Shown: one piece after another, positions 1-64,000 of the stretch
How positions within the stretch are numbered: the stretch's first letter is position 1
How the letters are laid out: every line of letters starts with the position of its first letter
Source of the DNA: a bacterium
Lineage (GTDB): Bacteria > Patescibacteriota > Minisyncoccia > Phycocordibacterales > UBA6899
DNA length: 64,000 nucleotides
Direction of reading: 5' to 3'
NCBI GenBank assembly: GCA_043756865.1
Contig: JAYUQG010000005.1
Coordinates: 40,614 to 104,613 of the forward strand
The notes under the pieces: model-generated
What the model was told of the DNA's origin: nothing
The model's input: the letters and a program-made list of their open reading frames with translations, nothing else
Database searches by the model: none
Program-made: the position numbers and the translations under genes

Positions 1-306
1 GGAGCAACAGGCGGTGATGTCGCAGAGGCATATGTGATCGCAAATGAGGTCGGGCACCACGCACAACACTTGCTGGCAAAGTCAGAGGGAACCTCCGGAA
101 CACAAGCAACGACGAACCAAGACTCTATTTCCCAAGAACTACAAGCGGATTGCTATTCCGGACTTTGGGCACATTCCATAAGGGACAAGAATGTTTTTCT
201 TCCCGGAGAAATTAAGGAGGCAATGGATGCAGCGGCAGCCGCGGGGGATGATCGTATTCAAAAGAGAACAAGTGGATATGTGAACAAGGAGACATGGACG
301 CACTGA
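1..306 (+). CDS. C-terminal fragment of a putative neutral zinc metallopeptidase (YpfJ-like); the 5' end lies outside the window
   Basis: Open frame runs from the window edge; a QADCYSGLWAHS-like motif resembles the YpfJ/Zn_peptidase family; family call from memory only. Confidence 0.45.
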   Translation, partial: GATGGDVAEAYVIANEVGHHAQHLLAKSEGTSGTQATTNQDSISQELQADCYSGLWAHSIRDKNVFLPGEIKEAMDAAAAAGDDRIQKRTSGYVNKETWTH

Positions 307-434
307 TCCGGAGATGAAAGGAGGCGTTGGTTTGATATAGGTTTTACTTCTGGAACACTCGATTCATGCGATAACCCTCGCTCTCGATAGTTGGGTTTTT
401 GATACCGAAAATACTTAATTGAACATTTATTGAA

Positions 435-890
435 ATGTGTTACTGTATGCAGTACATGAGGAAAATTTCTGCCACATTCGTCTTGTTGGGCTATATTCTG
501 CTAGTGCCATTTTGTTTTTTTGGCAATGCGATGATAACCCACGCAGACTCAGATAATATGAGCAGTAACGCCGTCCATCATATTGATGACTGTGGGATGC
601 CGTTTGGCTGTGGACATGCGAATGAGGCGGGGTTGGTCGATGTGGCCGTGCACCACATCAGCATGTATCTGTCGCTTACCCAAACACCGCTCGCAGCTTT
701 TTCACTTTTTGTGACAATCTTAGTACTGCAACTCCTCGCCATACTCGGAGTATCTGGAAATTTACTTCGTACACTTTTTTTGCAGACTTCTTCACTTCTC
801 GTACGCAGAATGGAAGAGCCACACATAAGCACAAAACAAAAGATACTTGCATGGCTCTCGCTTTTTGAAGCAAGCCCAAATTTTGCATAA
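435..890 (+). CDS. small two-TM membrane protein with a His/Cys-rich loop (HHIDDCGMPFGCGH); start uncertain (ATG at 435, 447 or 456)
   Basis: Two hydrophobic helices; intrinsic terminator downstream at 1120-1145; antisense ORF 578..1051 looks non-protein-like. Confidence 0.35.
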   Translation: MCYCMQYMRKISATFVLLGYILLVPFCFFGNAMITHADSDNMSSNAVHHIDDCGMPFGCGHANEAGLVDVAVHHISMYLSLTQTPLAAFSLFVTILVLQLLAILGVSGNLLRTLFLQTSSLLVRRMEEPHISTKQKILAWLSLFEASPNFA

Positions 891-1119
891 CGCGACGCTC
901 TTAGGGCTCGTCCGTAAATAACTTCCACAGATGAGGTGGAATGCGCCCCGAATACGGACACTGCGACCGAACAAAATGTTAAAGCATACTGTAAGTATGG
1001 TGCGAAATTTTGTGACCGAGTAGTGACTGTAGTCGGGGATGCAGTGCGCATCAGATGGGGGAGTTATTTATGGAAGAGCACTTACAACACTTTTTTTAAA
1101 GTGTTGTCTTGCGTCGCAG

Positions 1120-1145
1120 AAAGACCCCACAGGGTCTTTTTCGTT
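1120..1145 (+). terminator. intrinsic terminator (aaagacccc-cac-ggggtcttttt)
   Basis: GC hairpin followed by a T-run. Confidence 0.55.
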
Positions 1146-1245
1146 ATTCCCCAAATGAGTGAGCGAGATAAAAATGTCTTCTTTTTTATCTCCGAGCGAA
1201 TGACGGGAAAAAAAGGTTTTACGATTATTTGCTATCAAGACATTT

Positions 1246-2961
1246 ATGCATGAAAAAATTCTGCAATACATCAAAACACCAATTGGCATGAGTGTGCTCG
1301 GTTTTGCCATCCTCACCATTTCGTGGGTTGTGTATGCGAACACTAAAACTGACGCACTGCCTGAACAAACGGTCTTCACAAGCAGTGACCGTGTCGAAAT
1401 TGCCACAGTTGACACAAGCGCTACGTCAAGCGGAGCGGTGGGAGGCTCTTGGCCTGGTGAGATTCTTTCACTCGGTAGCTACCCCCTTCAACCCGAAAGA
1501 GAGGGAATAATCGCAGAGTGGCGAATACATATTGGTGAGCGTGTTCGTGCGGGACAAGTACTCGGCACACTCTCTCGCCCCCCTGCAACTCCAGAGCTCA
1601 TAAGCATGCTCGCGGGTGAAGCTGAAGGACTCGCAAAGGCGCGAAGTAATGCCGAGGCGGAAGAAACGTATGTGACGGAGCGCATTGAACAACTACTCGC
1701 ACAGCGCGTGTCAATTGAGCGCTCTTCCGCAAAAACAGGCAACTTGCTCAACTCCGCTCTGCAAACAAACTCTGGCGTCATTGCAGTAAAAAGAAAAAAT
1801 CTGCGAGTCATACTCGATAACGCTATTGCGATAACTTATCCCTACCTCTCAGGTAATGGAGTAGTGCCGACAACCTATCAGTCCATTGTGCTCCGATCTT
1901 CCATTGGGGCTCAAAATTCACGATTGCGTGAGGAATTTCCCGGGATACTCCACAATGTGCTTTCAGACCTCCGTAGCGACGAAATAATTCCTGAAAAATC
2001 GGGACTCGCATATTTTGACCACACAATAAAACTCGCCAACGCGTCACTTTCAGATGGAAGCACGCTGACGCAGGGTGACCTAAGTGCACTCAAGGATTCA
2101 CTTACGAGCGGAAGAAGTAATTTTATCGAAGCGCTCGGCGAGCTACGAGAGGCGGAGCTCGTGAGTGTGAGTACCGCTCAGGAGTATTCGACAGACTTTA
2201 AGGAAATCGACGCACAAATCACCGAGCTACGAAAAACCCTTGCAATTGCGAAAGGGGAGGTTGTGGCAAAAGAAGCGGCCTACAAGACAGTGAACAATGC
2301 AGTGAACGGTGGCAATACGATCCTCGCTCCCCGTTCTGGTATTGTTTCAACAATACTGAAAAAGCAAGGAGAGTTTGTTTCCCCCGGTACGCCCTTAGCA
2401 GTAATTACCAGTGAAACAAAAAACGAGAAAAGCATACGTTTTGCGATTCCCGTAACTGCGCAAAAACCACTTATCAATTCGTCGCTTCGTATTGTTCGTT
2501 CCGGTTTTCCTACTGATATAAAAATAGCCAGACTAATCGGAATCGGTTCGGCGGTCGATGAAATGGGGACATATATGTCTGATGCTCTCTTTACGGAGGC
2601 GAATGATTGGCCTGTTGGTGGCTCAGTGCGCGTGCTTCAGGGTGAACGCAATGGAAATGTAGCCATTCCGCTCACTTCGGTCATGTGGGACGAACGGGGC
2701 GTACCTTATGTCTGGGGAGTTTCAAGTGCCGATCGCCTGTATGCGAAAAAATTAAAGTTGGGACGCACCCTCGGAACCTCTGTCGAGGTATACGAGGGAC
2801 TTAGTGGGGGAGATCGGTATGTTGTTTCACCAACCCCACTTATGCGTGAAGACATACTCCTGAGCGAACTTGCACCGAAAAGAGATACATCAGCATTGAA
2901 TCCTGCAGTAAGTGGGGACGGAATGCACATGGAGGGAATGGATATGGATAGTCACGAATAA
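1246..2961 (+). CDS. cusB: RND efflux membrane fusion (periplasmic adaptor) protein, CusB-like; C-terminus Met/His-rich (GMHMEGMDMDSHE)
   Basis: N-terminal TM, biotin-lipoyl-like and beta-barrel MFP architecture; a 12-nt gap to the RND pump gene. Confidence 0.75.
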   Translation: MHEKILQYIKTPIGMSVLGFAILTISWVVYANTKTDALPEQTVFTSSDRVEIATVDTSATSSGAVGGSWPGEILSLGSYPLQPEREGIIAEWRIHIGERVRAGQVLGTLSRPPATPELISMLAGEAEGLAKARSNAEAEETYVTERIEQLLAQRVSIERSSAKTGNLLNSALQTNSGVIAVKRKNLRVILDNAIAITYPYLSGNGVVPTTYQSIVLRSSIGAQNSRLREEFPGILHNVLSDLRSDEIIPEKSGLAYFDHTIKLANASLSDGSTLTQGDLSALKDSLTSGRSNFIEALGELREAELVSVSTAQEYSTDFKEIDAQITELRKTLAIAKGEVVAKEAAYKTVNNAVNGGNTILAPRSGIVSTILKKQGEFVSPGTPLAVITSETKNEKSIRFAIPVTAQKPLINSSLRIVRSGFPTDIKIARLIGIGSAVDEMGTYMSDALFTEANDWPVGGSVRVLQGERNGNVAIPLTSVMWDERGVPYVWGVSSADRLYAKKLKLGRTLGTSVEVYEGLSGGDRYVVSPTPLMREDILLSELAPKRDTSALNPAVSGDGMHMEGMDMDSHE

Positions 2962-2972
2962 TATTACCAACT

Positions 2973-5900
2973 ATGTTCAACAATATAATCTCGTGGTCAC
3001 TTAGAAATAAGCTTGTCGTGCTACTCACAACATTCCTGATTGTTGTTTTTGGTACATGGAGTTTACTCACCATGAAGGTGGATATTCTTCCTGATATCAA
3101 CAAACCTACCGTTACTATCTTTGCAGAAGGCGAAGGAATGGCGAGCGAAGAAGTAGAGAGACTAATCCTCACCCCTATTGAAGCAGCAGTCGCGGGCGCT
3201 CCGGGGGTCGAACGTATTCGCGGAAGTGCAGCACTCGGTCGCGCGATTGTTAACCTAGAGTTTGCATGGGGTTCTGACAATTATCGGAACAGACAAATCG
3301 TGCAGGAAAGGTTGACCCAAGTGGTACTCCCGAGCAACGTCACACCCGTACTTGGCCCCCAATCTTCACTCCTTGGAGAAGTGGTCTGGGTCGGACTGAC
3401 TTCAAGTAGCGCTGCGGTTTCTGCAATGGAAATGCGTACAATAGCAGATTTCACGGTCCGTCCCGCACTTCTCAAAATCCCCGGTGTTTCCACAGTGCTT
3501 GTGATGGGTGGCGACGTGCGCGAGTGGCAGATTAATCTCAATGCGGAACGCATGCGTCAGAGTGGTGTCATGTTCGAAGATGTGCGGAAAAACATTGCTT
3601 CAGCCATCACGAATAAGGGCGGCGGTATTCTTGCTGAGAACGGAAAAGAATATCCCATTCGCATTCTTGTTGCACCCAAGGACATTGCCGAACTTCGCGA
3701 GATCGCAGTCGGAAGAGGTATGTCAACAGGTGCAGTCATCCGCTTGGCTGACCTCGCAGAAGTTATCGAAGGACCAAGCCCAGTACGTGGCTCTGCTGCG
3801 ATCAATGGAAAACCGGGGGTCATTCTGCGGGTCATTCGCCAGTCTGACGCAGAGACCTTGAAAATAACCAAAGGGATCGATGAGACATTGGACGCGCTTC
3901 GGCCGGCAATCCCCGAAGGTGTTCTGATTGAAGGAGATCTTTTTCGACAAGAACAATTCATCCATGCAGGACTAGGAAATGTCACCGAAGCGCTTCGCGA
4001 TGGAACAATTCTTGTTGTGCTCATTCTGCTTATTTTTCTCATGAACGTACGCACGACTGCGATCACACTCACGGCTATTCCGCTTTCGATACTCGTCACG
4101 GCGATCATATTTAAGCAATTTGGGCTCTCGGTGAATGTGATGACGCTCGGTGGAATTGCCGTTGCTGTAGGCGAACTTGTGGATGATGCAATCGTAGGGG
4201 TCGAGAACGTGTTTCAGCGACTGCGACTCTGGAAGAAAACAGGCGCAAAAGAAGATCGGGAAGCAGTGGTGCTTTCCGCTTCCAGTGAAGTGCGCAACTC
4301 GATAGTGTATGCAACCATTCTCGTTGCGGTGGTCTTTCTTCCTATTTTCTTTGTGCCCGGTCTTGAAGGGAGATTAATTGCATCGATTGGCGCGGCATAC
4401 CTCGTTTCTCTGCTTGCCTCTATGCTCGTTTCACTTACTGTAACCCCCGTTCTCTCAGCGCTCTTGCTTCATGGTAAAACACTGGAGGGACACGAAGAAG
4501 AAACGCGATTAGTACGTGCGATCAAAGAGTGGATGTCTCCGCGCATATATTGGTGCATTGCCCGCGTGCGGTTTGTCGGTACGCTTACACTCATTGCACT
4601 TTCGCTTACTGCTGGGATGTACTTGTTTGCAGGCAAGGAAGGTATCCCAACGTTCAACGAAGGCTCCGCCACGGTTATGGCATTTACTCCTGTCGGAACT
4701 GATCTGGCGACAACCAATGCATATGTAGCAAAAGTCGCCAAGGAAATTGAAAAAGTTCCTGGCGTGGCAAAAGTATCGAACATGACCGGTAGGGCGGATG
4801 CAGACCCTCATGATGGAGGTTCGAATGCGAGTGAGATGCAAATTCTTATAAAACCAGAATACATTCCCCATCGCGTGCAGGTCTTCAAGAACATTCAAAA
4901 AGTACTTTCACGTCATGACGGAGCGGATTTTGGCCTTGGGCAACCGATCACTCATCGTATGCAGGAATTACTCTCTGGAGTACGTGCACCGATCGCGATC
5001 AAGGTATTTGGGGACGACCTCGAAGACATGAAAAATGCCGCCGATCGAGTTATTCTTGAGCTAAAAAAACAGCCCGGTGTAAAAAATGCGCAAATCGGGA
5101 AAGATACGATGACTCCAGAATTCCATATCTATCTCGATCGCAATCGACTCGCTGAATCAGGAATTTCATCTGGCGAGGTCGCTCTGGAACTTGAAATGGG
5201 GCTCATGGGCGATACGCTTGGACAAATGCGTCTTGGCGGAGCATCTGTGGATGTCGTTGCGAGGTTCGATCTGGAGTCTAAAGGCACCATGGCGTCGCTT
5301 CGTGACATCGCTTTGTCATTTGAGAACGTGACATCGCTCGGTCTTGCGGGGGATGTCACGGTCGCAGGTGGGCGCAATCGTTACACTCACGAAGCGGGCA
5401 AGCGAGTATTGGTTGTGTCGGCAAATTATGAGGGCAAAGATGTTGTCGGTGCAGTCGAGAATGTAAAATCAGCACTTGATAATGAAAAGTTACAGAGTGG
5501 AGTGACACTGTCCTATGAGGGAACATACAAAAGCCAGAAAGAAAGCTCACGCCGCCTTTCGCTTGTCTTTGTTTTGGGAATAGCAATGATCTTCGGCATT
5601 CTGTATCATGCATTTAAATCCGTACCCATCGTGCTGCTCATCATGGCAAACATTCCAACCGTGCTCATCGGCGGAATGATCGGAATATGGCTCACTGGCG
5701 GAGTAGTCAATCTTGCGCATCTCGTCGGATTCATATCGCTTGCGGGAATCGTATCGCGAAATGGGATCATGCTTATCGGACGAGTGCTCACGCTTGTTCG
5801 CGAAGGAAATGCATTCACTCCGGAAACAATCGTGCGTGCCACACTTGATCGCGTTACTCCGGTACTTATGACTTCTCTTGTCACAGCACTCGCGCTCATA

Positions 5901-6077
5901 CCGTTGCTCTTGTCGGGTAATGATCCGGGGAAAGAACTGCTCCACCCGCTCGCCGTAGTGATATTCGGAGGACTATTTTCATCCACTGCGATCTCGCTGT
6001 TTCTCACGCCAGCGCTTTTTTATCGATTTGGAAAGAAAGCCACGCTTGTAGCTAATTCAGACACTTCTGGGTTCTAA
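2973..6077 (+). CDS. cusA: heavy-metal efflux RND permease, CusA/CzcA (HME) family
   Basis: 1034 aa with 12-TM RND topology; N-terminus LTMKVDILPDINKPTV resembles the CusA/CzcA start INTPVDALPDLSD. Confidence 0.85.
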   Translation: MFNNIISWSLRNKLVVLLTTFLIVVFGTWSLLTMKVDILPDINKPTVTIFAEGEGMASEEVERLILTPIEAAVAGAPGVERIRGSAALGRAIVNLEFAWGSDNYRNRQIVQERLTQVVLPSNVTPVLGPQSSLLGEVVWVGLTSSSAAVSAMEMRTIADFTVRPALLKIPGVSTVLVMGGDVREWQINLNAERMRQSGVMFEDVRKNIASAITNKGGGILAENGKEYPIRILVAPKDIAELREIAVGRGMSTGAVIRLADLAEVIEGPSPVRGSAAINGKPGVILRVIRQSDAETLKITKGIDETLDALRPAIPEGVLIEGDLFRQEQFIHAGLGNVTEALRDGTILVVLILLIFLMNVRTTAITLTAIPLSILVTAIIFKQFGLSVNVMTLGGIAVAVGELVDDAIVGVENVFQRLRLWKKTGAKEDREAVVLSASSEVRNSIVYATILVAVVFLPIFFVPGLEGRLIASIGAAYLVSLLASMLVSLTVTPVLSALLLHGKTLEGHEEETRLVRAIKEWMSPRIYWCIARVRFVGTLTLIALSLTAGMYLFAGKEGIPTFNEGSATVMAFTPVGTDLATTNAYVAKVAKEIEKVPGVAKVSNMTGRADADPHDGGSNASEMQILIKPEYIPHRVQVFKNIQKVLSRHDGADFGLGQPITHRMQELLSGVRAPIAIKVFGDDLEDMKNAADRVILELKKQPGVKNAQIGKDTMTPEFHIYLDRNRLAESGISSGEVALELEMGLMGDTLGQMRLGGASVDVVARFDLESKGTMASLRDIALSFENVTSLGLAGDVTVAGGRNRYTHEAGKRVLVVSANYEGKDVVGAVENVKSALDNEKLQSGVTLSYEGTYKSQKESSRRLSLVFVLGIAMIFGILYHAFKSVPIVLLIMANIPTVLIGGMIGIWLTGGVVNLAHLVGFISLAGIVSRNGIMLIGRVLTLVREGNAFTPETIVRATLDRVTPVLMTSLVTALALIPLLLSGNDPGKELLHPLAVVIFGGLFSSTAISLFLTPALFYRFGKKATLVANSDTSGF

Positions 6078-6099
6078 ATTAAATAATAATCTCATTAAC

Positions 6100-6450
6100 A
6101 TGAACAACACAACAGCAATTATTCTTTCAGCGATCGTCGGCGTGACACTTGGCGGTTTTGGTGGATTCGCTACAGGAAAGCAAGCGAGCGATATCGGAAT
6201 GACCGACAAAGAGGTGCATGGCCTTATTGAAATGATGTCGTCGGAAGGTAAAAGCATGATGGAGATGGGCAAAATGATGCAAGAGGGTGGGGCCATGCTC
6301 GAAGAACGCGGCACTACATATAGTGATCAGCAGATGATTGTAAAAGGAAAGGATTTGAAAGCAGTCGGAGTAAAGTCAGTTAAAGACGGTGAAGCAATGA
6401 TGGGACACGAGAAAGGAATGATGGATTCAATGGAGGGAATGGCGCACTAA
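6100..6450 (+). CDS. membrane-anchored Met-rich protein (MxxM and MMxxM repeats), candidate Cu(I)/Ag(I)-binding accessory protein
   Basis: N-terminal TM helix then a sequence with about 20% Met (MMSSEGKSMMEMGKMMQEGGAM...MMGHEKGMMDSMEGMAH); 23 nt downstream of cusA. Confidence 0.6.
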   Translation: MNNTTAIILSAIVGVTLGGFGGFATGKQASDIGMTDKEVHGLIEMMSSEGKSMMEMGKMMQEGGAMLEERGTTYSDQQMIVKGKDLKAVGVKSVKDGEAMMGHEKGMMDSMEGMAH

Positions 6451-6460
6451 TCATAAAAAT

Positions 6461-6634
6461 ATGAATGAATTTCTTAATGCATTGCTCATCACACTCGCAC
6501 TTGTCCTCGGTGGGTATTTACTCTTCGGAAGTCTTAGTGAACCTCAGTCAGGCACAGGAACTATGGATATGAGCATAGGGGGCATGAGTATACCCGCGGA
6601 AAGCATGGAGTCGATGTCGGGTATGAAACATTGA
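6461..6634 (+). CDS. 57-aa TM helix plus Met-rich tail (MDMSIGGMSIPAESMESMSGMKH)
   Basis: Found by reading the sequence (below the ORF-track size cut-off); start 11 nt after the previous stop; same Met-rich theme. Confidence 0.45.
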   Translation: MNEFLNALLITLALVLGGYLLFGSLSEPQSGTGTMDMSIGGMSIPAESMESMSGMKH

Positions 6635-6777
6635 GTTAGAGTTACTTTCACATGTGAGTAAATGAAGCATCTAATTTTTAACCGACCGAATGGACTAAAA
6701 ATGGATGTACAACCGTGTTGTACTCTTAGCAAAAAGGGAACTGAAGTTGCAGTTTGATTTCCTGTGGAGACATAACA

Positions 6778-6799
6778 AAGCCCACCGAGGTGGGCTTTC
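6778..6799. terminator. bidirectional hairpin (aaagcccacc-gag-gtgggcttt)
   Basis: Perfect 10-bp GC-rich stem. Confidence 0.4.
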
Positions 6800-6819
6800 T
6801 GCTGTTGATGGTTGTTGCG

Positions 6820-6972
6820 TTAGGCGATAAACGCCACGTAGCTGCCGAGTGCAAAACCCTGAAAATAGCTGAGCATGAAAGCCCTCTTCCAGTCCTTGCG
6901 ATGGAAGATGGTTTCCCACAGGAAGTTGCCAACCGACAAGGCGAGCCAAAACAAAATAACTTTCGTATACAT
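6820..6972 (-). CDS. putative 50-aa small hydrophobic protein (MYTKVILFWLALSVGNFLW...)
   Basis: GGAGA Shine-Dalgarno 9 nt upstream of the ATG; one TM helix; weak call. Confidence 0.3.
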   Translation of the reverse strand: MYTKVILFWLALSVGNFLWETIFHRKDWKRAFMLSYFQGFALGSYVAFIA

Positions 6973-7130
6973 TTTGCTTATCTCCAGCAAGTTAGGTGGA
7001 AGTGCCACAACTAATAGTATTATACGCTATTTAGTAATTTTGTCAACTAATACGTAATATTCGGCTTTAATCGGTCACAAAAAAATACGTTGCATAAAAA
7101 AATGCGCAAGGTGTTACAGCAAGGTATAAT

Positions 7131-7850
7131 TTGGTTATGTCGGGCAATCTCTTTTTTAATGAACAGGAGTGGCGAAGGGAATTCTCCGAACACCACGACT
7201 GGTATCGAGTCATTTATCCTCAATTCGAGGCGATTTTGGCAAAATATGAAGGTGATACCCTAGAGATGAGAAAAGCCTCAAGAAACGCAATTTACGGCTT
7301 TGTAGAGGGACTACTACGTGAAGGTGCGGTCATTCTTGCCCAAAAAAGAGAGGGAAAAGACTGGGATGCCGCGCGTAAGCCAATCGACATGGCAGTTATC
7401 CATCACACAAACGTGGAAAGTGGTATTAGTTGGGAGCGTATTAGTGTTATACAGCTTATGCGATTATATGCGAAATCATATCTTTCACCGTCGACCGAAA
7501 AGGAAATAGCGGGAACGCCTGTATACTCTAATCATTTTAGAGCGAATACCCCCGTGTTCTATGGGTATCATTGGCTCGTGCGACTCGACGGTTCATGCGA
7601 GCGCCTCCTCGCAGACGACGAGATAGGCTGGCAAGCAGGGAACTGGGACATAAACTGTAGAAGTGTAGGTATTTGCCTCGATGGGGATTTCAGGACGAAT
7701 ACTCCGCCGCAGGAAATGCTCGATGGCGTACGCACACTCCTCGAGAGAGAGTATCCGGCACTACATGGCGACCAAATAATCCCACACCGCAAGTCTAATC
7801 CCACAACGACATGCCCCGGTGCGTGGTACGACGGGGTTACGTGGAATTGA
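7131..7850 (+). CDS. N-acetylmuramoyl-L-alanine amidase (Amidase_2/PGRP fold)
   Basis: HHT...GYHW...CPG motif pattern typical of zinc amidase_2 domains. Confidence 0.55.
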   Translation: MVMSGNLFFNEQEWRREFSEHHDWYRVIYPQFEAILAKYEGDTLEMRKASRNAIYGFVEGLLREGAVILAQKREGKDWDAARKPIDMAVIHHTNVESGISWERISVIQLMRLYAKSYLSPSTEKEIAGTPVYSNHFRANTPVFYGYHWLVRLDGSCERLLADDEIGWQAGNWDINCRSVGICLDGDFRTNTPPQEMLDGVRTLLEREYPALHGDQIIPHRKSNPTTTCPGAWYDGVTWN

Positions 7851-7886
7851 TTAAGGGGGCCAGACAATAAGTGAAGCTGGAGTAGA

Positions 7887-8690
7887 TTATGCGGTGCTTG
7901 TGTTTTCGAGGATCTGCTCTATGCGTTCCACGAGCTGTGCTGGCGTGAAATTTGCTTTCACAAGAAAATCTACAGCGCCGAGGCTTTGCCCCAGCGCGAT
8001 GTCAGTCTCTTGTGCCAAGTTGGAAAATATCGCCACTGGAGTAGCGCTTACTTCCGGTCTGGATTTAAGAGTTTTTAGGACATCAAATCCATTCATGCCC
8101 GGCATTAACACATCTAAGAGTATAAGGTCGGGATGAATTTCGTTTGCGAGACGCAACCCTTCCTCACCGTTATTCGCAGTAAACACATGATATCCCGCAT
8201 GCCGAAAGCGGTCTGAGGCAATATCGGAAAGTGTGGCGTCGTCTTCAATGAGTAAGATGTTTGTTTGCTCAGGAGGCTTACGCTTCATTGATTTTTGATC
8301 TGTGCTGCTACTTTCGGGTCCCCCAATGAGCGCCTGCACTTTTTCGACGACCTCCTGAGGTGAAAAATGTGCTTTGACTATGTAGTCTTTTACGCCGAGT
8401 CCAAGGATTCGAGATATTTCGACTGGCTCACCAGAGTTCGAAATGACCATCACGGGAATGAGTTGGAGCTGTGGGTCAACACTAATTGCCTCGAGTACTT
8501 CATATCCGTTCATTATGGGCATCATGATGTCCAGCAGCAGTAAATCTGGAGTTACGTTGCGCATGGTGGTCAGGCCTGCAGCCCCATCTTTCTCGCATAC
8601 ACAATAATACCCCGCTTCTTCGATGCGTTCCTTGAGTACCTGTGAAAGTGCGGGGTCGTCATCGACGAGAAGAATGATTTTTTTGCTCAT
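7887..8690 (-). CDS. response regulator with two tandem receiver (REC) domains and no output domain
   Basis: Two copies of the D-D...D...K receiver pattern (LLVDDDP...LLLDIMMP and LLIEDDA...ILLDVLMP). Confidence 0.8.
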   Translation of the reverse strand: MSKKIILLVDDDPALSQVLKERIEEAGYYCVCEKDGAAGLTTMRNVTPDLLLLDIMMPIMNGYEVLEAISVDPQLQLIPVMVISNSGEPVEISRILGLGVKDYIVKAHFSPQEVVEKVQALIGGPESSSTDQKSMKRKPPEQTNILLIEDDATLSDIASDRFRHAGYHVFTANNGEEGLRLANEIHPDLILLDVLMPGMNGFDVLKTLKSRPEVSATPVAIFSNLAQETDIALGQSLGAVDFLVKANFTPAQLVERIEQILENTSTA

Positions 8691-8738
8691 TGAATTAAGT
8701 ATACAAAAGTATAAGGATAATGTATGCCCAGTTGTGCA

Positions 8739-10370
8739 CTATTGTGTGAGCACAGGCAGTGCGGCACGGAATGTGGTTCCGACACCTACTTTACTTGTAA
8801 AAGTAAGGCTTCCTCCGTGATGCTCTGCGACACTTTTCGCCACGAACAAGCCAAGTCCGCTTCCGTCGGTGACAATCTTCACTGCGTTGGTGGCCCTGTA
8901 AAACTTAGAAAAAATATTTTTTTGCTCATGCTCGGGAATGCCTATGCCCGTATCGGTGATGCTAACCACCAGCGTATCTTCCTCCTGCGTAAGTCCAATA
9001 GTTACCTTTCCACCCTGTGGTGTGTAGCGCATTGCGTTTTCAAGAATATTCTCAAAAAGAAATCGTATTTTCTCAGGGTCTACAAGCACTTTGGGGTAAC
9101 CCCCCTCTCCTTGTGCTTCTGCTTGTGTGTAAATAAGTTCAATGCCTTTTCCCTTTGCGACGGGGGTAAAGTCGCCAAGCATACTCCTGAGAATATCTTC
9201 AAGCGCTAGTGCGTATAAAGTGAACTTCATTTTTCCACTCTCAATACGGGTAACGGTAAGCATGTCATCTACAAGTCTTATCATGCGATTATTACTCTCT
9301 TCGCCCTTGATGAGATATCCCTTTTGTTCAGGTGCAAGCTCACCTAGGTGTCCCTCAAGTAGTACACTAAAAATCCACCTGACTGCAGATAGGGGGGTGC
9401 GTAGCTGGTGAGCTGCTATCGAAAGGAATTCTGATTTAATTTTGTCGAGTTCTTGTAGCTTTTCATTCGCGACTGTCAGTTCCTTGCCTCGCTTAAGGAG
9501 TAGTGTTGCACGGTTATCCAGCTCTGCATTTGCCGCATTGAGTGTGATCACTTTTTCGTCTAATTCCTTGGTACGTTCATGTACCTGTGACTCCAGTCCT
9601 ATCGTATAGCTTTCTACGGTGCTCGCCATCTCATTGAATACTCGTGCGAGCTCTCCAATTTCGTCGCGAGAAGTGATGTTGGCACGCACCGTATGGTCTC
9701 CCTCCGAAAACCTTTTTGCAACCCCAATGAGTGCAAGTGTCGGCTTCGTGAGCATTCGAGCTATGAAGACTGAGACAATGATTGCGGTGACAAACAGCGT
9801 GAGCATAAAATACAGCACGCTCACGATGGTCTGTTCGATGATGAGCCCCACTCCTGCTATTTGCTCATCTACCTTTCTCCGTGACTCTAGTGCAAGCTCA
9901 TCAAGTGTTTGCGAAATGTCGCTTATGCGTGCATAGGTATTGAGGATTTGATTATTCAGTAATCCTGCCGCTTCACCTCGCAAGTTGAGTGACAACAGCA
10001 GATTAATTTCTCTGCCGAGCGATGCACCTTCCGTCATCACACTACGGTATTCAGGGCGGTCTTCTGAAATCGCGCCCTCCCCATTCACGAGTGCAGTTAA
10101 CTTCTGCTCAAGTAATTCATTGTCGCTAGCAATACGCTTGCGATATTCTTCTCCACTAATGGTGAGGTATTGGTCAAGATGGTTCTCCATATCCCTGACA
10201 ATTTGCTGCACCTCGATGATACGGTCTCGGAGTTCTTCACTCGGAGTGAGGCTGGCAACCACATTTTGTATTACGGTAAGTGAAAGAAATGCCCCAGCCA
10301 CCATAACAATCGCCAAGATCATGACAACAGCAAAGCCTGAAAGTATTTTTTCGCGTATGTTCCAATGCAT
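8739..10370 (-). CDS. sensor histidine kinase (TM, HAMP, coiled-coil, HisKA, HATPase_c)
   Basis: H-box SIAAHQLRTPLSAV; N, G1 and G2 boxes (DTGIGIP, GSGLGL). Confidence 0.8.
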   Translation of the reverse strand: MHWNIREKILSGFAVVMILAIVMVAGAFLSLTVIQNVVASLTPSEELRDRIIEVQQIVRDMENHLDQYLTISGEEYRKRIASDNELLEQKLTALVNGEGAISEDRPEYRSVMTEGASLGREINLLLSLNLRGEAAGLLNNQILNTYARISDISQTLDELALESRRKVDEQIAGVGLIIEQTIVSVLYFMLTLFVTAIIVSVFIARMLTKPTLALIGVAKRFSEGDHTVRANITSRDEIGELARVFNEMASTVESYTIGLESQVHERTKELDEKVITLNAANAELDNRATLLLKRGKELTVANEKLQELDKIKSEFLSIAAHQLRTPLSAVRWIFSVLLEGHLGELAPEQKGYLIKGEESNNRMIRLVDDMLTVTRIESGKMKFTLYALALEDILRSMLGDFTPVAKGKGIELIYTQAEAQGEGGYPKVLVDPEKIRFLFENILENAMRYTPQGGKVTIGLTQEEDTLVVSITDTGIGIPEHEQKNIFSKFYRATNAVKIVTDGSGLGLFVAKSVAEHHGGSLTFTSKVGVGTTFRAALPVLTQ

Positions 10371-10387
10371 GATGTTATTTCGAATGA

Positions 10388-11461
10388 CTACTTCGCAACT
10401 TGAGCGTTCTTGAGAATATTGGGTGGAAGCACAATGCCGAGCTTTTCTGCAAGTACGAGATTGACATACAGTGCTCCTTTTTCATTTTTCACAATAGGAA
10501 TACTTGCAGGGCTGGTGCCGTCGAGAATACGAAGGGTAGTAACCCCTGCCCACTCTCCCTGTTCGTTGGGAATTTTGGTTATTCCGAGTACCGACTCCTT
10601 CATCGTCCAAGGGTTGGTTGTTCCGACCGGTACGCGTATGTTTGCTTTGGCGAATTCCTCTGCTGCATTGTCGTTCCAGTCAAGAATTCCTGCGTTATTT
10701 TCAAAAATTATCAGGTCAGTCTCACTCTGGAGTGCGAGAAATGCCTTTTTCCATGACTCCATGTCTTTCACAAAGTAAGATTTTTCAAATTTCAAAGCAA
10801 AAAGTTTTTCGTAGTAGGTAAGGTTTTTTCTCTCCGTTTCGGTATCCGCAGAAAGGTATCCAAGGCGGTCACCCTTTGTGAATGGCTTGAGGTGGTCAAT
10901 AATTTGGGTGGTCAGACTTACCTCAACCATTCCTGTGGTGTTGGTATATGGGGCGCCGTACCCTGATGCGTCCCAATTTAACCCCACAAACACTACAGGG
11001 AGGGGAGCATCCTTGTAGGACTCCTGCACTATGTACTTAAATGCGTTGTCGTCAGAGACAATGAGTACATCGGGAAGAAATGTTTTGATTTCCGCCGCCG
11101 CTCTTGCCGCCGCCGCTTTTTTCCATTCTTCGGTGGGATTGCGCTTTGTGTCCATGCGTACGACACGCAACTCTACACCCGAACCTGCTAATTCCTTTTT
11201 GATTCCCGTGGTAATCCCATCACTCCACTCATAACCCTCGTGATAGGAGTCTATGAAGAGGATCTTTTTCCCCATATATTTTTCTGCCACGAGCGGAGTT
11301 TCCACGGTAGTGGGGGAGACAGTGGGAGTCTTAAAAGAAATAAACATATACGCACCAAACAAAAGTACGCAAAGTAAGCCAATGATTACATAAACCTTTG
11401 ATGAATTCATGCTTTGCTGTTCGACTGCTTGCGTTGGGGGAACCGTAGGCTCTGTTTCCAT
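10388..11461 (-). CDS. membrane-anchored periplasmic solute-binding-like protein (ABC_sub_bind/BMP-like) co-operonic with the two-component system
   Basis: TM anchor then an alpha/beta binding-protein-like fold; start moved to METEP because the longer ORF N-terminus looks non-coding. Confidence 0.5.
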   Translation of the reverse strand: METEPTVPPTQAVEQQSMNSSKVYVIIGLLCVLLFGAYMFISFKTPTVSPTTVETPLVAEKYMGKKILFIDSYHEGYEWSDGITTGIKKELAGSGVELRVVRMDTKRNPTEEWKKAAAARAAAEIKTFLPDVLIVSDDNAFKYIVQESYKDAPLPVVFVGLNWDASGYGAPYTNTTGMVEVSLTTQIIDHLKPFTKGDRLGYLSADTETERKNLTYYEKLFALKFEKSYFVKDMESWKKAFLALQSETDLIIFENNAGILDWNDNAAEEFAKANIRVPVGTTNPWTMKESVLGITKIPNEQGEWAGVTTLRILDGTSPASIPIVKNEKGALYVNLVLAEKLGIVLPPNILKNAQVAK

Positions 11462-11683
11462 ATAAAAAGAAAATTTATAATTACTTGCGCTCTGATCGGC
11501 CCTTATGAGGGGATCATACATAAAAATTATAGCATGGTAAGTACAATAATGGGGAAAGTGTTCCCCACTTAAGAGGGGACCTGCATACGAGGGGTACTTA
11601 GGCCCTCTTTGCATGTCTTTGAGAAGAAAAATACCAGCGGAGAAAAAAACTATACAGGTAATTATTAGCCAGTCAGCAGGACC

Positions 11684-12044
11684 TGTGGGCGATAGAGGAA
11701 TGTCGACCCTTACAGGGTCAGTACCCCTTTCACCACGGAGAGTGCTTTATTTTTCTAAGACGGAGTACCGTTAAGAAAAATTAGTCGCCCATTTTTACAG
11801 ATTAGGAAATCCTTAAAAATATGGGAGAAGGGCTTCGACTCCTCTGGCAAAAGCCAAGCAGTTTTGGGGGAGTCGGTCACGAGTCACTAAGTTTTTTAGC
11901 GCAAAGCCTAACTAAAAAACAAAGTGCTCTCGACCCCGGCTCGCCATCTCGCCAGGCCTCGATATTGGCTTGCGCCTTTCGACTCCTCTATCGCACGCAC
12001 AATGGAAAAGCAAAAGCACTCCTACGGAGTGCTTTTAGCCATTG
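11684..12044. repeat. composite tRNA-linked repeat: degenerate copy of the tRNA-Val 3' end, a tac-loop hairpin + CAGTACCCCTTTC, spacer, ATATGGGAGAAGGGCTTCGACTCC box, gcag-loop hairpin, long inverted repeat
   Basis: Blocks shared with copies at 45440-45756, 46190-46437, 50598-50690, 51601-52281 and 63170-63404. Confidence 0.6.
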
Positions 12045-12117
12045 TGGGCGATAGAGGAGTCGAACCTCTGACATCCACTACGTCAAAGTGGCGCTCTACC
12101 AACTGAGCTAACCGCCC
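12045..12117 (-). tRNA. tRNA-Val (anticodon GAC), no encoded CCA
   Basis: Manual fold: acceptor GGGCGGT/ATCGCCC, D-arm GCTCAGTTGGTAGAGC, anticodon loop TTGACGT, T-arm AGAGG-TTCGACT-CCTCT. Confidence 0.85.
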
Positions 12118-12125
12118 AACTTTTT

Positions 12126-12233
12126 AGAACGTACTTATGCTTCCACGCGTTACCTACCAAAACAGCATAACCGCCTATTTTCAGAACATGCCTATGCTTT
12201 CACGCGTTGCGTACTAAAACAGCATAACTGCCC
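12126..12233. repeat. two tandem ~51-bp direct repeats immediately upstream of tRNA-Val (possible duplicated promoter)
   Basis: agaacgtacttatgcttccacgcgttacctaccaaaacagcataaccgcc repeated with about 80% identity. Confidence 0.5.
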
Positions 12234-12382
12234 TTAATATTAGGATACTAGCACACCTGTTTTTGTTGAACAATATGCCTATAATTCTCGCTTTTCCCCG
12301 CTTTGTTAGCTATTTGACAACTTGCTTGCAATATTTCAAAAGGGGTATAACCTAAAAACAGGCTGTAGTCTTTCAATTTTCT

Positions 12383-14035
12383 TTGAAAAGGGGAATAGAC
12401 GTGAAGAACAATCTTCTCTGTGCCGTAAGGCTCTCCGCAGTCTTCATACTGCTTGCGGTTACCCAAGCGTGTGCGCAAACACCAGCAGAACGTGCAGGTA
12501 TTCTGTCACTCAAGGCGATTTCGCTAACCAGTGCCACGTGCAACATCTATCCGGCAATGAGCGATGTGCCGGCATGCGTGGATAAGGTTGTGCGCAAGAT
12601 TCTCATCGACCGCGATGTGAATCCTGAGCGCACTGAAGAGCTAATTCGTGAGCAAGCTGCGGCTGCTCCGACAAAGCATCCACCCAAGTTTAGAGACCTG
12701 TTGCGTAGCAAGGAGCAACTTGCGCAGCGTGTGCACGTGTACAAGCTTTTGGACATCATCGATGCTGCGTGTGCCGTCCCACCCGCCATTACAGATTTCG
12801 AGAAGTGCATGGATGCTGCGTATCACAGCATCCTCACGGCGCGCGACCCTCATTCTGCGTACTTTAATGAAGCTGAGCTGCTCGAGTTCCGAAGACAGAT
12901 GAGTGGAAACCTTCAAGGCATCGGTATTGAAATCGGACTAGCCGGCGACAAGTCCATCGGCGTCGTGCGCGTGATGGAAGGTTCGCCTGCGGAGAAGTCG
13001 GGAATACAAGACGGTGACCGCATTGTTACCATCATCAACGGCGATGTGCGTGAGCCCGTGTCTTCGTTTCCGCACATCGGTGAAGCCATTAAGAAAGTAA
13101 AGGGTGAGCCGAACACCAGCGTCACTCTGGAAATTCTTCGTGGTGAAGCAGATCAGAAGCTTACGCTTACTGTCGTACGCGCTGCTATTGCGGTTCCCCA
13201 TGTAAAGTCCGAAATTCTTTCGCTTCCAAATGACCCGAAAACGCAGTTTGCGTATATTCGACTCACTCAGTTCGGAAGCACACTTCGTCAGCAAATGGTG
13301 GATGCGGTCAAGGGAGTCCTCAAGACGAACCCAAACCTGAAGGGTTTCATATTCGACGTACGCGGTAACCCTGGGGGTGATCTCGGGCAGGCACACGAGG
13401 CCTCCGATGCCCTCGTGAACAGCCCTGAGCCACTTATCTCCATCCGAGATAATTTGGGTGTGCATGCGTATGGAACAGCATCAGACGAACGCATGCCTGA
13501 ACCGCAACCGGGTGACATCACGAACGGTCTTCCGATTGCAGTTCTGATCAATGGGCGTTCTGCTTCTGCATCAGAGATCTTTGCGGGAATCCTTCAGGAA
13601 CTTGAGCGTTCGGTGACGATGGGCGAACCCTCGTGGCAAAAAGGCTCCGTGCAACGCGTCACTCCACTAAGCGATCGGACTGCAACGAAGACGACGGAAG
13701 CTGAGTACTTGATCGGCTCACCAGCAAAGTGGGTTGCCGTGCAGTGCTTCGGGGTCACTCCCGATATCCCGTATGTGTCCGAAGGCACGATCAGTCCAGC
13801 CGTTACAAAGAATGATTGTGACTTTGATGGTTCAATCACCTCCGGCGGAGCTTCAAGCCACCCTGGTCGTGTGCGCGCACCACTTGCCGAGCGCAATCCT
13901 GCACTCTATGCAATGGGGCTGCAAATGCTCGAAGCGGTCAAAGTTCTTGACCACAAGACATTTGTTCGGTTTGAACGCATCAAAAAGATGCTAAAAATCA
14001 AAGATCCGGTAAAGTCTCAGACTCCGGAAGAATAA
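12383..14035 (+). CDS. ctpA: C-terminal processing (tail-specific) peptidase, S41 family with PDZ domain
   Basis: Signal peptide; PDZ segment GIGIEIGLAGDKSIGVVRVMEGSPAEKSGIQDGDRIV; S41 motif FDVRGNPGG; non-ATG start (TTG 12383 or GTG 12401). Confidence 0.7.
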   Translation: MKRGIDVKNNLLCAVRLSAVFILLAVTQACAQTPAERAGILSLKAISLTSATCNIYPAMSDVPACVDKVVRKILIDRDVNPERTEELIREQAAAAPTKHPPKFRDLLRSKEQLAQRVHVYKLLDIIDAACAVPPAITDFEKCMDAAYHSILTARDPHSAYFNEAELLEFRRQMSGNLQGIGIEIGLAGDKSIGVVRVMEGSPAEKSGIQDGDRIVTIINGDVREPVSSFPHIGEAIKKVKGEPNTSVTLEILRGEADQKLTLTVVRAAIAVPHVKSEILSLPNDPKTQFAYIRLTQFGSTLRQQMVDAVKGVLKTNPNLKGFIFDVRGNPGGDLGQAHEASDALVNSPEPLISIRDNLGVHAYGTASDERMPEPQPGDITNGLPIAVLINGRSASASEIFAGILQELERSVTMGEPSWQKGSVQRVTPLSDRTATKTTEAEYLIGSPAKWVAVQCFGVTPDIPYVSEGTISPAVTKNDCDFDGSITSGGASSHPGRVRAPLAERNPALYAMGLQMLEAVKVLDHKTFVRFERIKKMLKIKDPVKSQTPEE

Positions 14036-14042
14036 GACCAGC

Positions 14043-14075
14043 AAAAACCCCCGCTTAGGCGGGGATTTTCTTTTT
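14043..14075. terminator. bidirectional intrinsic terminator between ctpA and trxB (cccccgc-ttag-gcggggg flanked by A and T runs)
   Basis: GC hairpin with an A-tract upstream and a T-tract downstream. Confidence 0.6.
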
Positions 14076-14093
14076 AAATGCAATATTTCATTT

Positions 14094-15017
14094 TTATTTT
14101 GTGTGCAGGTGCATATAGATATCCTCAAGCGCAAGTACTGCGTCTCCTGCAGCAATATTGTTTTGGTGATAGAGGACGTCGGTGCAGTCTCCCGCAGCCC
14201 AAATGCCGGGAGTCTTGGTCGCTTGTGTGCGCGGGTCGGTGACCACTTGTCCGTATGCATTAAGTTCAACAAGGCCTTTTACATAGTCGGTGGCAGGCAC
14301 AAGTCCAACTTCCACGAAGATTCCTCCGCAAGGGATTTCCTTGACTTGGCCGTCATTCATATCCTTGTACACCATAGTGGTCACAAAGTTTTCACCCCTG
14401 ACTTCGACAAGCTCAGTGTTGGTGATGCCTTTCATTTTGGGATTCGAAAGTACTTTTTGTACGGTCACGGGGTCAGCGCGATACTCTGCGCCTCGTTGGA
14501 GCAGTGTGACTGATTTCGTGTATGCCAGTAGTTGGGCGGCAGTCTCAAACCCTGCATTGCCACCACCGATGACCACCACGTCCTTTCCGGCAAAAAGTGG
14601 TCCATCACATGAAGCACAATAGGTAATTCCTTTGTTTTCATATTCTGCAGCACCGGGGATTTCAAGCTTGCGACGCTTGCTTCCAGACGCAATCAATACG
14701 GTTTTTGTCTCGTGCGTCGCACCCGCATCAGTGGTGACTTTGAAGAATTCTCCAGACTTCTCGATTTTCGTGACGAGTTCATGCTCCTTGATCTCAACAA
14801 CATCTGATTTATACGCCTCGAGGTGTGCCTTCAGGTCCTCTGCGAGCTTCGTGCCGGGGATATTGATAGTCCCAATCCAGTTCTGAATACCGTCAGACAC
14901 AGTGGACTGTCCGCCCCACTCATACGTTACAAAAAGTGTTTTAAGTCGTTTGCGAGCCGCATAGACACCTGCTGCTACTCCCGCCGGACCCCCACCTATG
15001 ATAATTAAATCAAACAT
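14094..15017 (-). CDS. trxB: thioredoxin-disulfide reductase
   Basis: GGGPAG FAD motif; redox-active CASCDG; second GGGNAG NADPH motif. Confidence 0.85.
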   Translation of the reverse strand: MFDLIIIGGGPAGVAAGVYAARKRLKTLFVTYEWGGQSTVSDGIQNWIGTINIPGTKLAEDLKAHLEAYKSDVVEIKEHELVTKIEKSGEFFKVTTDAGATHETKTVLIASGSKRRKLEIPGAAEYENKGITYCASCDGPLFAGKDVVVIGGGNAGFETAAQLLAYTKSVTLLQRGAEYRADPVTVQKVLSNPKMKGITNTELVEVRGENFVTTMVYKDMNDGQVKEIPCGGIFVEVGLVPATDYVKGLVELNAYGQVVTDPRTQATKTPGIWAAGDCTDVLYHQNNIAAGDAVLALEDIYMHLHTK

Positions 15018-15177
15018 AATAGATAAATTTTACTAAATTATAACACTGTAATAGATCTCGCACTTCGATAAAAATTTAGATGAGTTGCGAGGCGACGAGA
15101 TGCAATGCGTGCATGCTGTACGAGTTGTACTGCTTGTGCGCATTGCATTGAAGTCAACAAAGCAAATCGCTGAATTT

Positions 15178-16440
15178 TTATCGAAGCTTTGAGCGACGGA
15201 GGAAGGAAGGTATAACTCCAAGATCATCATCATCCTCATCCTCTTCAATAAACTTTGGAGTTTCTTGCTCACGCTTTACCGAAATAGTACGTTGCTTCTC
15301 TTCGGGGACAGTGTTAAAGATGGCACGCTCAGCATCGTTTTTGTCCTTTCGCACTGCGTCAGAAAATTTTTCTTCATGTCGTGCAAACAATGTCTCGTCC
15401 TTTTCCTCAGCTTCGACTTCTTCACGCGCAGGTGGAGCCTCCTTTTCTCGTTCACGCTCTCTTGCCTGCGCAGCTTTGCGATTACGTCCGTCAGGGAAGC
15501 CCGACGCAATAACGGTAATTTTCAGCTCGCCTTTGCGGAGTTTTGGATCAATAATAGCTCCAAAGATGACACGCGCGTTTACGTCTGTCGACTCCGTGAT
15601 AACCTTAGCGGCTTCCTGAACCTCGTTCATGGTCATGTCTTCACCGCCTGCGATTGCAAAGAGTACTCCGCGGGCACCATTGATTGATACGTCGAGTAAT
15701 GGGGAGTTGATGGCGATACGCGCCGCATCCACAGCACGGTTCTCGCCCGAGGAAAGCCCGATACCCATGAGTGCGGTACCTGCATCCGCCATGATCGCTT
15801 TAATGTCAGCAAAGTCGACATTAATAAGTCCCGGAGTCGTGATGAGGTCAGATATGCCCTCGACTGCTTGTCGGAGGACTTCATCGCACTGGGCAAACGC
15901 GGTGAGCACGGTGGTGTCTTTTGAGGAATTCAACAGTTTGTCATTCGGAATAACAATTAGTGCATCCACCTCAGCCTCGAGTGCTTCAAGCCCTTTGTCG
16001 GCAAGAAACATGCGCTGTGTTCCTTCAAAAAAGAAAGGCTTTGTGACCACGCCTATCGTGAGCGCATTGAGCTCGCGCGCAGTACGTGCAAATACCGGTG
16101 ATGCGCCTGTACCCGTACCTCCACCCATCCCGCTTGCAATGAAGACCATGTCGGCACCCTTGAGCGCCTCTTGAATTTCCTCTTTGGTTTCCTCGGCAGC
16201 ACGCCTTCCGAGCTCAGGGTTCATGCCCGTACCTAAGCCTCTGGTTAGGTTTTTTCCGATGTGAATTTTCTTGCCGGCAAGCGAATTGTGCAAATCTTGC
16301 GCATCCGTGTTTGCGACAATGAACTCGACCCCTCCCACCTTCGAGCGCACCATGTGGTTGACTGCGTTGCGGCCGGAACCTCCGACACCAACAACTTTGA
16401 TGCGCGCAAATGCTTCTATCTCCGGATTGACTTTGGGCAT
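15178..16440 (-). CDS. ftsZ: cell division protein FtsZ
   Basis: GGGTGTG tubulin signature; conserved C-terminal peptide DDLGVIPSFLRR. Confidence 0.9.
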   Translation of the reverse strand: MPKVNPEIEAFARIKVVGVGGSGRNAVNHMVRSKVGGVEFIVANTDAQDLHNSLAGKKIHIGKNLTRGLGTGMNPELGRRAAEETKEEIQEALKGADMVFIASGMGGGTGTGASPVFARTARELNALTIGVVTKPFFFEGTQRMFLADKGLEALEAEVDALIVIPNDKLLNSSKDTTVLTAFAQCDEVLRQAVEGISDLITTPGLINVDFADIKAIMADAGTALMGIGLSSGENRAVDAARIAINSPLLDVSINGARGVLFAIAGGEDMTMNEVQEAAKVITESTDVNARVIFGAIIDPKLRKGELKITVIASGFPDGRNRKAAQAREREREKEAPPAREEVEAEEKDETLFARHEEKFSDAVRKDKNDAERAIFNTVPEEKQRTISVKREQETPKFIEEDEDDDDLGVIPSFLRRSKLR

Positions 16441-16554
16441 GATAATAATTAATTGGGGCGCCTCCTCATGGCACCAGATTACTCAGTAATACATAGGAGT
16501 ATATCAAATCAGGCTCTGAAAGAGAACAAATGGTGCATTGCCGACTGCACGCGT

Positions 16555-17766
16555 TTATGGCATGAGTTGCTTGAGCAGATTTCCCAAGGATTCTTTTATG
16601 TGTTGAAACATTCCCGCTCCTGCCTGGAGTGACGGTCGGTCGTTTGTCGCTCCCCAAATTGCGAGCCCGTAAGCCACAAACCATGATGTGTCTTTGACTT
16701 GTTTCTTCGATTTTGGGTTATTGGGAAAATCAATATTTGAAACGGGAATCTTGGAAGGTAATCGGGTTGCCGCACGAGCAAAGTCCTCGATGGTTTCAAT
16801 GCCTGAGCCGCCTCCCGTGAGGACAATACCCGCAGGAAGCAACTCGTGTTTCCCGATGCGCTTTAAGTGCGCAATCACAAGACTAAACATGTCTTCAAGG
16901 CGGGAGAGAATAATGTCGTTTAGTTTTTTCTTCGGGAACTCGTGGCTACCTCTTCCAAGTTTGATTAGCTCTGCTTCTTCGAGTGGAATTTTGAGTCCGA
17001 GTGCGATGTCGTTGGTGATGTTTGTAGATCCAATAGGGAAGACCTCGAGCGAAATGGGTATTCCGTCTTCGTATACCACAAGCGAGATCGTTTCCGCACC
17101 AATGTTGGCAAGCACTACTCCTGCCATGCGCTGTGCTTTGGTGAGTGCCACAAATGATGCAGCGATAGGGGAGGCGCAAGCGTCAATGGGTTCAATCCCT
17201 GCTTCCTCAACTGCGCGTATCAAATCAGTGAGGTGCTGGTCAAGACATGCAATAATGAGGCACTTTGCTTCGAGCTTGAGTCCCTTCATGCCGGCAGGTC
17301 TTCCATATATCTTCTTGCCGTCAATCATGTATTCGATTGGTATGGTGTGGAGTATTTTTTTGTTTACTGCATTCTGCAGGTTCTGCTCACATGCACGATG
17401 TGCGCGCTCGACATCTGCTTCACTGATTTGTGAGTCTGCGCGCGAAATAATCGCAGCTCCTATTGCCTGTGTGCCTTCCAGTCCCACACCTCCGACAGAG
17501 AGGTATGCCTCGCGTATGTGTACTCCAGCGATTTGTTCAGCCTCTTCGACGGCAGCGCGAACGCTTTTGATGGCGTCAGCAATACTAATGATATAGCCGT
17601 GGCGAAGTCCGCGTGATTCGGATTTTCCCACTCCGATGATATGAGGTAGGCCTGTCCCTTCGGCATGCTCTGTAATTACCACGCGCACTGTGTGTGAGCC
17701 TATGTCTATTCCAGTGATGATACGTTTTGACATATGGTAAGAAAAAGTGATATACGCCTCGTCCAC
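16555..17766 (-). CDS. ftsA: cell division protein FtsA
   Basis: Actin-like ATPase fold, immediately upstream of ftsZ. Confidence 0.85.
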   Translation of the reverse strand: MDEAYITFSYHMSKRIITGIDIGSHTVRVVITEHAEGTGLPHIIGVGKSESRGLRHGYIISIADAIKSVRAAVEEAEQIAGVHIREAYLSVGGVGLEGTQAIGAAIISRADSQISEADVERAHRACEQNLQNAVNKKILHTIPIEYMIDGKKIYGRPAGMKGLKLEAKCLIIACLDQHLTDLIRAVEEAGIEPIDACASPIAASFVALTKAQRMAGVVLANIGAETISLVVYEDGIPISLEVFPIGSTNITNDIALGLKIPLEEAELIKLGRGSHEFPKKKLNDIILSRLEDMFSLVIAHLKRIGKHELLPAGIVLTGGGSGIETIEDFARAATRLPSKIPVSNIDFPNNPKSKKQVKDTSWFVAYGLAIWGATNDRPSLQAGAGMFQHIKESLGNLLKQLMP

Positions 17767-17775
17767 AATCAGAAA

Positions 17776-18105
17776 TCAAAAAGTATTCTTGATGTTGAAT
17801 TTCGAGAGTAGCTCGTGCTCTTCACCTTCCATTGTAGCGCCATGCGCGAATCCTTTCAAATGGAGCATGGAGTGGATAAACAAAAGTCCTACGAAATAGC
17901 GATAGGATTCCTCACGTGCGGTGTGTTCACGCTCGGCTTGTTTGAGGTTGAGAAATATTTCGCCCGTCTTCGTGTCGATGGGAAATGACAGTACATTCGG
18001 TATATATGCCTTGTTGCGATGTGCAAGATTCAGCTTCTTGGATTGTGCGTCACCGACAATGACCAGCGACAGATCGTAGGCGCTACCCATAACGGTTCGC
18101 TTCAT
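17776..18105 (-). CDS. ybeY: rRNA maturation RNase YbeY
   Basis: HSMLHLKGFAHG zinc motif; start trimmed to MKRTV to avoid overlap with rpsU. Confidence 0.65.
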   Translation of the reverse strand: MKRTVMGSAYDLSLVIVGDAQSKKLNLAHRNKAYIPNVLSFPIDTKTGEIFLNLKQAEREHTAREESYRYFVGLLFIHSMLHLKGFAHGATMEGEEHELLSKFNIKNTF

Positions 18106-18163
18106 AAGCGAAAAAGGCAGGGTTGGTATCCTGTCTTTTGTCAGTTTGGTGAGACCAAAGCGA

Positions 18164-18418
18164 CTACTTTCGCCCCATGTGTCCCTCGACTTTTTCGGGG
18201 ATCTTGCCAAGTTTTTTGAGTCGGTCATAGCTCTTACGTTTGTCCATAGAAACCAAAGCACGGCGCTTTGTCTTCAACTTAGACATTTTACGCTCAAAAT
18301 ATCGCTCTTCGCGCACCTTCATAAGTGCTTTTGTGCCTTGCACGCGCTTTGTAAAGCGACGGATAATAGCAGCTCCTGACTCGCTCCCTTGTTTCTTAAC
18401 TTCAGCAATGATTTTCAT
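18164..18418 (-). CDS. rpsU: 30S ribosomal protein S21
   Basis: Basic 84-aa protein with an S21-like core (IIRRFTKRVQGTKALMKVREERYFERK). Confidence 0.6.
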   Translation of the reverse strand: MKIIAEVKKQGSESGAAIIRRFTKRVQGTKALMKVREERYFERKMSKLKTKRRALVSMDKRKSYDRLKKLGKIPEKVEGHMGRK

Positions 18419-18566
18419 ACGTGGGGAAATCCTATCATGGGGTTATTTTTAACGCAATATCAAACACTCTGGGCATGCAAACTCGGGAGAAATCCGAAGT
18501 CACCCGTCTCTGTGGTAGATAGTACGGGGTCTTGGGGTTTCTCTTTTTGTTCAAAGATTTCAATTG

Positions 18567-19958
18567 TTATTTCACGCTCTTGATGTACTCAGCCAGTTTC
18601 GCCACTTTAATGGTTTCCTGCGAACGAGTCACCATATCACGAACGATGACCGTTCCTTCGAGTGCTTCTTTTTGTCCAAAAATAATCGCGTAGGGAATCT
18701 GGAGCTTCTCAGCGATGCCAAGCTGTGTCGAAAGGGAATCCTTGTTGAGCGAATGCGTGACGGGGATGCGCGCATTCCTGAGTACTTCAATAATTTCAAG
18801 CGACTTGAGCTTTGCTTCAAAGCCAAGTTGAATGAAATAAATCTTCGGCTTCTTCACAACACGAGGAGCAGCACCTTTGTAGTTTGGAGAAAGGAGTACG
18901 CGGTCAACGCCAATTGATGCGCCAACTGCAGGTACGTCTTTTTTGCTCCCAAGTCGCTTTGCGAGATAGTCATAGCGTCCACCACCCGCGATAGAGAGCG
19001 GAGCATTTGCGGCCTCCTCCTTCTCTGTCTTTTTCCTTTTGTCCTCCTTCTCTGTTTCAGTGGGTTCGAGTTGTGTTGCGTTCTCTGCGTGCACTTCTGC
19101 GGGCTTGTCGCTTGGGATTTCGGTTATCTCAAAAACCGTATGCGTGTAGTAGTCGAGACCGCGAACAAGGTTGGTGTTGATGCGATAGGTAAGCTTCAGT
19201 GCATCGAGATACTCCAATACTTCCTTAAAGTGCTGTTTGGCAGTGGGAGAAAGGTGCGCGATAGTCTGGGGAGCCTTTTCTTTGTATGGCTGGCACTCCG
19301 ATTTTTTGCAGTCGAGGAGGCGAAGTGGGTTGGTCTTGATGCGCTGCTTGCAGTCTGCACAAAGGTGATTGATGTGCTTGCGATAGTATGTCGTTAACTC
19401 ACGCATGTATGGTACGCGCGAGTCTTTGTCGCCGATTGAGTTGACGTCAATCATGATGTTGGTGAGCCCAACCTCTTTCAGAATCATCGCTGTCAAATAG
19501 ATAATCATTGCGTCGCCGATGGATTTCGACGTACCAATCATCTCCATACCGAATTGCTTAAATTCGCGATAACGTCCGCGTTGTGGGTTGTCATGGCGGA
19601 AGAACGAGCCGTAGTAGTAGAGCTTCACGGGCTGCGGCATGGTCTGCATGCCGTGCTCAAGGTACGCACGCATGGCAGGTGCTGTGCCCTCAGGGCGGAG
19701 CGCAAGCTTGTCGCCACTTTTCGTTTTGAGTGCATACATTTCCTTGCCGACAAGGTCAGTGTCTTCGCCGTTGGTTGCGAGAAACACTTCTTCACGCTCA
19801 AGAATGGGAAGGTCAATCGGTTGGAAACCATAATAGAGTGCAACCTCAGCAGCCTTTTCAAAAAAGCCTTGATACTTGTGACTTTCGTCGCCTATAAAGT
19901 CACGCATGCCTTTCAGTGCGGTGGGGGCCTCTTTGCGCTCTGGTTCTTTTTTTGTCAT
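18567..19958 (-). CDS. hisS: histidine--tRNA ligase, with a Lys/Glu-rich insertion before the GGRYD motif
   Basis: Class II aaRS motifs; GGRYDYL; N-terminus ALKGMRDF. Confidence 0.85.
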   Translation of the reverse strand: MTKKEPERKEAPTALKGMRDFIGDESHKYQGFFEKAAEVALYYGFQPIDLPILEREEVFLATNGEDTDLVGKEMYALKTKSGDKLALRPEGTAPAMRAYLEHGMQTMPQPVKLYYYGSFFRHDNPQRGRYREFKQFGMEMIGTSKSIGDAMIIYLTAMILKEVGLTNIMIDVNSIGDKDSRVPYMRELTTYYRKHINHLCADCKQRIKTNPLRLLDCKKSECQPYKEKAPQTIAHLSPTAKQHFKEVLEYLDALKLTYRINTNLVRGLDYYTHTVFEITEIPSDKPAEVHAENATQLEPTETEKEDKRKKTEKEEAANAPLSIAGGGRYDYLAKRLGSKKDVPAVGASIGVDRVLLSPNYKGAAPRVVKKPKIYFIQLGFEAKLKSLEIIEVLRNARIPVTHSLNKDSLSTQLGIAEKLQIPYAIIFGQKEALEGTVIVRDMVTRSQETIKVAKLAEYIKSVK

Positions 19959-19986
19959 ACAGGAATCAAATTATTAATAGCTAATA

Positions 19987-20691
19987 TTATTCAAAACGGA
20001 CACCATAATGCTCTATTCCTCCGGGGCGAAACGATATCGCAGTAACTGGAAAGAGTCGAAGGAGTGCTTTGCCGTCCATGAGTCGTGCGGGTACGGGTCC
20101 CCAGACACGTGAGTCAGAGCTTTGCGCGCGATTGTCGCCCATCACGAAATATTCCTCACCCGAAAGTGCCCGAGAAGAGTTGTCGTATTTCATGTTCTTC
20201 ACATACTTCTCATCCAGAACAAACGGTGCTTTGTGCGTGGGACCGGAGATGGTGACCACACCGTTTGCAACGCTCACTGTTTCGCTGGGAAGTCCGATGA
20301 TGCGTTTGATGAAGTACTTGGAAGGGTCATTGGGATAGCGAATGATCACCACATCACCGCGATTATATTCACCGATGTATTTTGATATTTCATCTACGAT
20401 AAGATATTCGCCATTGTGAAATGTGGGGTACATCGAATTCCCTGACACAACAAAAGGTTGCGCCACAAAGGTGCGTATAGGGATGATGATAAGCGCCGCA
20501 ATCAGGGCGTAGCGCACAGTTTCCCAAATCAGCTGGAGAGTGGAAGGTGAATCCGGACTCTCTTTTTTGCCCGTTTCGGTTCTCGGAGTAGTATTGGCTG
20601 CTTCAAGCGTGATTACATTTTTGTTTTCGGGAGTGGCACGTCTGAAGAAGCTCATTTGCGTTTCATCATACGGGAAAACGACTATTGACAC
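19987..20691 (-). CDS. lepB: signal peptidase I
   Basis: S26 catalytic Ser motif SGNSMYPTF and Lys box. Confidence 0.8.
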   Translation of the reverse strand: MSIVVFPYDETQMSFFRRATPENKNVITLEAANTTPRTETGKKESPDSPSTLQLIWETVRYALIAALIIIPIRTFVAQPFVVSGNSMYPTFHNGEYLIVDEISKYIGEYNRGDVVIIRYPNDPSKYFIKRIIGLPSETVSVANGVVTISGPTHKAPFVLDEKYVKNMKYDNSSRALSGEEYFVMGDNRAQSSDSRVWGPVPARLMDGKALLRLFPVTAISFRPGGIEHYGVRFE

Positions 20692-20713
20692 AAGAGGTTT
20701 TTGTGTTGTCTCA

Positions 20714-22090
20714 TTAAAATCCGTACGTCAGCGGAGAAAGCAAAACATAATTAAGTACAATGAGAAAGAAAAACATTATGACGAGTACGCTTCCGATGTA
20801 GCGGTCGTGCGCAAGTGCATTCACGCAACGTATAATCCGTGGCACAACGAACGGTGTGAGCAAAAAAAGAAACAAGAGCGGAGTAAGATAATGATACAAA
20901 TACATCGGCCGCCCAATAAAGAAGAACGGAACATAACTCATGAAGTAGCCAAGCAATAGCAATGTTTCAGTTTTTTGAATAGGCCACTTCCTTGTTTTAC
21001 TATATTGAGCGAGACACCAACCCAACTCAAAGAGAAGCAGAAAGCACATACCAAACCATAAAAGTGTGTTGCCTGTGAGGGTGATGCGTTTTGTGCCGTC
21101 CTCATTCTGCCAAAATTTGTGCACTGCACGTGCGACTGACCATGCAAGTGGATGTGGTGCTTCAATCATTTGTGATGAAATATGATCATCACTATTTGAG
21201 CGCATCATAATGCGATGATGCTTAGGGAGTGCGGCGACGATATCCCACGTATGATCTCCGCGCACGTAGGTGACATTGTCTATCCACGGTGTACGGTACG
21301 CGGCAAGCATGGGGTCGATTTTCCCACCGGCACTGAACTGAGTAAAATAAGCACTAAATATAATCACGTAACATACAAATGCCACTACAAGTGCCGCACA
21401 TGCTACTCTCCATGCCTTATTTGCGATGAGCCAAATACTCACTATTGCAAGTATCGCCAGTGCGGTCCATTTTATCGCCAGTGCTGCACCGAGCACTATT
21501 CCGAGTAGTATTGCAAGCAGTTGTCGGCTACGCACCTGTTTCTGCATGAGGATAGCCTGCGTGAGGGAAAGTGCGATGACGCTCGTAATCAGGAGTAATG
21601 TGTCGGGGAGTATGGTTCGAGAGTAGATAATAAATGCGTTATCAAACACGACAAAAAGCGCAGGAAAGAGTGCTATTTCGGGTCGGAAATGCAGTTGACG
21701 AGAAAGTACATACACACACGCCGGAAGCAGTATGCCAAATATGACTATAAATACCCGCAGTGCCAAGTATGGGAAATCCCCGTAGTCCTGATTGGTTTCC
21801 ATCGCCACACCTGTTGTCGTAAACTCGCTCTGTTTTACAATGTTCGCAAATAACATGCGCGCCAACGGAGGATGAATATCAAAGTAGGGAATTTCACGTG
21901 CGCCGTGAATCGCATAATTTGTATATATCGCCTCATCAAACACTGTCTTGTTGGGGTACTCGAGAAAAGGTAGTCGTAGTAGTGCAGACAAGAGAAGTAT
22001 CAGCACAAGTGCATTTGTGTCATTGCCTACATATTGGCGAAAGAATTCCCAGCTCTTTTTTGCCCATCCTCGCGCAGAAACAACCCTCAT
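20714..22090 (-). CDS. polytopic membrane glycosyltransferase, GT39/PMT_2-like (lipid-linked sugar to acceptor)
   Basis: About 11 TM; N-terminal loop with FDIHPPLARM motif as in PMT/ArnT-type glycosyltransferases. Confidence 0.55.
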   Translation of the reverse strand: MRVVSARGWAKKSWEFFRQYVGNDTNALVLILLLSALLRLPFLEYPNKTVFDEAIYTNYAIHGAREIPYFDIHPPLARMLFANIVKQSEFTTTGVAMETNQDYGDFPYLALRVFIVIFGILLPACVYVLSRQLHFRPEIALFPALFVVFDNAFIIYSRTILPDTLLLITSVIALSLTQAILMQKQVRSRQLLAILLGIVLGAALAIKWTALAILAIVSIWLIANKAWRVACAALVVAFVCYVIIFSAYFTQFSAGGKIDPMLAAYRTPWIDNVTYVRGDHTWDIVAALPKHHRIMMRSNSDDHISSQMIEAPHPLAWSVARAVHKFWQNEDGTKRITLTGNTLLWFGMCFLLLFELGWCLAQYSKTRKWPIQKTETLLLLGYFMSYVPFFFIGRPMYLYHYLTPLLFLFLLTPFVVPRIIRCVNALAHDRYIGSVLVIMFFFLIVLNYVLLSPLTYGF

Positions 22091-22512
22091 AGTTTTTTGT
22101 CGTTGTTAAATAAGGAAAGTTTAAACACAAAAAAGTTAACAAAGGAAAGCAAAAGAATAGTTGACGCAATAATGATGAGGTAATGCTGTGTGCCGAAGTA
22201 TGCCGTCAGCTTGCTGACAATAGAGACCTGCGCAACCACATGTAGCAGACTATAGGCGACAAAGTAGATAAATCTACGCGTATGTTGTTTTTTGGTATTG
22301 AACGTCAGCCATGTGTGGAGTGCAAAGTTAAAACAAAAATTCACCACAGTACCTATGGCATAGCCAATCATGTAGCGCTCTACGCCGAACACGTATGTCG
22401 TGAGCAGCCATGCCAAGGATATATTCAGTGCAACACCAGTTACTCCCGTAACAAAAAATTTTGCATAGGGAAGTATAAATGCGTGCAGTTTATGCTTTCT
22501 TCCCTTAGTCAT
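22087..22512 (-). CDS. GtrA-family small membrane protein (putative lipid-linked sugar flippase)
   Basis: 141 aa, 4 TM, GtrA-like pattern; 4-nt overlap with the downstream glycosyltransferase. Confidence 0.6.
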   Translation of the reverse strand: MTKGRKHKLHAFILPYAKFFVTGVTGVALNISLAWLLTTYVFGVERYMIGYAIGTVVNFCFNFALHTWLTFNTKKQHTRRFIYFVAYSLLHVVAQVSIVSKLTAYFGTQHYLIIIASTILLLSFVNFFVFKLSLFNNDKKL

Positions 22513-23464
22513 GAGTGGTCGGAAGATTATTCGTGTGTCGTGCGATGATATTTACGTAGTCGTCGATTTTTTGCAGTCGCTTGAGGAGTTCGTGGTGTGT
22601 AGCAAGTGGCACCAGCTGATGTGCGCCCTCATCAATCTCCCACAACTCATACCCGAGACCCCACAGGTATTCAAGTAGCACAGCTCCGTCCTTGCCTGCT
22701 TCGCGTATCCGCATGGGAGCAAATTCAAACATAATCGTCGGGTGTGCACGCGCTAGGAGTGACTGCATGCCGATGAATGCATGCCCTTCCCACCCTTCAA
22801 TATCCATTTTAATTAGCCCTACGTCGGTGATACCTAGTGCCTCAAGTGTTGCATCAACGGTGGTAAGGGTGATATCGACGTGCACACCGCCATCTGCGGG
22901 AAGTAGCGAGTGCTTTCCTTTGTTGTCAGGGTCAATCGTGAGTGTGCCCGCCCCCTCGCTGTCGCTGACTCCTTTGTCGATAACGATAATATTTGTGCGA
23001 TTATTCACCGATTGCGTGCGCCCAAGTAGTGCGCGATTTTCATCTTCTGGTTCAAATGCAACAACGCGCGAGGCTGTTTTGCTCGCTATGAGGGAGTAGT
23101 ACCCAAGGTTGGCGCCAATATCAAGCACGGTCATCCCTTGGCGGAGTTCTGCGCGAAATACTTCGGCAAAGTATGCCTCATACGCACCAAGCAAGAGTGC
23201 CCCTGAAACCACGGGGTCATTTTGATTCAGATACAGTATTCCTTCCGGAATAGTGATGGTGGGCGGAATGATTTTGCGTAGGAGTGCGTTTGCAATTTGC
23301 CGTAGTGGCCAGGGACGAAGAATTTTCGTGTAGATAAATTGGGGAGCATTCGCAGGGAGGAGGTGGATACATGCACGGAGGAGTTTCGTAAGACTCCCCA
23401 CATGCGCACCTGGCGTGGTATCATTTGTGCTATCCTCGTTACGCTTCGCTTCGGTGTCCGACAT
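22505..23464 (-). CDS. FkbM-family SAM-dependent methyltransferase
   Basis: DIGANLGYYSL glycine-rich loop and FEPEDEN motif; start trimmed to MSDTEAK. Confidence 0.65.
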   Translation of the reverse strand: MSDTEAKRNEDSTNDTTPGAHVGSLTKLLRACIHLLPANAPQFIYTKILRPWPLRQIANALLRKIIPPTITIPEGILYLNQNDPVVSGALLLGAYEAYFAEVFRAELRQGMTVLDIGANLGYYSLIASKTASRVVAFEPEDENRALLGRTQSVNNRTNIIVIDKGVSDSEGAGTLTIDPDNKGKHSLLPADGGVHVDITLTTVDATLEALGITDVGLIKMDIEGWEGHAFIGMQSLLARAHPTIMFEFAPMRIREAGKDGAVLLEYLWGLGYELWEIDEGAHQLVPLATHHELLKRLQKIDDYVNIIARHTNNLPTTHD

Positions 23465-23515
23465 GCGCTCTATGATAGCAAAAAGCAACGACTCGGTCAC
23501 ACTATATTTTTTACC

Positions 23516-24253
23516 ATGAAACTTTGTATCGTCATTCCCGCATACAACGAAGCACCGGTGATTGCCGCAACTTTGCACGCCCTTTCGGTTGCACTTGAAA
23601 AAGAGTTTGCAGATACGTGGGAAATTATCGTTGCAGACAATGCTTCAATAGACGGCACGGGCGATGTCGTCCGCAAACTCACACACCCACGTATTCGCGT
23701 AGAGCGCATTGAAAAGAAGGGGAAGGGAAATGCACTACGCGCGGTATTCGCAAAGTCTGACGCAACGCTTTTTGGCTTTACCGATGCGGACTTGTCTGTG
23801 CCACCCGAAGAAGTAGCAGCGTTTGCAAAAGTGTTTATGGCACAAGGCAAAGGGGTGCTTATCGGTTCCCGTTTTCACAAGCAAAGCAAGATGCCCGGTC
23901 GTGAATGGTGGAGGGTCGGCTCGTCTCGAATATTCAACATTCTCGCACGCACCATACTGGGTGTGACGGTGAGCGACACGCAGTGTCCGCTTAAGCTTAT
24001 GGGGCCCGATGGCCTTCGCGTTATGCTTGCGACAAAAGAAGACACGTGGTTTTTTGATCTTGAATGGATAGCCCTACTCGACAGGCTTCATATCCCCATT
24101 ACCGAAGTCCCCGTGACGTGGGACGAGCACCGCTATCCTGACCGAAAATCAAAACTCTCTACCGTAAAAGACGGAGCACGTGCAGTGTTGGCTATGTTTC
24201 GTATTCGCTCGCGACTTCCCGCACAATTGGCAACACTTGCGAATATACAGTAG
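23516..24253 (+). CDS. GT2 glycosyltransferase, dolichyl/polyprenyl-phosphate sugar synthase (GtrB/DPM1-like)
   Basis: IVIPAYNEA...DNASIDGT...D-x-D pattern; divergent from the FkbM gene with about 50 nt between the two starts. Confidence 0.75.
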   Translation: MKLCIVIPAYNEAPVIAATLHALSVALEKEFADTWEIIVADNASIDGTGDVVRKLTHPRIRVERIEKKGKGNALRAVFAKSDATLFGFTDADLSVPPEEVAAFAKVFMAQGKGVLIGSRFHKQSKMPGREWWRVGSSRIFNILARTILGVTVSDTQCPLKLMGPDGLRVMLATKEDTWFFDLEWIALLDRLHIPITEVPVTWDEHRYPDRKSKLSTVKDGARAVLAMFRIRSRLPAQLATLANIQ

Positions 24254-24324
24254 AATCCATGAATATTTTAAATTTGAGTGAAATTCGAGACGCGGGGAAA
24301 GTAACGAGGAAGGCATATTCATAT

Positions 24325-24390
24325 ATGGTGACCGAGTTACTGGGGTCCCGCAACAAAGAAGTTCGCCAAATTCAGAATATTCATATATGA
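24325..24390 (+). CDS. 21-aa small ORF (MVTELLGSRNKEVRQIQNIHI) whose stop overlaps the pth ATG (ATGA)
   Basis: GAGGAAGG Shine-Dalgarno 8 nt upstream; conserved second copy at 26107-26160. Confidence 0.3.
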   Translation: MVTELLGSRNKEVRQIQNIHI

Positions 24391-24983
24391 AATGGATAAT
24401 CGTAGGACTCGGAAATCCAGGAGGAGAATACGCAAAGACTCGCCACAATGCAGGTCGCATTGTCATTGAACAACTCCGCAAAAAGTACACTTTTTCAGAA
24501 TGGGAACACAAGAATACCTATGATGCGCTTGTATCAAAGGGAGAGATTGGCGGCGCGGAAGTACTCCTGCTTGAACCGGAGACGTTTATGAATGATTCAG
24601 GAAAGAGCCTCGTGACACTCGTAAAGAGTCCTGAGCAAGCGACACAGCTTATCGTTATCCACGACGATGCAGATTTGCCTATTGGCGCATGGAGGTCCGC
24701 TCGCGACCGCGGGGCGGGGGGTCAAAAAGGGGTTGAGTCTATTATTGCCACAATCAAAACACGCGATTTTTATCGTTTCAGGATCGGGGTTGCTCCGGAT
24801 ATGCACCCCGGCGCATTGCGTAGAAAAGCGGGGGATTTCGTCCTCGAAAAATTCTCTCCTGAGGAACTCGTGACGGTGAAAAGCAGAAGTATCGCGGTTG
24901 GAGAGCGCATCGAATTTTTGCTCACTCAAGGACACAAAGCATTTAAAGACAGCATCAAAAAGGTGAAGCCGAACGACCCATAG
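24387..24983 (+). CDS. pth: peptidyl-tRNA hydrolase
   Basis: N-terminus MKWIIVGLGNPGGEYAKTRHNAGR (catalytic His region). Confidence 0.85.
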   Translation: MKWIIVGLGNPGGEYAKTRHNAGRIVIEQLRKKYTFSEWEHKNTYDALVSKGEIGGAEVLLLEPETFMNDSGKSLVTLVKSPEQATQLIVIHDDADLPIGAWRSARDRGAGGQKGVESIIATIKTRDFYRFRIGVAPDMHPGALRRKAGDFVLEKFSPEELVTVKSRSIAVGERIEFLLTQGHKAFKDSIKKVKPNDP

Positions 24984-25028
24984 GGCTCGTACACTGCAGC
25001 TTCACGGCATATTTGCTATAGTAAAACT

Positions 25029-26036
25029 ATGAGAACAGGACGAACGCACAGCCACTTATCAGTATTTCTGGCGCTTGCGGGGAATGCGTTTATTACCGTA
25101 ATCAAGTTCATCGGTTTTGCTGCTTCTGGCTCGGGTGCAATATTTTCTGAGGCTATACACAGCCTCGCGGATACTCTCAATCAGGCGCTCTTACTTTTTG
25201 GGTTGCGCCAGTCAAAAAAAGTTGCAGATGATGAATTCTCGTATGGATATGGACGCGAGCGCTTTTTTTGGGCACTGATATCAGCCTGTGGCATCTTTTT
25301 TCTTGGCGCAGGCATAACCATTTATCACGGTATTGATCTCGTGTTGCACCCTCGTACCCCCGATATCAACACCATACTCTTTGTGATTCTCGCTGTTGCA
25401 TTTGTTGTCGAGTCGGTAACGCTTTATGTCGCATGGAAGGAACTCCGCAATGCACATCCCAATCGCGACATTAAAACCATGCTTGAAGTTGGAGATCCCG
25501 CAACCATAGCAGTATTGTACGAAGACGGTGTTGCAGTTCTTGGCGTCTTTGTCGCATTTGTGAGTATTGTGCTCTCATATCTCACGGGGAATTCAATCTG
25601 GGATGCGCTGGGCTCAATCATCATTGGGGTTTTGCTTGGTATCGTTGCGATTATTCTCATACAAAAAAATCGCAAATACCTCATAGGTATGAATATTCCA
25701 GATGAAATGAAAGAGCGCATTATAGAGCTTTTGGTTGCCGACCCAACCATAGACCGTGTGATTGACTTCAAATCGAGCGTGCTCAATGTCGGTACATATC
25801 ACATCAAGTGCGAAGTGGAATTCAATGGTTCGGCACTCATGTCTGAGATTGCTGAGAATGCTGACTTGCGGGAAGAATATGAGAACATTCGTGATGACTA
25901 TTCAGAATTTTTAAAACATTTGGTCGGATATGTTGGACGTGTTCCCCGCATGATGGGTACGCGTATCGATGAAATTGAGCGCCGCGTGCAGAAGGAGATT
26001 CCCGAAATTCGCCACATTGATATTGAGATAAACTAA
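25029..26036 (+). CDS. cation diffusion facilitator (CDF) family divalent-metal efflux transporter
   Basis: 6 TM plus C-terminal cytoplasmic domain; HSLADT motif in TM2. Confidence 0.75.
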   Translation: MRTGRTHSHLSVFLALAGNAFITVIKFIGFAASGSGAIFSEAIHSLADTLNQALLLFGLRQSKKVADDEFSYGYGRERFFWALISACGIFFLGAGITIYHGIDLVLHPRTPDINTILFVILAVAFVVESVTLYVAWKELRNAHPNRDIKTMLEVGDPATIAVLYEDGVAVLGVFVAFVSIVLSYLTGNSIWDALGSIIIGVLLGIVAIILIQKNRKYLIGMNIPDEMKERIIELLVADPTIDRVIDFKSSVLNVGTYHIKCEVEFNGSALMSEIAENADLREEYENIRDDYSEFLKHLVGYVGRVPRMMGTRIDEIERRVQKEIPEIRHIDIEIN

Positions 26037-26106
26037 TTTATAGGATTTGCAAAAACAGACGAAATTCGAGGCATCGGGGAAGGGGGCGAGGAAGGCATAT
26101 TCATAT

Positions 26107-26160
26107 ATGGTGACCGAGCCACAGGGGCCCCGCAACGAAGAAGTTCGCCTGTTTTTGTGA
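26107..26160 (+). CDS. 17-aa small ORF (MVTEPQGPRNEEVRLFL), paralog of 24325-24390
   Basis: Identical RBS and upstream block; followed by a terminator hairpin. Confidence 0.3.
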   Translation: MVTEPQGPRNEEVRLFL

Positions 26161-26163
26161 ATC

Positions 26164-26191
26164 CAAAAAAACCCGCATTAGGGTGCGGGTC
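26164..26191. terminator. bidirectional terminator (aaaaaaacccgca-ttaggg-tgcgggt)
   Basis: A-tract/hairpin reading as hairpin/T7 on the minus strand. Confidence 0.6.
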
Positions 26192-26495
26192 TAGCTAGTG
26201 AACGCTCGAGAATTGTGACGTCATAGCAAATCGCACAACTATTACAGAATGCACGATACGCATAATGTGGGGGAATCGACGGGCCACCCATGCGCATATC
26301 GGGATTAGGATAGGTGACTTCTGTTTCTTTGATGATAACCCCTTCACATTCACCGTTTCTGCAATGGGTGACTTTTGCATACGATTTGCCCGCTTGTGGG
26401 TGCGCATCTTTTGCTGGCTGTTGTACTTGTGCGCCATGACCGAGTGCCGTGCGCAATAGTGCGTCTTGTTCAAGGTTTAATTTCTCTTGTCTCAT
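26178..26495 (-). CDS. hypothetical Cys-pair protein (CRNGEC...CNSCAIC), possible zinc ribbon
   Basis: GGAAGGA Shine-Dalgarno before the ATG; terminator at its 3' end; the alternative frame 26195..26473 looks less protein-like. Confidence 0.4.
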   Translation of the reverse strand: MRQEKLNLEQDALLRTALGHGAQVQQPAKDAHPQAGKSYAKVTHCRNGECEGVIIKETEVTYPNPDMRMGGPSIPPHYAYRAFCNSCAICYDVTILERSLARPAP

Positions 26496-26557
26496 ACTGT
26501 TCCTTCCGAATGTACTTTGGATACTTTATATGGAGTTCTACCAAAATGCAAAGTGCG

Positions 26558-27718
26558 TTACTGTGTTTTTGTATCTGCGAGTTGCTTGTATAAATCGACC
26601 AATATTCCATGTCCTGCATTCCACGGAATCATCTTGCGCGCAACGAGGTCGCCGTAGCTTTCATACGAGGACATCGCACGCTCGTGCGTCATCGCAAACT
26701 CGGTTCCTTGGTAGATAATAGCCGGATAGGGCAGAAAAAACTGGTACTCCGCCAATTCCTTCAGTTTCTCGATATCGCCTCCCGTGGTAAAAAGTATCCG
26801 GTCCATGTCATGGTTATCGAGAAATGTAAGCATTTGCGTTACGCGTGTTGATTCATGGTGCTTCTTCAATCTACTTTCCAAACTGGTTTTTGTAATCAGG
26901 CCTGATGCATATCGTCGTATTTCACCGTTAAAATCGAAGTCGAGTAAAGACGGGAATAATCCGAGATATTGTCGCATGAGATATGGTGTTCCAAACAACC
27001 ACGCGAGGTATTTATGATTGACGCGCAGTGTCTTTAACTGGGAGAATTTTATATTAAACATGCACGCTTCACCGAAAAATTCAGCATCAGGGAATTCAGT
27101 ACGCAATACCCTCAAAAATTCTTTCCAAAAGGCATTACTTGGCCCCGGAATGTGGTCGAGTCGAAGACCGTCAAACCCCAGCTCAAGCCACTTACGTGCC
27201 GCAGCGACGATATGCGCTCGAGCGGGAGGATAATCAAGGTTAATTTTAGGTAGCTCACCGACATCTAAAAAACAAAGATATTTGTTCGGCCATTTCGAAA
27301 AATAGAACCACTCGCGATACTGGCTATTGTGGTCCTGTTGTGCGTCGAGAAAATATGGGTGCTGCGAAGATGCGTGGTTGGGGGCAAAGTCCGCTACTAT
27401 TTTCATTCCAAGGGTGTGTGCAAGCGTAATCAGCTCTTTGAGGTCCTCTTCAGTGCCAAATCGTTCATCTACAGCAAAGAAATCAGTCGTGTGATACCCA
27501 TGAAATGCGACACCTTTATAGAAAGGTGAAATCCACAAGGCATTTACGCCAAGTTGCTCGAGGTGAGCCATGTGCTCGATGATTCCGCGGAGTGTTCCTC
27601 CGCAAAAGACCGGCTTGTCATCGGGGACTTCAGATGGAGTTCTCAGGTCAGTACTTGGGCGTGCAAAACGATCGATAAAGATTTGATACATTACCGTCTT
27701 TGCGTTTAACCAAGGCAT
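26558..27718 (-). CDS. GH13 alpha-amylase family glycoside hydrolase
   Basis: GH13 regions: DFAPNH, GFDGLRLDHI, EACMFN, FLDNHD. Confidence 0.75.
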   Translation of the reverse strand: MPWLNAKTVMYQIFIDRFARPSTDLRTPSEVPDDKPVFCGGTLRGIIEHMAHLEQLGVNALWISPFYKGVAFHGYHTTDFFAVDERFGTEEDLKELITLAHTLGMKIVADFAPNHASSQHPYFLDAQQDHNSQYREWFYFSKWPNKYLCFLDVGELPKINLDYPPARAHIVAAARKWLELGFDGLRLDHIPGPSNAFWKEFLRVLRTEFPDAEFFGEACMFNIKFSQLKTLRVNHKYLAWLFGTPYLMRQYLGLFPSLLDFDFNGEIRRYASGLITKTSLESRLKKHHESTRVTQMLTFLDNHDMDRILFTTGGDIEKLKELAEYQFFLPYPAIIYQGTEFAMTHERAMSSYESYGDLVARKMIPWNAGHGILVDLYKQLADTKTQ

Positions 27719-27817
27719 ACACAAATGTTATCAGCAGAGCGTACCAAATGAAAGTGTCATGCGTAATCACCGCTGTGCACGGGGAATAGAAAAGGGACCC
27801 TGTGGGGGTCCCCGTTG

Positions 27818-28381
27818 TCACGTCAAAGCAATGATGGTGTCGTCATCGTGGTTCGTTTCGGCCATGAGCGTCATACGCTGGATCTGTTCCAGCTGTGCCA
27901 GATGAACACTTGCAGAACGTTTTTTTGGCGTTTTGTAAACAGTCAATTCCGAAGTGTCTCTTTCGACGCAGTCGCCATCGACCACAAAACGGAGAAAATG
28001 AGCAACATAACCTACGTCGGTTCCGGCAGACTCAATGCGTCGTATCGCGTCACCAACGTTCTCGCGAAACTCCCCTTGCTGAAGGGACAGGATTCTTTCA
28101 ATAAACTTTCTTTCCCTTGGAAGGCCAGCGTGACCGACTGCGCCAAGAAGGACACCCTGTCGGCTAAAAAGCAAGAACTTCTCGAGATTGATATATCCAA
28201 AAATTCCTTTCTGCACCAACCCAAAAATCAGATCTGCGGTGCTCCATGGGGTAATTCCCTTTTGAGCGATCTCGAGGTCGAGCCTTTCGATGCCGATGTC
28301 TCGCGGCTTTTCAGCTGCAAAGTGTGCACCAAGCCACGGCAATTCTTTGAGAATCAGCGCTGAGTTGAGAGAGTTTGACAT
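27818..28381 (-). CDS. hypothetical protein (187 aa)
   Basis: AAGGAA Shine-Dalgarno; protein-like composition; no family recognised. Confidence 0.4.
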   Translation of the reverse strand: MSNSLNSALILKELPWLGAHFAAEKPRDIGIERLDLEIAQKGITPWSTADLIFGLVQKGIFGYINLEKFLLFSRQGVLLGAVGHAGLPRERKFIERILSLQQGEFRENVGDAIRRIESAGTDVGYVAHFLRFVVDGDCVERDTSELTVYKTPKKRSASVHLAQLEQIQRMTLMAETNHDDDTIIALT

Positions 28382-28535
28382 TTCGATTCCTTAGTAACAG
28401 TTCGACAAAAAGCATCCCGCTTTCTGCCTCAACCGACCTTGCATCCCGCTCAGTCGGACCTGATTGTGGCGAACACAACCAAATTTATAATACATAATAA
28501 ATACAATTTGTCAAGTACGGTATTCGTTTTGTAAC

Positions 28536-28563
28536 AAATAACCACCCAAGTGGGTGGTTATTT
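28536..28563. terminator. bidirectional terminator downstream of rpsA (aaataaccaccc-aagt-gggtggttattt)
   Basis: 12-bp stem with an A/T extension. Confidence 0.55.
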
Positions 28564-28585
28564 GTAGCAGAGTACACTTGTACTA

Positions 28586-29731
28586 TTACGCCTTTTTTTC
28601 AATTGGCGTACCAAATGAAAGTGTCATGCGCTGATCCTTTGGCTCAAAGAGCGTAATGGAGAACGGATAGACCTTGCCGAGCTCGAGCGCGGTGCGGAGC
28701 TTCTCCTCGGTGCCAAACTCTGACACGTGGACAAGACCTGCAACGCCCTCCTCGATAGATGCGAGTGCGCCGTACTTGTTGAACTTGATGATAACGCCTT
28801 TCACGGAGTCACCCTTCTTGTACTTCTTCTCAGCACCCTTCCATGGGTTCTCCTTTAGTACCTTCACCGAAAGCGACACCTTGTTATCCTTGATTTCAAT
28901 AATTTGTGCCTTCACGCGCTCACCAATCTTGAAGAGTTTACGTGGATCGTCAACGAGTCCCCAGTCCATTTCAGAGATATGAATGAGTCCCTCGAGACCT
29001 TCTTCAATCTTCATGAATGCGCCGAAGTCCACGATGCCTGTGATGTCGCCTTCGACAATCGAGCCCATGCGATACTTCGCGACAATTTCCTCCTTCTCTT
29101 TCTGGTTGTGCTCTTTCTCAGAGAAAATAAGTTTGCCCTCTTTTGGAACTGCAGTAATCATGACGACCTGAAGCTTTACTCCAACGAGGCGTTTTAGTTC
29201 TTCAAGAATCTTGTCTTTGTCACCGTCTTCAACGCGAGGATAGTGGTCGCCTGAAAGCTGTGATGCGGGAAGAAACCCCGAGATGCCCTGCCAATCAAGA
29301 ATGAGTCCACCCTTGTTTGCGTCTTTGACAGGAAGATCAAGAATTGTCTTCTTCTTTACATATTCTTCTGCTTCGCCCCAGATAAGGGACTGGCGAGCCT
29401 CCTTGAGTGAGAGTTCGACGTAACCGTCATCATTCTCGCTCTCGACTACCTTTGCGGTAATCACATCTCCCACATTCATGTGCTTGATGAGATCGCGCGC
29501 GTTCATGTACTCGCGTCCGTAAATGATGCCGACACCAAAAGGAGGCATGTTTACAAACACGGCCTTCTTGTCGACTTTGAGCACTGGTCCTTCGACGATT
29601 TCTCCGGGGTCAGGACGCTTTACTATTTCCGTCATGAACTTCGCCATCACGTGATCTGGAGAGGGGATATTCTCCGCTCCAACAATGATGACCTCTTCTT
29701 CTTCTGCTGTATCTACTGTTGCTGTAGCCAT
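28586..29731 (-). CDS. rpsA: 30S ribosomal protein S1 (four S1 domains)
   Basis: Repeated S1-domain cores (GDVITAKV..., GSIVEGDITGIVDFGAFMKI..., GDSVKGVIIKFNKYGALASI...). Confidence 0.85.
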   Translation of the reverse strand: MATATVDTAEEEEVIIVGAENIPSPDHVMAKFMTEIVKRPDPGEIVEGPVLKVDKKAVFVNMPPFGVGIIYGREYMNARDLIKHMNVGDVITAKVVESENDDGYVELSLKEARQSLIWGEAEEYVKKKTILDLPVKDANKGGLILDWQGISGFLPASQLSGDHYPRVEDGDKDKILEELKRLVGVKLQVVMITAVPKEGKLIFSEKEHNQKEKEEIVAKYRMGSIVEGDITGIVDFGAFMKIEEGLEGLIHISEMDWGLVDDPRKLFKIGERVKAQIIEIKDNKVSLSVKVLKENPWKGAEKKYKKGDSVKGVIIKFNKYGALASIEEGVAGLVHVSEFGTEEKLRTALELGKVYPFSITLFEPKDQRMTLSFGTPIEKKA

Positions 29732-29898
29732 ATAAAAAATCTGCACTAGGCAGACACTGAATGTTCTACCAGAGAGGGGCCGCATTGAACCTGTGTTCTC
29801 CTCGGGTTAACCCTGACGGTGCTATTAATATTCAGTTGTGTGTAGACACTAACAAATGAAGCATATATTAGCAAGAGAAATCTGAGCAAATACCGGCA

Positions 29899-29936
29899 GT
29901 GTAAAAGTGAACCCCCACGTCTTAGGTGGGGGGATC
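29899..29936 (-). terminator. intrinsic terminator on the minus strand (cccccac-ctaagac-gtggggg + TTCACTTTTAC)
   Basis: Hairpin plus T-rich tail; same tail as the terminator at 30350. Confidence 0.5.
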
Positions 29937-30349
29937 AGGCGATGCAGTCGAAACTAATGCGGGTCCGTGTGGTTAACGGGGATGCCACTCTTTTGACTAC
30001 ATCGGCCGCCGGCGGCCGATCAGGTGTAGAGTTTTTTGTTGGCCATCAGGCCGAAAGTGTTGGTCTGTTTCATCAGTGATTGTCTCCTTCAGGAACACGC
30101 AGTGAACGACTCACTGTGAATACATTATACACGTTTCTTTAATATTGTCAATAAATTTAATTATTTTAGCTCAACCCTTTTCTCTTTCCATAAACTGAAA
30201 TTAAAATTTCCAACTCGTAAAACTATGTCAAGGTTTAACCTTGACATAGTTTACTGTAATAAAATGGCTTAAAATATGCATGTCCTTTATGTGTTATCTC
30301 GTGTCCTTAACAAATGTCCTTTAAAATTAAAGATTATTTTAAAAATGTT

Positions 30350-30390
30350 TTAATAAAAGGTAAAAGTGAAGCCCCGCTTTTGGCGGGGCT
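30350..30390 (-). terminator. intrinsic terminator on the minus strand (agccccgc-caaaa-gcggggct + TTCACTTTTACC)
   Basis: GC hairpin plus T-tract, present on the minus strand only. Confidence 0.6.
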
Positions 30391-30705
30391 GGTAAAAAGT
30401 TATACGCGAGGTTCATTTCGTCGGACTACGAATGGAATGCATTCGACTCCTTTCATCCCCGTTGGCCGTGGGGTAGTTGTGCGGTTGGAGCAAGGCGACG
30501 CTCCGTACCGTGGTTCAGTCGCCGAGCTGGCGACGCGCGCAGGTGCAAGTGCCGATTCCCGTGTGCCGGGCCGCTAGCATGATATGCCTCGTGGCAGAAA
30601 CTCCGCAGGCAAGCCGAATCGCGATTTTGCTCGCGGGGGCATTTCAGGCGGGACCGGTCCCCGCCAAACCCCAGGGGACGCACTACGCACCTCCCGAATT
30701 CCTCT
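30391..30705 (-). ncRNA. GC-rich structured RNA of unassigned class (~315 nt)
   Basis: GC content clearly above the neighbours; only Arg-rich junk ORFs on both strands; near-consensus promoter upstream and terminator downstream on the minus strand; several stable hairpins. Confidence 0.45.
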
Positions 30706-30708
30706 AAG

Positions 30709-30737
30709 AGTGTAGCACTATTTGTGAAACGTGTCAA
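30709..30737 (-). promoter_or_regulatory. sigma70-like promoter TTGACA-N17-TACACT driving the ncRNA
   Basis: Read on the minus strand: ATTGACAcgtttcacaaatagtgcTACACTcttAG. Confidence 0.5.
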
Positions 30738-30835
30738 TAGTTTATCAGTGAGTGTAATTTGTTCAATAAAAAGTACTTATTTTTCAACACATTTTTAGCT
30801 TTTGTTTTTTGAGTGAAATTGCTATACTTTGCCCC

Positions 30836-31477
30836 ATGATTATCACGTACCACGGCGGACAGTTCATCAAAATTTCACAAGGTGATACGGTCATCGCCGC
30901 AAACCCTTTTGGAAAGCAGTCTGCATTTAAGCCTATTCGCTTCGGTGCGCGCATTGGACTTGTTTCGATGAATCATCCTGATATGAATGGTGTGGAGAAC
31001 CTTTCACATGGAGAGAAAGTCCCTTTTGTTATTTCAGGCCCAGGAGAATACGAGATTGGTGGTATCACGGTATCGGGTTTTCTTTCACCAAAGCCTGTTG
31101 GTAAAGATGGCATGTTGAATACGCTCTACACCATTGAACTTGAAGGCATCCGACTTTGCTTGCTAGGTGCGCTGCCCTCCGTTGAACTTTCGAGTGAACT
31201 GCTCGAAGGAATCGGTGAGGTCGACATTCTTATCGTTCCGGTCACCGGCGGTGATGTGCTTACTCCCGCTGATGCGGGGAAAATTGCAGTGACGCTTGAT
31301 GCAAAGTTAGTGATTCCTGTTGGTCACACCGGCACTTCTGACAATCAGCTTAAGGCATTCTTGAAAGAGGCGGGAGCAGAAGACGCGAAGGAGCTCGACA
31401 AATTTACTCTGAAGAAAAAAGATCTTGAAGGAAAAGAGGGTGATGTCGTATTGCTCGAAGCACTTTCACACGCTTAA
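30836..31477 (+). CDS. MBL-fold metal-dependent hydrolase (UPF0173-like)
   Basis: N-terminus MIITYHGGQFIKI...IAANPF typical of small MBL-fold hydrolases. Confidence 0.55.
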   Translation: MIITYHGGQFIKISQGDTVIAANPFGKQSAFKPIRFGARIGLVSMNHPDMNGVENLSHGEKVPFVISGPGEYEIGGITVSGFLSPKPVGKDGMLNTLYTIELEGIRLCLLGALPSVELSSELLEGIGEVDILIVPVTGGDVLTPADAGKIAVTLDAKLVIPVGHTGTSDNQLKAFLKEAGAEDAKELDKFTLKKKDLEGKEGDVVLLEALSHA

Positions 31478-31487
31478 TGCATTTATT

Positions 31488-31865
31488 ATGAAGTTGCTTG
31501 ATTCCATTCGCAAAAAACCGGAACACATTCGCAAGCGTATGTTATTTGCATCGACCGGTATAATTTCTTTTATAATATTTACATTGTGGTGGAATACGTC
31601 GAGTCTTGCTGGAACTGGCCAAAAAGATTCACATACTATTGATAGGTCGCCGGTTTCTGCAATAGGTGCCATGTGGGGTGGAACGAAAAATGACATTGCG
31701 GGATCGTGGAATGAAATGGTAAACGAACTCGAATACAGTGCAAGTCAGAATGGCACATCGTCAAACACCACTGACGCAGATCCGAATGCAGTGGTGTATC
31801 CTGAAGATGTTTTTAAAGATAGGGTATATGCAACGACGACTGACCAAGCGACTACTACACCATAA
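31488..31865 (+). CDS. hypothetical membrane-anchored protein
   Basis: N-terminal TM; Ser/Thr-rich tail. Confidence 0.35.
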   Translation: MKLLDSIRKKPEHIRKRMLFASTGIISFIIFTLWWNTSSLAGTGQKDSHTIDRSPVSAIGAMWGGTKNDIAGSWNEMVNELEYSASQNGTSSNTTDADPNAVVYPEDVFKDRVYATTTDQATTTP

Positions 31866-31876
31866 ACTGAACAACA

Positions 31877-34354
31877 ATGAGCAAAGACAAATCAAAAAAA
31901 GACGAAATGGCGGTGGTGGCAGTGCGCCATGATGGGGTCGTGCCTATCAACATCGTGACCGAAATGCGCGAGTCCTATCTCGATTACGCAATGTCCGTTA
32001 TTGTATCGCGCGCACTTCCTGATGTACGCGATGGATTAAAGCCTGTGCATCGACGCATTCTCTACGCGATGCAGGAAATGGGACTTACTTCCTCTGCGCG
32101 TTTCAAAAAATCAGCAACGGTAGTTGGTGCGGTACTGGGCTCGTATCATCCACACGGTGACTCTTCTGTTTATGATGCAATGGTGAAGATGACACAGCTG
32201 TTCTCAATGCGCTATCCGCTCGTCTTGGGTCAAGGAAACTTCGGTTCTATCGATGGAGACGCCGCTGCTGCATACCGTTACACCGAAGCGAAAATGTCGC
32301 GCATTGCGGGCGAGGTGTTGCGTGACCTCGACAAGAACACCGTTGATTTTAGGCCAAACTATGATGGTTCAAAAAAGGAACCTGTTGTCATGCCCTCGGT
32401 CGTTCCTAATCTGCTCTTAAACGGCACACTGGGTATCGCGGTCGGTATGGCGACAAACATTCCTCCGCACAACTTGGGCGAGGTTGTCGATGCTCTCGTA
32501 CACCTCATAGACACACCCGAGGCAACCGGCGAAGACTTGCTTGAATTTATCAAAGGACCGGATTTTCCGACAGGAGGAATTGCCTATAATAAGGCTGATA
32601 TTCGCCATGCCTATGCTACGGGGCGCGGGGGTGTCGTTTGTCGTGGTGAGGCCGAAATTGTTGAACAAAAAGCAGGACAGACAGAAATTATCATCACTAG
32701 TCTGCCTTATCGCGTGAACAAGGCGGACTTGCTCACCAAGATTGCTGACCTTGTGCGCGAAAAGAAGCTCGAAGGAATCAAAGATCTTAGAGATGAATCA
32801 GCCAAAGGCGATATACGTATTGCCGTGTATTTGAAACAAGGTGTGCCTCCTCAGAAGGTCTTGAATTATCTCTACAAGCACACAGAGATTGAGACTACAT
32901 TTCACTATAATATGGTCGGGTTGGTCGACGGCGTACCACAGACGCTTTCGGTCAAGACGATTCTTGAAGAATTTATTAAACACCGCAAAGTGGTAGTGCG
33001 CCGCCGCACTGAGTTTGAACTCGCAAAAGCAAAGGCGCGCGAGCATATATTGCTCGGACTTAAAAAGGCGCTCGATCACATTGACGCAATCATCAAGACC
33101 ATCAAAGCGTCAAAAGACACCCCGACTGCACACGCAAATTTGATGAAGGAGTTTAAGTTCTCTGACCTACAGGCCGCCGCTATCCTGGAAATGAAGCTCC
33201 AGAAGCTTGCAGGACTGGAGCGCAAAAAGATTGAAGATGAGTTGAAGGCGCTACAACTGACCATCACGGAACTTGAAGCTATTCTTGGGAGCGCTAAGAA
33301 AATATTGGCCGTAATAAAGTCAGAAATGGCAGAAGTGCGCGCCAAGTATGGCGACGAGCGTCGCACAAAAATCATGAAGGGCGGTGTACAGACTATTTCT
33401 ATAGAGGATACTATCCCCGAGAGAGAGACTATTTTGGTCTTCTCTGATGGAGGGTACATCAAACGTACTGACCCGTCAGAGTATCGTATTCAAAAGCGCG
33501 GCGGAGTCGGCGTGCTCGACCTCGACACGAAGGAAGAGGACTTTGTAAAAATGTTTCTCACTACTTCGACACACGCGGACATCCTTTTCTTTTCGGACAA
33601 GGGTAAGGCGTATCAAATAAAAGCATACGAGCTACCCGAGGGACGTCGTGCAACAAAGGGGAAATCCATCATGAATTACCTGACTCTGGGAGGCGACGAA
33701 TCGGTCACCTCAATGCTCGCCATGCCCAAGGAGATGAAGGCGGCTGAAAAGACTTCACTCATGATGGTCACCGAGCGAGGTGTAGTCAAAAAAGTTGCCT
33801 CTGACGGTTTTCGTGATGTTCGTAGAAGTGGGCTCATTGCAATCAAGCTCCAACCGAAAGACCAGCTTCTCTCTGCACGATTTGTAGAGGGTGGCGACGA
33901 CATCTCGCTTGTCTCGGCAAGCGGGCAGTCCATACGCTTTAAGCATACGGACGTACGTGAAATGGGAAGAAACGCAGGTGGTGTGCGTGGTATGACACTA
34001 AAGGGGGCAGACAAGCTCGTTACTGCTGATGTGGTTAAGCACGTATATCAGGACCCACACTTAATGGTGATGGGTGAGCAGGGCTACGGAAAAATGACCA
34101 AGCTGGAAGAGTTTAAAATCCAAAAGCGTGGAGGTAGCGGTATTCGTGCAATGAATGTGACACCCAAAACTGGAAAGGTAATGACCGGACTTATTGTCGA
34201 TGGACGTGAGGGAGAAATAGTAGCTATTTCAAAGCAAAGTCAGGTAATTCGTGTAAACTTGAACGAAGTTCCAGTTTCTGGCCGTGCGACACAGGGGGTG
34301 CGAATTATGAAGCTCCGAGACGGGGACTCCATCGCTTCGCTCATAACACTGTAA
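31877..34354 (+). CDS. gyrA: DNA gyrase subunit A
   Basis: Active-site region [14 protein letters not shown]; C-terminal beta-pinwheel repeats. Confidence 0.9.
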
Positions 34355-34577
34355 GCAGGCGTACAAAACCCACACATTCAGCGCATTGCTTTGTTAAAAT
34401 AAAAATATGCGCTTTACCTTACTCAGAGTAAGGCTCGCTTACATATTTTCATTTTGCCTCGCACTGCATCTGAATCTGCGAGTTGAGCAATTTAACGCGT
34501 TATAAATTCTTATTCATCGAACATCATCCCAACTAACACTCACGAGATGGTTTGGGAATTAAAGTCAGAATACAAAT

Positions 34578-34613
34578 GAAAAGACCCGCAGGAGGTCTTT
34601 TCTCCATGCGGGT
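34578..34613. terminator. bidirectional terminator between gyrA and the convergent gene
   Basis: aaaagacccgca-ggaggtcttttctcca-tgcgggtc. Confidence 0.5.
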
Positions 34614-34624
34614 CTGGTGCGACC

Positions 34625-35026
34625 TCAGTTTGTGCTGGGGTCGTAGGGTGTGATTGGCGAACCCAACCGGAAGTTGCAGGTCAGGCTTGAGTAGCTGAGC
34701 ACCTCGCGTCCCGTGATTTCCCGCAGAGCAGCCACAGGGTTGGGAAGGCCGCGGATGTGCCCCTTGTTTTCGCCGAAGAAAATCATCACGGCGGTACGCT
34801 TCGGGGGCATAAATCGCTGATCCCATTCGTCGTCATTGCCGTACAGGGAACGCTGGCCAAAGATGTCGTAGATGACAATCGCGGGATTGCCACCGTTTTT
34901 GACTGTCGCATGTTGCTCGCGGACATCCACCATGTGGTAGCCCTTTGCACGAAGGCGTTCGCACAGTCTCGCGTCCGTGTTGGAGGCGTTGTAAACAAAC
35001 ATTGGTCGGAACATTGAGTTCTCCAT
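34625..35026 (-). CDS. hypothetical protein (133 aa)
   Basis: ORF with a terminator at its 3' end; no family recognised. Confidence 0.35.
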   Translation of the reverse strand: MENSMFRPMFVYNASNTDARLCERLRAKGYHMVDVREQHATVKNGGNPAIVIYDIFGQRSLYGNDDEWDQRFMPPKRTAVMIFFGENKGHIRGLPNPVAALREITGREVLSYSSLTCNFRLGSPITPYDPSTN

Positions 35027-35266
35027 TCTGATATTGCTTCCCCAACATCAGAGTAATCAAATAAGCGGGAAGGCTCTAAGCCATACATAATATATCATAT
35101 ATTTTATAAAAAGTCAATACTTCTTAATATCTAGTGATTGCGTACATTTTCCTGCATCGAACTACTTAAAAGACCTCACAGGCAAGCAATTGTAAAGTGG
35201 CAGGCGTTTTATATTACGTAGATTTTACAAGGTGTATGAGACGTAGTTACGCTATATACTATAAAA

Positions 35267-35662
35267 GTGAAGGAAATGAAGATTACGCGAGCAGAGTGGA
35301 GATGGGTGGGTGTATTTAGCGCTATCCTAAGTGTTTTGCTACTAGCCCCCTACTTTCTCGGTCAGTTGCTTGTAGGAGGGGGAGAAGTGTTTCTCGGCTC
35401 GCCGCTTGTCGGACCTGCAGATTACTACAGCTACCTCGCATGGATAACCCAAGCTCGTGAGGGTGAAATTCTGTTTTACAATTATTCTGCCTCTCCTCAG
35501 CTTTCTTCGACAGGCGCACTTTTCCATCCCATTTTTCTCGTACTTGGAGTTATTGCGAAATACACCGCCCTTTCTCCAATGACCCTTTATCATGGTGCCA
35601 CTGGGGTATTTGGCTTTTTGTGGGTTTTTGTATGCTATCGTTTTTTTTGCAGAGCTCAGTGA
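35267..35662 (+). CDS. N-terminal part of a polytopic membrane protein (possible ArnT/PMT-like glycosyltransferase), apparently interrupted by a frameshift
   Basis: Overlaps the next ORF by 71 nt in another frame; T8 homopolymer at ~35636-35645. Confidence 0.4.
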   Translation: MKEMKITRAEWRWVGVFSAILSVLLLAPYFLGQLLVGGGEVFLGSPLVGPADYYSYLAWITQAREGEILFYNYSASPQLSSTGALFHPIFLVLGVIAKYTALSPMTLYHGATGVFGFLWVFVCYRFFCRAQ

Positions 35663-36890
35663 GTCGGTACTATTTAGACGTGTAGCAACATTTTTGACCG
35701 TGTTCGGCAGCGGTATTGGCGCCGTAATCTTAGCTGCACCGAGTAAATTTAATTACCCTGACTACTCGATGTTTGTACGTCTGCAAGATTGCCTGCTAGG
35801 CAGTATTGATACTATATTGGCACTCACTATTTTTCTACTTGTGCTCCATAGGTCACAGCGCTCACCTATTCGGGAGGGGGTTCTCATTGGGCTGATACTA
35901 GGCTTCCTGCTTATAGTTCACCCGTACGCGGTTATTGTTATCTATGGAACATTGCTGATATTTGCACTATGGGAGTTTGGTAAAGAAAATCGCATTGCCG
36001 TATTCGATTTTTATCTCATTGCCCTTGCCGTTTCACTACCCGCGGCCTTATTCCAATCCTACTCACTCGGCGCAGACCCGTCTTTTTCTTTGTGGTTTTT
36101 CCACGGAATGTTAACTGAACGTTATTTGTTGGGCGAGTATCTTTTGGGGTTTGGATTACTTGTTCCTCTTGCTTTTTTGGGCTTTTACTTGGTTATCAAG
36201 GATAAACATATATCTAAAAGCACCGCACTACTCATTATTTGGACATTCATGATGCTTGTTGGGGTATTTCAGGAAATATTTCCCTCAATCGCTCGCCGAC
36301 TTGGCGAGACATTGATTATTCCCATCGCGTACTTTGCATCTATTCCACTTATGCAGTTGATATCAGGAAGCAGGGCAAAGCAATTGCTTGCCGTGTCGAT
36401 GTTCATCATAACCATGTTGGGTAGTGTGTTGTATTACATTACATATACGAGAACCTATGCTGAAGCTGTCTTTCGCACTCAGGAAATGAGGGAAACCCCA
36501 AATGATAAGGTGCAGTATCAGGTTTTGTCAGTACCCCAAAAAGAAGCCCTGTCATGGCTAAATTTGCATGCGGGTCCAAGCGATGTGATTCTTTCTGGAG
36601 GCACTATGGGGGGTGTTATTCCTGCATATGTGAATACTCGCGTGATTTTTGGACACCCATCATTAATGCCCGAATTGACCTCAATGCCCCTAATTGTTCC
36701 CCGAATAATGAATAATATCGCCACTTCCTCAAGGGCATGGAATAGATTTCTGACTCAAGTGACCTACGTCGTGTATGACGATGAGTTGCGTGCACTAACG
36801 TATCCTGTAAATGAAGGTAGTTGCCTACGGTTAGTATTTACAAACTCGGATATTTCAATTTATGAAGTGAACCTGAACGCCTGCGAGTAG
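35592..36890 (+). CDS. C-terminal part of the same polytopic membrane protein (about 10 TM plus C-terminal soluble domain)
   Basis: Continuous hydrophobic protein; see the frameshift finding. Confidence 0.45.
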   Translation: MVPLGYLAFCGFLYAIVFFAELSESVLFRRVATFLTVFGSGIGAVILAAPSKFNYPDYSMFVRLQDCLLGSIDTILALTIFLLVLHRSQRSPIREGVLIGLILGFLLIVHPYAVIVIYGTLLIFALWEFGKENRIAVFDFYLIALAVSLPAALFQSYSLGADPSFSLWFFHGMLTERYLLGEYLLGFGLLVPLAFLGFYLVIKDKHISKSTALLIIWTFMMLVGVFQEIFPSIARRLGETLIIPIAYFASIPLMQLISGSRAKQLLAVSMFIITMLGSVLYYITYTRTYAEAVFRTQEMRETPNDKVQYQVLSVPQKEALSWLNLHAGPSDVILSGGTMGGVIPAYVNTRVIFGHPSLMPELTSMPLIVPRIMNNIATSSRAWNRFLTQVTYVVYDDELRALTYPVNEGSCLRLVFTNSDISIYEVNLNACE

Positions 36891-36967
36891 CAACTCATTG
36901 TGGGGAAGTAGGGAATATGGGGATTGCGTGCTTTCCGCTACACTCTACAAAATGCTATAATATCAGC

Positions 36968-37525
36968 ATGTTTTCTGCACCTGAGAAGAATGTAGAGCAA
37001 TTGGAGCTCGAAGCAAACCAAATCGTTGCTGATTTTGGTGCGGGTTCTGGTGCTTACACCATTGCCGCGGCAAAAATACTGAATGGTACTGGAAAGGTCT
37101 ACGCCATTGATGTGCAGCAAGATTTGCTCACCCGACTCGAGAATACCTGTACGGAACAACATCTTGGCAATGTGGCATATATATGGGGAAATCTCGAGAA
37201 GCTAGGGGGCACGAAAATGCGTGACCAATCCTGCGACGCAGTCATTGTTTCGAACATCCTGTTTCAGGCACCGGACAAAAAAACAATCATAGAGGAAGCA
37301 AGGCGCATACTCCGTCAAGGCGGTAAACTTATGATTATCGATTGGACAGCATCCTTTAACAGCATGGGTCCCACAAAGGAACAGGTATTCCCAGAGCATG
37401 ACGCACGCCTCCTCGTCGAAGAGTCTAATTTTTCTTTTGCGAAAGCAATTAATGCAGGAAACTTTCACTATGGACTACTTTTCAGAAAGGGGATTTACCA
37501 GCCGCCCGCTATTCCAAGAGCATAA
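36968..37525 (+). CDS. class I SAM-dependent methyltransferase
   Basis: Motif I VADFGAGSGAYT. Confidence 0.65.
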   Translation: MFSAPEKNVEQLELEANQIVADFGAGSGAYTIAAAKILNGTGKVYAIDVQQDLLTRLENTCTEQHLGNVAYIWGNLEKLGGTKMRDQSCDAVIVSNILFQAPDKKTIIEEARRILRQGGKLMIIDWTASFNSMGPTKEQVFPEHDARLLVEESNFSFAKAINAGNFHYGLLFRKGIYQPPAIPRA

Positions 37526-38844
37526 TGAAATTTCAAACCATACTTCTTACATTTTTTGGTGTCATGGCGGTTGTTGGGCTAATTGTATTTTCGAAGTCTG
37601 ATGCCGAAAAAGACAATTCACCCATAGCAGAAGCCCAAGGTACCGTGGTGATATGGGGAACCTACCCAGGCACGGGCATGGCAGCAGTTATGGAAAAGTT
37701 TAATCAAACGTATGCGCTTAGCTTCACTACGGTCTATCAGTATCATGATCCCAAAACATTTGATTCCGATATTGTAGAGGCACTTGCGAGCGGTCGCGGT
37801 CCAGATATTTTGCTCCTGCCTGATGATCTTATCCTTCGACATTCAGACAAGATTGACATTATTCCTTATGCGGCGATGCCACCGGGAGTATTTTCTCAGA
37901 TGTTTATACAAGCTGCCGAGATTTATCTTCGCGACACCGGAGTCGTGGCACTCCCGTTCGCACTAGACCCGATTGTTATGTATTGGAATAGAGATTTATT
38001 TAACAACGAGTCGATTACCCAACCACCACAGTATTGGGACGAGTTACTCGTCATGGTGCCCAAGTTTACAAAGCGTGATCCCAAGACATCAGAAATTAAA
38101 CAAAGCGGGGTAGCATTCGGTGAGTATGCGAATGTTGATCACGCCAAGGACATTATTGCCATGCTGTTAATTCAGGTGGGCAACCCCCTAGTGAAGTTTG
38201 TTGATGGACGCCCTAAATCCTTTATTGCTGGGACAAGTGATGGTTACACTTTTGTCCCCGATGAGGACACTATTTCCGCATTTCGTTTCTTTATGGATTT
38301 TTCCAATCCACTAAAGGGAATATATACCTGGACTCGTTCCAAGAGTGGTTCACTCAATGAATTCATCAATGGCAATCTGGCAATTCATTTTGACTACGCA
38401 AGTTCATACAAAAAAATTCAGGAAAAGAATCCCTACCTAAATTTTTCCGTTGCCCAAGTTCCACTACCTCGCGGTACGAAAGTGCAGGCCACATACGGGA
38501 AAATGCACGGTTTCGCCGTACTCAAAACATCGCAAAACAAAAAAACCGCGCTCATCGCAATTCAGCGTCTTCTTTTTGATAAGGACCCCTCAGCAGATTT
38601 TGCTGCAGCCTTCAGTCTGCCGCCCGTACGGCGCGACCAGCTTGCGGTAAAACCCAATGACGCAGCACTTGCAGTGTTTTATGATGCCGCCATCCGTTCT
38701 CGCTCATGGTTAGACCCAAAGCCCGAACTTACTGATAAGGCCTTTAAAGAGGCCGTAGAGGGAGTTTCCTCTGGAAAAATGCCGATTGCGTTTTCACTCA
38801 CCGACCTGAGTTCTAAAATAACTGTTCCATTAGCTGCTTACTAA
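37525..38844 (+). CDS. extracellular solute-binding protein (ABC transporter, family 1 type)
   Basis: Signal anchor plus ~420-aa binding-protein fold. Confidence 0.6.
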   Translation: MKFQTILLTFFGVMAVVGLIVFSKSDAEKDNSPIAEAQGTVVIWGTYPGTGMAAVMEKFNQTYALSFTTVYQYHDPKTFDSDIVEALASGRGPDILLLPDDLILRHSDKIDIIPYAAMPPGVFSQMFIQAAEIYLRDTGVVALPFALDPIVMYWNRDLFNNESITQPPQYWDELLVMVPKFTKRDPKTSEIKQSGVAFGEYANVDHAKDIIAMLLIQVGNPLVKFVDGRPKSFIAGTSDGYTFVPDEDTISAFRFFMDFSNPLKGIYTWTRSKSGSLNEFINGNLAIHFDYASSYKKIQEKNPYLNFSVAQVPLPRGTKVQATYGKMHGFAVLKTSQNKKTALIAIQRLLFDKDPSADFAAAFSLPPVRRDQLAVKPNDAALAVFYDAAIRSRSWLDPKPELTDKAFKEAVEGVSSGKMPIAFSLTDLSSKITVPLAAY

Positions 38845-38855
38845 AGTTTATTGTT

Positions 38856-39272
38856 ATGACACGCTCAATTATTTTCTTTTTCGCAACCCTGCTTTTGGTC
38901 ATTAGTCCATCTGTTGTTTTCGGTCAGTCAACGATAATTCCTTGCGGATTTGACTTGAACGGTGACACCGTTATCAAAAATACTGCCGGCTTTGATGAAG
39001 AATGTGATTTCAATGACCTTATCACGCTTGCGCAAAACGTCATCAACTTCCTAATCTTCGCTATAGCGGGACCACTTGCAGCACTGATGTTTGCCTATGC
39101 AGGATTTCTGTATGTCACCAACCGCGGAAATGAAGGTCAAGTCAAACAAGCGCACGAAATATTTCTTTATGTGTTCTGGGGTCTTGTTATTGCCTTAGGC
39201 GCATGGGTATTTGTAAACTTTATTCTCGAGTTCTTACTAGGAGCCGGCTCAGGATTTAATTTCCTTACATAA
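38856..39272 (+). CDS. paralog 1 of an 8-member small two-TM secreted/membrane protein family (TrbC/VirB2-pilin-like topology)
   Basis: Signal peptide, hydrophilic segment, TM1, charged loop (NRGNEGQVKQAHE), TM2. Confidence 0.55.
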   Translation: MTRSIIFFFATLLLVISPSVVFGQSTIIPCGFDLNGDTVIKNTAGFDEECDFNDLITLAQNVINFLIFAIAGPLAALMFAYAGFLYVTNRGNEGQVKQAHEIFLYVFWGLVIALGAWVFVNFILEFLLGAGSGFNFLT

Positions 39273-39278
39273 TTTTAT

Positions 39279-39656
39279 ATGAATAATAAACTTTTAACCC
39301 ATGTCGGCACCCTTGCAGTGCTCCTCACCCCGATGGTGCTTGTGCATGCGGCCACCACGTATAATAATCCCGTTACCTATGCAGGCGTTTCTTCGATTCC
39401 ATGCTTTCTTGTTGCACTTGTCGACTTGATATTTCTTGTTGGAGTTCCGATTATCGTGTTATTTATTATTTATTCTGGATTTCTCTTTGTCACCGGTGGA
39501 GACAATGAGGCGCAGGTCAAGAAGGCGCGGTTTGTCTTTACTTGGACAATGGTTGGCGCGCTGGTACTTTTGGGCGCAAAAGCCATCGCACTTGCGGTAA
39601 AAAATACCGTACTGAGCCTGGGTGGTATGGCTTCTGTTGTGGGGGTCTGCGCATAG
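39279..39656 (+). CDS. paralog 2 of the pilin-like family
   Basis: Same architecture; loop GGDNEAQVKKAR. Confidence 0.55.
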   Translation: MNNKLLTHVGTLAVLLTPMVLVHAATTYNNPVTYAGVSSIPCFLVALVDLIFLVGVPIIVLFIIYSGFLFVTGGDNEAQVKKARFVFTWTMVGALVLLGAKAIALAVKNTVLSLGGMASVVGVCA

Positions 39657-39676
39657 CATAGAATATAATTTCCTAT

Positions 39677-40021
39677 ATGATTAATAAATTTTCACAAGTT
39701 GTTATTTCCATAGTATTTGCCACTTATCCGTTAAGCGTGTTTGCGGGTCCATTCAATACACTCAATAACCCCACTCCTGCGGGCGCAAATACATTTCAGG
39801 ATTATATCTACTTATTGGTACAAATTGCGCAATTAGTAGGCATACCCATGCTCGTTATGTGTATTATTTATGCGGGTTTTCTTATGGTTACAGCCGGGGG
39901 CAACGAAGAGCAGATTTCTAAGTCTAAACTTTGGTTTCTTTGGACGCTCGTCGGCGCGGCAATTATACTCGGAGCAAAGGTGCTTGCAGATCTTATCAAA
40001 GGTACAGCAACCGCATTTTAA
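39677..40021 (+). CDS. paralog 3 of the pilin-like family
   Basis: Same architecture; loop AGGNEEQISKSK. Confidence 0.55.
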   Translation: MINKFSQVVISIVFATYPLSVFAGPFNTLNNPTPAGANTFQDYIYLLVQIAQLVGIPMLVMCIIYAGFLMVTAGGNEEQISKSKLWFLWTLVGAAIILGAKVLADLIKGTATAF

Positions 40022-40025
40022 AAAT

Positions 40026-40373
40026 ATGAAATACCGATACATATCAATTGCCGCGCTCTTCACTCTACCGAGTATTGCTTTTGCCGCAGCGGCAGCAAAC
40101 TTTAAGGAGCTTGCAGAATTTTTTCTTATCGTCATTCAAAACCTCATCAGCATTATGTTTGCGGCGATGACCGTGGGACTTCTTTATGGAGTGGTGTTGT
40201 ACTTCATTAATTCTGACAACGAGAAAAAACGCGAAGAGATTCGCGGCTATCTCGTGTACGGCGTGATGGCAGTCATTGCAGTTATGGGGCTCTGGGGATT
40301 TATCGCATTGCTGAACTCAAGTTTCTTTGGTACGGCTGTGGGCATCCCTTATATTAGCAAACCATCAGTATGA
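40026..40373 (+). CDS. paralog 4 of the pilin-like family
   Basis: Same architecture; loop NSDNEKKREEIRG. Confidence 0.55.
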   Translation: MKYRYISIAALFTLPSIAFAAAAANFKELAEFFLIVIQNLISIMFAAMTVGLLYGVVLYFINSDNEKKREEIRGYLVYGVMAVIAVMGLWGFIALLNSSFFGTAVGIPYISKPSV

Positions 40374-40735
40374 TTTATTTTACACTTGCCATCGCTTTGG
40401 GGTTCGGTCTGTTTATTCCAGCAGCTGCATTTGCCGCATTTTCGAACATTCTCGGACTAGAGAGCTACCTATACGAGATCCTTTCAGCACTTTCAATGTT
40501 GTTCTGGGTGATGGCAATCGCATTTTTTATGTGGGGAGTGATAAAGTTTATCGCCAATACTGACGACCCCGCAAAACGCGAAGAAGGAAAGAAGTTTCTC
40601 GTGTGGTCAGTAATTGCATTCCTTGTACTCGTTTCTATTTGGGGGATAGTGCGATTTCTTTTGGTGGATACTATTGGAATTATGCCCGGTTCTACTAACG
40701 TGGTGTTTATAGACAAAAACGGTGTTCCCGTTTAA
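40370..40735 (+). CDS. paralog 5 of the pilin-like family
   Basis: Same architecture; loop NTDDPAKREEGKK; 4-nt overlap with paralog 4. Confidence 0.55.
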   Translation: MIYFTLAIALGFGLFIPAAAFAAFSNILGLESYLYEILSALSMLFWVMAIAFFMWGVIKFIANTDDPAKREEGKKFLVWSVIAFLVLVSIWGIVRFLLVDTIGIMPGSTNVVFIDKNGVPV

Positions 40736-40846
40736 GAGTATATTTTCTTACGCCATCTCCAATTTACTCTTTCTTATTCAGTAAGTTTTAGAGGTGCACC
40801 ACAAGAGTACATCCATTTTTATACTCCTTACGGTCGGTAAAAATTA

Positions 40847-40971
40847 GGTGCACCACGGGAGTATTTCCAATCTCTAACTCGCGATGCTCGAAGGGATTTA
40901 GGTCACTCCTTGGCGACCAATTTTTCTTTACGGTCCTCCGTGTTAGAAAAATGAAGTACTCCCCGTGGTGC
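40847..40971. repeat. 125-bp segment flanked by ~19-bp inverted repeats (GGTGCACCACGGGAGTA / TACTCCCCGTGGTGC), with a third direct copy at 40794-40815
   Basis: Located in the 558-bp gap that splits the paralog array. Confidence 0.45.
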
Positions 40972-41122
40972 TTTGAAAAGTGTCTCCTCGGAAACTAATT
41001 CAGAAATAGTTAACGAGAGTTGGCATCAGAAAACTAGAGAACTACAGCTAGCCTGTTTTTTGGGTAGCATATAATTAACCGTAGGTGAGTTTACGCTCAC
41101 CATGATGAAATTACGAAAAGTA

Positions 41123-41151
41123 TTGACAATAAGCGCAATTTCTGATACAGT
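41123..41151 (+). promoter_or_regulatory. sigma70-like promoter TTGACA-N17-TACAGT upstream of paralogs 6-8
   Basis: tattgacaataagcgcaatttctgatacagttatatat. Confidence 0.45.
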
Positions 41152-41293
41152 TATATATTGACCTTTAGAAATGATAATCCACAGGTATCTCTTGCGGACG
41201 ATTGTGCAGTAAGGTCAAGTAGGATATCATTTAAGTATAGTTTCGTAGTAGGTCGTTTTGTTTCTTATTAACAGTTTATACACATTTTAGTTT

Positions 41294-41647
41294 ATGAAAA
41301 AATTAATCACCATCGCAATGCTTTTCGGTGTAACGAAGGTCGCATTTGCAGCTTCTACTCTGCAAAACACACTGACCGAGGTTAAGTCACTTGTTGACTT
41401 CCTCGTTCCACTGCTTCTTTCGCTCGCGGTCCTCATGTTCTTCTGGGGATTGGTCAAGTATATTGCCAATGCAAGCGACGAGGCTGCAAAGGAGTCAGGC
41501 AAGACCCTCATGATTTGGGGTATGGTCGCGATCTTCGTTATGGTTGCCTTCTGGGGAATCATCGGCTACGTACAGCAGACACTTGGTCTTTCAGGAACAA
41601 TCAATACTCCTGCAGCACCTGTCATCAACATCATTCCTACGACCTAA
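41294..41647 (+). CDS. paralog 6 of the pilin-like family
   Basis: Same architecture; loop NASDEAAKESGKT; intrinsic terminator follows. Confidence 0.55.
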   Translation: MKKLITIAMLFGVTKVAFAASTLQNTLTEVKSLVDFLVPLLLSLAVLMFFWGLVKYIANASDEAAKESGKTLMIWGMVAIFVMVAFWGIIGYVQQTLGLSGTINTPAAPVINIIPTT

Positions 41648-41731
41648 ATCGTCTAGGTTTGGTATTCGAAAACACCCGCTACTGCGGGTGTTTTCATTTT
41701 GACTCTTTGAATCCAATCCGCATCCTTTTCT

Positions 41732-42100
41732 GTGGTTAAAAGACTTCTATTCCTTCTTCTGGGTTGCTATACTTTGCCTATGTTACAAATATTTCTTCCG
41801 AGCGTGGCGCATGCAGCTCCACCCCCGATTCCTAATAGTGTGCTTAATTTCGTTGGACTCATTTCAAGTGAAATCCTCAATCCCGTCATTGCGCTTATGT
41901 TTGGGCTTGCAACTGCGTATTTTATATATGGTATTTTGGTTTATATCTGGAATCCAGACAATGAAGAGGCACGAGATAGTGGCCGCAGAACAATGCTTTG
42001 GGGCATTATCGGTATGTTTATTATGGTCGCCGTGTTCGGAATTATGAGGTTCCTTATTAGTAGTATTGGCGCTGATCCTGCGCTTATGAATTATGTCTAA
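41732..42100 (+). CDS. paralog 7 of the pilin-like family (GTG start)
   Basis: Signal peptide MVKRLLFLLLGC...VAHA; loop NPDNEEARDSGRR. Confidence 0.5.
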   Translation: MVKRLLFLLLGCYTLPMLQIFLPSVAHAAPPPIPNSVLNFVGLISSEILNPVIALMFGLATAYFIYGILVYIWNPDNEEARDSGRRTMLWGIIGMFIMVAVFGIMRFLISSIGADPALMNYV

Positions 42101-42440
42101 AAAATTCGTTTTCATTCTTCTTTTTGGTCTTCCAGCCGTCTCCAGCGCAGCATCTATGCTCACATTCATTAACGATGTAACTGGCTATTTTGCTGATTTA
42201 ATTCCCATTTTCCTCAGTTTAATGATTGTGGTGTTCTTTTGGGGAGTAGTAAAGTTTATTTATCACGCAGATGACGAAAAGGCAGTTGCAGAAGGAAAGT
42301 CCATTATGATTTGGGGAGTTGTGGGTATCGGTGTCGTCGCGCTCTTGTGGGGTATTGTCGGATATTTGCAGGTTTCATTAGGCCTTAATACGACGACAAC
42401 AGTTGGAAATGGTCCGCAGATTGTGACAAATATTCCCTAG
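42093..42440 (+). CDS. paralog 8 of the pilin-like family
   Basis: Loop HADDEKAVAEGKS; 8-nt overlap with paralog 7. Confidence 0.55.
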   Translation: MSKKFVFILLFGLPAVSSAASMLTFINDVTGYFADLIPIFLSLMIVVFFWGVVKFIYHADDEKAVAEGKSIMIWGVVGIGVVALLWGIVGYLQVSLGLNTTTTVGNGPQIVTNIP

Positions 42441-42802
42441 AACCCATCCACCATCTTTTGTGCCGTACCAGAAAAGCGACATTTTGCCTGATAAAACAGT
42501 CTTCGCGAGCCAATGATGCTTTGGCATCATTTCCTGCTCCAGACAATTTTCTCATGCAAAATCTCATCTTTTTGGCATCGACAAAAAGATAGTGGATAGG
42601 CTCTTTGGACTCGTCCACCAATAACTTCATAGTTATTGGTGATGACGGTCCTTTGTGCCAGGTCCATTTTTTATAGCAACCTATTAATGGATGAAGTCTT
42701 AGTTTCCCCCTTTGTTGTGAGCGGGTTTCGAGGATACATCTTTGAGCATAAAAAAACGCCGAGGACTAGCCTCGACGCGTGCGCATCTGCGCAAAAGAAC
42801 GC

Positions 42803-44428
42803 TTACTTTTTCAACCTGACCATCACCTTGGCATCGGCCCCCGTATCGTTGAGGACTCTTGCCATTACGGAGGCATCTGCGGGAAGCTTCCCGAGAAAGA
42901 TCTCAATGACAAAGTGACTGCCACCAGTGTCCCATCTCAGATAGAATTCACCCGACTGCGAGCCACCTTCGTTGGACCATATGCCCCAGCACGACTTCGG
43001 CGTTTTGGCTTTACTGTCGGTTGCAGAAGCGCACTGCCCATTGAAGAGTAGATTCCATTCAGGACGGGATTCATCCAAGAGCACACGAAGGCTGATTTTG
43101 TCTGCAACGTAGCTCTCGTCACCGAGCGGCTTTTTTGTGCCGTGGTAGTTGTATTGAGGAAGACCCTTGTGTGGGTTTGGCTGCTGATACAGTGCCTCGT
43201 ATTTCGGAGCATCTCCGAGCATGAGTGCGGGTTCACGGCGAACCGTGGAGCTCGGCGTAGACATAGCATTTCTGCCGGTCACGACGTCCTTCATAGTTTC
43301 CATACTCGGCACGTTCGGGTTATCCGAAAGGACGGTGTACCCACCCCAGCCCAGGCCACCAGCTGCACCGAGCCAAAGCAGCGCCGGCCCAAGCTTGAGA
43401 CTCTCCTTTGCTTTTCCGCCCGCAGTAGCTACAGCACCGTTTCTCCTGTTCCATGCCCATTTTATCCCCCAAAACACGGGAATATGTAGAATCAGCAGGA
43501 CGAGGGCGTAGCCTGGGTTTTCAGACACCCATTTTGACCACGTTGCTGGTTGTGACCATATGAAGGCAGCGTTGCCCGCTACCTCACCCGTTTTTGAGCC
43601 GCCCGCTTTGATGGGCTTCCTTCCTGCATACGAGTCTTCCCAGACTTTTTTTGCTGGAGGCCAGTACTTGCCCATTTCTTCGAGCGTAATGTTGCCATTT
43701 GCCTCGCAAAGCGATTTGTATGCAGTGGCTTGTTCCGGAGCCCACTTCTTGCGTGCGTCGTCGGAGTGTTTACACTCCATGAGTGCTTTTGTCCACCTGA
43801 GTTGCTTCTGCAGGCGATCGTCTTGGATTTTTACGTCCGCATCGCCCAGCTCGTTTGCCGCAATCTCCGACTGTGGCGTACCTGTGAGCGTGATTCCTAC
43901 CTTTTTGAGGAGGTGGGGATTCATCTGTGGGATCACACCTGCAATGGCCAGCACAACAATGGTACCCGTAATCCACGGCAGCCACTCGTCAAGATGGCTA
44001 TTTGGAAGCAGGAGTGCGGCTGCGATACACACGACAATCACAAGGATTATCTGCGGGAATGCAGTGGGCGCTCCAATCATGCGACAGACGATAGCGACAT
44101 AACCTGCCACAACGGCTGAGATGATCAAGAGGAGGTAGAGCCTCCACACAGACTTCTTTGCAGGGTCGTCTTTGTGGTAGAAGAACTCACCGAGTGCCGC
44201 TATTCCGCCGACGTTCGGCTGCCAGTAGATTTTCGTGAGTAGAATCACGAACAACCACATGGCAATGTTGATTACGCCGTACCCGCCCCAAGCCGTAAGG
44301 CCCCAGAGCGAGAGGAGGTAGACGAGCACGAAGCCGAATACCGCCATCATCTTTCCGTACGCCCAATTTGTGGCGTATACCACTTCGTCTTTCGCCAGCT
44401 TGGCGAGGTTCGATGCGTTGTTTGTCAT
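42803..44428 (-). CDS. large polytopic membrane protein (about 6-7 TM with two large hydrophilic domains), function unknown; VirB6/TrbL-like role is speculative
   Basis: Start set at MTNNASN, overlapping the upstream stop codon (translational coupling). Confidence 0.5.
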   Translation of the reverse strand: MTNNASNLAKLAKDEVVYATNWAYGKMMAVFGFVLVYLLSLWGLTAWGGYGVINIAMWLFVILLTKIYWQPNVGGIAALGEFFYHKDDPAKKSVWRLYLLLIISAVVAGYVAIVCRMIGAPTAFPQIILVIVVCIAAALLLPNSHLDEWLPWITGTIVVLAIAGVIPQMNPHLLKKVGITLTGTPQSEIAANELGDADVKIQDDRLQKQLRWTKALMECKHSDDARKKWAPEQATAYKSLCEANGNITLEEMGKYWPPAKKVWEDSYAGRKPIKAGGSKTGEVAGNAAFIWSQPATWSKWVSENPGYALVLLILHIPVFWGIKWAWNRRNGAVATAGGKAKESLKLGPALLWLGAAGGLGWGGYTVLSDNPNVPSMETMKDVVTGRNAMSTPSSTVRREPALMLGDAPKYEALYQQPNPHKGLPQYNYHGTKKPLGDESYVADKISLRVLLDESRPEWNLLFNGQCASATDSKAKTPKSCWGIWSNEGGSQSGEFYLRWDTGGSHFVIEIFLGKLPADASVMARVLNDTGADAKVMVRLKK

Positions 44429-45252
44429 CACTTTCTCCTTGAGCGGATGCCGAACATCCGTAGAGTTGTATTGATGGCGCCGTCTCCCTGCAACAGGGGT
44501 TCCGGCACCGGTTTTGCGCCGGTGAGACCCGTGTTTGCGAATCGTCCCCACAAACTCATGGAGACAGGTTTGGCGCGCTTGGCGTTCCTTTCTGCGATGA
44601 ATGCAGTGACTTTGGGGGAGTCGACGAGCTCTTTGAGGCTATTCACCTCCAGAGGATCGAGAACGGTTACCTTGAAGCCTTTTGAGTACATTGCCCATGT
44701 CTTCACGATTGGGCTTTGCTCAAGAATGCGTAGGTTGTACAGCGAATTCACGACTTCGCGCATGCGCCCGTCTGGTGTGTCGCCGATGCGAGCCACAATC
44801 ATTTGAAGCGTTTTTACGCGATCGTCAATCTCACTTACGGTGAGGGTCTGCTGCACGACATCTTCGGTCGGCTTGTCAGCCGGATTCTTTCCACCGTCTT
44901 GGCGCACTGTTTTTGTGGTGGACTTCGGCACCAACTGGATTGACGTTATTGTCATCCAGAAAAAGTACCGTTCGTAGTCGGTCATCGCCTTAAGCAGACG
45001 TTCGAGCTTTGCCGCTTCTTCGGTTGTAAGCTTGCCGAGCAAAAGGGCGGTAAGAGAGTTCTCACCGAACCCAATGCCAAACATTTTCGGCATCTGCTGC
45101 TTAATGACGTCTGCGCCACCTGCATCGAGAAATGACTGGATGCGACCACCCATACCACTGCCGTGCGCGGGGTTGCCCCTGAATGCGGCCATGAGCGATG
45201 CTGCGAGACTGGTCACCTCCAGCGCGGTTTCTGCCTTACCCATTCCGGTCAT
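44428..45252 (-). CDS. hypothetical soluble protein (274 aa) co-transcribed with the large membrane protein
   Basis: Protein-like composition; operon arrangement. Confidence 0.45.
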   Translation of the reverse strand: MTGMGKAETALEVTSLAASLMAAFRGNPAHGSGMGGRIQSFLDAGGADVIKQQMPKMFGIGFGENSLTALLLGKLTTEEAAKLERLLKAMTDYERYFFWMTITSIQLVPKSTTKTVRQDGGKNPADKPTEDVVQQTLTVSEIDDRVKTLQMIVARIGDTPDGRMREVVNSLYNLRILEQSPIVKTWAMYSKGFKVTVLDPLEVNSLKELVDSPKVTAFIAERNAKRAKPVSMSLWGRFANTGLTGAKPVPEPLLQGDGAINTTLRMFGIRSRRK

Positions 45253-45439
45253 GATGTATCCTTTCGTTTGTGATAGTCAAATTGTCAAAGTGTAAATTCC
45301 AAACGGAATTCTGTAAACATTATAGCAAATTATACAAGAAAAGTCAAGTATTTAGGTCTCAAATAATGGCTTAACCACAACAAATAATACCCTAGTATTT
45401 TAGTGTGTGTTGCGGTCTATGTGGATTGGTGACAAATCT

Positions 45440-45756
45440 CTAATTTTTTTTCTTGTACAGACAAAAAATGTAAGTGTTCGCAACCCCACAGCGCTGTTTC
45501 GCGTGCTCGCGAAACAGCGCTGTGGTTCACAATATCGAGGGAGGACTAGGTCACAAGTCACTAAGTCTTGTGACTCACTTCGTGAGCCAAAAGCAAAGTG
45601 CTCGCGACCCTTACAGGGTTTGTACACCTTGTTGGTTTTCTCAAAATGGGAATTTCTCGAAAACATCGTCAAGGTCTTCAAGTCCTCTCGCGAAAGTGCA
45701 GCCAAGCACCTTCTCTGGGCACAATGCAAAAATCCCTTCTGGGGATTTTTGCATTG
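45440..45756. repeat. composite tRNA-linked repeat/hairpin region downstream of tRNA-Leu(TAG)
   Basis: 18-bp hairpin ccacagcgctgtttcgcg/cgcgaaacagcgctgtgg; gtcacaagtcactaag block; cccttacagggt block; degenerate GGGCTTCGACTCC box; 22-bp hairpin ctgggcacaatgcaaaaatccc/ggggatttttgcattgtgcccag that includes the tRNA 3' end. Confidence 0.55.
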
Positions 45757-45838
45757 TGCCCAGGAGAGGACTTGAACCTCCACCTCTTGCGAGACCAGTT
45801 CCTAAGACTGGCGCGGCTACCAATTACGCCACCTGGGC
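45757..45838 (-). tRNA. tRNA-Leu (anticodon TAG), long variable arm, no encoded CCA
   Basis: Manual fold: acceptor GCCCAGG/CCTGGGC, anticodon stem-loop CCAGT-CTTAGGA-ACTGG, T-arm GGAGG-TTCAAGT-CCTCT. Confidence 0.8.
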
Positions 45839-45919
45839 AGGTGATAGGGGAATACTATACTGATTATTGGGAAAAAGAAATGGCACAAAAAAGCGGCACG
45901 AGGCCGCTCCTGTTCCTTC

Positions 45920-46090
45920 TTAATTGGGTGAGTTGTACTTCACCATTGCCTGCATGGGGAAGCCACCTTGACCTAAGGCAACTCCGCCTTGCGGGACCCA
46001 GCCATGTTTAATGCATTCGCTAACTGCCTTTGCCAGGCACCCAATGTCATGGTTTGAGACGATGCGATACTCAGCGATTTCAGTGTTCAT
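45920..46090 (-). CDS. small conserved-looking protein (56 aa, MNTEIAEYRIVSNHDIGCLAKAV...)
   Basis: Strong AGGAGG Shine-Dalgarno 7 nt upstream; below the ORF-track cut-off. Confidence 0.45.
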   Translation of the reverse strand: MNTEIAEYRIVSNHDIGCLAKAVSECIKHGWVPQGGVALGQGGFPMQAMVKYNSPN

Positions 46091-46189
46091 GGTTACTGCC
46101 TCCTGAAGCTACTAATATGTTACTATGAAAAAAAGTGTTAGTCAACTGTATGAGTAGTGCACAGTAATATTTTAGGAAACGCTCAAAGA

Positions 46190-46437
46190 TTTTTGCAACC
46201 TTCACCCAGCTGCATCCTCGGCTCCCGCAGTGGGCATTCGGGCTTTGGTCACAAGTCACTAGATTTCGGCAGGAATTTCGGTCATTACATGACCAGTACC
46301 CGTTTCCCATTTCTTCGTGATATGAATCACTCACAAATATGGGAGAACGGCTTCGAATCCTGCCAGAAGTGCCGCAGGGCACTTCTTCGGGGGCACACAT
46401 AACAAAAAAACTGCCAAAGCAGTTTTTTTGTTATGTG
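46190..46437. repeat. composite tRNA-linked repeat downstream of tRNA-Lys
   Basis: ggtcacaagtcactag block; ggtcattacatgacc hairpin + AGTACCCGTTTCCCAT; ATATGGGAGAACGGCTTCGAATCC box; gaagtgcc-gcag-ggcacttc hairpin; 27-bp hairpin including the tRNA 3' end. Confidence 0.6.
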
Positions 46438-46510
46438 TGCCCCCGGCAGGATTCGAACCTGCGACCGTCTCGTTAAGAGCGAGCTGCTCTACCAACTGAG
46501 CTACGAAGGC
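46438..46510 (-). tRNA. tRNA-Lys (anticodon CTT), no encoded CCA
   Basis: Manual fold: acceptor GCCTTCG/CGGGGGC (two G-U pairs), anticodon loop CTCTTAA, T-arm GCAGG-TTCGAAT-CCTGC. Confidence 0.8.
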
Positions 46511-46740
46511 ATATGACAAAAAATACATCAAATGTTGTGTTTTTAGCTAAAAAACAGTTTCATCTGAACTTTGCCATTTTAGCAAAATAGTTAAGAAAAG
46601 CAATGAAATTTGCATTAACAATACACCCGAGAAAAGCAGCAAGTATGGGGATTCCACATAAATTCAGGTACTCTGCTATTATTACTTCGTTATGAAGTGG
46701 CTAGTCTCCGCACACCCACTCGTGCCGATATGTTAACCCA

Positions 46741-47331
46741 ATGTTAAGCAACGATACAAACAAAGAGCGAGACGCTGACCTTGTGGCAAGGGCACTCAAC
46801 GATAAGGATGCTTTTGCGGAAATTATTTCGTCATATGAATTGCCACTACGGCGCTATCTTGTACGACTAGGTTGTAGAGATACACACGATGTTGAGGACT
46901 TACTGCAGGACATATTTCTTAAGGTGTATGTGAATCTCAATGAGTTTGAGCATGATCTCCAGTTTTCGTCATGGATATATCGAATTGCACACAATGAAAC
47001 CATAAGTTTTTTTAGAAAAAAAAACATACGCCCTACCACAGTTACAACCGAAGAAGATTTGCAGCTTTTTACCAATGTTGCTGATGAAGAAGATTTTATA
47101 CAATTACTCAATGACCGTATGAATCTGGAAATATTTCGTACCGCATTGGCGCAGCTTGAGGGTCAGTATCGCGATGTGCTCGTGCTCCGCTTTTTAGAAA
47201 ATAAAAATTATGCTGAAATATCAGATATTCTCAAAATACCAATTGGCACAGTTGGTACGGCCATCAACCGAGGAAAAAAACTATTGCGCGACAGGGTGGT
47301 ATCAAAAATATCCAACTCACGCTTAGTTTAA
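46741..47331 (+). CDS. ECF-type sigma-70 family RNA polymerase sigma factor
   Basis: Region 2 (DIFLKVYVNLNEF...WIYRIAHNE) and region 4 HTH (NYAEISDILKIPIGTVGTAINRG). Confidence 0.75.
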   Translation: MLSNDTNKERDADLVARALNDKDAFAEIISSYELPLRRYLVRLGCRDTHDVEDLLQDIFLKVYVNLNEFEHDLQFSSWIYRIAHNETISFFRKKNIRPTTVTTEEDLQLFTNVADEEDFIQLLNDRMNLEIFRTALAQLEGQYRDVLVLRFLENKNYAEISDILKIPIGTVGTAINRGKKLLRDRVVSKISNSRLV

Positions 47332-47340
47332 TAACATACT

Positions 47341-48045
47341 ATGGAAAATAAACTACAACAGAGAATTGTAAATGAAATCAAGAAGCGTGGCATAGTGCCA
47401 CGCCCGAAATGGCAGTTTTTACTTAAGCGCAGTTTTGGCTGGACGCTTGCAGCAGTGTCACTCATGTTGGGTAGCATTGTTATCGCAACAATGATGTTCA
47501 TTTTTAGCGGTTACGATGAAAGCCTTGCAAAATACTTTAGTGAAAGTATTTATATCGATATCCTTGAGCTGCTTCCGTTCTTTTGGTTCTGCACTCTTGT
47601 TCTTCTTGTTTGGATTAGCAAGTATGCTGTTCGCCAAACAACCTATGGATACCGTTACACAACAGGGCAGATACTGACTGGTATTCTCTCTTCGAGTATT
47701 GTACTAGGAGCATTGTTGTATTCTTTTGGGCTGGGAGAGCGTGTACAGAATTTTCTCGTCCACTCTTCGCCTTATTATGATGCTCTTACATTTACCTCTA
47801 AGGATGCTTGGTCACACCCTGAAAAGGGCTTGCTTGGCGGAGTAATCATTAGCGTCGGTGATTCAGGTGAGATTGAACTACGCGACTTTAGCAATCAAAT
47901 TTGGCAGGTTGATGTGCGGGAAATTGCAGATAAAAAAATTGATTTTCAACTGCAAAAGGGTGTAATGATAAAAATTATTGGCACTCAAGATGCCCCTTTC
48001 TCATTTTACGCAGAAGAGGTATTTTCTTGGAATAACAACATTTGA
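47341..48045 (+). CDS. membrane protein co-transcribed with the ECF sigma factor (candidate anti-sigma factor)
   Basis: 10-nt gap after the sigma gene; 3-4 TM helices plus a C-terminal domain. Confidence 0.4.
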   Translation: MENKLQQRIVNEIKKRGIVPRPKWQFLLKRSFGWTLAAVSLMLGSIVIATMMFIFSGYDESLAKYFSESIYIDILELLPFFWFCTLVLLVWISKYAVRQTTYGYRYTTGQILTGILSSSIVLGALLYSFGLGERVQNFLVHSSPYYDALTFTSKDAWSHPEKGLLGGVIISVGDSGEIELRDFSNQIWQVDVREIADKKIDFQLQKGVMIKIIGTQDAPFSFYAEEVFSWNNNI

Positions 48046-48117
48046 AAGAAAGATACAGAGTGGTGCGTAATAGTAAGTAAGGGGCAAATCCTAACTATTA
48101 ATCAATTTCCCTAACTT

Positions 48118-48447
48118 ATGAAAAAACTATACATTCTCACGCTTGCTGCTCTTGTCTTTTTGGGAGTAGTCGGAGTAGCACAAGCGGTTAACCTATCAAG
48201 TATCACAGAGACACGAGAGACTGAAGATACTATTGCTGGTGACGCACATACAGCGGCATTGCATGCCGCACTCCTCTACACACAAGGTGGGCGTGTCACT
48301 GATACTGAAGTTGATGATGAAGAAAGCTATTATGAAGTCGAGGTAACACTCGACAATGGCGATGAGGTAGACGTGCAACTCAACGAGGAATTTGAAGTAG
48401 TAGGAGACAAGCGAGAAAGTCAAGCAGAGGTAGGCCGACAAAACTAA
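48118..48447 (+). CDS. secreted PepSY-domain protein
   Basis: Signal peptide; PepSY-like beta-hairpin segment YYEVEVTLDNGDEVDVQLNEEFEVV. Confidence 0.5.
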   Translation: MKKLYILTLAALVFLGVVGVAQAVNLSSITETRETEDTIAGDAHTAALHAALLYTQGGRVTDTEVDDEESYYEVEVTLDNGDEVDVQLNEEFEVVGDKRESQAEVGRQN

Positions 48448-48527
48448 CATTCCCACAGTGACTCATTTTTGTGAGTCACTTTACGCTACAAGTGAATTCT
48501 GCTTTAGCAGTTTGGTAGAATTCCCCC

Positions 48528-50597
48528 TTGGAATATAAAATAATCAATATGAAACAACAACATATCATACTCGGTGCTTGTGTGGTGCTTATGGCGATCG
48601 TCGCATTTTATGCAGTAAGCATGGATCAGAACGGTGAAAAGCAAAATATGGACACAACCAAAGGTGGATATATTCCTCAGCCCGACCTTTCACAAACTGA
48701 ACTGAAGGGGCTTCCTGTTGCATCAGTCGAAAAACGCGTTGACCTCAAAGTGCCGATATTTTCTAATCCAACAATTATCACCCATCCGCTTTTCCCAGTG
48801 AATAACCTTTCTCATGCTATCCTACTGGGAAATGACGACGGGAGACCACTGCAAGTCGTTTACACACTGCTTCCTGAAAGTATGAATAAAACCATCGATT
48901 GGAATGGTCAGAAAATTGAGACGCGTACTGTCCAGTACCTTGCTTATTTTGACCGTCGACTTATTGAGTCAGCCTATGATTGGTATGCACAAGCTGATGA
49001 TGGCTCGGTGTGGTACTTCGGCGAAGTGGTGACAAATTATGCAGACGGAAAGGTGACGGATAATCATGGAACGTGGCTGGCCGAAAAGGATGGACCCATC
49101 GCGATGATTATGCCCGCTGATCCAAAGGTGGGTGATGTGTACCGCGTGGAGAATATCCCTGGCGTAGCTTTTGAGGAAGTTGAAGTGAAGTCTATGAACA
49201 CGACAGCCGTTGGACCCCTCGGGGAAGTTCGGGGTTGTATGGTTGGATCACAACTTCATGATAACGGGAGCTATTCGGACAAGACTTTCTGTCCAGGGTA
49301 TGGTGAATTTTTTACTCAAAAAGATCTTGATCTTGAAGCTGTGGCACTAGCACTTCCGGTAGATGCCCTTGCAAAGCAAGCACCTGCTGAGCTTGCGACA
49401 ATGATGTCGAGCGCACTTCTTATTCATGATTCGGCACTCAACAATGACTGGAATGTGGTAGCAAGGGAACTTTCATCTCTCAAGGTGGCATGGAATGCTC
49501 TCCAGAAAAACCCTGATGGAGTTTCAGTGAGACTGGGGGCGCAAATGGAACGCGCCATAGAATCCCTTGAAGGCGATGCGCTAGAGCCGGGGGCCTTAGC
49601 TCGTTATACGATCGGAACACAGAACGGAGCTCTCGATGTAGCTTTTGCCGCACTCGACCTTGAAAGACGTTATCGTGCCACTGCAGAGATTGAATTGGCA
49701 AGTATTACTCTATGGGCTCGGAAAACGATAATAGATGCTAATGCACTCGAGCAAGGTTTTGTTCTTAGTGATGCACGCGCCTTCGAATTCTTAATTGAGC
49801 GTGTTAAGGAGAAATTATCAAAGGGTGATGCTGACCAACTCGAAATACTTGTGAAACAATTAGCAACTGCTGCAGACAAAGAAGACTTCAAAAAAATAAA
49901 GTCCATTGCGAGTCAACTCGCCACACATCAATATCGCGTAATTTCCCAAGGCCAATTATCTGAACAATATGATCCAAAAATAATTCCTGCAGATTTTTCG
50001 ACCCAGATCACCAACAAGTATTTTTCGTTGCCGATCGGAAAGAAGATGGTTTATGAGGCAAGGACAGAAGAAGGGAAGTTGGAAAGAGTCGAGATCAGTA
50101 TACTCAATGAAACAAAAATAATTGAAGGAGTCGCGACGATCATTTATTTAGATAGGGTATATAACGATGGTCAGCTCGTTGAAGAAACCCGAGATTACTT
50201 GGCACAGCACAAGAATGGCGATGTGTGGTACTTCGGTGAAGAAGTGGACAACTATGAGAATGGAAAACTCAAGGATCACCACGGAAGTTTTATTCATGGC
50301 AAGAATGGGGCAAAAGCAGGCATATGGATGAAGGCTAGCCAGAAGGTAGGGGATACATATCGCCAAGAATACTTTAAGGGAGAAGCAGAGGATGTCCGTG
50401 ACACAGTGGTGACCGGTTTGACCGTTGTGACAAAAAAGGCGACGTACGTTGACTGCGTTAAGGTTTATGATTGGACTCCCCTCGACCTCAAATCGCGTGA
50501 ACATAAATACTATTGTAGTGAGGTGGGTGGACTCGTCCTTAATGAGCACCTTGAGACTGGTAAGCGGTCAGAGCTTGTGAGTGTAACGATGCCATAA
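48528..50597 (+). CDS. secreted/membrane-anchored protein with two internal ~150-aa repeats (DGSVWYFGEVVTNYADGKVTDNHG... / NGDVWYFGEEVDNYENGKLKDHHG...)
   Basis: Internal duplication visible in the translation; no family recognised. Confidence 0.5.
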   Translation: MEYKIINMKQQHIILGACVVLMAIVAFYAVSMDQNGEKQNMDTTKGGYIPQPDLSQTELKGLPVASVEKRVDLKVPIFSNPTIITHPLFPVNNLSHAILLGNDDGRPLQVVYTLLPESMNKTIDWNGQKIETRTVQYLAYFDRRLIESAYDWYAQADDGSVWYFGEVVTNYADGKVTDNHGTWLAEKDGPIAMIMPADPKVGDVYRVENIPGVAFEEVEVKSMNTTAVGPLGEVRGCMVGSQLHDNGSYSDKTFCPGYGEFFTQKDLDLEAVALALPVDALAKQAPAELATMMSSALLIHDSALNNDWNVVARELSSLKVAWNALQKNPDGVSVRLGAQMERAIESLEGDALEPGALARYTIGTQNGALDVAFAALDLERRYRATAEIELASITLWARKTIIDANALEQGFVLSDARAFEFLIERVKEKLSKGDADQLEILVKQLATAADKEDFKKIKSIASQLATHQYRVISQGQLSEQYDPKIIPADFSTQITNKYFSLPIGKKMVYEARTEEGKLERVEISILNETKIIEGVATIIYLDRVYNDGQLVEETRDYLAQHKNGDVWYFGEEVDNYENGKLKDHHGSFIHGKNGAKAGIWMKASQKVGDTYRQEYFKGEAEDVRDTVVTGLTVVTKKATYVDCVKVYDWTPLDLKSREHKYYCSEVGGLVLNEHLETGKRSELVSVTMP

Positions 50598-50690
50598 GGA
50601 GCTCGACTCCCGTAAGGAAGCAAAGCAATTTGCTGTTCTCGGAAACATTACACAAAAACTCCTAATGGAGTTTTTGTGCTATCTCCGTTT
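50598..50690. repeat. short copy of the tRNA-linked repeat (GAGCTCGACTCCC box, gcaa-loop hairpin, acacaaaaactcc/ggagtttttgtg hairpin) acting as a terminator for the upstream gene
   Basis: Same blocks as the tRNA-adjacent copies but no tRNA follows. Confidence 0.5.
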
Positions 50691-50835
50691 GGCGTGTTCG
50701 TATTCAGAGAGTAAACTCATTTTTCAACCATCCTTGGTGCGTTGTCTTTTATTTTCACGCTGGCTGTGCTGAATGTCACGGACATCGTTAAGCAACCTCC
50801 TTTCAAAACGTAGTGAGCTGAAAATGGAGGTGCTC

Positions 50836-51504
50836 TTATCCGCCTTCTTTCACGGTTTGTCTGCGTGACACAAGCATAAGTACGAAAGCGAGATTTGCGA
50901 GAACTAAGGAAGCCGGATAGAGCGCGGTTGTCCATGTAAAACTTTCAAGCGCAAACATGGCAACGACGAACTTCAAGCCGGAAAGTGTGTATGTCCAGCC
51001 GTTTTCCGTTTCGGGGCTGAAATATGCTTTACGAAAAGTCGGCGCGAACGCCGCGGCGTCAACAATCGTGATAATGATGACCGACCAGAGTGGATTGCCG
51101 CTGAAGTACCAAATCGGGATAGTGAGCAGTGACGCAATGAAAAATATCCAGTCGCTTTTGGCGATGAGTATTCGAGACGACGCGCCTAATCCGACTAGCG
51201 CGAAGCCGAAACTGCAGAGCGCCGTAACACCCGTCACCCACGCACCCGCGCCTCCGCCATCGGCGATCTGCGCTACGAACGCTATCGCGGTCAAAATACC
51301 CCACACGAACCAACTGAAAGCGTGTGGTTTGACTTTGCCCTGCAAAATCCCGCGTACATAAAATACATACCCAAACAGACCGAGCGCGACAGCGATACCG
51401 CCGAGGATTTCATGCGTTGTAAATACGTCCATGTCAGTAGTATATGCTACTTTTCTTTTCCCTGCGTATGCTATCAGCAACGCCTCCGACTCCAACTTTT
51501 CCAA
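50836..51504 (-). CDS. hypothetical polytopic membrane protein (about 6 TM)
   Basis: Hydrophobicity pattern; start uncertain (51504 or 51432). Confidence 0.4.
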   Translation of the reverse strand: MEKLESEALLIAYAGKRKVAYTTDMDVFTTHEILGGIAVALGLFGYVFYVRGILQGKVKPHAFSWFVWGILTAIAFVAQIADGGGAGAWVTGVTALCSFGFALVGLGASSRILIAKSDWIFFIASLLTIPIWYFSGNPLWSVIIITIVDAAAFAPTFRKAYFSPETENGWTYTLSGLKFVVAMFALESFTWTTALYPASLVLANLAFVLMLVSRRQTVKEGG

Positions 51505-51600
51505 ACTGTGGATTTCTATCGCGACCTGTAAAAACTGCTTATCATTTTTCGTATTAGTATTTTAGCAGTCATCTGTTGCACAAATCAAAACTTCCTTTCC

Positions 51601-52281
51601 ATACATAGCACAAAAACTCCTTCGGGAGTTTTTGTGCTATGTGTTGAGGGCAGGAGGTTCGACCCTTACGGGGTCAGTACCCCTTTCCCATCTTGTCGCA
51701 CTTTCTGAAAAGTACGACAAGATACGGGAGAAGGGCTTCGACTCCCACCACGAAAGCCAATCAGTATGTCGGGGTGGAGTCTCGGCTGCCGCCGCGGGTG
51801 GATTTCGATTTCGGGGTACCACAAGGGCATTTCCATTTTTCTAGAGGAATACCTCTAAGTAAAATTGGTCACTCAATAACGAAATCCCTTTCGACTTCCG
51901 TACGCAGGCAAGCATTTGCCTGCTCCCGGGCACGTCATTCCATGGTCACGAGTTTCTAAATCTTTTGTTGCTGAGACGCACAAAAGCTTAAGAACTCTCG
52001 ACCCCACCTCGCGGTTTCTGAAAAGTCTGGAAGACAACTTTTCAAAAACATTGCTGTGGTTCACAAACGCTAAAACTCTCCCGCAGGGGAGAGTTTCTCG
52101 ACGCGTTTGTGCCCGGGGCGGGAGATTCGACCCTTACAGGGTCAGTACCCCTTTCCCATTTATTCTGGATAAGAATCCTTCATAAATATGGGAGAAGGGC
52201 TTCGACTCCCACCTCGAAAGCCAAGCAGTTGGCTTTCTCCGGCACTTAACACAAAAACTCCCAAAGGAGTTTTTGTGTTAA
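51601..52281. repeat. array of degenerate tRNA-trailer repeat units downstream of tRNA-Leu(TAA): two complete units, each with a pseudo tRNA 3' end
   Basis: Unit order on plus: 18-23-bp A-tract/T-tract hairpin, revcomp tRNA 3' end or degenerate copy (gggcaggaggttcgaccc; gcccggggcgggagattcgaccc), tac-hairpin + CAGTACCCCTTTCCCAT, spacer, ATA(T/C)GGGAGAAGGGCTTCGACTCCC, gaaagccaa-gcag-ttggctttc hairpin. Confidence 0.6.
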
Positions 52282-52362
52282 GTGCCCGGGGCGGGAGTCG
52301 AACCCGCATGCCTTTCGACGGGAGATTTTAAGTCTCCTGTGTATACCATTTCACCACCCGGG
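52282..52362 (-). tRNA. tRNA-Leu (anticodon TAA), long variable arm, no encoded CCA
   Basis: Manual fold: acceptor GCCCGGG/CCCGGGC, anticodon stem-loop AGGAG-ACTTAAA-TCTCC region, T-arm GCGGG-TTCGACT-CCCGC. Confidence 0.8.
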
Positions 52363-52474
52363 CGTGGAATTACTATAATCTTTTTTTGAACGATGAGGAA
52401 GAAGCATGCTTGCACTTCACGGCATCACGCGCTAGCGTAAAGGAAGTAAACCTTGAGTACTGAAAGGAAGTGCT

Positions 52475-52846
52475 ATGTGTCGCCTTTTTATGCTCCCCGT
52501 TCTCTGCTTCGTTTTTTTAACGACTGCATCTGCAGACGGCCTACAATCCGCAGGGTATGTGGGGCATCTAAGCCATAAATCCGAAATTTTTGTACGCGAT
52601 ATTCCCTACACGCATGAGAGAAATCAACACAAGTATCCTGAAGTGACTGCATTTGCTCGACAGTTTGATGAGCAAGGCAGAAGCAAGAGTGTGGAATTCG
52701 CGTTCGCGCGGAGATTCGACCGACCACGTGTGCAGCAATTCGCCCCACTTCCAGTTGATACGGGGAAACTTTCACTCAAAATTGTTCGCGACGGCTACAC
52801 CATCAAGTTTCGACGAAACAGCGTGAGTGTCATTTACGTTTTTTGA
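52475..52846 (+). CDS. hypothetical small secreted protein (signal peptide)
   Basis: Followed by a plus-strand intrinsic terminator (gaacctcc-ttttca-gggggtt + TTTATATT). Confidence 0.4.
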   Translation: MCRLFMLPVLCFVFLTTASADGLQSAGYVGHLSHKSEIFVRDIPYTHERNQHKYPEVTAFARQFDEQGRSKSVEFAFARRFDRPRVQQFAPLPVDTGKLSLKIVRDGYTIKFRRNSVSVIYVF

Positions 52847-52873
52847 ACCTCCTTTTCAGGGGGTTTTATATTG

Positions 52874-52945
52874 AGGCGTAGACCGGAATCGAACCGGTGC
52901 ATGGCAGTTTTGCAGACTGCAGTGTTACCACTTCACCACTACGCC
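52874..52945 (-). tRNA. tRNA-Cys (anticodon GCA), discriminator U, no encoded CCA
   Basis: Manual fold: acceptor GGCGTAG/CTACGCC, anticodon stem-loop GCAGT-CTGCAAA-ACTGC, T-arm ACCGG-TTCGATT-CCGGT. Confidence 0.75.
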
Positions 52946-53109
52946 ATTTGAAAATATTAGCACAAACCTTGGCTCAACTTGAGCACTTAACCGCAAACAC
53001 AATGTGGGAACATGAAGTGTTACTCGAGATCGACCTCGAAGGTATTGCGGAGAGGGCGAGTTGTGCATTGCGTCCGCGGGGGCGGACACTACTTCGAGAA
53101 AGCCAACCA

Positions 53110-53155
53110 TGGCGTCTGGCTTTGCAGACTTGGCTTACCACTTCACCACTACGCC
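53110..53155 (-). pseudogene. partial duplicate of the tRNA-Cys 5' half (acceptor 5' strand, D-arm and CTGCAAA loop) lacking a T-arm
   Basis: GGCGTAGTGGTGAAGTGGTAA is identical to the functional copy 210 nt upstream; the remainder diverges. Confidence 0.5.
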
Positions 53156-53179
53156 ATGTGGGACAATATAACAGCTTTT

Positions 53180-53524
53180 CTACTCCACTTCCAGTTTTTT
53201 TGCCTCTTCGGTCAGCTCATCAATACGTTGACGGTTTTGCTCCCCGATATCTGGAATAAACTTAATAAGGGGGAGAATACGAATGCGACTGTTCTTTTTG
53301 ATGTATTCCTTGAACTCATGAGTCATGCGGTTCGCAAAAATTAGCGCCGCCTTTTGCTTTTCTTCAGGCAGTACCGAAAGCATAATATCGATCCGATGGA
53401 GATCATCCGAAAGCATTACCCGTGTGACGGTTATCAAGGATGTTCTATTGGATTGACGTGAGAGAAAGTCAGCAGCGAGGTCTTTGAGCATAAGCTCCTC
53501 GCGACCATGTTTGAGCTTATTCAT
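53180..53524 (-). CDS. rbfA: ribosome-binding factor A
   Basis: ~114-aa protein immediately downstream of infB with an RbfA-like core (SLITVTRVMLSDDLHRIDIMLSV). Confidence 0.6.
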   Translation of the reverse strand: MNKLKHGREELMLKDLAADFLSRQSNRTSLITVTRVMLSDDLHRIDIMLSVLPEEKQKAALIFANRMTHEFKEYIKKNSRIRILPLIKFIPDIGEQNRQRIDELTEEAKKLEVE

Positions 53525-53525
53525 G

Positions 53526-55031
53526 TTACTGCTTTCTTACGGTGATGTAGGGTATCAAGACATCCCTTTCTGCTAAAGTAAACTTCGATTCAACTTGGAG
53601 TCCGCATTCGTTACCCTCGATAACCTCGTCAACTTTTATCTTTTGTGACTGTAGCTCAGTTATTCTGCCTTCACCGATATACGCATCGCGACGCATGATT
53701 TTGAATCGCGCTCCTGCGGTTATCTTTCCTGCGAGGACTTTGCCACCGATGACCTGCTTTTCTTTTTGCTGACTGAAATAGCGGATGATACGAAATTGAC
53801 CTAATTCCTCTTCCATTTCAATGTGTGGCGCACGCGTAAGCATTTCTGCTTGGAGCCATTCGGTGAGTTTGTAGATGATGTCAAACGTGTGGATGGTTAT
53901 GTTTGAACGTGAGGCTAAATCTTGAGCTAGAGAATCTGCTTTGGTGTGAAATGCCAACACGATAGGGGACGAGGCACCAATTGCAACCTTTATGTCGTTT
54001 TCGGATATAGAACCTACACCCTTTTGAATAAGCTTGAACTTTATACGCTCGTGTTTGAGCTTTTCAAGCTCGTGCTCAATTGCTTCGAGGGTGCCCGCAA
54101 CGTCAGTGCGGAGAATGAGCGGGATAACTACGAAGCCTTCGTATGAGACCGGGGCGGGGGCGTTTTTTGCGCTGCTCTTGTTGTACTCAGCGACAGCGGC
54201 CTCGGCACTTTTCTTGTCGGTAAACGATGAAACCTTTGAACCAACCGCGGGGATTTTGTCCCAACCGGTAATGCGAATTGGGGAAGAAAACGTAGCACCA
54301 TCAACTGCTTTGCCGACAAAATTTTCCACCACGCGAACGGGAGCTAGTGCGCCATCGGCCACGACGAACATGCCTTTGGTGATGGTGCCATCTGTAATAA
54401 CCATAGATGCCGTAGTCCCTTTCTTGGGATCCATGCGTGATTCGATAACGACACCTTCAGCATTCTTTGCAGAGTCTCCAGTGAGTTCACCCATTTCCGC
54501 AAGCAAGAGCATCACGTCGAGCAAGTCTGGTATACCCTGACCGGTTTTAGCTGATATAGCCACCCAAGGCACATCGCCACCGTATCCCTCTACATATATC
54601 TCAGCCTCAGCCAGTGTTTGCTTTGTGCGTTCGATATTAGCGTTCGGCTTGTCGATTTTATTGATAGCTACAATGTATGGCACTGCAGCCTCTTTGATTG
54701 AGCGATGTGCTTCAATAGTCTGTGCCTTTACTCCATCTTCAGCAGAAACTACAAGTACGGCAATGTCGGCAACTTTCGCACCCCTTCCGCGCATGCCTCT
54801 AAACGCTTCATGGCCAGGGGTATCGAGAAAAGTAATGCGTCGCTCCTCTCCCTTGTCGTTCTTGTGAACTGCTTCATATGCGGAAATATGTTGTGTAATG
54901 CCACCAGCCTCAGTTGCAACGACGTTTGTTTTTCTAATATAGTCTAAAAGCGTCGACTTTCCGTGGTCGATGTGTCCCATAATAGCAACGATGGGGGGGC
55001 GCGGAGTGATTTTTTGCGGTTTCGTAGCCAT
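53526..55031 (-). CDS. infB: translation initiation factor IF-2, short form (G domain to C-terminus only)
   Basis: G1 GHIDHGKST; DTPGH; NKID; C-terminal beta-barrels. Confidence 0.9.
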   Translation of the reverse strand: MATKPQKITPRPPIVAIMGHIDHGKSTLLDYIRKTNVVATEAGGITQHISAYEAVHKNDKGEERRITFLDTPGHEAFRGMRGRGAKVADIAVLVVSAEDGVKAQTIEAHRSIKEAAVPYIVAINKIDKPNANIERTKQTLAEAEIYVEGYGGDVPWVAISAKTGQGIPDLLDVMLLLAEMGELTGDSAKNAEGVVIESRMDPKKGTTASMVITDGTITKGMFVVADGALAPVRVVENFVGKAVDGATFSSPIRITGWDKIPAVGSKVSSFTDKKSAEAAVAEYNKSSAKNAPAPVSYEGFVVIPLILRTDVAGTLEAIEHELEKLKHERIKFKLIQKGVGSISENDIKVAIGASSPIVLAFHTKADSLAQDLASRSNITIHTFDIIYKLTEWLQAEMLTRAPHIEMEEELGQFRIIRYFSQQKEKQVIGGKVLAGKITAGARFKIMRRDAYIGEGRITELQSQKIKVDEVIEGNECGLQVESKFTLAERDVLIPYITVRKQ

Positions 55032-55106
55032 ATCGAAAGATATGAGGATACTAACACGCAGTTAAGTCGCTGTCCATAAATTACGGCTTCGTTGAGCGCG
55101 CTTCGG

Positions 55107-55550
55107 TTATTTCAGTACTTCGCTTTCCTCTGCCGTTAGTTCAAATTCGGAGGTGCGATGCTTTATTGGTTTGGCAAAAATACTCACTTTTTCGCGTGAA
55201 TAAAGAGTCGAGATAACAACGCCGTCACCGTTCTCGTCTAAAAGTGCGCTCGCAAAGCTCTGGTTGCCGCCGCTTCCTGTGCCAGCAAATGGGTTAAAAC
55301 GAACTGTTTTCACCCCATGGAGCTTCTTCTTCATTCGCGCATCGATTGATGTAAGTGCTTGACTAATTTCACGATGCTCAGCAAATAGGGTTACAATAGA
55401 CTTTTGATTTTCGATAATGGTGTCTTCGAGAGAGGGGGTATCTTTTCCCGACATGAGTCTGTCCATGCGTTTTTCCAACAGCACTATCCAAACAATAAGG
55501 AAAAATATCGCAAAACCTAGTAATATGATAGTGATCACGGCGGAGTCCAT
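55107..55550 (-). CDS. hypothetical membrane-anchored protein (possibly DUF4446-like)
   Basis: N-terminal TM then a charged coiled region; family call from memory, uncertain. Confidence 0.4.
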   Translation of the reverse strand: MDSAVITIILLGFAIFFLIVWIVLLEKRMDRLMSGKDTPSLEDTIIENQKSIVTLFAEHREISQALTSIDARMKKKLHGVKTVRFNPFAGTGSGGNQSFASALLDENGDGVVISTLYSREKVSIFAKPIKHRTSEFELTAEESEVLK

Positions 55551-55651
55551 ATTTGTTATGATAGCTCACGGGGATTGAATTGCAAATGTAGATGCACCCA
55601 AAATCTTCCCAAGTGTCTGGTGTGCGTATAGTATGTTGGCACAAAAGCATC

Positions 55652-56890
55652 ATGAACTTCACAACACATACACCAGAAAAAAGTAAGCGAGTTTATCTCG
55701 ATTATGCAGCAGCAACCCCTGTTGACCCTGCGGTAATTGACGCCATGTTGCCCTTTTTTGCTCAGGATTTCGGCAACCCTTCGTCTATACACCGAGAAGG
55801 GGTTCACGCAAAACGGGCCTTGGATAATGCGCGCGCGAGTATTGCGGGCGCACTCGCTGCCCACCCTAGTGAAATTATTTTTACCGCGAGTGCGACAGAG
55901 TCCGCACATTTGGCAATCGTGGGCACAATTTCCGCATGGATGCGCACGCACCCAAATTTGCGCCCACATGTAATTGTTTCATCCATTGAGCACGATGCCG
56001 TGCTGAGTGCAGTGCGCACACTCCCGTTTCCTGTTACGGTTTCATATTTACCCACTAACGAGCATGGCATAGTTGACGCCGGAGCGCTGGGGACGCAACT
56101 CCGCGAGGAAACGGTGATCGTATCAGTGATGTACGCAAATAACGAAATTGGGACCATTCAACCGATCAAAGAAATAGCCTCGCAAATTCGACGTTGGAAG
56201 AAAGAGGTGAGAAAAAGCGCCCGTGACACAAAAAAACAGGGCGATGCATACTATCCACTACTGCATACTGATGCATGTCAGGCTACTAACTATTTACCGT
56301 TATCCACCCCGGAACTTGGTGTGGATTTGCTCACACTGAATGCAGCAAAAATTTATGGCCCTAAAGGCGTGGGCGCACTTTTCGTAGGCCGCGGAGTACC
56401 TCTCCTGTCAGTCATCGCGGGTGGCGGACAGGAAAGTGAGAGGCGTGGGGGTACAGAGAATATTCCACTTATTGTTGGTTTTGCACATGCACTACAATTG
56501 ACCCAAGCAAAGAGGGAAAGTGAGGTGTCTCGGCTCTTGCCAATACGCGACAAACTTATTGCACTGCTACAGCAGATTAGCGGTACGAGGATAAATGGTT
56601 CGTTGCAAGACCGATTGCCCAATAATGTGAATTTCTCAGTGCAAAACGTTGATCATGAGTTTTTGACCATTGCACTCGATGCGCGAGGCTTTGCGGTTTC
56701 AACAAAGAGTGCCTGCAACGAACGAGACGCAGAACATTCACACGTACTCGAAGCACTGTGCGCTGCGGGCGGGGGTGGTAGTACTTCCGGCATAAGAGTT
56801 TCACTTGGAAGAACAACTACACTGAGTGACGTGGAGCAATTTGTATGCGCACTCGAGGATATCCTCGCACACCAGATTGTCAGCAGGTAA
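55652..56890 (+). CDS. cysteine desulfurase (class V aminotransferase, IscS/NifS-like)
   Basis: N-terminus YLDYAATTPVDPAV; PLP-Lys region; C-terminal domain. Confidence 0.8.
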   Translation: MNFTTHTPEKSKRVYLDYAAATPVDPAVIDAMLPFFAQDFGNPSSIHREGVHAKRALDNARASIAGALAAHPSEIIFTASATESAHLAIVGTISAWMRTHPNLRPHVIVSSIEHDAVLSAVRTLPFPVTVSYLPTNEHGIVDAGALGTQLREETVIVSVMYANNEIGTIQPIKEIASQIRRWKKEVRKSARDTKKQGDAYYPLLHTDACQATNYLPLSTPELGVDLLTLNAAKIYGPKGVGALFVGRGVPLLSVIAGGGQESERRGGTENIPLIVGFAHALQLTQAKRESEVSRLLPIRDKLIALLQQISGTRINGSLQDRLPNNVNFSVQNVDHEFLTIALDARGFAVSTKSACNERDAEHSHVLEALCAAGGGGSTSGIRVSLGRTTTLSDVEQFVCALEDILAHQIVSR

Positions 56891-56904
56891 TTCTCACCGT
56901 ATGA

Positions 56905-57654
56905 TTGTGTCATATGGACCTCGCGTTAATTCTTGCGTGGGCGGTGGGAGTAACAAGTTTCACACTGCTCGGAAGTCTCTATGCGCGACGCTATGAGCGC
57001 TCGGACTTATTAATCGGACTCTACATTTCCTTTGTATTGACTGCGCAGATTCTCGCTACCAAAATAGCGGTCTTTGACTTGGGGGTCGGATCGTTCACGG
57101 GCCCTGCGGGTGTCCTTGTTTTCTCAGTGACATTTCTCCTGACCGATATTGTAAATGAGCGCTTTGGTCGCAAGGAAACGCAGCGCATGATTGGGATTGC
57201 CCTTGTCGCCCAAATTGCAATGGCATTCTTCTTGTGGGTTGGAGGTCAGTTTGACGCTGCCCCACTATGGAGTGAGCAGGGAAATCGCTGGGATATGGTA
57301 TTTTCGCTCGTCCCGCAAATCACCATTGCATCTTGGTTGGCATTTATGGTTTCTGAAAACATCGATGCCTATATTTATGCTTGGTTCAAGCGCGTGACGC
57401 AGGACCGCCATCTCTGGATGCGTAATATTTTTTCGACACTGCCCGCGCTTGCTATCGATAGTATTATATTTATTCCCATTGCATTCTATGGTGCTACGTG
57501 GGAGCTCATGCTGTTGGCCATACAAGGCCAAATCGTCCTCAAGTGGATTGTCGGCGTGATTAATATTCCGTTCATGTATCTCAACCACGCAATTTTAATC
57601 AAAGGAAAGGACACACCTGATAGAGTATTTTGGGAGGACGCAACTCCGGAATAG
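56905..57654 (+). CDS. yhhQ: queuosine-precursor (VUT family, YhhQ-like) transporter
   Basis: ~6 TM, 249 aa, conserved GxxxFxxTFLxTD-like segment (GVLVFSVTFLLTDIVNERFG). Confidence 0.6.
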   Translation: MCHMDLALILAWAVGVTSFTLLGSLYARRYERSDLLIGLYISFVLTAQILATKIAVFDLGVGSFTGPAGVLVFSVTFLLTDIVNERFGRKETQRMIGIALVAQIAMAFFLWVGGQFDAAPLWSEQGNRWDMVFSLVPQITIASWLAFMVSENIDAYIYAWFKRVTQDRHLWMRNIFSTLPALAIDSIIFIPIAFYGATWELMLLAIQGQIVLKWIVGVINIPFMYLNHAILIKGKDTPDRVFWEDATPE

Positions 57655-57706
57655 CGCCTATCGTGCTATAATGGACAAACTATATTACCGTTAATACACA
57701 AACACT

Positions 57707-58279
57707 ATGTACACCGCACAAAATTTCTCGTCACTTCATGGCACCCCAGGATTCAGTGAAACCTTACTCAACAACCATTTCACGTTGTATGAGGGATACG
57801 TCAAAAACACAAACACGCTTATCGAGACCCTGCGCAGCGGCAAGCGTGCAGCAGGTACCCCTGAATACAATGAACTCACCCGCCGTTTTGGCTGGGAATG
57901 GAATGGAATGCGATTGCACGAGCTGTATTTTGCAAACTTGAAAAACGGTGGACAGACCACGACTGCGGGTGGCCCACTTGAAGCGTTGTTGACCGCAACG
58001 TGGGGTTCATTCGAAAATTGGAAAAAGGACTTTATGGCAGTGGGTGGAATGCGCGGAATTGGCTGGGCAATTCTTTCATACGACGCAGAGCAAAAAGCCC
58101 TTTTCAATGTGTGGGTCAACGAACACGACGTTGGCAACCTTGCTGGCGCAAAACCACTTTTGATTATGGACGTTTTTGAACATGCTTTTATGATTGATTA
58201 CGGAATCAAGCGTGCGGACTACATCCAGTCATTTATGGGGGCGGTTGACTGGTCGGTAGTTGAGAAGAGACTCGTATAA
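57707..58279 (+). CDS. Fe/Mn superoxide dismutase family protein with a divergent N-terminal His motif
   Basis: C-terminal DVFEHAFMIDY matches the SOD D-x-W-E-H-A-Y-Y motif; the N-terminal HHxKHH is replaced by NNHFTLYEG. Confidence 0.5.
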   Translation: MYTAQNFSSLHGTPGFSETLLNNHFTLYEGYVKNTNTLIETLRSGKRAAGTPEYNELTRRFGWEWNGMRLHELYFANLKNGGQTTTAGGPLEALLTATWGSFENWKKDFMAVGGMRGIGWAILSYDAEQKALFNVWVNEHDVGNLAGAKPLLIMDVFEHAFMIDYGIKRADYIQSFMGAVDWSVVEKRLV

Positions 58280-58354
58280 TTGTCGAGTCATTTGCATTGA
58301 CACAACAAGCCTTCCTGATAGTCTCAGGGAGGCTTTTGCACACAACGGTTAGGA

Positions 58355-58891
58355 ATGTCAATGATTCGCACACTTTCAATGCTCGCACTGTCACTTTTTG
58401 CACTTACCGCCAACGCAAAGGACACGGTGGTGCTTTGTAAAAACTATGACGATTACGCTTCCAGAAGCGCGTTTGATGAATCTTTTCAAAGACTCATGGA
58501 GCAGGGTTACAGCCCGAAGCTACTAGCAAAAACAGTCAAAAAGTCCACGTTGACCTATGTTGGCACTGGCTTACGACTTGGTATGGGGCCCAAAGACAGA
58601 CGTATCATTGCAATGGGCGCAGTGGCTGGCTCACCTGCATCACGTATTGAGCTTTTCGAAGGCCGTGCTTGGACCGTCACGTCAATCGATGGGGTTTCGT
58701 CTCTCGAAATGGATATCGAAGATGCACGAAATCTGGTCAGAGGAAGCAAAACAGGCACTGGCGTTGTGCTCAAGTTGGTGCGCCACTCCACCCCATCCGA
58801 AGGCAGGGAATACACCCGCTATGTCGAGCGCGATCGCATCACGATTCCCGTTGAGACCACGTGCTATACATTCAGACTCACAAAAAAGTAA
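58355..58891 (+). CDS. hypothetical secreted protein (signal peptide)
   Basis: Intrinsic terminator follows at 58894-58920. Confidence 0.4.
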   Translation: MSMIRTLSMLALSLFALTANAKDTVVLCKNYDDYASRSAFDESFQRLMEQGYSPKLLAKTVKKSTLTYVGTGLRLGMGPKDRRIIAMGAVAGSPASRIELFEGRAWTVTSIDGVSSLEMDIEDARNLVRGSKTGTGVVLKLVRHSTPSEGREYTRYVERDRITIPVETTCYTFRLTKK

Positions 58892-58893
58892 AA

Positions 58894-58920
58894 CAAACGA
58901 CCAATGGGTCGTTTTTTGTT
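58894..58920 (+). terminator. intrinsic terminator (aacgacc-aatg-ggtcgtt + TTTTTGTTT)
   Basis: Hairpin plus T-run. Confidence 0.6.
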
Positions 58921-58950
58921 TCGCTAAGCTTGTGATAAACTAAAATTGCT

Positions 58951-59853
58951 ATGGAAGACCTCACTAATCGTCAAATTGTGCTGCTTACTATGCTCACTTC
59001 GTTTGTGGTTTCAACCGCAACAGGAATAATCACTGTCGCGATGCTGGAAGAAGCTCCACAGACATTAACCCAAACAGTGAATCGTGTTGTTGAGCGCACA
59101 ATTGAGCGTGTGGTCACAGGTACTACGACGCCCGAGAAGCCAGCACCTGCTCCTGTGACAACGGTGACCAAAGAAGTAACTATATTCGCAAAAGAAGATG
59201 ACCTCATAATTTCAGCCGTTGAAAAGAATCAACCCCGCATCGCGCTCATCTTCGAAGATACTTCTGCCACTGGGACTGAGCCCCTTTCTCGAGGTTTCGT
59301 TATCTCCCGAGATGGATTTATTGCAACCGACAGGCGCGCAATCGATGCTGAAGGCAAGCTCCGGGATACATACCGCGTATTAATTGGAAGCACCTATTAT
59401 CGAGCTACGTCGATTGCAATAGACAAGGACGATACAACCACTATTGCATTTCTTAAGTTATCAGAGTTGAAGGCGAGCGAGACACTCGATGCGGTTTCAT
59501 TTGGTACCCAAGCTAACCCACGTGTTGCGCAGACAGTTATCGTATTTGGCGGGGGCGACGGCTCTAGCATTTGGAAGACAAATCTTTCAAAATTAAGATA
59601 TACCAAAACCTCAAGCACTTCCACCGCTACAGCAATTGCAGGGATTGAAGCAAGCCCCAGAATACCTCCCGAGTATAGTGGCGCATTGGTGCTCAATCTC
59701 GATGGGCAAGCAGTCGGTATCGTCATCGAAGAGTCTGAAAACAGTAGAATAATCTACCCCTCATCGCACATATTAGACTGGGTCAAACGTATGCAGACTG
59801 CACCCCCGAGTGCCACAGAATCTAAGCCCAGTACACCCAAAGGAGCTACGTGA
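58951..59853 (+). CDS. membrane-anchored trypsin-like (S1 family) serine peptidase without PDZ domain
   Basis: N-terminal TM; trypsin_2-like core with the Ser region EYSGALVLNLDGQAVGI. Confidence 0.5.
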   Translation: MEDLTNRQIVLLTMLTSFVVSTATGIITVAMLEEAPQTLTQTVNRVVERTIERVVTGTTTPEKPAPAPVTTVTKEVTIFAKEDDLIISAVEKNQPRIALIFEDTSATGTEPLSRGFVISRDGFIATDRRAIDAEGKLRDTYRVLIGSTYYRATSIAIDKDDTTTIAFLKLSELKASETLDAVSFGTQANPRVAQTVIVFGGGDGSSIWKTNLSKLRYTKTSSTSTATAIAGIEASPRIPPEYSGALVLNLDGQAVGIVIEESENSRIIYPSSHILDWVKRMQTAPPSATESKPSTPKGAT

Positions 59854-59925
59854 CCAAGAAGCGGTGGGTATTGACATAGTCTGCAAATATTGTATTCTGT
59901 AGTTCACAAGCATAATTCAAATACC

Positions 59926-62610
59926 ATGCCACCATTCAACAACTTTACAACCAAAGCGCGCGACGCAATCCGAAAAGCCCACGAACTCGCCATAGAACGC
60001 GGGCAAACGCATGTTACACCATCACACCTTTTAGCTGGGCTCGTCTTGCAGGAAGAGAGTATGGTGCTTTCTATTCTTGAAAAACTAGATATCGACCCAA
60101 TGCTCATGACGGAGTCGATTATCGAGTCACTCGAAGATGGTACTCCTATTGGGACACAGACCGCCTCCTCGTACCAGCTTTACCTCACACCAGAGCTCGC
60201 TCAGGTGCTTGAATCTTCCCAGGGGGTCGCCAAGGAACTCTCTGACCAATTCATATCCACGGAGCATCTTTTTCTTTCACTCATGAATGTGCCCTCGGGT
60301 GCGCAAGAGCTTATTGCAAAGTTTCGCATCGACAAAGATGGCGTACTCCGTGTTCTTTATGAACTCCGCGACAGTGGGGCAGGTGAGACAGGTGGACCAC
60401 AGAAACTCCGTGCTATCGGAAAGTATACACGCTCACTTACGAAACTCGCTCGGGAAGACAAGCTCGACCCCGTCATAGGCCGCGATGAAGAAATCAGCCG
60501 CCTTATACAAATCCTTTCACGCAGAACGAAGAACAACCCTATCTTAATAGGTGAAGCAGGAACGGGTAAAACCGCAGTCGTGGAAGGCTTGGCACAGCGT
60601 ATATCAAAAGGGGATATTCCTGAATTTCTTCGTGACAAGGATTTGGTCTCACTCGATCTCGGACTCCTTATCGCAGGTACAAAGTATCGTGGAGAGTTTG
60701 AAGAGCGCTTGAAGTCCATCATGAAAGAAGTGGAGCGTTCAGAAGGGAAAATTATTCTCTTTATCGACGAGATACACACAATAGTGGGTGCAGGCGCCGC
60801 AGAAGGTGCCATGGATGCCTCAAACATGCTTAAGCCCGCGCTCGCGCGGGGTGAACTTCGCGCTATTGGTGCAACCACAATCAAGGAATATCAAAAGCAT
60901 ATTGAAAAAGACCCTGCCCTCACCCGACGCTTCCAGCCGGTGTATGTAAACGAGCCGAATATTCCTGATGCAGTTGCTATTTTACGTGGACTCAAGGAGA
61001 AGTATGAAATATTTCATGGTGTCAAAATTACCGATGATGCCATACTTGCTGCGGTGAATCTTTCGAGTCGCTATATTGCGGACCGATTTCTTCCTGATAA
61101 GGCGGTTGACCTTATCGACGAGGCAGCTTCATCACTCCGCATTGAGCTTGAAAACAAGCCAACTATACTTGAGACTACACATCGCAAAATCATGCGACTG
61201 GAGATAGAGAATGAGGCATTGAAGCAAGAGAGCGAAGGCGATGAAGGAAAGAAAGCGAAGTCGCGCATGAAAATCATCGAAAGAGAAATTGCCGACTTGA
61301 AAGAGGCGACACGAGAGTTCGAACTAAAATGGAAAAACGAAAAGGAACTCGTGCTTGCGCTACGAAATATTAAAAAAGAGCTCGAGACAATGCGTCTTGA
61401 GGCCGAGAACGCAGAATTGCGCTCTGATTTGGCCAAAGCAGCTGAAATTCGTTACGGTAAAATTCCCTCGCTTGAAAAATCACTCACCGACAAAACTGCA
61501 AAGCTCAAAAAGCTACAAAGTTCACGCCGCATTCTCCATGAGGAGGTTACCGAGCAAGATATTGCAAAAGTAGTTGCAAAGTGGACGGGTATCCCGCTCT
61601 CGCGCATGCTCGAAGAAGAAGCATCAAAGCTCGGCCGTATTGAAGATGAACTCAAGCGACGTGTTGTTGGGCAGGACGCCGCAATTCAGAAAATAGCTGA
61701 TGCTATCAAACGCTCGCGTGTGGGTATTGCAGATCCGGGACGTCCAATCGGTTCCTTCCTCTTCCTTGGGCCCACTGGTGTGGGAAAGACAGAGCTAACA
61801 AAAGCCCTCAGTAACTTCCTCTTTGATGACGAAAAGGCGATGATTCGGGTAGACATGTCCGAATACATGGAGAAGTTTGCTGTTTCGAAGCTCATTGGGG
61901 CGCCACCAGGCTATGTGGGCTATGAGGAGTCAGGTAACCTCACCGAGCAAGTACGTCATCGACCATACTCCGTTATTCTTTTTGATGAAATAGAGAAGGC
62001 ACATCCCGAAGTATTTAATATCCTCCTTCAGGTACTTGATGATGGCCGGCTCACTGACTCGAAAGGCAGAGTGGTGAATTTCAAAAACACGGTTATTGTG
62101 ATGACCTCAAATATTGGAAGTGAGTTTATCGACAAAATGCAGACTATTGGTTTCGGGAATACCTCTGACGGTGATGAATATGCGAACACCAAAGACAAGG
62201 TAATGAACAAACTCAAAGACTTCTTCAGACCCGAGTTCTTGAATCGTCTCGACGACATCATTATGTTCGATATTCTTTCACCCCTCGCGCTCAAAGATAT
62301 TGTCGCCATACAGGTGGAGAAACTGCGTGAGCGTCTCGCAACTAAGGATATCAAGCTCACTATCTCACCTGATGCCATGGAGTATCTTGCAAAAGAGGGC
62401 TATAACCCTAATTACGGTGCTCGACCACTCCGCAGGCTGATACAGGACAAAATCCTCACCCCCGTAGCTTCTACCATCATCAAGGAGCGCATGATGACCG
62501 GAGGACTTGTAACGGTAAACATGAAGGATAACGAGATTCTCATTAAGGTAGAAAAAAGGAAGCAATCCATTCGCTCAAGGATTCAACCAAAGGAGAAGGT
62601 GCGTGCTTAA
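59926..62610 (+). CDS. clpB: ATP-dependent chaperone ClpB
   Basis: Clp N domain; two AAA+ modules (GEAGTGKT; GPTGVGKTE); long middle coiled-coil. Confidence 0.9.
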
Positions 62611-62898
62611 CTACTCACACAATTAATTACCCACTGTATATGGCAGTGGGTGATTTGCATTAGAATTCCAAAAGAGTATTATTTGCACAGTGTACAGGAG
62701 AAAAGTTCGTGCCAACGGTTACTTTCGTGTTGTATAAAAATTTCCCTATTTCATGTGAAGGAAATGACGTACCAGGTGAAGCAAAGGCCTTAAAGATATG
62801 GATGCGGGACTCTCCTCATCTCCGCGACGAAGCAGAAAAGCTCGCAATGGAGCTTAGTCTGGAACACAAAAAGCACACACAGCTGTGGGAAATCGGAT

Positions 62899-62930
62899 AA
62901 AAAAACCGGCGCATGCGCCGGTGTTGTTCT
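62899..62930. terminator. bidirectional intrinsic terminator (aaaaaaaccggcgc-atgc-gccggtgttgtt)
   Basis: Palindromic GC stem flanked by A7 and a T-rich tail. Confidence 0.6.
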
Positions 62931-62941
62931 GTGCTCAGGAA

Positions 62942-63118
62942 TCAATCCGCGAGCGAAATCAGGAGTTGCCCTGCAATCCCTCCGAGCATGCCGCCGAGGA
63001 ATATGCGCTCGATTGGGCCGCCGCCCATACTGCCCAGAAAAAAATTGAGACTTGCGCCAATCAGTGCGACGAGCAGGATGACCACGAGACGCAAATTGGA
63101 TGAAACTTTTCGCGACAT
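62942..63118 (-). CDS. 58-aa small membrane protein, GlsB/YeaQ/YmgE (transglycosylase-associated) family-like
   Basis: Two TM helices with GxxxG-type motifs (LGGMLGGIAGQ); terminator at its 3' end; below the ORF-track cut-off. Confidence 0.45.
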   Translation of the reverse strand: MSRKVSSNLRLVVILLVALIGASLNFFLGSMGGGPIERIFLGGMLGGIAGQLLISLAD

Positions 63119-63169
63119 AAAATCCCTTTTGTGCTAAGCCTGCTTGTAAACTACAAACAATCTGGGGGT

Positions 63170-63404
63170 GTGTCAATTACTCGTAAATAGGGAAGAAGGG
63201 CTTCGAATCCAGTCGGGACTAAAGCAGGGCAGGAGTTTCTTCCATTACATGGACGGTACACCCTTCGTATCTCACTTCACTTGCGGACAAGCTTGTTGCG
63301 ATATACTCAGGGTCTTCGAATCCTGCACGAAAGTGCTTCAGAGCACTTTCTCCTACGCACCGACAAAAACGGCACCCCTTGCAGGGTGCTCGTTTTTGTT
63401 TCGG
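63170..63404. repeat. composite tRNA-linked repeat downstream of tRNA-Tyr
   Basis: ATAGGGAAGAAGGGCTTCGAATCC box; second GGGTCTTCGAATCCTGC box; gcacgaaagtgc hairpin; 25-bp hairpin ctacgcaccgacaaaaacggcaccc/agggtgctcgtttttgtttcggtgcgtagg including the tRNA 3' end. Confidence 0.6.
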
Positions 63405-63488
63405 TGCGTAGGGCAGGATTCGAACCTGCGAAGCCCATAGGACGACAGATTTACAGTCTGTTGCGATTGACCACTCCGCCACCTACGC
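63405..63488 (-). tRNA. tRNA-Tyr (anticodon GTA), long variable arm, no encoded CCA
   Basis: Manual fold: acceptor GCGTAGG/CCTACGC, anticodon stem-loop ACAGA-CTGTAAA-TCTGT, T-arm GCAGG-TTCGAAT-CCTGC. Confidence 0.8.
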
Positions 63489-63605
63489 ATTTGCGTGGTG
63501 ACAATATAACAGCTAGGGAGTACTTTGTAAATTGCCGTCTATACAGAAAAATACCGTGGTGGTATCGTCGTTGTAGATGTAACAACTTAAATAAAGGTAG
63601 GCAGA

Positions 63606-64000
63606 ATGAATAAAGCCGACTATTTTGTAGACGCCTGCATTCTTATTGCGGAAACTCTCCCTGCCGCTGCGTTCCATTCTGAAGAGTTTCTGGCACAAGA
63701 GCTCGATACTGTATTTCGTACCTCGTGGCAGCTTGTCCCGCTATATGGTGACAGCACTCAGGCGAACGGGGTGCCCATTAGCGAGTCAGTCGCGAAGCCG
63801 CTCACCGTGGCACCATTTCAAATGGGAGATACCCCATTGTTTCTCTCGAGAGACAAAGAGGAAACACTGCATGTACTTCCAAATACGTGCACCCACGCGT
63901 GGTATCGTTTGGTGCATGAGCCGAAGCAGCTTACTAGTGAGCGCATTATGTGCGGACAACACGGCAGACAGTTTGCAGGAGACGGGAGGTTTCTCAAGCA
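63606..64000 (+). CDS. Rieske [2Fe-2S] domain protein, N-terminal part (continues beyond the window)
   Basis: CTH...(20 aa)...CGQH Rieske ligand spacing; open to the window edge. Confidence 0.5.
   Translation, partial: MNKADYFVDACILIAETLPAAAFHSEEFLAQELDTVFRTSWQLVPLYGDSTQANGVPISESVAKPLTVAPFQMGDTPLFLSRDKEETLHVLPNTCTHAWYRLVHEPKQLTSERIMCGQHGRQFAGDGRFLK

Follow-up and report, generated by a model that had tools for sequence, protein, structure and literature searches.

The question raised by this locus is why tRNA genes should be followed directly by an inverted copy of their own 3' end. The window (the whole 64,000-nt stretch of Patescibacteriota DNA which was analysed) contains six tRNA genes, on which ARAGORN and Rfam agreed, all of them on the minus strand and none encoding CCA (0/6). 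Its open reading frames are housekeeping genes, such as those for FtsZ, FtsA, GyrA, HisRS, IF-2, RbfA and ClpB. In the first-pass annotation five of the six tRNA genes were described as having their acceptor end locked into a perfect hairpin of 18–27 bp with the downstream sequence. We found the 3' end to be paired with the trailer in five of the six genes, but the hairpins ranged from 18 to 35 bp and only three of the five were perfect (27, 22 and 21 bp, Table 1). The hairpin of tRNA-Val, which had been given as a 21-bp imperfect version, is indeed imperfect but has longer arms than this. An inverted repeat joining the 3' end of tRNA-Cys to its trailer was not found, in agreement with the first-pass annotation. 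With a stem of 12 bp or more and a loop of 3–8 nt required for a perfect hairpin, and one hairpin counted once per fitting loop length, there were 22 calls in the window vs a mean of 0.05 in twenty first-order shuffles, and chance is excluded as the origin of the window hairpins.

When tRNA plus trailer was folded with RNAfold, the acceptor 3' strand was drawn into the hairpin for tRNA-Lys, tRNA-Leu(TAG), tRNA-Tyr and tRNA-Val, and for tRNA-Leu(TAA) the locked and unlocked acceptor were a near tie. The z-scores of these folds were −6.4 to −8.7 for the hairpin-bearing tRNAs vs only −1.4 for tRNA-Cys. The outer arm had been called an exact antisense of the tRNA 3' end; this is correct, but the complementarity continues past the acceptor, where a hairpin of 22–25 nt is followed by 12–19 nt complementary to the T-stem 3' strand and T-loop.

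The inner part of the hairpins consists of an A-tract, a G+C stem and a T-tract (for example CTGC-TTTG-GCAG-TTTTTTT, with the G+C stem-loop directly before the T-tract), as in tRNA-Lys, where it is terminator-like. From these features it looks like a bidirectional intrinsic terminator, as had been proposed. A consensus terminator scan did not call the Lys and Leu(TAG) hairpins, because their stems continue through the T-tract into the arms. The conserved ACAAAAA/GTTTTTGT core which had been reported amounts merely to the A-tract and the T-tract: the stems vary, and one hairpin sequence occurs three times. The hairpins share with bidirectional intrinsic terminators the A-tract, the G+C stem, a loop of 3–5 nt and a T-tract right after a stable-RNA gene, but unlike terminators their stem adds 10–15 perfect pairs into the mature tRNA, which are needless for termination.

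We found that the acceptor-locking hairpin is the tRNA-proximal end of a non-coding element of 130–300 nt at the 3' ends of tRNA and tmRNA genes, whose layout was read directly in five window loci and in about 70 loci from other genomes. In tRNA-sense order, this element comprises the intact tRNA 3' end, which is the left direct repeat; a short terminator-like G+C hairpin with an A-tract on one side and a T-tract on the other; the trailer, discriminator and acceptor 3' strand of the same tRNA, inverted; usually, at the precise boundary between acceptor and T-stem, the 9-bp conserved hairpin H1; the T-stem 3' strand and T-loop, inverted, with TCGAA at the end; a conserved core, made up in type 1 of hairpin H2, which contains a tandem G.A, the junction GGGUACUG and hairpin H3, whose loop is GUA; and the T-stem 3' strand and acceptor 3' strand again, in direct orientation. 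Several core types occur within this one common frame. H1 lies at the acceptor/T-stem junction in every copy which bears it, and in some families it is absent and the antisense copy is contiguous (L099, L103, L145 and window Val, where the first element has an antisense copy unbroken through acceptor, T-stem and T-loop). One H1 variant (GTGCCCTGCGGCAC) recurs across genomes beside arms which fit Lys, Trp, Glu, Arg and other tRNAs, and both H1 and the cores are homologous across Patescibacteria classes. The direct repeats vary in length from 7 to 24 nt, the acceptor half of the distal repeat is missing in many copies (window Lys, L004, L029 and L065), and the hairpin adjoining the tRNA differs from the hairpin after the direct repeat.

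Table 1 tRNA genes, acceptor-locking hairpins and element copies in the window (CM, covariance model).
Feature	Position	Strand	Remarks
tRNA-Val(GAC)	12044..12117	-	ARAGORN and Rfam
tRNA-Leu(TAG)	45756..45838	-	ARAGORN and Rfam
tRNA-Lys(CTT)	46437..46510	-	ARAGORN and Rfam; last ~24 nt are the left direct repeat and arm target
tRNA-Leu(TAA)	52282..52363	-	ARAGORN and Rfam
tRNA-Cys(GCA)	52873..52945	-	Internal negative control: no hairpin, no element
tRNA-Tyr(GTA)	63403..63488	-	ARAGORN and Rfam
Lys hairpin	46388..46445	-	27/27 bp, 4-nt loop; order: acceptor 3' strand, trailer, A-tract, CTGC / GCAG, T-tract, antisense trailer, antisense acceptor
Leu(TAG) hairpin	45715..45763	-	22/22 bp, perfect
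Leu(TAA) hairpin	52241..52286	-	21/21 bp, perfect
Tyr hairpin	63352..63412	-	18-nt outer arms, 89% complementary, enclosing an inner hairpin
Val palindrome	11978..12064	-	35-nt arms, 77% complementary
Lys element body	46266..46393	-	Type 1; CM 120 bits; antisense acceptor, H1 (about 46364-46387), antisense T-stem/T-loop (46352-46364), H2, H3
Lys element, short direct repeat	about 46266-46274	-	TTCCTGCCG
Leu(TAG) element	45536..45720	-	CM match 45592-45720, 62 bits; 3' boundary approximate; antisense acceptor, H1, antisense T-arm (45677-45689), type-2 core fused to type-4 tail (GGGTCGCGAGCACTT...CTTAGTGACTTGTGACC), then degenerate direct repeat AGTCCTCCCT
Leu(TAA) element	52109..52244	-	Type 1; CM 125 bits; antisense acceptor, H1, antisense T-arm (52198-52216), H2, GGGGTACTG, H3
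Leu(TAA) direct repeat	52109-52124	-	CTCCCGCCCCGGGCAC; full 16 nt
Second terminator-like hairpin	52064..52108	-	Directly after Leu(TAA) direct repeat; read from sequence
Second docking module downstream of tRNA-Leu(TAA)	51888..51933	-	Read from sequence
tRNA-less type-1 copy	51647..51780	-	CM 99 bits
18-bp perfect terminator-like hairpin	51603..51642	-	Closes copy 51647..51780
Decayed copy	50600..50680	-	Terminator hairpin (50652-50677), H1-like hairpin, GGGAGTCGA
Tyr element	63225..63412	-	Type 2; CM 59 bits; includes imperfect hairpin 63352-63412; H1, antisense T-arm (63315-63326), core, direct repeat TCCTGCCCT (about 63225-63233)
Truncated second core	63185..63211	-	GGATTCGAAGCCCTTCTTCCCTATTT; directly after Tyr direct repeat
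Val element 1	11872..12064	-	Palindrome 11978-12064, then type-4 core ending CTTAGTGACTCGTGACC
Val element 2, tandem	11685..11877	-	CM 59 bits; type-1 core with extra internal domain; direct repeat CCTCTATCGCCCAC (about 11685-11698)

A covariance model of the element gave six matches in the window, all six on the minus strand. Two hairpins in the window had been listed as orphan copies without a tRNA; they are not free-standing, as the one at 51603–51642 follows a complete copy, itself not preceded by a tRNA, and the one at 50652–50677 precedes a decayed H1 and antisense T-arm. The arms and direct repeat (CCTCCTGCCCTCAACAC) of that complete copy match none of the window tRNAs, and the arms of its closing hairpin recur at 50652–50677 and 52251–52276. 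The docking module downstream of tRNA-Leu(TAA) consists of an antisense Leu(TAA) acceptor (GTGCCCGGG), an H1-like hairpin and an antisense T-arm. The hairpin directly after the Leu(TAA) direct repeat was, judging from its sequence, probably the terminator of tRNA-Leu(TAA) before insertion.

The arms follow the sequence of the neighbouring tRNA. The antisense T-arm matched the cognate tRNA completely (7/7) in 28 of 36 cases, vs 1% of non-cognate pairs, and the antisense acceptor (8/8) in 16 of 36, vs 0.5%. The direct repeat matched (12/12) in 15 of 36, vs 0% of non-cognate pairs, so that the tRNA 3' end is directly repeated at either junction, as is expected of integrative elements which target tRNA genes. 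As the arms track the tRNA, their complementarity is not incidental to a generic palindromic repeat. The order of parts was also constant: the antisense T-arm preceded the direct repeat in 40/42 cases and the antisense acceptor preceded the antisense T-arm in 30/30. Each of the arms is a reverse complement of tRNA-sense sequence, with T-loop positions 59–60 tracked, and the antisense acceptor is the complement of the 3' strand (GCCCCCG), not a copy of the wobble-containing 5' strand (GCCTTCG). The arm complements the genomic trailer and not CCA (window Lys, TGTGTGCCCCCG), with TGG present only where the gene encodes CCA (L004); a retroviral-type primer-binding site for a reverse transcriptase was rejected on this ground. 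Among 447 pairs in 19 acceptor-locking palindromes, the non-Watson–Crick pairs were 4 G.T, 4 A.C and 17 others, and the palindromes are perfect in different genomes although their sequences differ. The outer arm thus shows none of the G.U excess expected of an RNA-selected stem (G.T equals A.C), and its origin probably lies at the DNA level.

Perfect arms with Watson–Crick pairs only could also come from local inverted duplication or replication slippage of ordinary terminators, with no element involved. Tandem inversion duplications are inverted triplications formed by template switching at short inverted repeats. The direct-inverted-direct order found here is the product of such template switching, as in tandem inversion duplications and in ODIRA, where an inverted triplication arises at short inverted repeats (PMC4689423, PMC10766183). 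The likeness extends to the junctions, which lie at a hairpin and at the palindrome TTCGAA. However, those events span kilobases or more and bring no foreign sequence, whereas here the core, and often H1, occupies fixed places, and the hairpin next to the tRNA is probably not the terminator which the gene had originally. This hairpin also differs from the one after the direct repeat. In every window case and inspected locus the hairpin is followed by the antisense T-arm and a conserved core, and the homology of H1 and cores across classes is likewise not expected of local events. An antisense T-arm abutting a direct repeat without a core was never found, 60–140 nt of core always lying between them, and in the absence of such a core-less docking site a two-step model of palindrome first and core later is unsupported. 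Local duplication is already contradicted as a complete explanation, and we regard it as very improbable. The earlier suggestions that the hairpins are inverted duplications of the tRNA 3' end, or scars of slippage or template switching, therefore fit the DNA-level arm, but local terminators are inadequate as a description, as a conserved element is present.

The covariance model found 100 copies in Patescibacteria loci. At the element loci, 63 of 82 tRNA and tmRNA genes were followed within less than 400 nt by a match on their own strand, and 4 had one on the opposite strand. The family is common but patchy in Patescibacteria: in loci picked regardless of the element, the antisense T-arm was found at 31 of 162 tRNAs and the direct repeat at 19 of 162, and upstream of the same 162 tRNAs these figures were 0.8% and 0%. 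The cluster of IF-2, tRNA-Cys, tRNA-Leu(TAA), tRNA-Lys and tRNA-Leu(TAG) is compact and element-free in many relatives, where the orthologous tRNAs, also without CCA, are 19–100 nt apart and lack the antisense extension. Of the two outcomes which the first-pass annotation had named as refuting, its absence from relatives is observed, and a failure of the arms to track the tRNA is not. tRNA-Tyr is followed by a type-3 element in L099, by none in L100 and by a type-4 element in L103, and tRNA-Lys is filled in the window and L004 but not in L079, with the opposite pattern for tRNA-Cys. Tandem, nested and truncated copies occur in L034, L007, L086 and the window arrays of Val, Tyr and Leu(TAA). 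The element is, like MITEs, short, non-coding, multi-copy and variably present between genomes. When an exact pair of filled and empty alleles was sought, the only clean indel after a tRNA (L133 vs L135) was an unrelated GIY-YIG-like ORF.

This distribution bears on the proposal that the hairpin serves 3' processing or quality control of CCA-less tRNAs, either by sequestering the acceptor or by offering a duplex to a double-strand-specific RNase, up to the removal of the trailer. Locking of the acceptor in four of the five minimum free energy folds and the long perfect duplex stems of 21–27 bp are what such a device would show. However, the same CCA-less tRNAs of relatives, and tRNA-Cys in the window, do without a hairpin, and the tRNA-Lys of L004 encodes CCA, yet has a hairpin, within which the CCA lies; the tie to the missing CCA is weakened accordingly. 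With termination at the T-tract the antisense acceptor would never be transcribed, the stem is without G.U excess, and H1, the core and the direct repeat would be left unexplained, so that we consider a processing role improbable.

The core behaves differently from the outer arm. In the core 97.6% of cells pair, vs 79.6% in shuffles and 38–54% with the partners slid, and cells with a double change number 270 vs 80; it should be noted that the loci retrieved by an exact 18-base pattern overstate sequence conservation. One core pair is split between GC (33) and CG (28), and in H1, H2 and H3 G.U exceeds A.C on the tRNA-sense strand. We infer that the core is kept by selection as a folded single strand, which is most likely an RNA of tRNA sense. 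One genome has four copies, and H3 does not vary among them. Between two genomes with only 69% identity in IF-2, the copies at the orthologous tRNA-Lys genes agree in every position of a 62-nt block and have the same repeat end. A candidate 3-bp pseudoknot between a UAC and the GUA loop of H3 involves nearly invariant triplets, with one compensatory case and eight inconsistent ones. The element alone folds as an acceptor/T-stem minihelix (−66.5 kcal/mol, z = −5.8), a pairing which follows by construction from the repeats and shows no independent covariation.

These features could suggest a tRNA-linked non-coding RNA which benefits the host and is transcribed by read-through of the inner hairpin, which is the main alternative but one which we hold to be doubtful. 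The antisense arms and the distal direct repeat would form a tRNA-like acceptor/T-stem minihelix, with H1 in place of the D and anticodon arms and the core in place of the T-loop; tRNA-processing enzymes would free and stabilise this RNA, and the core would act, for example by binding a protein or another RNA. In addition to the minihelix fold, which is exactly as this account has it, it would be favoured by the position of H1, by the strong covariation of the core with its conserved junctions, loop and tandem G.A, by the excess of G.U on the tRNA-sense strand, by the identical 62-nt block and by the uniform H3, as if fitted to a trans-acting partner. Since its pairing runs beyond the discriminator and CCA is lacking, the minihelix would make a poor RNase P substrate, and it is separated from the promoter by a terminator-like hairpin. 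The loss of the acceptor half of the distal repeat in many copies also speaks against a host RNA; patchy occupancy, differing core types per tRNA and tandem or truncated copies are unexpected for a housekeeping RNA, and with some twenty different tRNAs concerned there is no reason for it to mimic its own neighbour. In tmRNA and in viral tRNA-like structures, the two ends of a larger RNA come together as a tRNA-like domain (PMC8127992). The predicted acceptor/T-stem stack likewise closes a larger structured RNA, but unlike in those domains its stem sequences are those of the adjacent tRNA and perfect complements, the core replaces the T-loop and there is no CCA.

Group II introns carry guides to their own target in the form of exon-binding sites, type V-K CRISPR transposons have homing spacers against tRNA genes, and the guides of IS110 bridge RNAs pair with opposite strands. 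Like these guide-carrying mobile elements, the present element contains internal sequence complementary to its insertion target, split in two by a structured part. The two antisense segments beside H1 might serve as guides which bring the product of a gene at another locus to the tRNA gene or the pre-tRNA, where this protein would act in homing, cleavage or modification. Target-specific segments of 8–10 and 12–13 nt do flank the conserved hairpin, and one H1 variant occurs with arms for different tRNAs in different genomes. Candidate-phyla-radiation bacteria are also known to encode unusual RNA-guided proteins, including TIGR-Tas, in which dual spacers pair with opposite target strands and an effector gene is adjacent (PMC12045711). 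However, the two segments here read one and the same strand and abut on the target, leaving none of its nucleotides unpaired between them, unlike in TIGR, IS110 and H/ACA pockets. The complementarity extends into the gene-specific trailer and hairpin, as in a copied palindrome, the antisense copy is unbroken and H1 absent in some families, and no candidate effector gene was found near the elements in about 70 loci. A programmable RNA-guided system is thus unlikely.

The explanation which we favour, with moderate confidence, is that the 3' ends of tRNA and tmRNA genes are the targets of small, non-autonomous insertion elements which encode no protein and take the sequence of their arms from the gene at which they insert. 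The target would be the segment from T-loop to 3' end which is common to all tRNA and tmRNA genes, and on arrival the target-matching parts would be copied from it, once directly and once inverted; this might happen by snap-back or template-switch synthesis, with the hairpin and the palindromic T-loop TTCGAA as its sites. With its arms copied from the target, the element would therefore leave the essential tRNA gene intact and supply it with a new terminator. The long perfect hairpin would be a palindrome at the DNA level, its inner part probably stopping transcription in both directions, and transcription would reach the outer part, which locks the acceptor, only on read-through. In such a read-through RNA the outer arm would pair with the proximal tRNA 3' end; as this end would be occupied, the tRNA body would pair with the distal repeat and the element would be inserted compactly in the T-loop, as in the predicted read-through folds (z = −11.6 and −12.2). 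We infer the insertion junctions from a comparison of loci and not of close-strain allele pairs. Rewriting of both H1 flanks for each tRNA is not easily explained by this copying mechanism, and the identical 62-nt block looks like purifying selection in place, which favours host function or domestication. More tentatively, the elements might represent an undescribed class of protein-less, tRNA-mimicking mobile elements whose conserved core, a structured RNA or single strand, moves between tRNA and tmRNA genes, the arms on either side of the conserved hairpin being rewritten per target or acting as guides. Insertion in this class would be self-templating or programmable, would use host tRNA-handling or replication enzymes and would be specific to the streamlined genomes of the candidate phyla radiation.

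Insertion into tRNA and tmRNA genes has precedents, as mycobacteriophage Ms6 integrates in the T-loop of tRNA-Ala (PMC1762012) and genomic islands sit in tmRNA genes (PMC11915505). The present elements resemble tRNA-targeting integrative elements in the target from T-loop to 3' end, the restoration of the gene by a copy of its 3' end, the flanking direct repeats and the tandem arrays, but differ from them in measuring 130–300 nt and not kilobases, in having no integrase, in using about twenty tRNAs for one related family, and in containing an inverted target copy and a conserved structured core. MITEs, REP/BIME and REPIN are miniature non-autonomous repeats (reviewed in PMC3184786) which, like the present elements, are short, non-coding, multi-copy, hairpin-forming, intergenic, often terminators and variable between genomes. 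MITEs have element-specific terminal inverted repeats in common with an autonomous transposon, and a short target-site duplication of fixed length. Here the inverted repeats are target sequence and differ per locus, the direct repeats vary in length, all copies are confined to one orientation downstream of tRNA and tmRNA genes, and no autonomous partner was found. Group I introns occur in the T-loop of tmRNA (PMC11915505) and in tRNA genes of Patescibacteria (PMC13011429), and share with our elements the T-loop site, the read-through fold as a T-loop insertion and the antisense to a flanking 'exon'. Unlike group I introns, the elements have no model match (RF00028) and a core of only about 90 nt, for which reasons a group I intron was rejected, and they have no need of splicing since a complete 3' end precedes them. 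The rtT repeats linked to tyrT in E. coli (RF00391) each contain the last nucleotides of their tRNA and are direct repeats at a single locus. Our elements are similar in lying downstream of a tRNA gene with tRNA 3' nucleotides, but have an antisense copy and a shared core, are found at many loci and gave no Rfam match.

At the gathering score, only the six tRNAs of the window matched Rfam 15, and with E up to 10 the Leu(TAA) element gave only chance microRNA-hairpin matches. A description of the element was not found in the literature, where most subscription journals lay outside the search and absence is not proof. No transposase, integrase, reverse transcriptase or recombinase was found among the 40 window ORFs scanned. 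There was no recurring neighbour protein in about 70 loci; the commonest family, which is pilus- or chemotaxis-related, occurred in 7 loci. A scan of viral contigs with two patterns gave only chance matches in coding DNA, and a phage or plasmid origin was rejected. Autonomous, split or cargo-bearing copies were not found, and left halves without right halves were chance matches or truncations. Known small ribozymes were also rejected, as inspection by eye for a hammerhead showed CUGA in the element but no CUGANGA...GAAA core, and twister, pistol, hatchet and HDV had no Rfam match. An H/ACA-like guide has a similar topology, but the element is without unpaired target nucleotides, a lower stem and an ACA box; box C/D or TIGR-like guides were rejected because box motifs are absent and both arms read the same strand. 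Miniature IS200/IS605 elements have subterminal hairpins and insert 3' of a fixed 4–5-nt motif without target duplication. The TCGAA flank and the hairpins would fit such an origin, but the present elements do have direct repeats and lack a guide-tetranucleotide spacer before H2.

If our interpretation is true, a structured element which has escaped annotation accompanies a sizeable share of tRNA and tmRNA genes in some parts of the Patescibacteria, this share being 5/6 in the window and about one in five in loci picked regardless of the element. For annotation this matters in that element copies yield spurious ORFs and partial 'tRNA' signals, and the elements would explain the long tRNA spacers of otherwise compact genomes. 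Insertion at the most conserved motif of tRNA genes with the gene left intact, arms which differ per target and a structurally selected core are three features not known together. If the arms are copied from the target, this would be a natural small-scale inverted triplication used by a mobile element; if the arms are guides, or the RNA is a processed tRNA mimic, it would be a new RNA-based system in organisms which are poor in protein-based ones.

In five of the six tRNA genes of the window (Table) a hairpin pairs the 3′ end of the tRNA with the trailer, as the first-pass annotation had claimed from the sequence. All six genes lie on the minus strand (ARAGORN and Rfam were concordant) and none encodes CCA. 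Perfect hairpins with stems of ≥ 12 bp gave 22 calls in the window, each hairpin being counted once for every loop length fitted, vs 0.05 per shuffled sequence. When tRNA and trailer were folded together with RNAfold the acceptor 3′ strand was locked in 4/5 cases, Leu-TAA being a near tie, with z-scores of − 6.4 to − 8.7 for the hairpin-bearing tRNAs vs − 1.4 for tRNA-Cys.

The trailer is antisense to the acceptor end as described, but the complementarity is not confined to it. On the tRNA-sense strand a 22–25-nt hairpin (H1; consensus GAGAAAG-stem-loop-stem-CTTTCG) interrupts the antisense copy after the acceptor, and complementarity then resumes, spanning the T-stem 3′ strand and all of the T-loop and ending in TCGAA. 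There follows a conserved core. The type-1 core opens with GCC and the long hairpin H2 (NTTCTCCCATATTT...AAATGGGAAAN'), continues with GGGTACTG and the short hairpin H3, whose loop is GTA, and closes with CGAAAT. The last part of the element is a direct repeat of two tRNA segments, the 3′ strands of the T-stem and of the acceptor; at tRNA-Leu-TAA this repeat is followed by a second terminator-like hairpin. Six copies in the window were detectable by covariance model, and extra variant or truncated modules were found after tRNA-Val, tRNA-Tyr and tRNA-Leu-TAA. Two hairpins previously listed as orphans without a tRNA both proved to be part of element copies or of such modules. One terminator hairpin occurs three times in the window, and this module may itself have been copied between loci.

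Table. Positions of hairpins (inverted-repeat search), element copies (covariance model) and other features, in the window unless another locus is named
Feature	Position	Strand	Details
tRNA-Lys hairpin	46388–46445		arms 27/27 bp, 4-nt loop
tRNA-Leu-TAG hairpin	45715–45763		arms 22/22 bp
tRNA-Leu-TAA hairpin	52241–52286		arms 21/21 bp
tRNA-Tyr hairpin	63352–63412		arms imperfect
tRNA-Val hairpin	11978–12064		35-nt arms, 77%
tRNA-Cys hairpin			none
Element copy	52115–52244	minus	
Element copy	46266–46393	minus	
Element copy	51647–51780	minus	
Element copy	45592–45720	minus	
Element copy	11691–11877	minus	
Element copy	63226–63357	minus	
Direct repeat after tRNA-Leu-TAA	52109–52124		CTCCCGCCCCGGGCAC
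Terminator hairpin	50652–50677, 51610–51635, 52251–52276		ACAAAAACTCC-N4-GGAGTTTTTGT, loops differing
Module 3′ of both Leu tRNA elements	45486–45525, 51985–52065		GTGAACCACAGC ... GTGGGGTYGMGA, with 18-bp perfect hairpin
Module ahead of type-1 copy	51790–51935; L058 (distant genome) ~7330–7420		TCGAAAGGGATTTCGTTATTGAGT ... CGAAATCGAAATCCACCCGCGGCGGYAGCCGAGA
Tandem repeat in H1 loop, tRNA-Leu-TAG element	L097 (Lloydbacteria genome) 13340–13560		2 × 57 nt; same sequence as L004 1180–1400
Gene block between tRNA-Leu-TAA and tRNA-Lys	46741–51504		
Element copies/remnants flanking the block	51603–51780, 50600–50680		
ORF between Lys element and tRNA-Leu-TAG	45920–46090	minus	~56 aa; AGGAGG ribosome-binding site, promoter-like TTGACT-17-TAACAT and own terminator (putative)
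HlyD-like and AcrB-family RND transporter genes	1246–6077		AcrB-family match 718 bits
Insertion 3′ of tRNA-Ser(gct)	L133 ~2130–2345		212 nt

The inverted and direct repeats are target-specific. In 36 cases the arms were compared with cognate and non-cognate tRNAs and were found to track the cognate sequence: the antisense T-arm (7 nt before TCGAA) matched its own tRNA at 7/7 positions in 28/36 (1% of non-cognate pairs), the antisense acceptor and discriminator at 8/8 in 16/36 (0.5%) and the direct repeat at 12/12 in 15/36 (0%). At T-loop positions 59–60 the arm follows the tRNA in reverse-complement form, which makes it antisense rather than a duplicate of the tRNA 5′ half; for tRNA-Lys the arm reads GCCCCCG vs GCCTTCG in the tRNA's own 5′ strand. 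The order of antisense acceptor, antisense T-arm and direct repeat was essentially invariant.

These units belong to a conserved, covarying and strand-specific element family at the 3′ ends of Patescibacteria tRNA and tmRNA genes. Scanning an 18-base core pattern against one genome per species gave 91 loci, with apparent conservation inflated by retrieval through the pattern itself; about 70 hold this element and come from Patescibacteria (Lloydbacteria, Taylorbacteria, Paceibacterota and Saccharibacteria), the others being chance matches to coding sequence in other phyla. A covariance model from 61 copies gave 97 matches in 72 loci, where 63 of the 82 tRNA/tmRNA genes were followed by a same-strand match within 400 nt; only four matches were on the opposite strand. 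Host genes included tmRNA and tRNAs for at least 15 amino acids. No Rfam 15 family or viral contig matched the element, and no description was found in the full-text literature, coverage of which was incomplete. The window itself is chromosomal DNA of an organism of this kind, with housekeeping genes throughout; its IF-2 shares at most 70% identity with metagenome relatives, and the sequence of a relative at 69% was identical to a Lloydbacteria genome. The tmRNA genes with the element (L053, L068; L016, L032, L034, L047 and L056) have copies without the antisense acceptor, ARAGORN called the tmRNA 3′ domain “tRNA-Pro(ggg)” at several of them, and in L034 the whole unit is duplicated in tandem (137 nt).

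In the 61-sequence core alignment 97.6% of cells pair, vs 79.6% with partners shuffled and 38–54% with partners slid, and double-change cells numbered 270 vs 80. One H2 pair was GC in 33 and CG in 28 sequences, and covariation was seen at every H3 pair. G.U pairs exceeded A.C mismatches (about 34 to 16 in H2 and H3, 7 to 0 in H1) and the unpaired conserved residues are purine-rich on the tRNA-sense strand, indicating that this is the functional strand, as RNA or single-stranded DNA. A symmetric tandem G.A is conserved within H2, and a UAC junction triplet could pair with the H3 loop GUA. The main rival to an insertion element, a host-beneficial tRNA-linked RNA, is in our judgement possible but doubtful. 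It is favoured by a 62-nt block (antisense acceptor, H1, antisense T-arm and H2 base) free of differences between orthologous copies in genomes whose IF-2 proteins are 69% identical, with the same repeat end, and by a uniform H3 stem-loop (ACGCAGTAGGCGT) in all four type-1 copies of the genome MHLM01 (L004, L011, L019 and L050), among which the H1 and H2 tips differ. This homogeneity was found in MHLM01 only, other genomes showing none, and points to gene conversion or a genome-specific partner.

Thermodynamic prediction for the element alone (z = − 5.8) paired the antisense arms with the distal repeat as an acceptor/T-stem stack, H1 being placed at the junction and the T-loop replaced by H2 and H3. 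With the tRNA included (z about − 12), the proximal 3′ end is predicted to pair with the antisense arms and the 5′ half with the distal repeat, giving a tRNA with a large structured T-loop insertion. If transcription stopped at the T-tract, neither fold would arise. An RNA-guided element seems improbable; the defining features of known dual-guide systems are lacking.

The tRNA-end palindrome is Watson–Crick-only. An ungapped hairpin from the acceptor 3′ strand was found in 19/250 non-redundant tRNAs, 8 being perfect over 24–27 bp. The 25 non-Watson–Crick pairs among 447 in these 19 hairpins comprised 4 G.T, 4 A.C and 17 others, and the acceptor-locking stem therefore shows none of the G.U tolerance of H1–H3. 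The orthologous tRNA-Lys loci of L004 and of the window have wholly different inner stems and trailers, yet each palindrome is perfect; the L004 gene encodes CCA, which its palindrome takes in. This signature points to an arm copied from a template or homogenised at the DNA level, rather than to selection on an RNA stem.

We also examined IF-2-anchored loci, which were chosen without regard to the element and keep the gene order IF-2, tRNA-Cys, Leu-TAA, Lys-CTT and Leu-TAG. Type-1 matches were rare (10 in 1.07 Mb). An antisense T-arm lay 3′ of 31/162 tRNAs (4.7% for non-cognate pairs, 0.8% upstream) and a direct repeat 3′ of 19/162 (1% and 0%); the two were 60–140 nt apart in all cases and were never found abutting in the loci examined. 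At least five core types occur within one frame, with H1 presence independent of core type. Many relatives have the four tRNAs 19–100 nt apart without hairpin, element or CCA, and these empty orthologous sites weaken the earlier proposal of a processing device for CCA-less tRNAs, which we think unlikely.

Occupancy is patchy, with several core types. For tRNA-Tyr with a near-identical 3′ end, L099 has a type-3 element, L100 none and L103 a type-4 element; tRNA-Leu-TAG has a type-1-like copy in L097 vs a type-2/4 hybrid in the window; and tRNA-Lys bears an element in the window and L004 and none in L079, with tRNA-Cys occupancy reversed. Copies are commonly in tandem (L034, window Val), nested (L007 and L086, where a new core begins at the TCGA that follows H3) or truncated. 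Such patchy, varied occupancy is the behaviour of inserted, turning-over DNA. The search for filled and empty alleles turned up no exact pair from close strains; the only clean indel, between the related contigs L133 and L135, was an unrelated short GIY-YIG-like ORF (MYIVYILKCIDEKSYTGCTENLEERLKRHNNGYVPATKNHF) inserted directly 3′ of tRNA-Ser.

The gene block between tRNA-Leu-TAA and tRNA-Lys encodes an ECF-type sigma factor, a membrane protein and 109-, 689- and 222-aa proteins with no Pfam matches, where relatives have a spacing of only 19–230 nt. Element copies and remnants flank the block, which may therefore represent a larger insertion at the tRNA cluster. Elsewhere in the window, the HlyD-like/AcrB-family efflux pair is of a kind typical of double-membrane bacteria and was unexpected for a Patescibacteria-like genome.

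We give about even chances to these being protein-less insertion elements. Insertion would be aimed at the T-loop-to-3′-end segment of tRNA genes, the arms would be generated from the target by copying so that a single-copy essential tRNA gene stays intact, and the inner hairpin would act as a putative terminator. That the hairpins are just terminators is contradicted as a complete account and is very improbable. In its direct-inverted-direct layout, joined at a hairpin and at the palindrome TTCGAA, the element is similar to the inverted triplications that template switching makes (PMC4689423, PMC10766183), which, however, carry no foreign core. A domesticated mobile element would reconcile the insertion-element and host-RNA views. 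None of the defining tests assigns the element to an existing family, and it is best filed with its nearest known kinds, tRNA-targeted insertions and miniature structured repeats; that it represents a mobile RNA/DNA element of a new, self-templating or guided kind is a speculative but serious prospect. The hairpin observation is real, and richer than first described.

Follow-up and report, generated by a model that had tools for sequence, protein, structure and literature searches.

A conserved folded element lies 3' of five of six tRNA genes in a 64-kb stretch of DNA from an ultra-small CPR bacterium

RESULTS

Architecture of the element

The window (the whole 64,000-nt stretch of DNA analyzed here, from an ultra-small CPR bacterium) carries six tRNA genes, the only ones called by ARAGORN and the Rfam tRNA model, and five of these are followed on their 3' side by a conserved folded element of ~150 to 200 nt per unit. 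The original prediction had described a composite, interspersed repeat of ordered blocks, (a) to (f), bound to tRNA 3' flanks, and this repeat is real: GGGAGAAGGGCTTCGACTCC matched five times in the window at ≤3 mismatches (0 expected), CGACCCTTACAGGGTCAGTACCCC matched four times (0 expected), and repeat families D1 to D5 and D8 likewise support the recurrence of blocks (d) and (b). When a covariance model built from relatives (R1) was run on the window, it matched six full cores, all six on the minus strand. They follow the minus-strand genes for Val (12044), Leu-UAG (45756), Lys (46437), Leu-UAA (52282, two units), and Tyr (63403) (Table 1). Six of the copies first counted are thus full cores; the stretch at 50598 to 50690, which has no core and no R1 match, and the extra copy at the Tyr locus are partial units only. 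The latter, first read as a duplicated (d) box, is a truncated second unit, and this Tyr arrangement recurs in loci L010 and L088. The former forms the 3' end of a protein-coding gene.

The blocks were initially given in plus orientation, but the natural reading is that of the minus, tRNA-bearing strand. Read 5' to 3' on that strand, each unit starts a few bases past the intrinsic terminator of the tRNA and consists of five segments. The first is a Watson-Crick antisense copy of the acceptor 3' strand, which often extends into the complement of the discriminator and trailer and thereby lengthens the terminator hairpin. It is followed by a covarying hairpin, (e), and by an antisense copy of the T-stem 3' strand and T-loop. 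The fourth segment is the element's own two-hairpin core, namely, a long stem B (with two bulges, tandem G·A pairs, and a variable tip), the junction GUACUG, and a short hairpin C with a GUA loop. The fifth is a sense copy of the 3' part of the T-loop and the T-stem 3' strand that in some units also includes the acceptor 3' strand; another terminator usually lies behind it. Since the third and fifth segments pair (stem A), the unit forms a three-way junction on a helix that resembles a tRNA acceptor/T arm. Unit 1 of the Leu-UAA array folds on its own into a structure that agrees with the model (-66.7 kcal/mol; z = -6.2).

This anatomy reassigns several of the blocks. Block (d), taken for a degenerate T-loop, is the stem B 5' strand fused to the antisense T-loop and T-stem 3' strand, and the supposed spacer, block (c), is formed by the variable stem B tip. 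Block (a) does derive from the tRNA 3' end, albeit as a sense copy of its 3' quarter and never as a whole decayed tRNA. The long A-tract/T-tract hairpin of block (f) is present as described and is the terminator of the tRNA. Both this hairpin (H0) and the one behind the unit have the GC-rich stem and subsequent T-tract of an intrinsic terminator, and the H0 design recurs behind the tRNA in related loci. These terminators, which cover only part of the unit, were identified by reading the sequences; a simple terminator scan missed them because it counted the T-tract as stem.

Hairpin (e) measures 8 to 11 bp in 89 of 118 elements, 38 of which have a CUGC loop; the control in this test was too lenient, and its informative part is the stem-length distribution only. 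An acceptor-like stem of at least 6 of 7 pairs is present in 32 of 115 units and is missing from the conserved Lys and Tyr units. Given that a unit's own acceptor 3' copy is intact in only ~28% of cases, a complete tRNA-like acceptor stem is not required.

TABLE 1 Features of the tRNA-linked units in the window
Feature	Position	Strand	Evidence or remark
tRNA-Tyr(GUA): unit	63180-63406	-	R1, 54 bits
Tyr terminator	63358-63406		
Tyr antisense acceptor	63352-63360		
Tyr hairpin (e)	63329-63350		
Tyr core	63225-63327	-	R1, 54 bits; Tyr-type stem B
Tyr truncated second unit	63180-63212	-	
tRNA-Leu(UAA), array attached to it	52282-52363	-	ARAGORN; Rfam tRNA model, 59 bits
Terminator H0, block (f): A-tract/GC stem/T-tract, stem entering last tRNA bases	52243-52284	-	Sequence
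Antisense acceptor 3' strand, GTGCCGG	52239-52245	-	One C and one G short of full complement
Hairpin (e), GAAAGCCAA-CUGC-UUGGCUUUC	52216-52237	-	Sequence, fold
Type-1 core, unit 1	52114-52213	-	R1, 111 bits (110.7)
Unit 1 stem A 5' strand and antisense T-loop	52200-52213	-	
Unit 1 stem B	52148-52199	-	Last base is G of GUACUG
Unit 1 UACUG, 3' five bases of GUACUG junction	52143-52147	-	
Unit 1 hairpin C, GUA loop	52130-52142	-	
Unit 1 sense copy: T-loop 3' part, T-stem 3' strand, acceptor 3' strand, discriminator	52109-52129	-	
Second terminator-like palindrome, behind sense copy	52062-52111	-	Sequence
Type-2 module 3' half (GGGGTCGAGAG...TTAGAAACTCGTGACC), between two type-1 units	51944-52005	-	Type-2 topology
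Unit 2 hairpin (e) remnant	51751-51765	-	
Type-1 core, unit 2 ("orphan"), partly decayed	51646-51749	-	R1, 91 bits
Unit 2 decayed sense copy	51641-51661	-	
Third terminator hairpin, copy of block (f)	51603-51643	-	Repeat family D4
Partial unit: like terminator, (e)-like hairpin, short T-arm-like hairpin GGGAG-TCGAG-CTCC	50598-50682	-	Without B-C core
tRNA-Lys(CUU): unit	46265-46439	-	R1, 112 bits
Lys terminator	46394-46439		
Lys antisense acceptor	46388-46396		
Lys hairpin (e)	46366-46385		
Lys core	46265-46364	-	R1, 112 bits
tRNA-Leu(UAG): unit	45540-45758	-	R1, 50 bits
Leu-UAG terminator	45720-45758		
Leu-UAG antisense acceptor	45715-45722		
Leu-UAG hairpin (e)	45692-45713		
Leu-UAG core with variant stem B	45591-45689	-	R1, 50 bits; fused to type-2 3' half reaching ~45540
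tRNA-Val(GAC): unit	11684-12046	-	R1, 55 bits
Val terminator	11998-12046		
Val uninterrupted antisense copy	11976-11996		
Val type-2 module	11869-11975		
Val (e)-like hairpin	11848-11866		
Val type-1 core with 57-nt stem B insert	11690-11846	-	R1, 55 bits
Val sense copy	11684-11705		

Distribution and tracking of the adjacent tRNA

The element is widespread: an R1 search of genome and metagenome contigs yielded 126 distinct copies. Each named genome record with a copy belongs to the CPR/Patescibacteria. A same-strand upstream tRNA was found within 1,200 nt of 84 copies, in 60 of them at a distance of 23 to 83 nt; 23 tRNA species are involved, and 79 of the 108 tRNAs in these loci bear an element.

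The arms of each unit match the neighboring tRNA. The longest exact run shared with the 3' end of the unit's own tRNA had a median of 10 nt (maximum, 25) compared with 5 nt for mismatched tRNAs, and the antisense T-loop tracks unusual loops (CTTGAA opposite TTCAAGT; GGAATCGAA opposite GATT). In 48 of 59 first units, an antisense acceptor was present, with at least 6 of 7 positions complementary to the acceptor 3' strand; 15 cases favored a complement of the 3' strand and 1 a copy of the 5' strand. The arm is strictly Watson-Crick, which is no less compatible with copying from a DNA template than with selection acting on RNA. Sense copies lie downstream (at least one at 32 of 57 element-bearing tRNAs) and never upstream, and they constitute, as an att scar does, a direct repeat of the tRNA 3' end starting within the T-loop. 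Where the tRNA encodes CCA, in L111, the copy ends in CCA too; in L005, the identity includes the first 9 nt of the trailer, beyond which the sequences diverge, and the terminators behind the copies differ.

Covariation and strand asymmetry

Of the cells, 94.9% were paired versus 76.9% in shuffles and 41 to 56% in slid controls, and compensatory changes were found at 21 of 32 pairs. The earlier suggestion that blocks (d) and (e) are conserved beyond what neutral decay would leave is supported. G·U pairs outnumbered A·C pairs overall (114 versus 66; P = 4e-4) and at the tip of stem B (43 versus 10), although the excess is modest and confined to stem A and the stem B tip, with none in stem C, lower stem B, or the terminator stem. 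Folds of the minus strand exceeded those of the plus strand in stability by 3 to 7 kcal/mol. When tRNA and unit were folded together, the minimum-energy structure paired the tRNA 3' quarter with the antisense arm in all four units tested. The element thus combines the covariation, strand asymmetry, and (see below) purifying selection of a conserved structured noncoding RNA; it also has the inverted target copies, forming a duplex mimic, of a folded recombination site.

Conservation and turnover

At same-tRNA loci of the window and Lloydbacteria MHLM01, the cores were 89 to 90% identical, whereas their flanks were 55 to 63% identical, with random sequence at 58% and coding DNA at ~74% for comparison. 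The Lys core was 90% identical to the equivalent unit in Lloydbacteria L001, and hairpin (e) was 96% identical between equivalent Lys loci of two genomes. Since such cores persist between flanks at the random level, the units are under purifying selection. Conservation of the element comes close to that of the tRNA. Identity among copies had a median of 0.64 within a genome versus 0.71 between genomes, which rejects a recent burst or within-genome homogenization; in 18 of 78 cases (5.1 expected), a copy and its nearest neighbor lay beside the same tRNA species.

The units also turn over. Stem B variants are swapped between equivalent loci of L139 and the window, modules of different types occur within arrays, distal array copies decay, and L125 has arms from two different tRNAs, all of which is turnover that a mobile or recombining element would produce. 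We found no unit-number polymorphism among near-identical contigs and, at 120 tRNAs, no "empty" antisense-loop-sense hairpins, which would be a sign of excision or insertion of B-C.

Comparison with known families and mobile DNA

The elements gave no match to the Rfam tRNA model (RF00005) even at E ≤ 10, and none was obtained in 16 related loci at the gathering score. With no cloverleaf, covariance-model, or ARAGORN match, the elements are neither tRNAs nor tRNA pseudogenes. No other family of Rfam 15, which includes ribozymes, YrlA, viral tRNA-like structures, and the T-box, matched at the gathering score or at E ≤ 10; residual matches were chance microRNA-type hairpins far below the gathering score. 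Compared by eye, the junction did not fit the hammerhead core (CUGANGA/GAAA). A small open reading frame was also rejected: ATGGGAAAGGGGTACTGA would encode MGKGY, but the stop is lost in TACTGC/TACTGG variants and the stems vary by compensation.

Clustering of the 790 open reading frames within 2.5 kb of the elements revealed no linked enzyme: no family occurred in more than seven loci, the top families look by eye like housekeeping genes, and there was no integrase, transposase, cargo, or recurrent gene over this distance. The gap between the two units of L043 contains a 184-amino-acid open reading frame, Nudix-like by eye and with no sign of a recombinase. Viral contigs gave no match to a first pattern and two to a second, both attributable to chance given that they lacked hairpin C and a nearby tRNA; phage and plasmid collections held no true copy.

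The element resembles bacterial MITEs and structured intergenic repeats (REP/BIME, ERIC, Correia/NEMIS, BOX, and IS200/IS605-derived PATEs) in being small, noncoding, hairpin forming, and modular with variants and in lying beside terminators without a transposase of its own. However, it is tied to tRNA 3' flanks rather than dispersed and has no target-site duplication, and its copies within one genome are old. A MITE was rejected on the additional grounds that there are no fixed terminal repeats, the arms differing per tRNA and equaling the tRNA's sequence. In a check for IS200/IS605-type PATEs, hairpins B and C abutted TCGAA and CGAA; the left-hand "target" changes with the tRNA T-loop (CTTGAA at Leu-UAG), and no tnpA or tnpB lies near any copy. 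Full-text literature searches returned no description of the element.

DISCUSSION

We tentatively propose, while holding it somewhat short of probable, that the element is a structured RNA accessory of its tRNA gene that acts in cis. This comes near to an alternative already raised in the original prediction, that of a structured-RNA element targeting tRNA 3' flanks. Read-through from the tRNA gene, or processing of its transcript, would yield the element RNA; given that the unit starts past an apparently genuine intrinsic terminator, its transcription would need read-through or a promoter, and no promoter was identified. The antisense arm may then pair either with the unit's own pre-tRNA, across its 3' quarter and trailer, or with the built-in decoy copy. 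The conserved surfaces of (e), B, and C would offer a docking platform to a putative protein or RNase, a purely inferred partner whose equally inferred function would be in generating the 3' end of that tRNA or in its surveillance. Templated copying, in the form of conversion between the direct repeats and between the two halves of the palindrome, probably keeps the arms identical to the tRNA, and arrays may grow by tandem duplication and core exchange between loci, after which distal copies would decay.

CPR bacteria account for a substantial part of bacterial diversity; their genomes are streamlined, and at the RNA level the bacteria are poorly understood. If the element RNA does pair with its own pre-tRNA, it would point to a hitherto unrecognized step in the formation of tRNA 3' ends or in tRNA quality control; if the unit is instead mobile, it would be among the smallest integrative elements known and would show re-templating of targeting arms. 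Either way, it accounts for recurrent noncoding DNA and assembly breaks beside CPR tRNA genes, for which R1 is a ready covariance model for annotation.

The main rival, which we consider doubtful but deserving of weight, is a small nonautonomous integrative or recombining DNA element. Islands that target tRNA genes bring their own replacement tRNA 3' end. By analogy, the element would insert at the T-loop and bring a replacement 3' quarter and terminator, with the displaced original left as the sense copy; the antisense copy would let a single strand fold into a mimic of the target, and B-C and (e) would be sites for a recombinase supplied in trans. The downstream-only direct repeat beginning in the T-loop fits this proposal, as do the divergence point and differing terminators of L005, the mixed arrays with degraded distal copies, the swapped stem B variants, the perfectly Watson-Crick antisense arm, and a fold that sets a duplex copy of the target beside the core; L125 resembles the outcome of a circular Lys-type unit having entered a Ser-type unit by recombination. 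As in att arrays at tRNA genes, the functional tRNA retains an intact 3' end and its own terminator, with the repeats stacked downstream. Att arrays differ, however, from an element of this size without integrase or cargo that always has an antisense copy and, lying between the copies, a conserved core that covaries and is under purifying selection at equivalent loci. The CTX attP(+) site and integron attC sites provide precedents for inverted target copies that fold into a duplex-target mimic, for tandem arrays, and for extrahelical branches, but here a tRNA T-loop would take the place of dif or attI as the target, just one of the half-sites is duplex, and a recombinase and a single-stranded stage would be putative. 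Mobility is further opposed by the lack of a linked integrase, transposase, or recurrent gene within 2.5 kb, of true copies in viral contigs, phages, and plasmids, and of empty sites or unit-number polymorphism, as well as by the age and divergence of within-genome copies. Strong purifying selection on equivalent-locus cores between randomized flanks weighs against it too, since inserted nonautonomous copies should decay. Finally, we know of no mechanism that re-specifies both arms for 23 different tRNAs.

A bolder reading, which we regard as unlikely, is that each tRNA gene of these bacteria bears a self-templated "guard" whose guide-like arms are drawn from the tRNA 3' quarter and kept matched by conversion. 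Such a guard might be an RNA switch that reads or controls its own pre-tRNA 3' end by strand exchange with the decoy, or it might be a replicon-like, minimal protein-less unit that excises as a dumbbell-shaped circle and reenters tRNA genes. Either would be a tRNA-linked genetic element of an undescribed kind.

It is improbable that the unit is a stand-alone small RNA that mimics the acceptor stem and T arm (the top half) of a tRNA while having a more elaborate elbow. RNase P and RNase Z would release such an RNA, and after CCA addition, it would perhaps be charged or serve as a decoy for factors that bind the acceptor/T arm. Full copies such as that at Leu-UAA invite this comparison: they have an acceptor-like stem, hairpin (e) in the place of the D and anticodon arms, and a T-stem-like stem A, they end in the tRNA's own discriminator and trailing bases (or in CCA, as in L111), and a terminator lies behind the unit. 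Established mimics (the tmRNA domain, YrlA, viral tRNA-like structures, and mascRNA) share the acceptor/T-arm-like coaxial helix, a T-loop-derived motif, and the same 3' end as a tRNA. The incompleteness of the acceptor stem in most units, including the conserved Lys and Tyr units, argues against such a mimic, as does the un-tRNA-like pairing of its 5' strand with discriminator and trailer. The element also fails the Rfam tRNA, YrlA, and viral tRNA-like models, and, unlike these mimics, it has a two-hairpin insert in its T-loop and a sequence customized to the neighboring tRNA.

A DNA-level by-product or composite terminator is slightly less probable still. Snap-back or template-switch replication at the terminator hairpin and the T-arm palindrome would yield a sense-antisense-sense "tandem inversion duplication" of the tRNA 3' end, and the hairpin stack might be kept as insulation of neighbors from strong tRNA transcription. 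The order of the copies, the hairpins at both junctions, and the strictly Watson-Crick antisense copy are those of tandem inversion duplications and palindrome correction; the lack of a G·U excess in the terminator stem, the several terminators in series, and the partial unit at the end of a protein-coding gene are also consistent with this explanation. It nevertheless leaves unexplained the non-tRNA parts, (e), B, GUACUG, and C, which are placed precisely at the junctions, are common to units at 23 tRNA species, and are conserved in sequence across genomes, with invariant bulge and loop bases that simple termination would not need.

The main reading of the original prediction, that whole tRNA genes and their trailers were tandemly duplicated and the upstream bodies decayed, is very improbable and is contradicted by the anatomy: local tandem duplication does occur, as a perfect tandem whole-unit copy in L111 and the single terminator type (D4) of the 50.6- to 52.3-kb array attest, but a trace of a D or anticodon arm was found in 0 of 126 copies, the same non-tRNA core stands beside unrelated tRNAs, and what is copied is only the 3' quarter from T-loop to discriminator (tRNA positions ~54 to 73), twice, once antisense and once sense.

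A composite repeat follows minus-strand tRNA genes

The original prediction described a composite repeat family of ordered blocks, (a) to (f), and this family is real. The blocks recur above shuffled expectation, with five matches to block (d) (GGGAGAAGGGCTTCGACTCC) at ≤3 mismatches and four matches to block (b) (CGACCCTTACAGGGTCAGTACCCC) in the window, none being expected of either in shuffled sequence, and an unbiased search of the window recovered the same repeat families. All copies in the window lie 3' of minus-strand tRNA genes (Val, Leu-UAG, Lys, Leu-UAA, and Tyr); tRNA-Cys has no copy. Tandem 57-nt repeats directly 5' of tRNA-Val may represent a duplicated promoter or leader. tRNA was the sole family in an Rfam scan of the window, and a permissive scan of 51560-52300 gave only chance hairpin matches. 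The covariance-model scan proposed as a check, using a type-1 core model built from relatives (R1), recovered the repeat as six window cores, all on the minus strand, and as 156 matches (126 distinct) across all loci.

The interval at 51601-52281 is a minus-strand array downstream of tRNA-Leu(UAA) that contains both type-1 units and part of a type-2 module. Type 2 has the three-way topology of type 1, with a T-arm-like closing stem and two inner arms, but the arms themselves differ (consensus GGAKTCGAAAG ... GGGGTCGMGAG ... TTAGTGACTYGTGACCGAMTCC). These modules adjoin, precede, or are fused to type 1; one also occurs at Val, and another is joined to the Leu-UAG unit.

Positions of array parts, type-2 modules, and other features (window unless a relative's contig is named)
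Feature	Sequence	Positions	Remarks
Array, 1 (minus-strand order)	Window		Terminator after tRNA-Leu(UAA)
Array, 2	Window	52114-52213	Core of complete type-1 unit
Array, 3	Window		Second terminator-like palindrome
Array, 4	Window	51944-52005	Type-2 module, 3' half
Array, 5	Window	51646-51749	Core of second type-1 unit, partly decayed
Array, 6	Window		Third terminator
Type-2 modules	Window	11869-11975; 45540-45600; 46244-46261
Type-2 module	L056	2512-2639
Type-2 module	L061	3147-3259
Type-2 module	L095	3405-3543
Type-2 module	L136	4216-4320
Recombined units	L125	1380-1598	Ser type and Lys type
LOOT RNA (RF03000)	L131	3668-3788	73 bits
LOOT RNA (RF03000)	L009	3125-3209	41 bits; match truncated at edge
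GCGCTCGAGACGC / CGCGTCGAG	Window	52090-52100
GCGCTCGAGACGC / CGCGTCGAG	L043	2660-2675; 3285-3300	Flank 184-aa ORF (Nudix-like by eye)
GCGCTCGAGACGC / CGCGTCGAG	L027, L146, L150
Tandem 57-nt repeat	Window	12121-12175; 12178-12232	84% identity
tRNA-Cys 5' end and copy	Window	52925-52950; 53135-53160	26 nt, 96% identity; copy 210 nt upstream of gene
75-nt repeat pair	Window	24293-24367; 26075-26149	88% identity, 1.8 kb apart
25-nt pair	Window	27739-27763; 28606-28630	Perfect, 867 nt apart
IF-2	Window	53526-55031	501 aa

The arms of each unit are copies of the neighboring tRNA

On the tRNA strand, the tRNA is followed by a terminator consisting of an A-tract, a GC stem, and a T-tract (block f). 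The unit then opens with the Watson-Crick complement of the tRNA acceptor 3' strand; this often runs on across discriminator and trailer and thereby lengthens the terminator hairpin. Next come hairpin (e), usually of 8 to 9 bp and in many cases with CUGC as its loop, an antisense stretch complementary to the T-stem 3' strand and T-loop, stem B (interrupted by a bulged C and a 2-nt bulge, containing tandem G.A pairs, and ending in a variable tip), the junction GUACUG, and hairpin C with its Y-GUA-R loop. The unit continues with (C/A)GAA and two bases that vary (AU, AC, or UC in many units), the T-stem 3' strand again, now in sense orientation and in some units joined by the acceptor 3' strand and discriminator (block a), and, commonly, another terminator. 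Since the antisense and sense T-stem copies pair as stem A, the core is a three-way junction, and the Leu-UAA unit alone folds exactly into this design in a single-sequence fold (-66.7 kcal/mol; z = -6.2). Block (d) comprises the antisense T-stem 3' strand and T-loop plus the 5' strand of stem B rather than the degenerate T-loop suggested earlier; block (c) and part of (b) belong to stem B.

The element 3' region shares a median exact run of 10 nt (up to 25) with its own tRNA 3' end, versus 5 nt when it is compared with other tRNAs. The sequence of the 5' junction ("UCGAAG") varies, being the antisense of the neighboring T-loop (TTCAAGT yields CTTGAA, TTCGATT yields AATCGAA, and TTCGACT yields AGTCGAA). 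In 48 of 59 first units, the segment before (e) complements the acceptor 3' strand at at least six of seven positions; at acceptor stems with G.U pairs, it follows the 3'-strand complement in 15 cases and the tRNA 5' strand in 1. Only ~28% of units have an intact acceptor 3' copy of their own. A unit therefore consists of two copies of tRNA positions ~54 to 73 (and beyond), one antisense and one sense, arranged around the intrinsic modules (e) and B-C.

Relatives, covariation, and association with tRNA genes

A (d)-box scan of a single genome per species yielded ~30 true copies, all in CPR/Patescibacteria (Lloydbacteria, Taylorbacteria, Paceibacterota, and Saccharibacteria), the other matches being chance ones in coding sequence, and a metagenome scan added 80 loci. 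No copies were found in the viral contigs, phages, and plasmids searched, and a full-text literature search found no description of the element. Among 25 diverse copies, the structure was paired in 94.9% of cells, relative to 76.9% in shuffles and 41 to 56% when partners were slid, and 21 of 32 pairs carried compensatory changes.

A same-strand upstream tRNA lies within 1,200 nt of 84 of the 126 distinct elements, at 23 to 83 nt in 60 of these 84 (mode, 70), with a second group at 170 to 210 nt; 19 of the other 42 elements are at a contig edge. Elements accompany 23 tRNA species and 79/108 tRNAs in the collected loci (Ser, 25/26; Tyr, 7/8; Lys, 6/7; Ile, 0/3; Arg, 2/9), counts biased by the way in which the loci were collected. 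Five contigs (L009, L020, L075, L118, and L131) carry units that lack a detectable upstream tRNA and share an odd 3'-end-like sequence ~60 to 100 nt upstream, GGTTCTAAC..CGTCTA.. followed by an acceptor-like strand. This sequence has no Rfam match and could represent a tRNA 3' end that is degenerate or unusual.

Selection, strand bias, and competing explanations

The window host is a Parcubacteria-like CPR bacterium whose coding DNA is ~74% identical to that of Lloydbacteria MHLM01, with tRNA order common to both. At the equivalent Lys and Tyr loci, the cores are 89 to 90% identical, (e) is 96% identical, and the tRNAs are 95 to 100% identical, whereas the 100 nt on each side are 55 to 63% identical, against a random-sequence level of 58%. 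This contrast indicates purifying selection at the locus. G.U outnumbers A.C in predicted pairs (114 versus 66; P = 4e-4), with the excess located in the stem B tip (43:10) and stem A (50:31) and absent from lower stem B, stem C, and the terminator stem (12:9). Plus-strand folds are 3 to 7 kcal/mol less stable than minus-strand folds. Given the selection, the covariation, and the sense-strand G.U bias, we tentatively favor the reading that the structured element is functional, works for the neighboring tRNA gene, and is most likely RNA.

When tRNA and unit are folded together at minimum energy, the antisense arm pairs with the tRNA 3' quarter and the tRNA acceptor stem is lost (4/4 units); in Leu-UAA the tRNA 5' strands then pair with the downstream sense copy. 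On paper, therefore, there are two pairings that exclude each other. The element could toggle pairing between the pre-tRNA and a decoy copy, and it may have a protein partner. No recurrent protein family was found near the elements.

The main rival, a small DNA element that integrates or recombines, is a somewhat unlikely account, although the strictly Watson-Crick antisense arm, a direct repeat starting in the T-loop, mixed and decaying arrays, and cores swapped between loci all speak for it. Contig L139 shares the window's tRNA order, but the stem-B variants of Leu-UAA, Lys, and Leu-UAG are exchanged in it, and its arrays finish in several decaying tRNA 3'-end copies with type-2 remnants interspersed among them. 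A whole unit is present as a perfect tandem copy in L111. In L125, two adjacent units have recombined through their cores and their arms are mis-assorted. The first has a Ser-type antisense arm before its core and a Lys-type sense copy after it; the second, which follows a truncated (e), has a Lys-type antisense arm before its core and a Ser-like sense copy after it. The arrangement resembles the product of a circular Lys-type unit recombining into a Ser-type unit via the common core. No empty sites were seen at 120 tRNAs, nor any unit-number polymorphism among near-identical contigs. Within-genome copies are old, with a median identity of 0.64 in one genome versus 0.71 between genomes, and the nearest neighbor is at the same tRNA species in 18/78 cases (5.1 expected).

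A stand-alone mimic of the tRNA top half and a DNA-level by-product or insulator are both improbable. The decay of tandem tRNA genes, put forward in the original prediction, is contradicted by the antisense-sense anatomy and scarcely credible.

Since the element failed the defining tests for a tRNA, every Rfam family, a MITE, and a classical att scar, we class it among tRNA-derived structured elements, as a new variant; that it is something categorically new is doubtful.

Other features

The LOOT RNAs in L131 and L009 are not adjacent to elements, and the short GCGCTCGAGACGC / CGCGTCGAG motif recurs near elements in several loci. The stray tRNA-Cys copy is a tRNA 5' fragment, whereas element copies derive from the tRNA 3' end. 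The short IF-2 and the lack of a Pfam match for 6/9 ORFs tested (IF-2 and its neighbors) are consistent with a CPR genome. A public contig, SRR22198344_1739 (Logan; L157), 99.9% identical to the window, ends exactly at the tRNA-Leu(UAA)/terminator boundary (window 52282), which suggests that element arrays break short-read assemblies.
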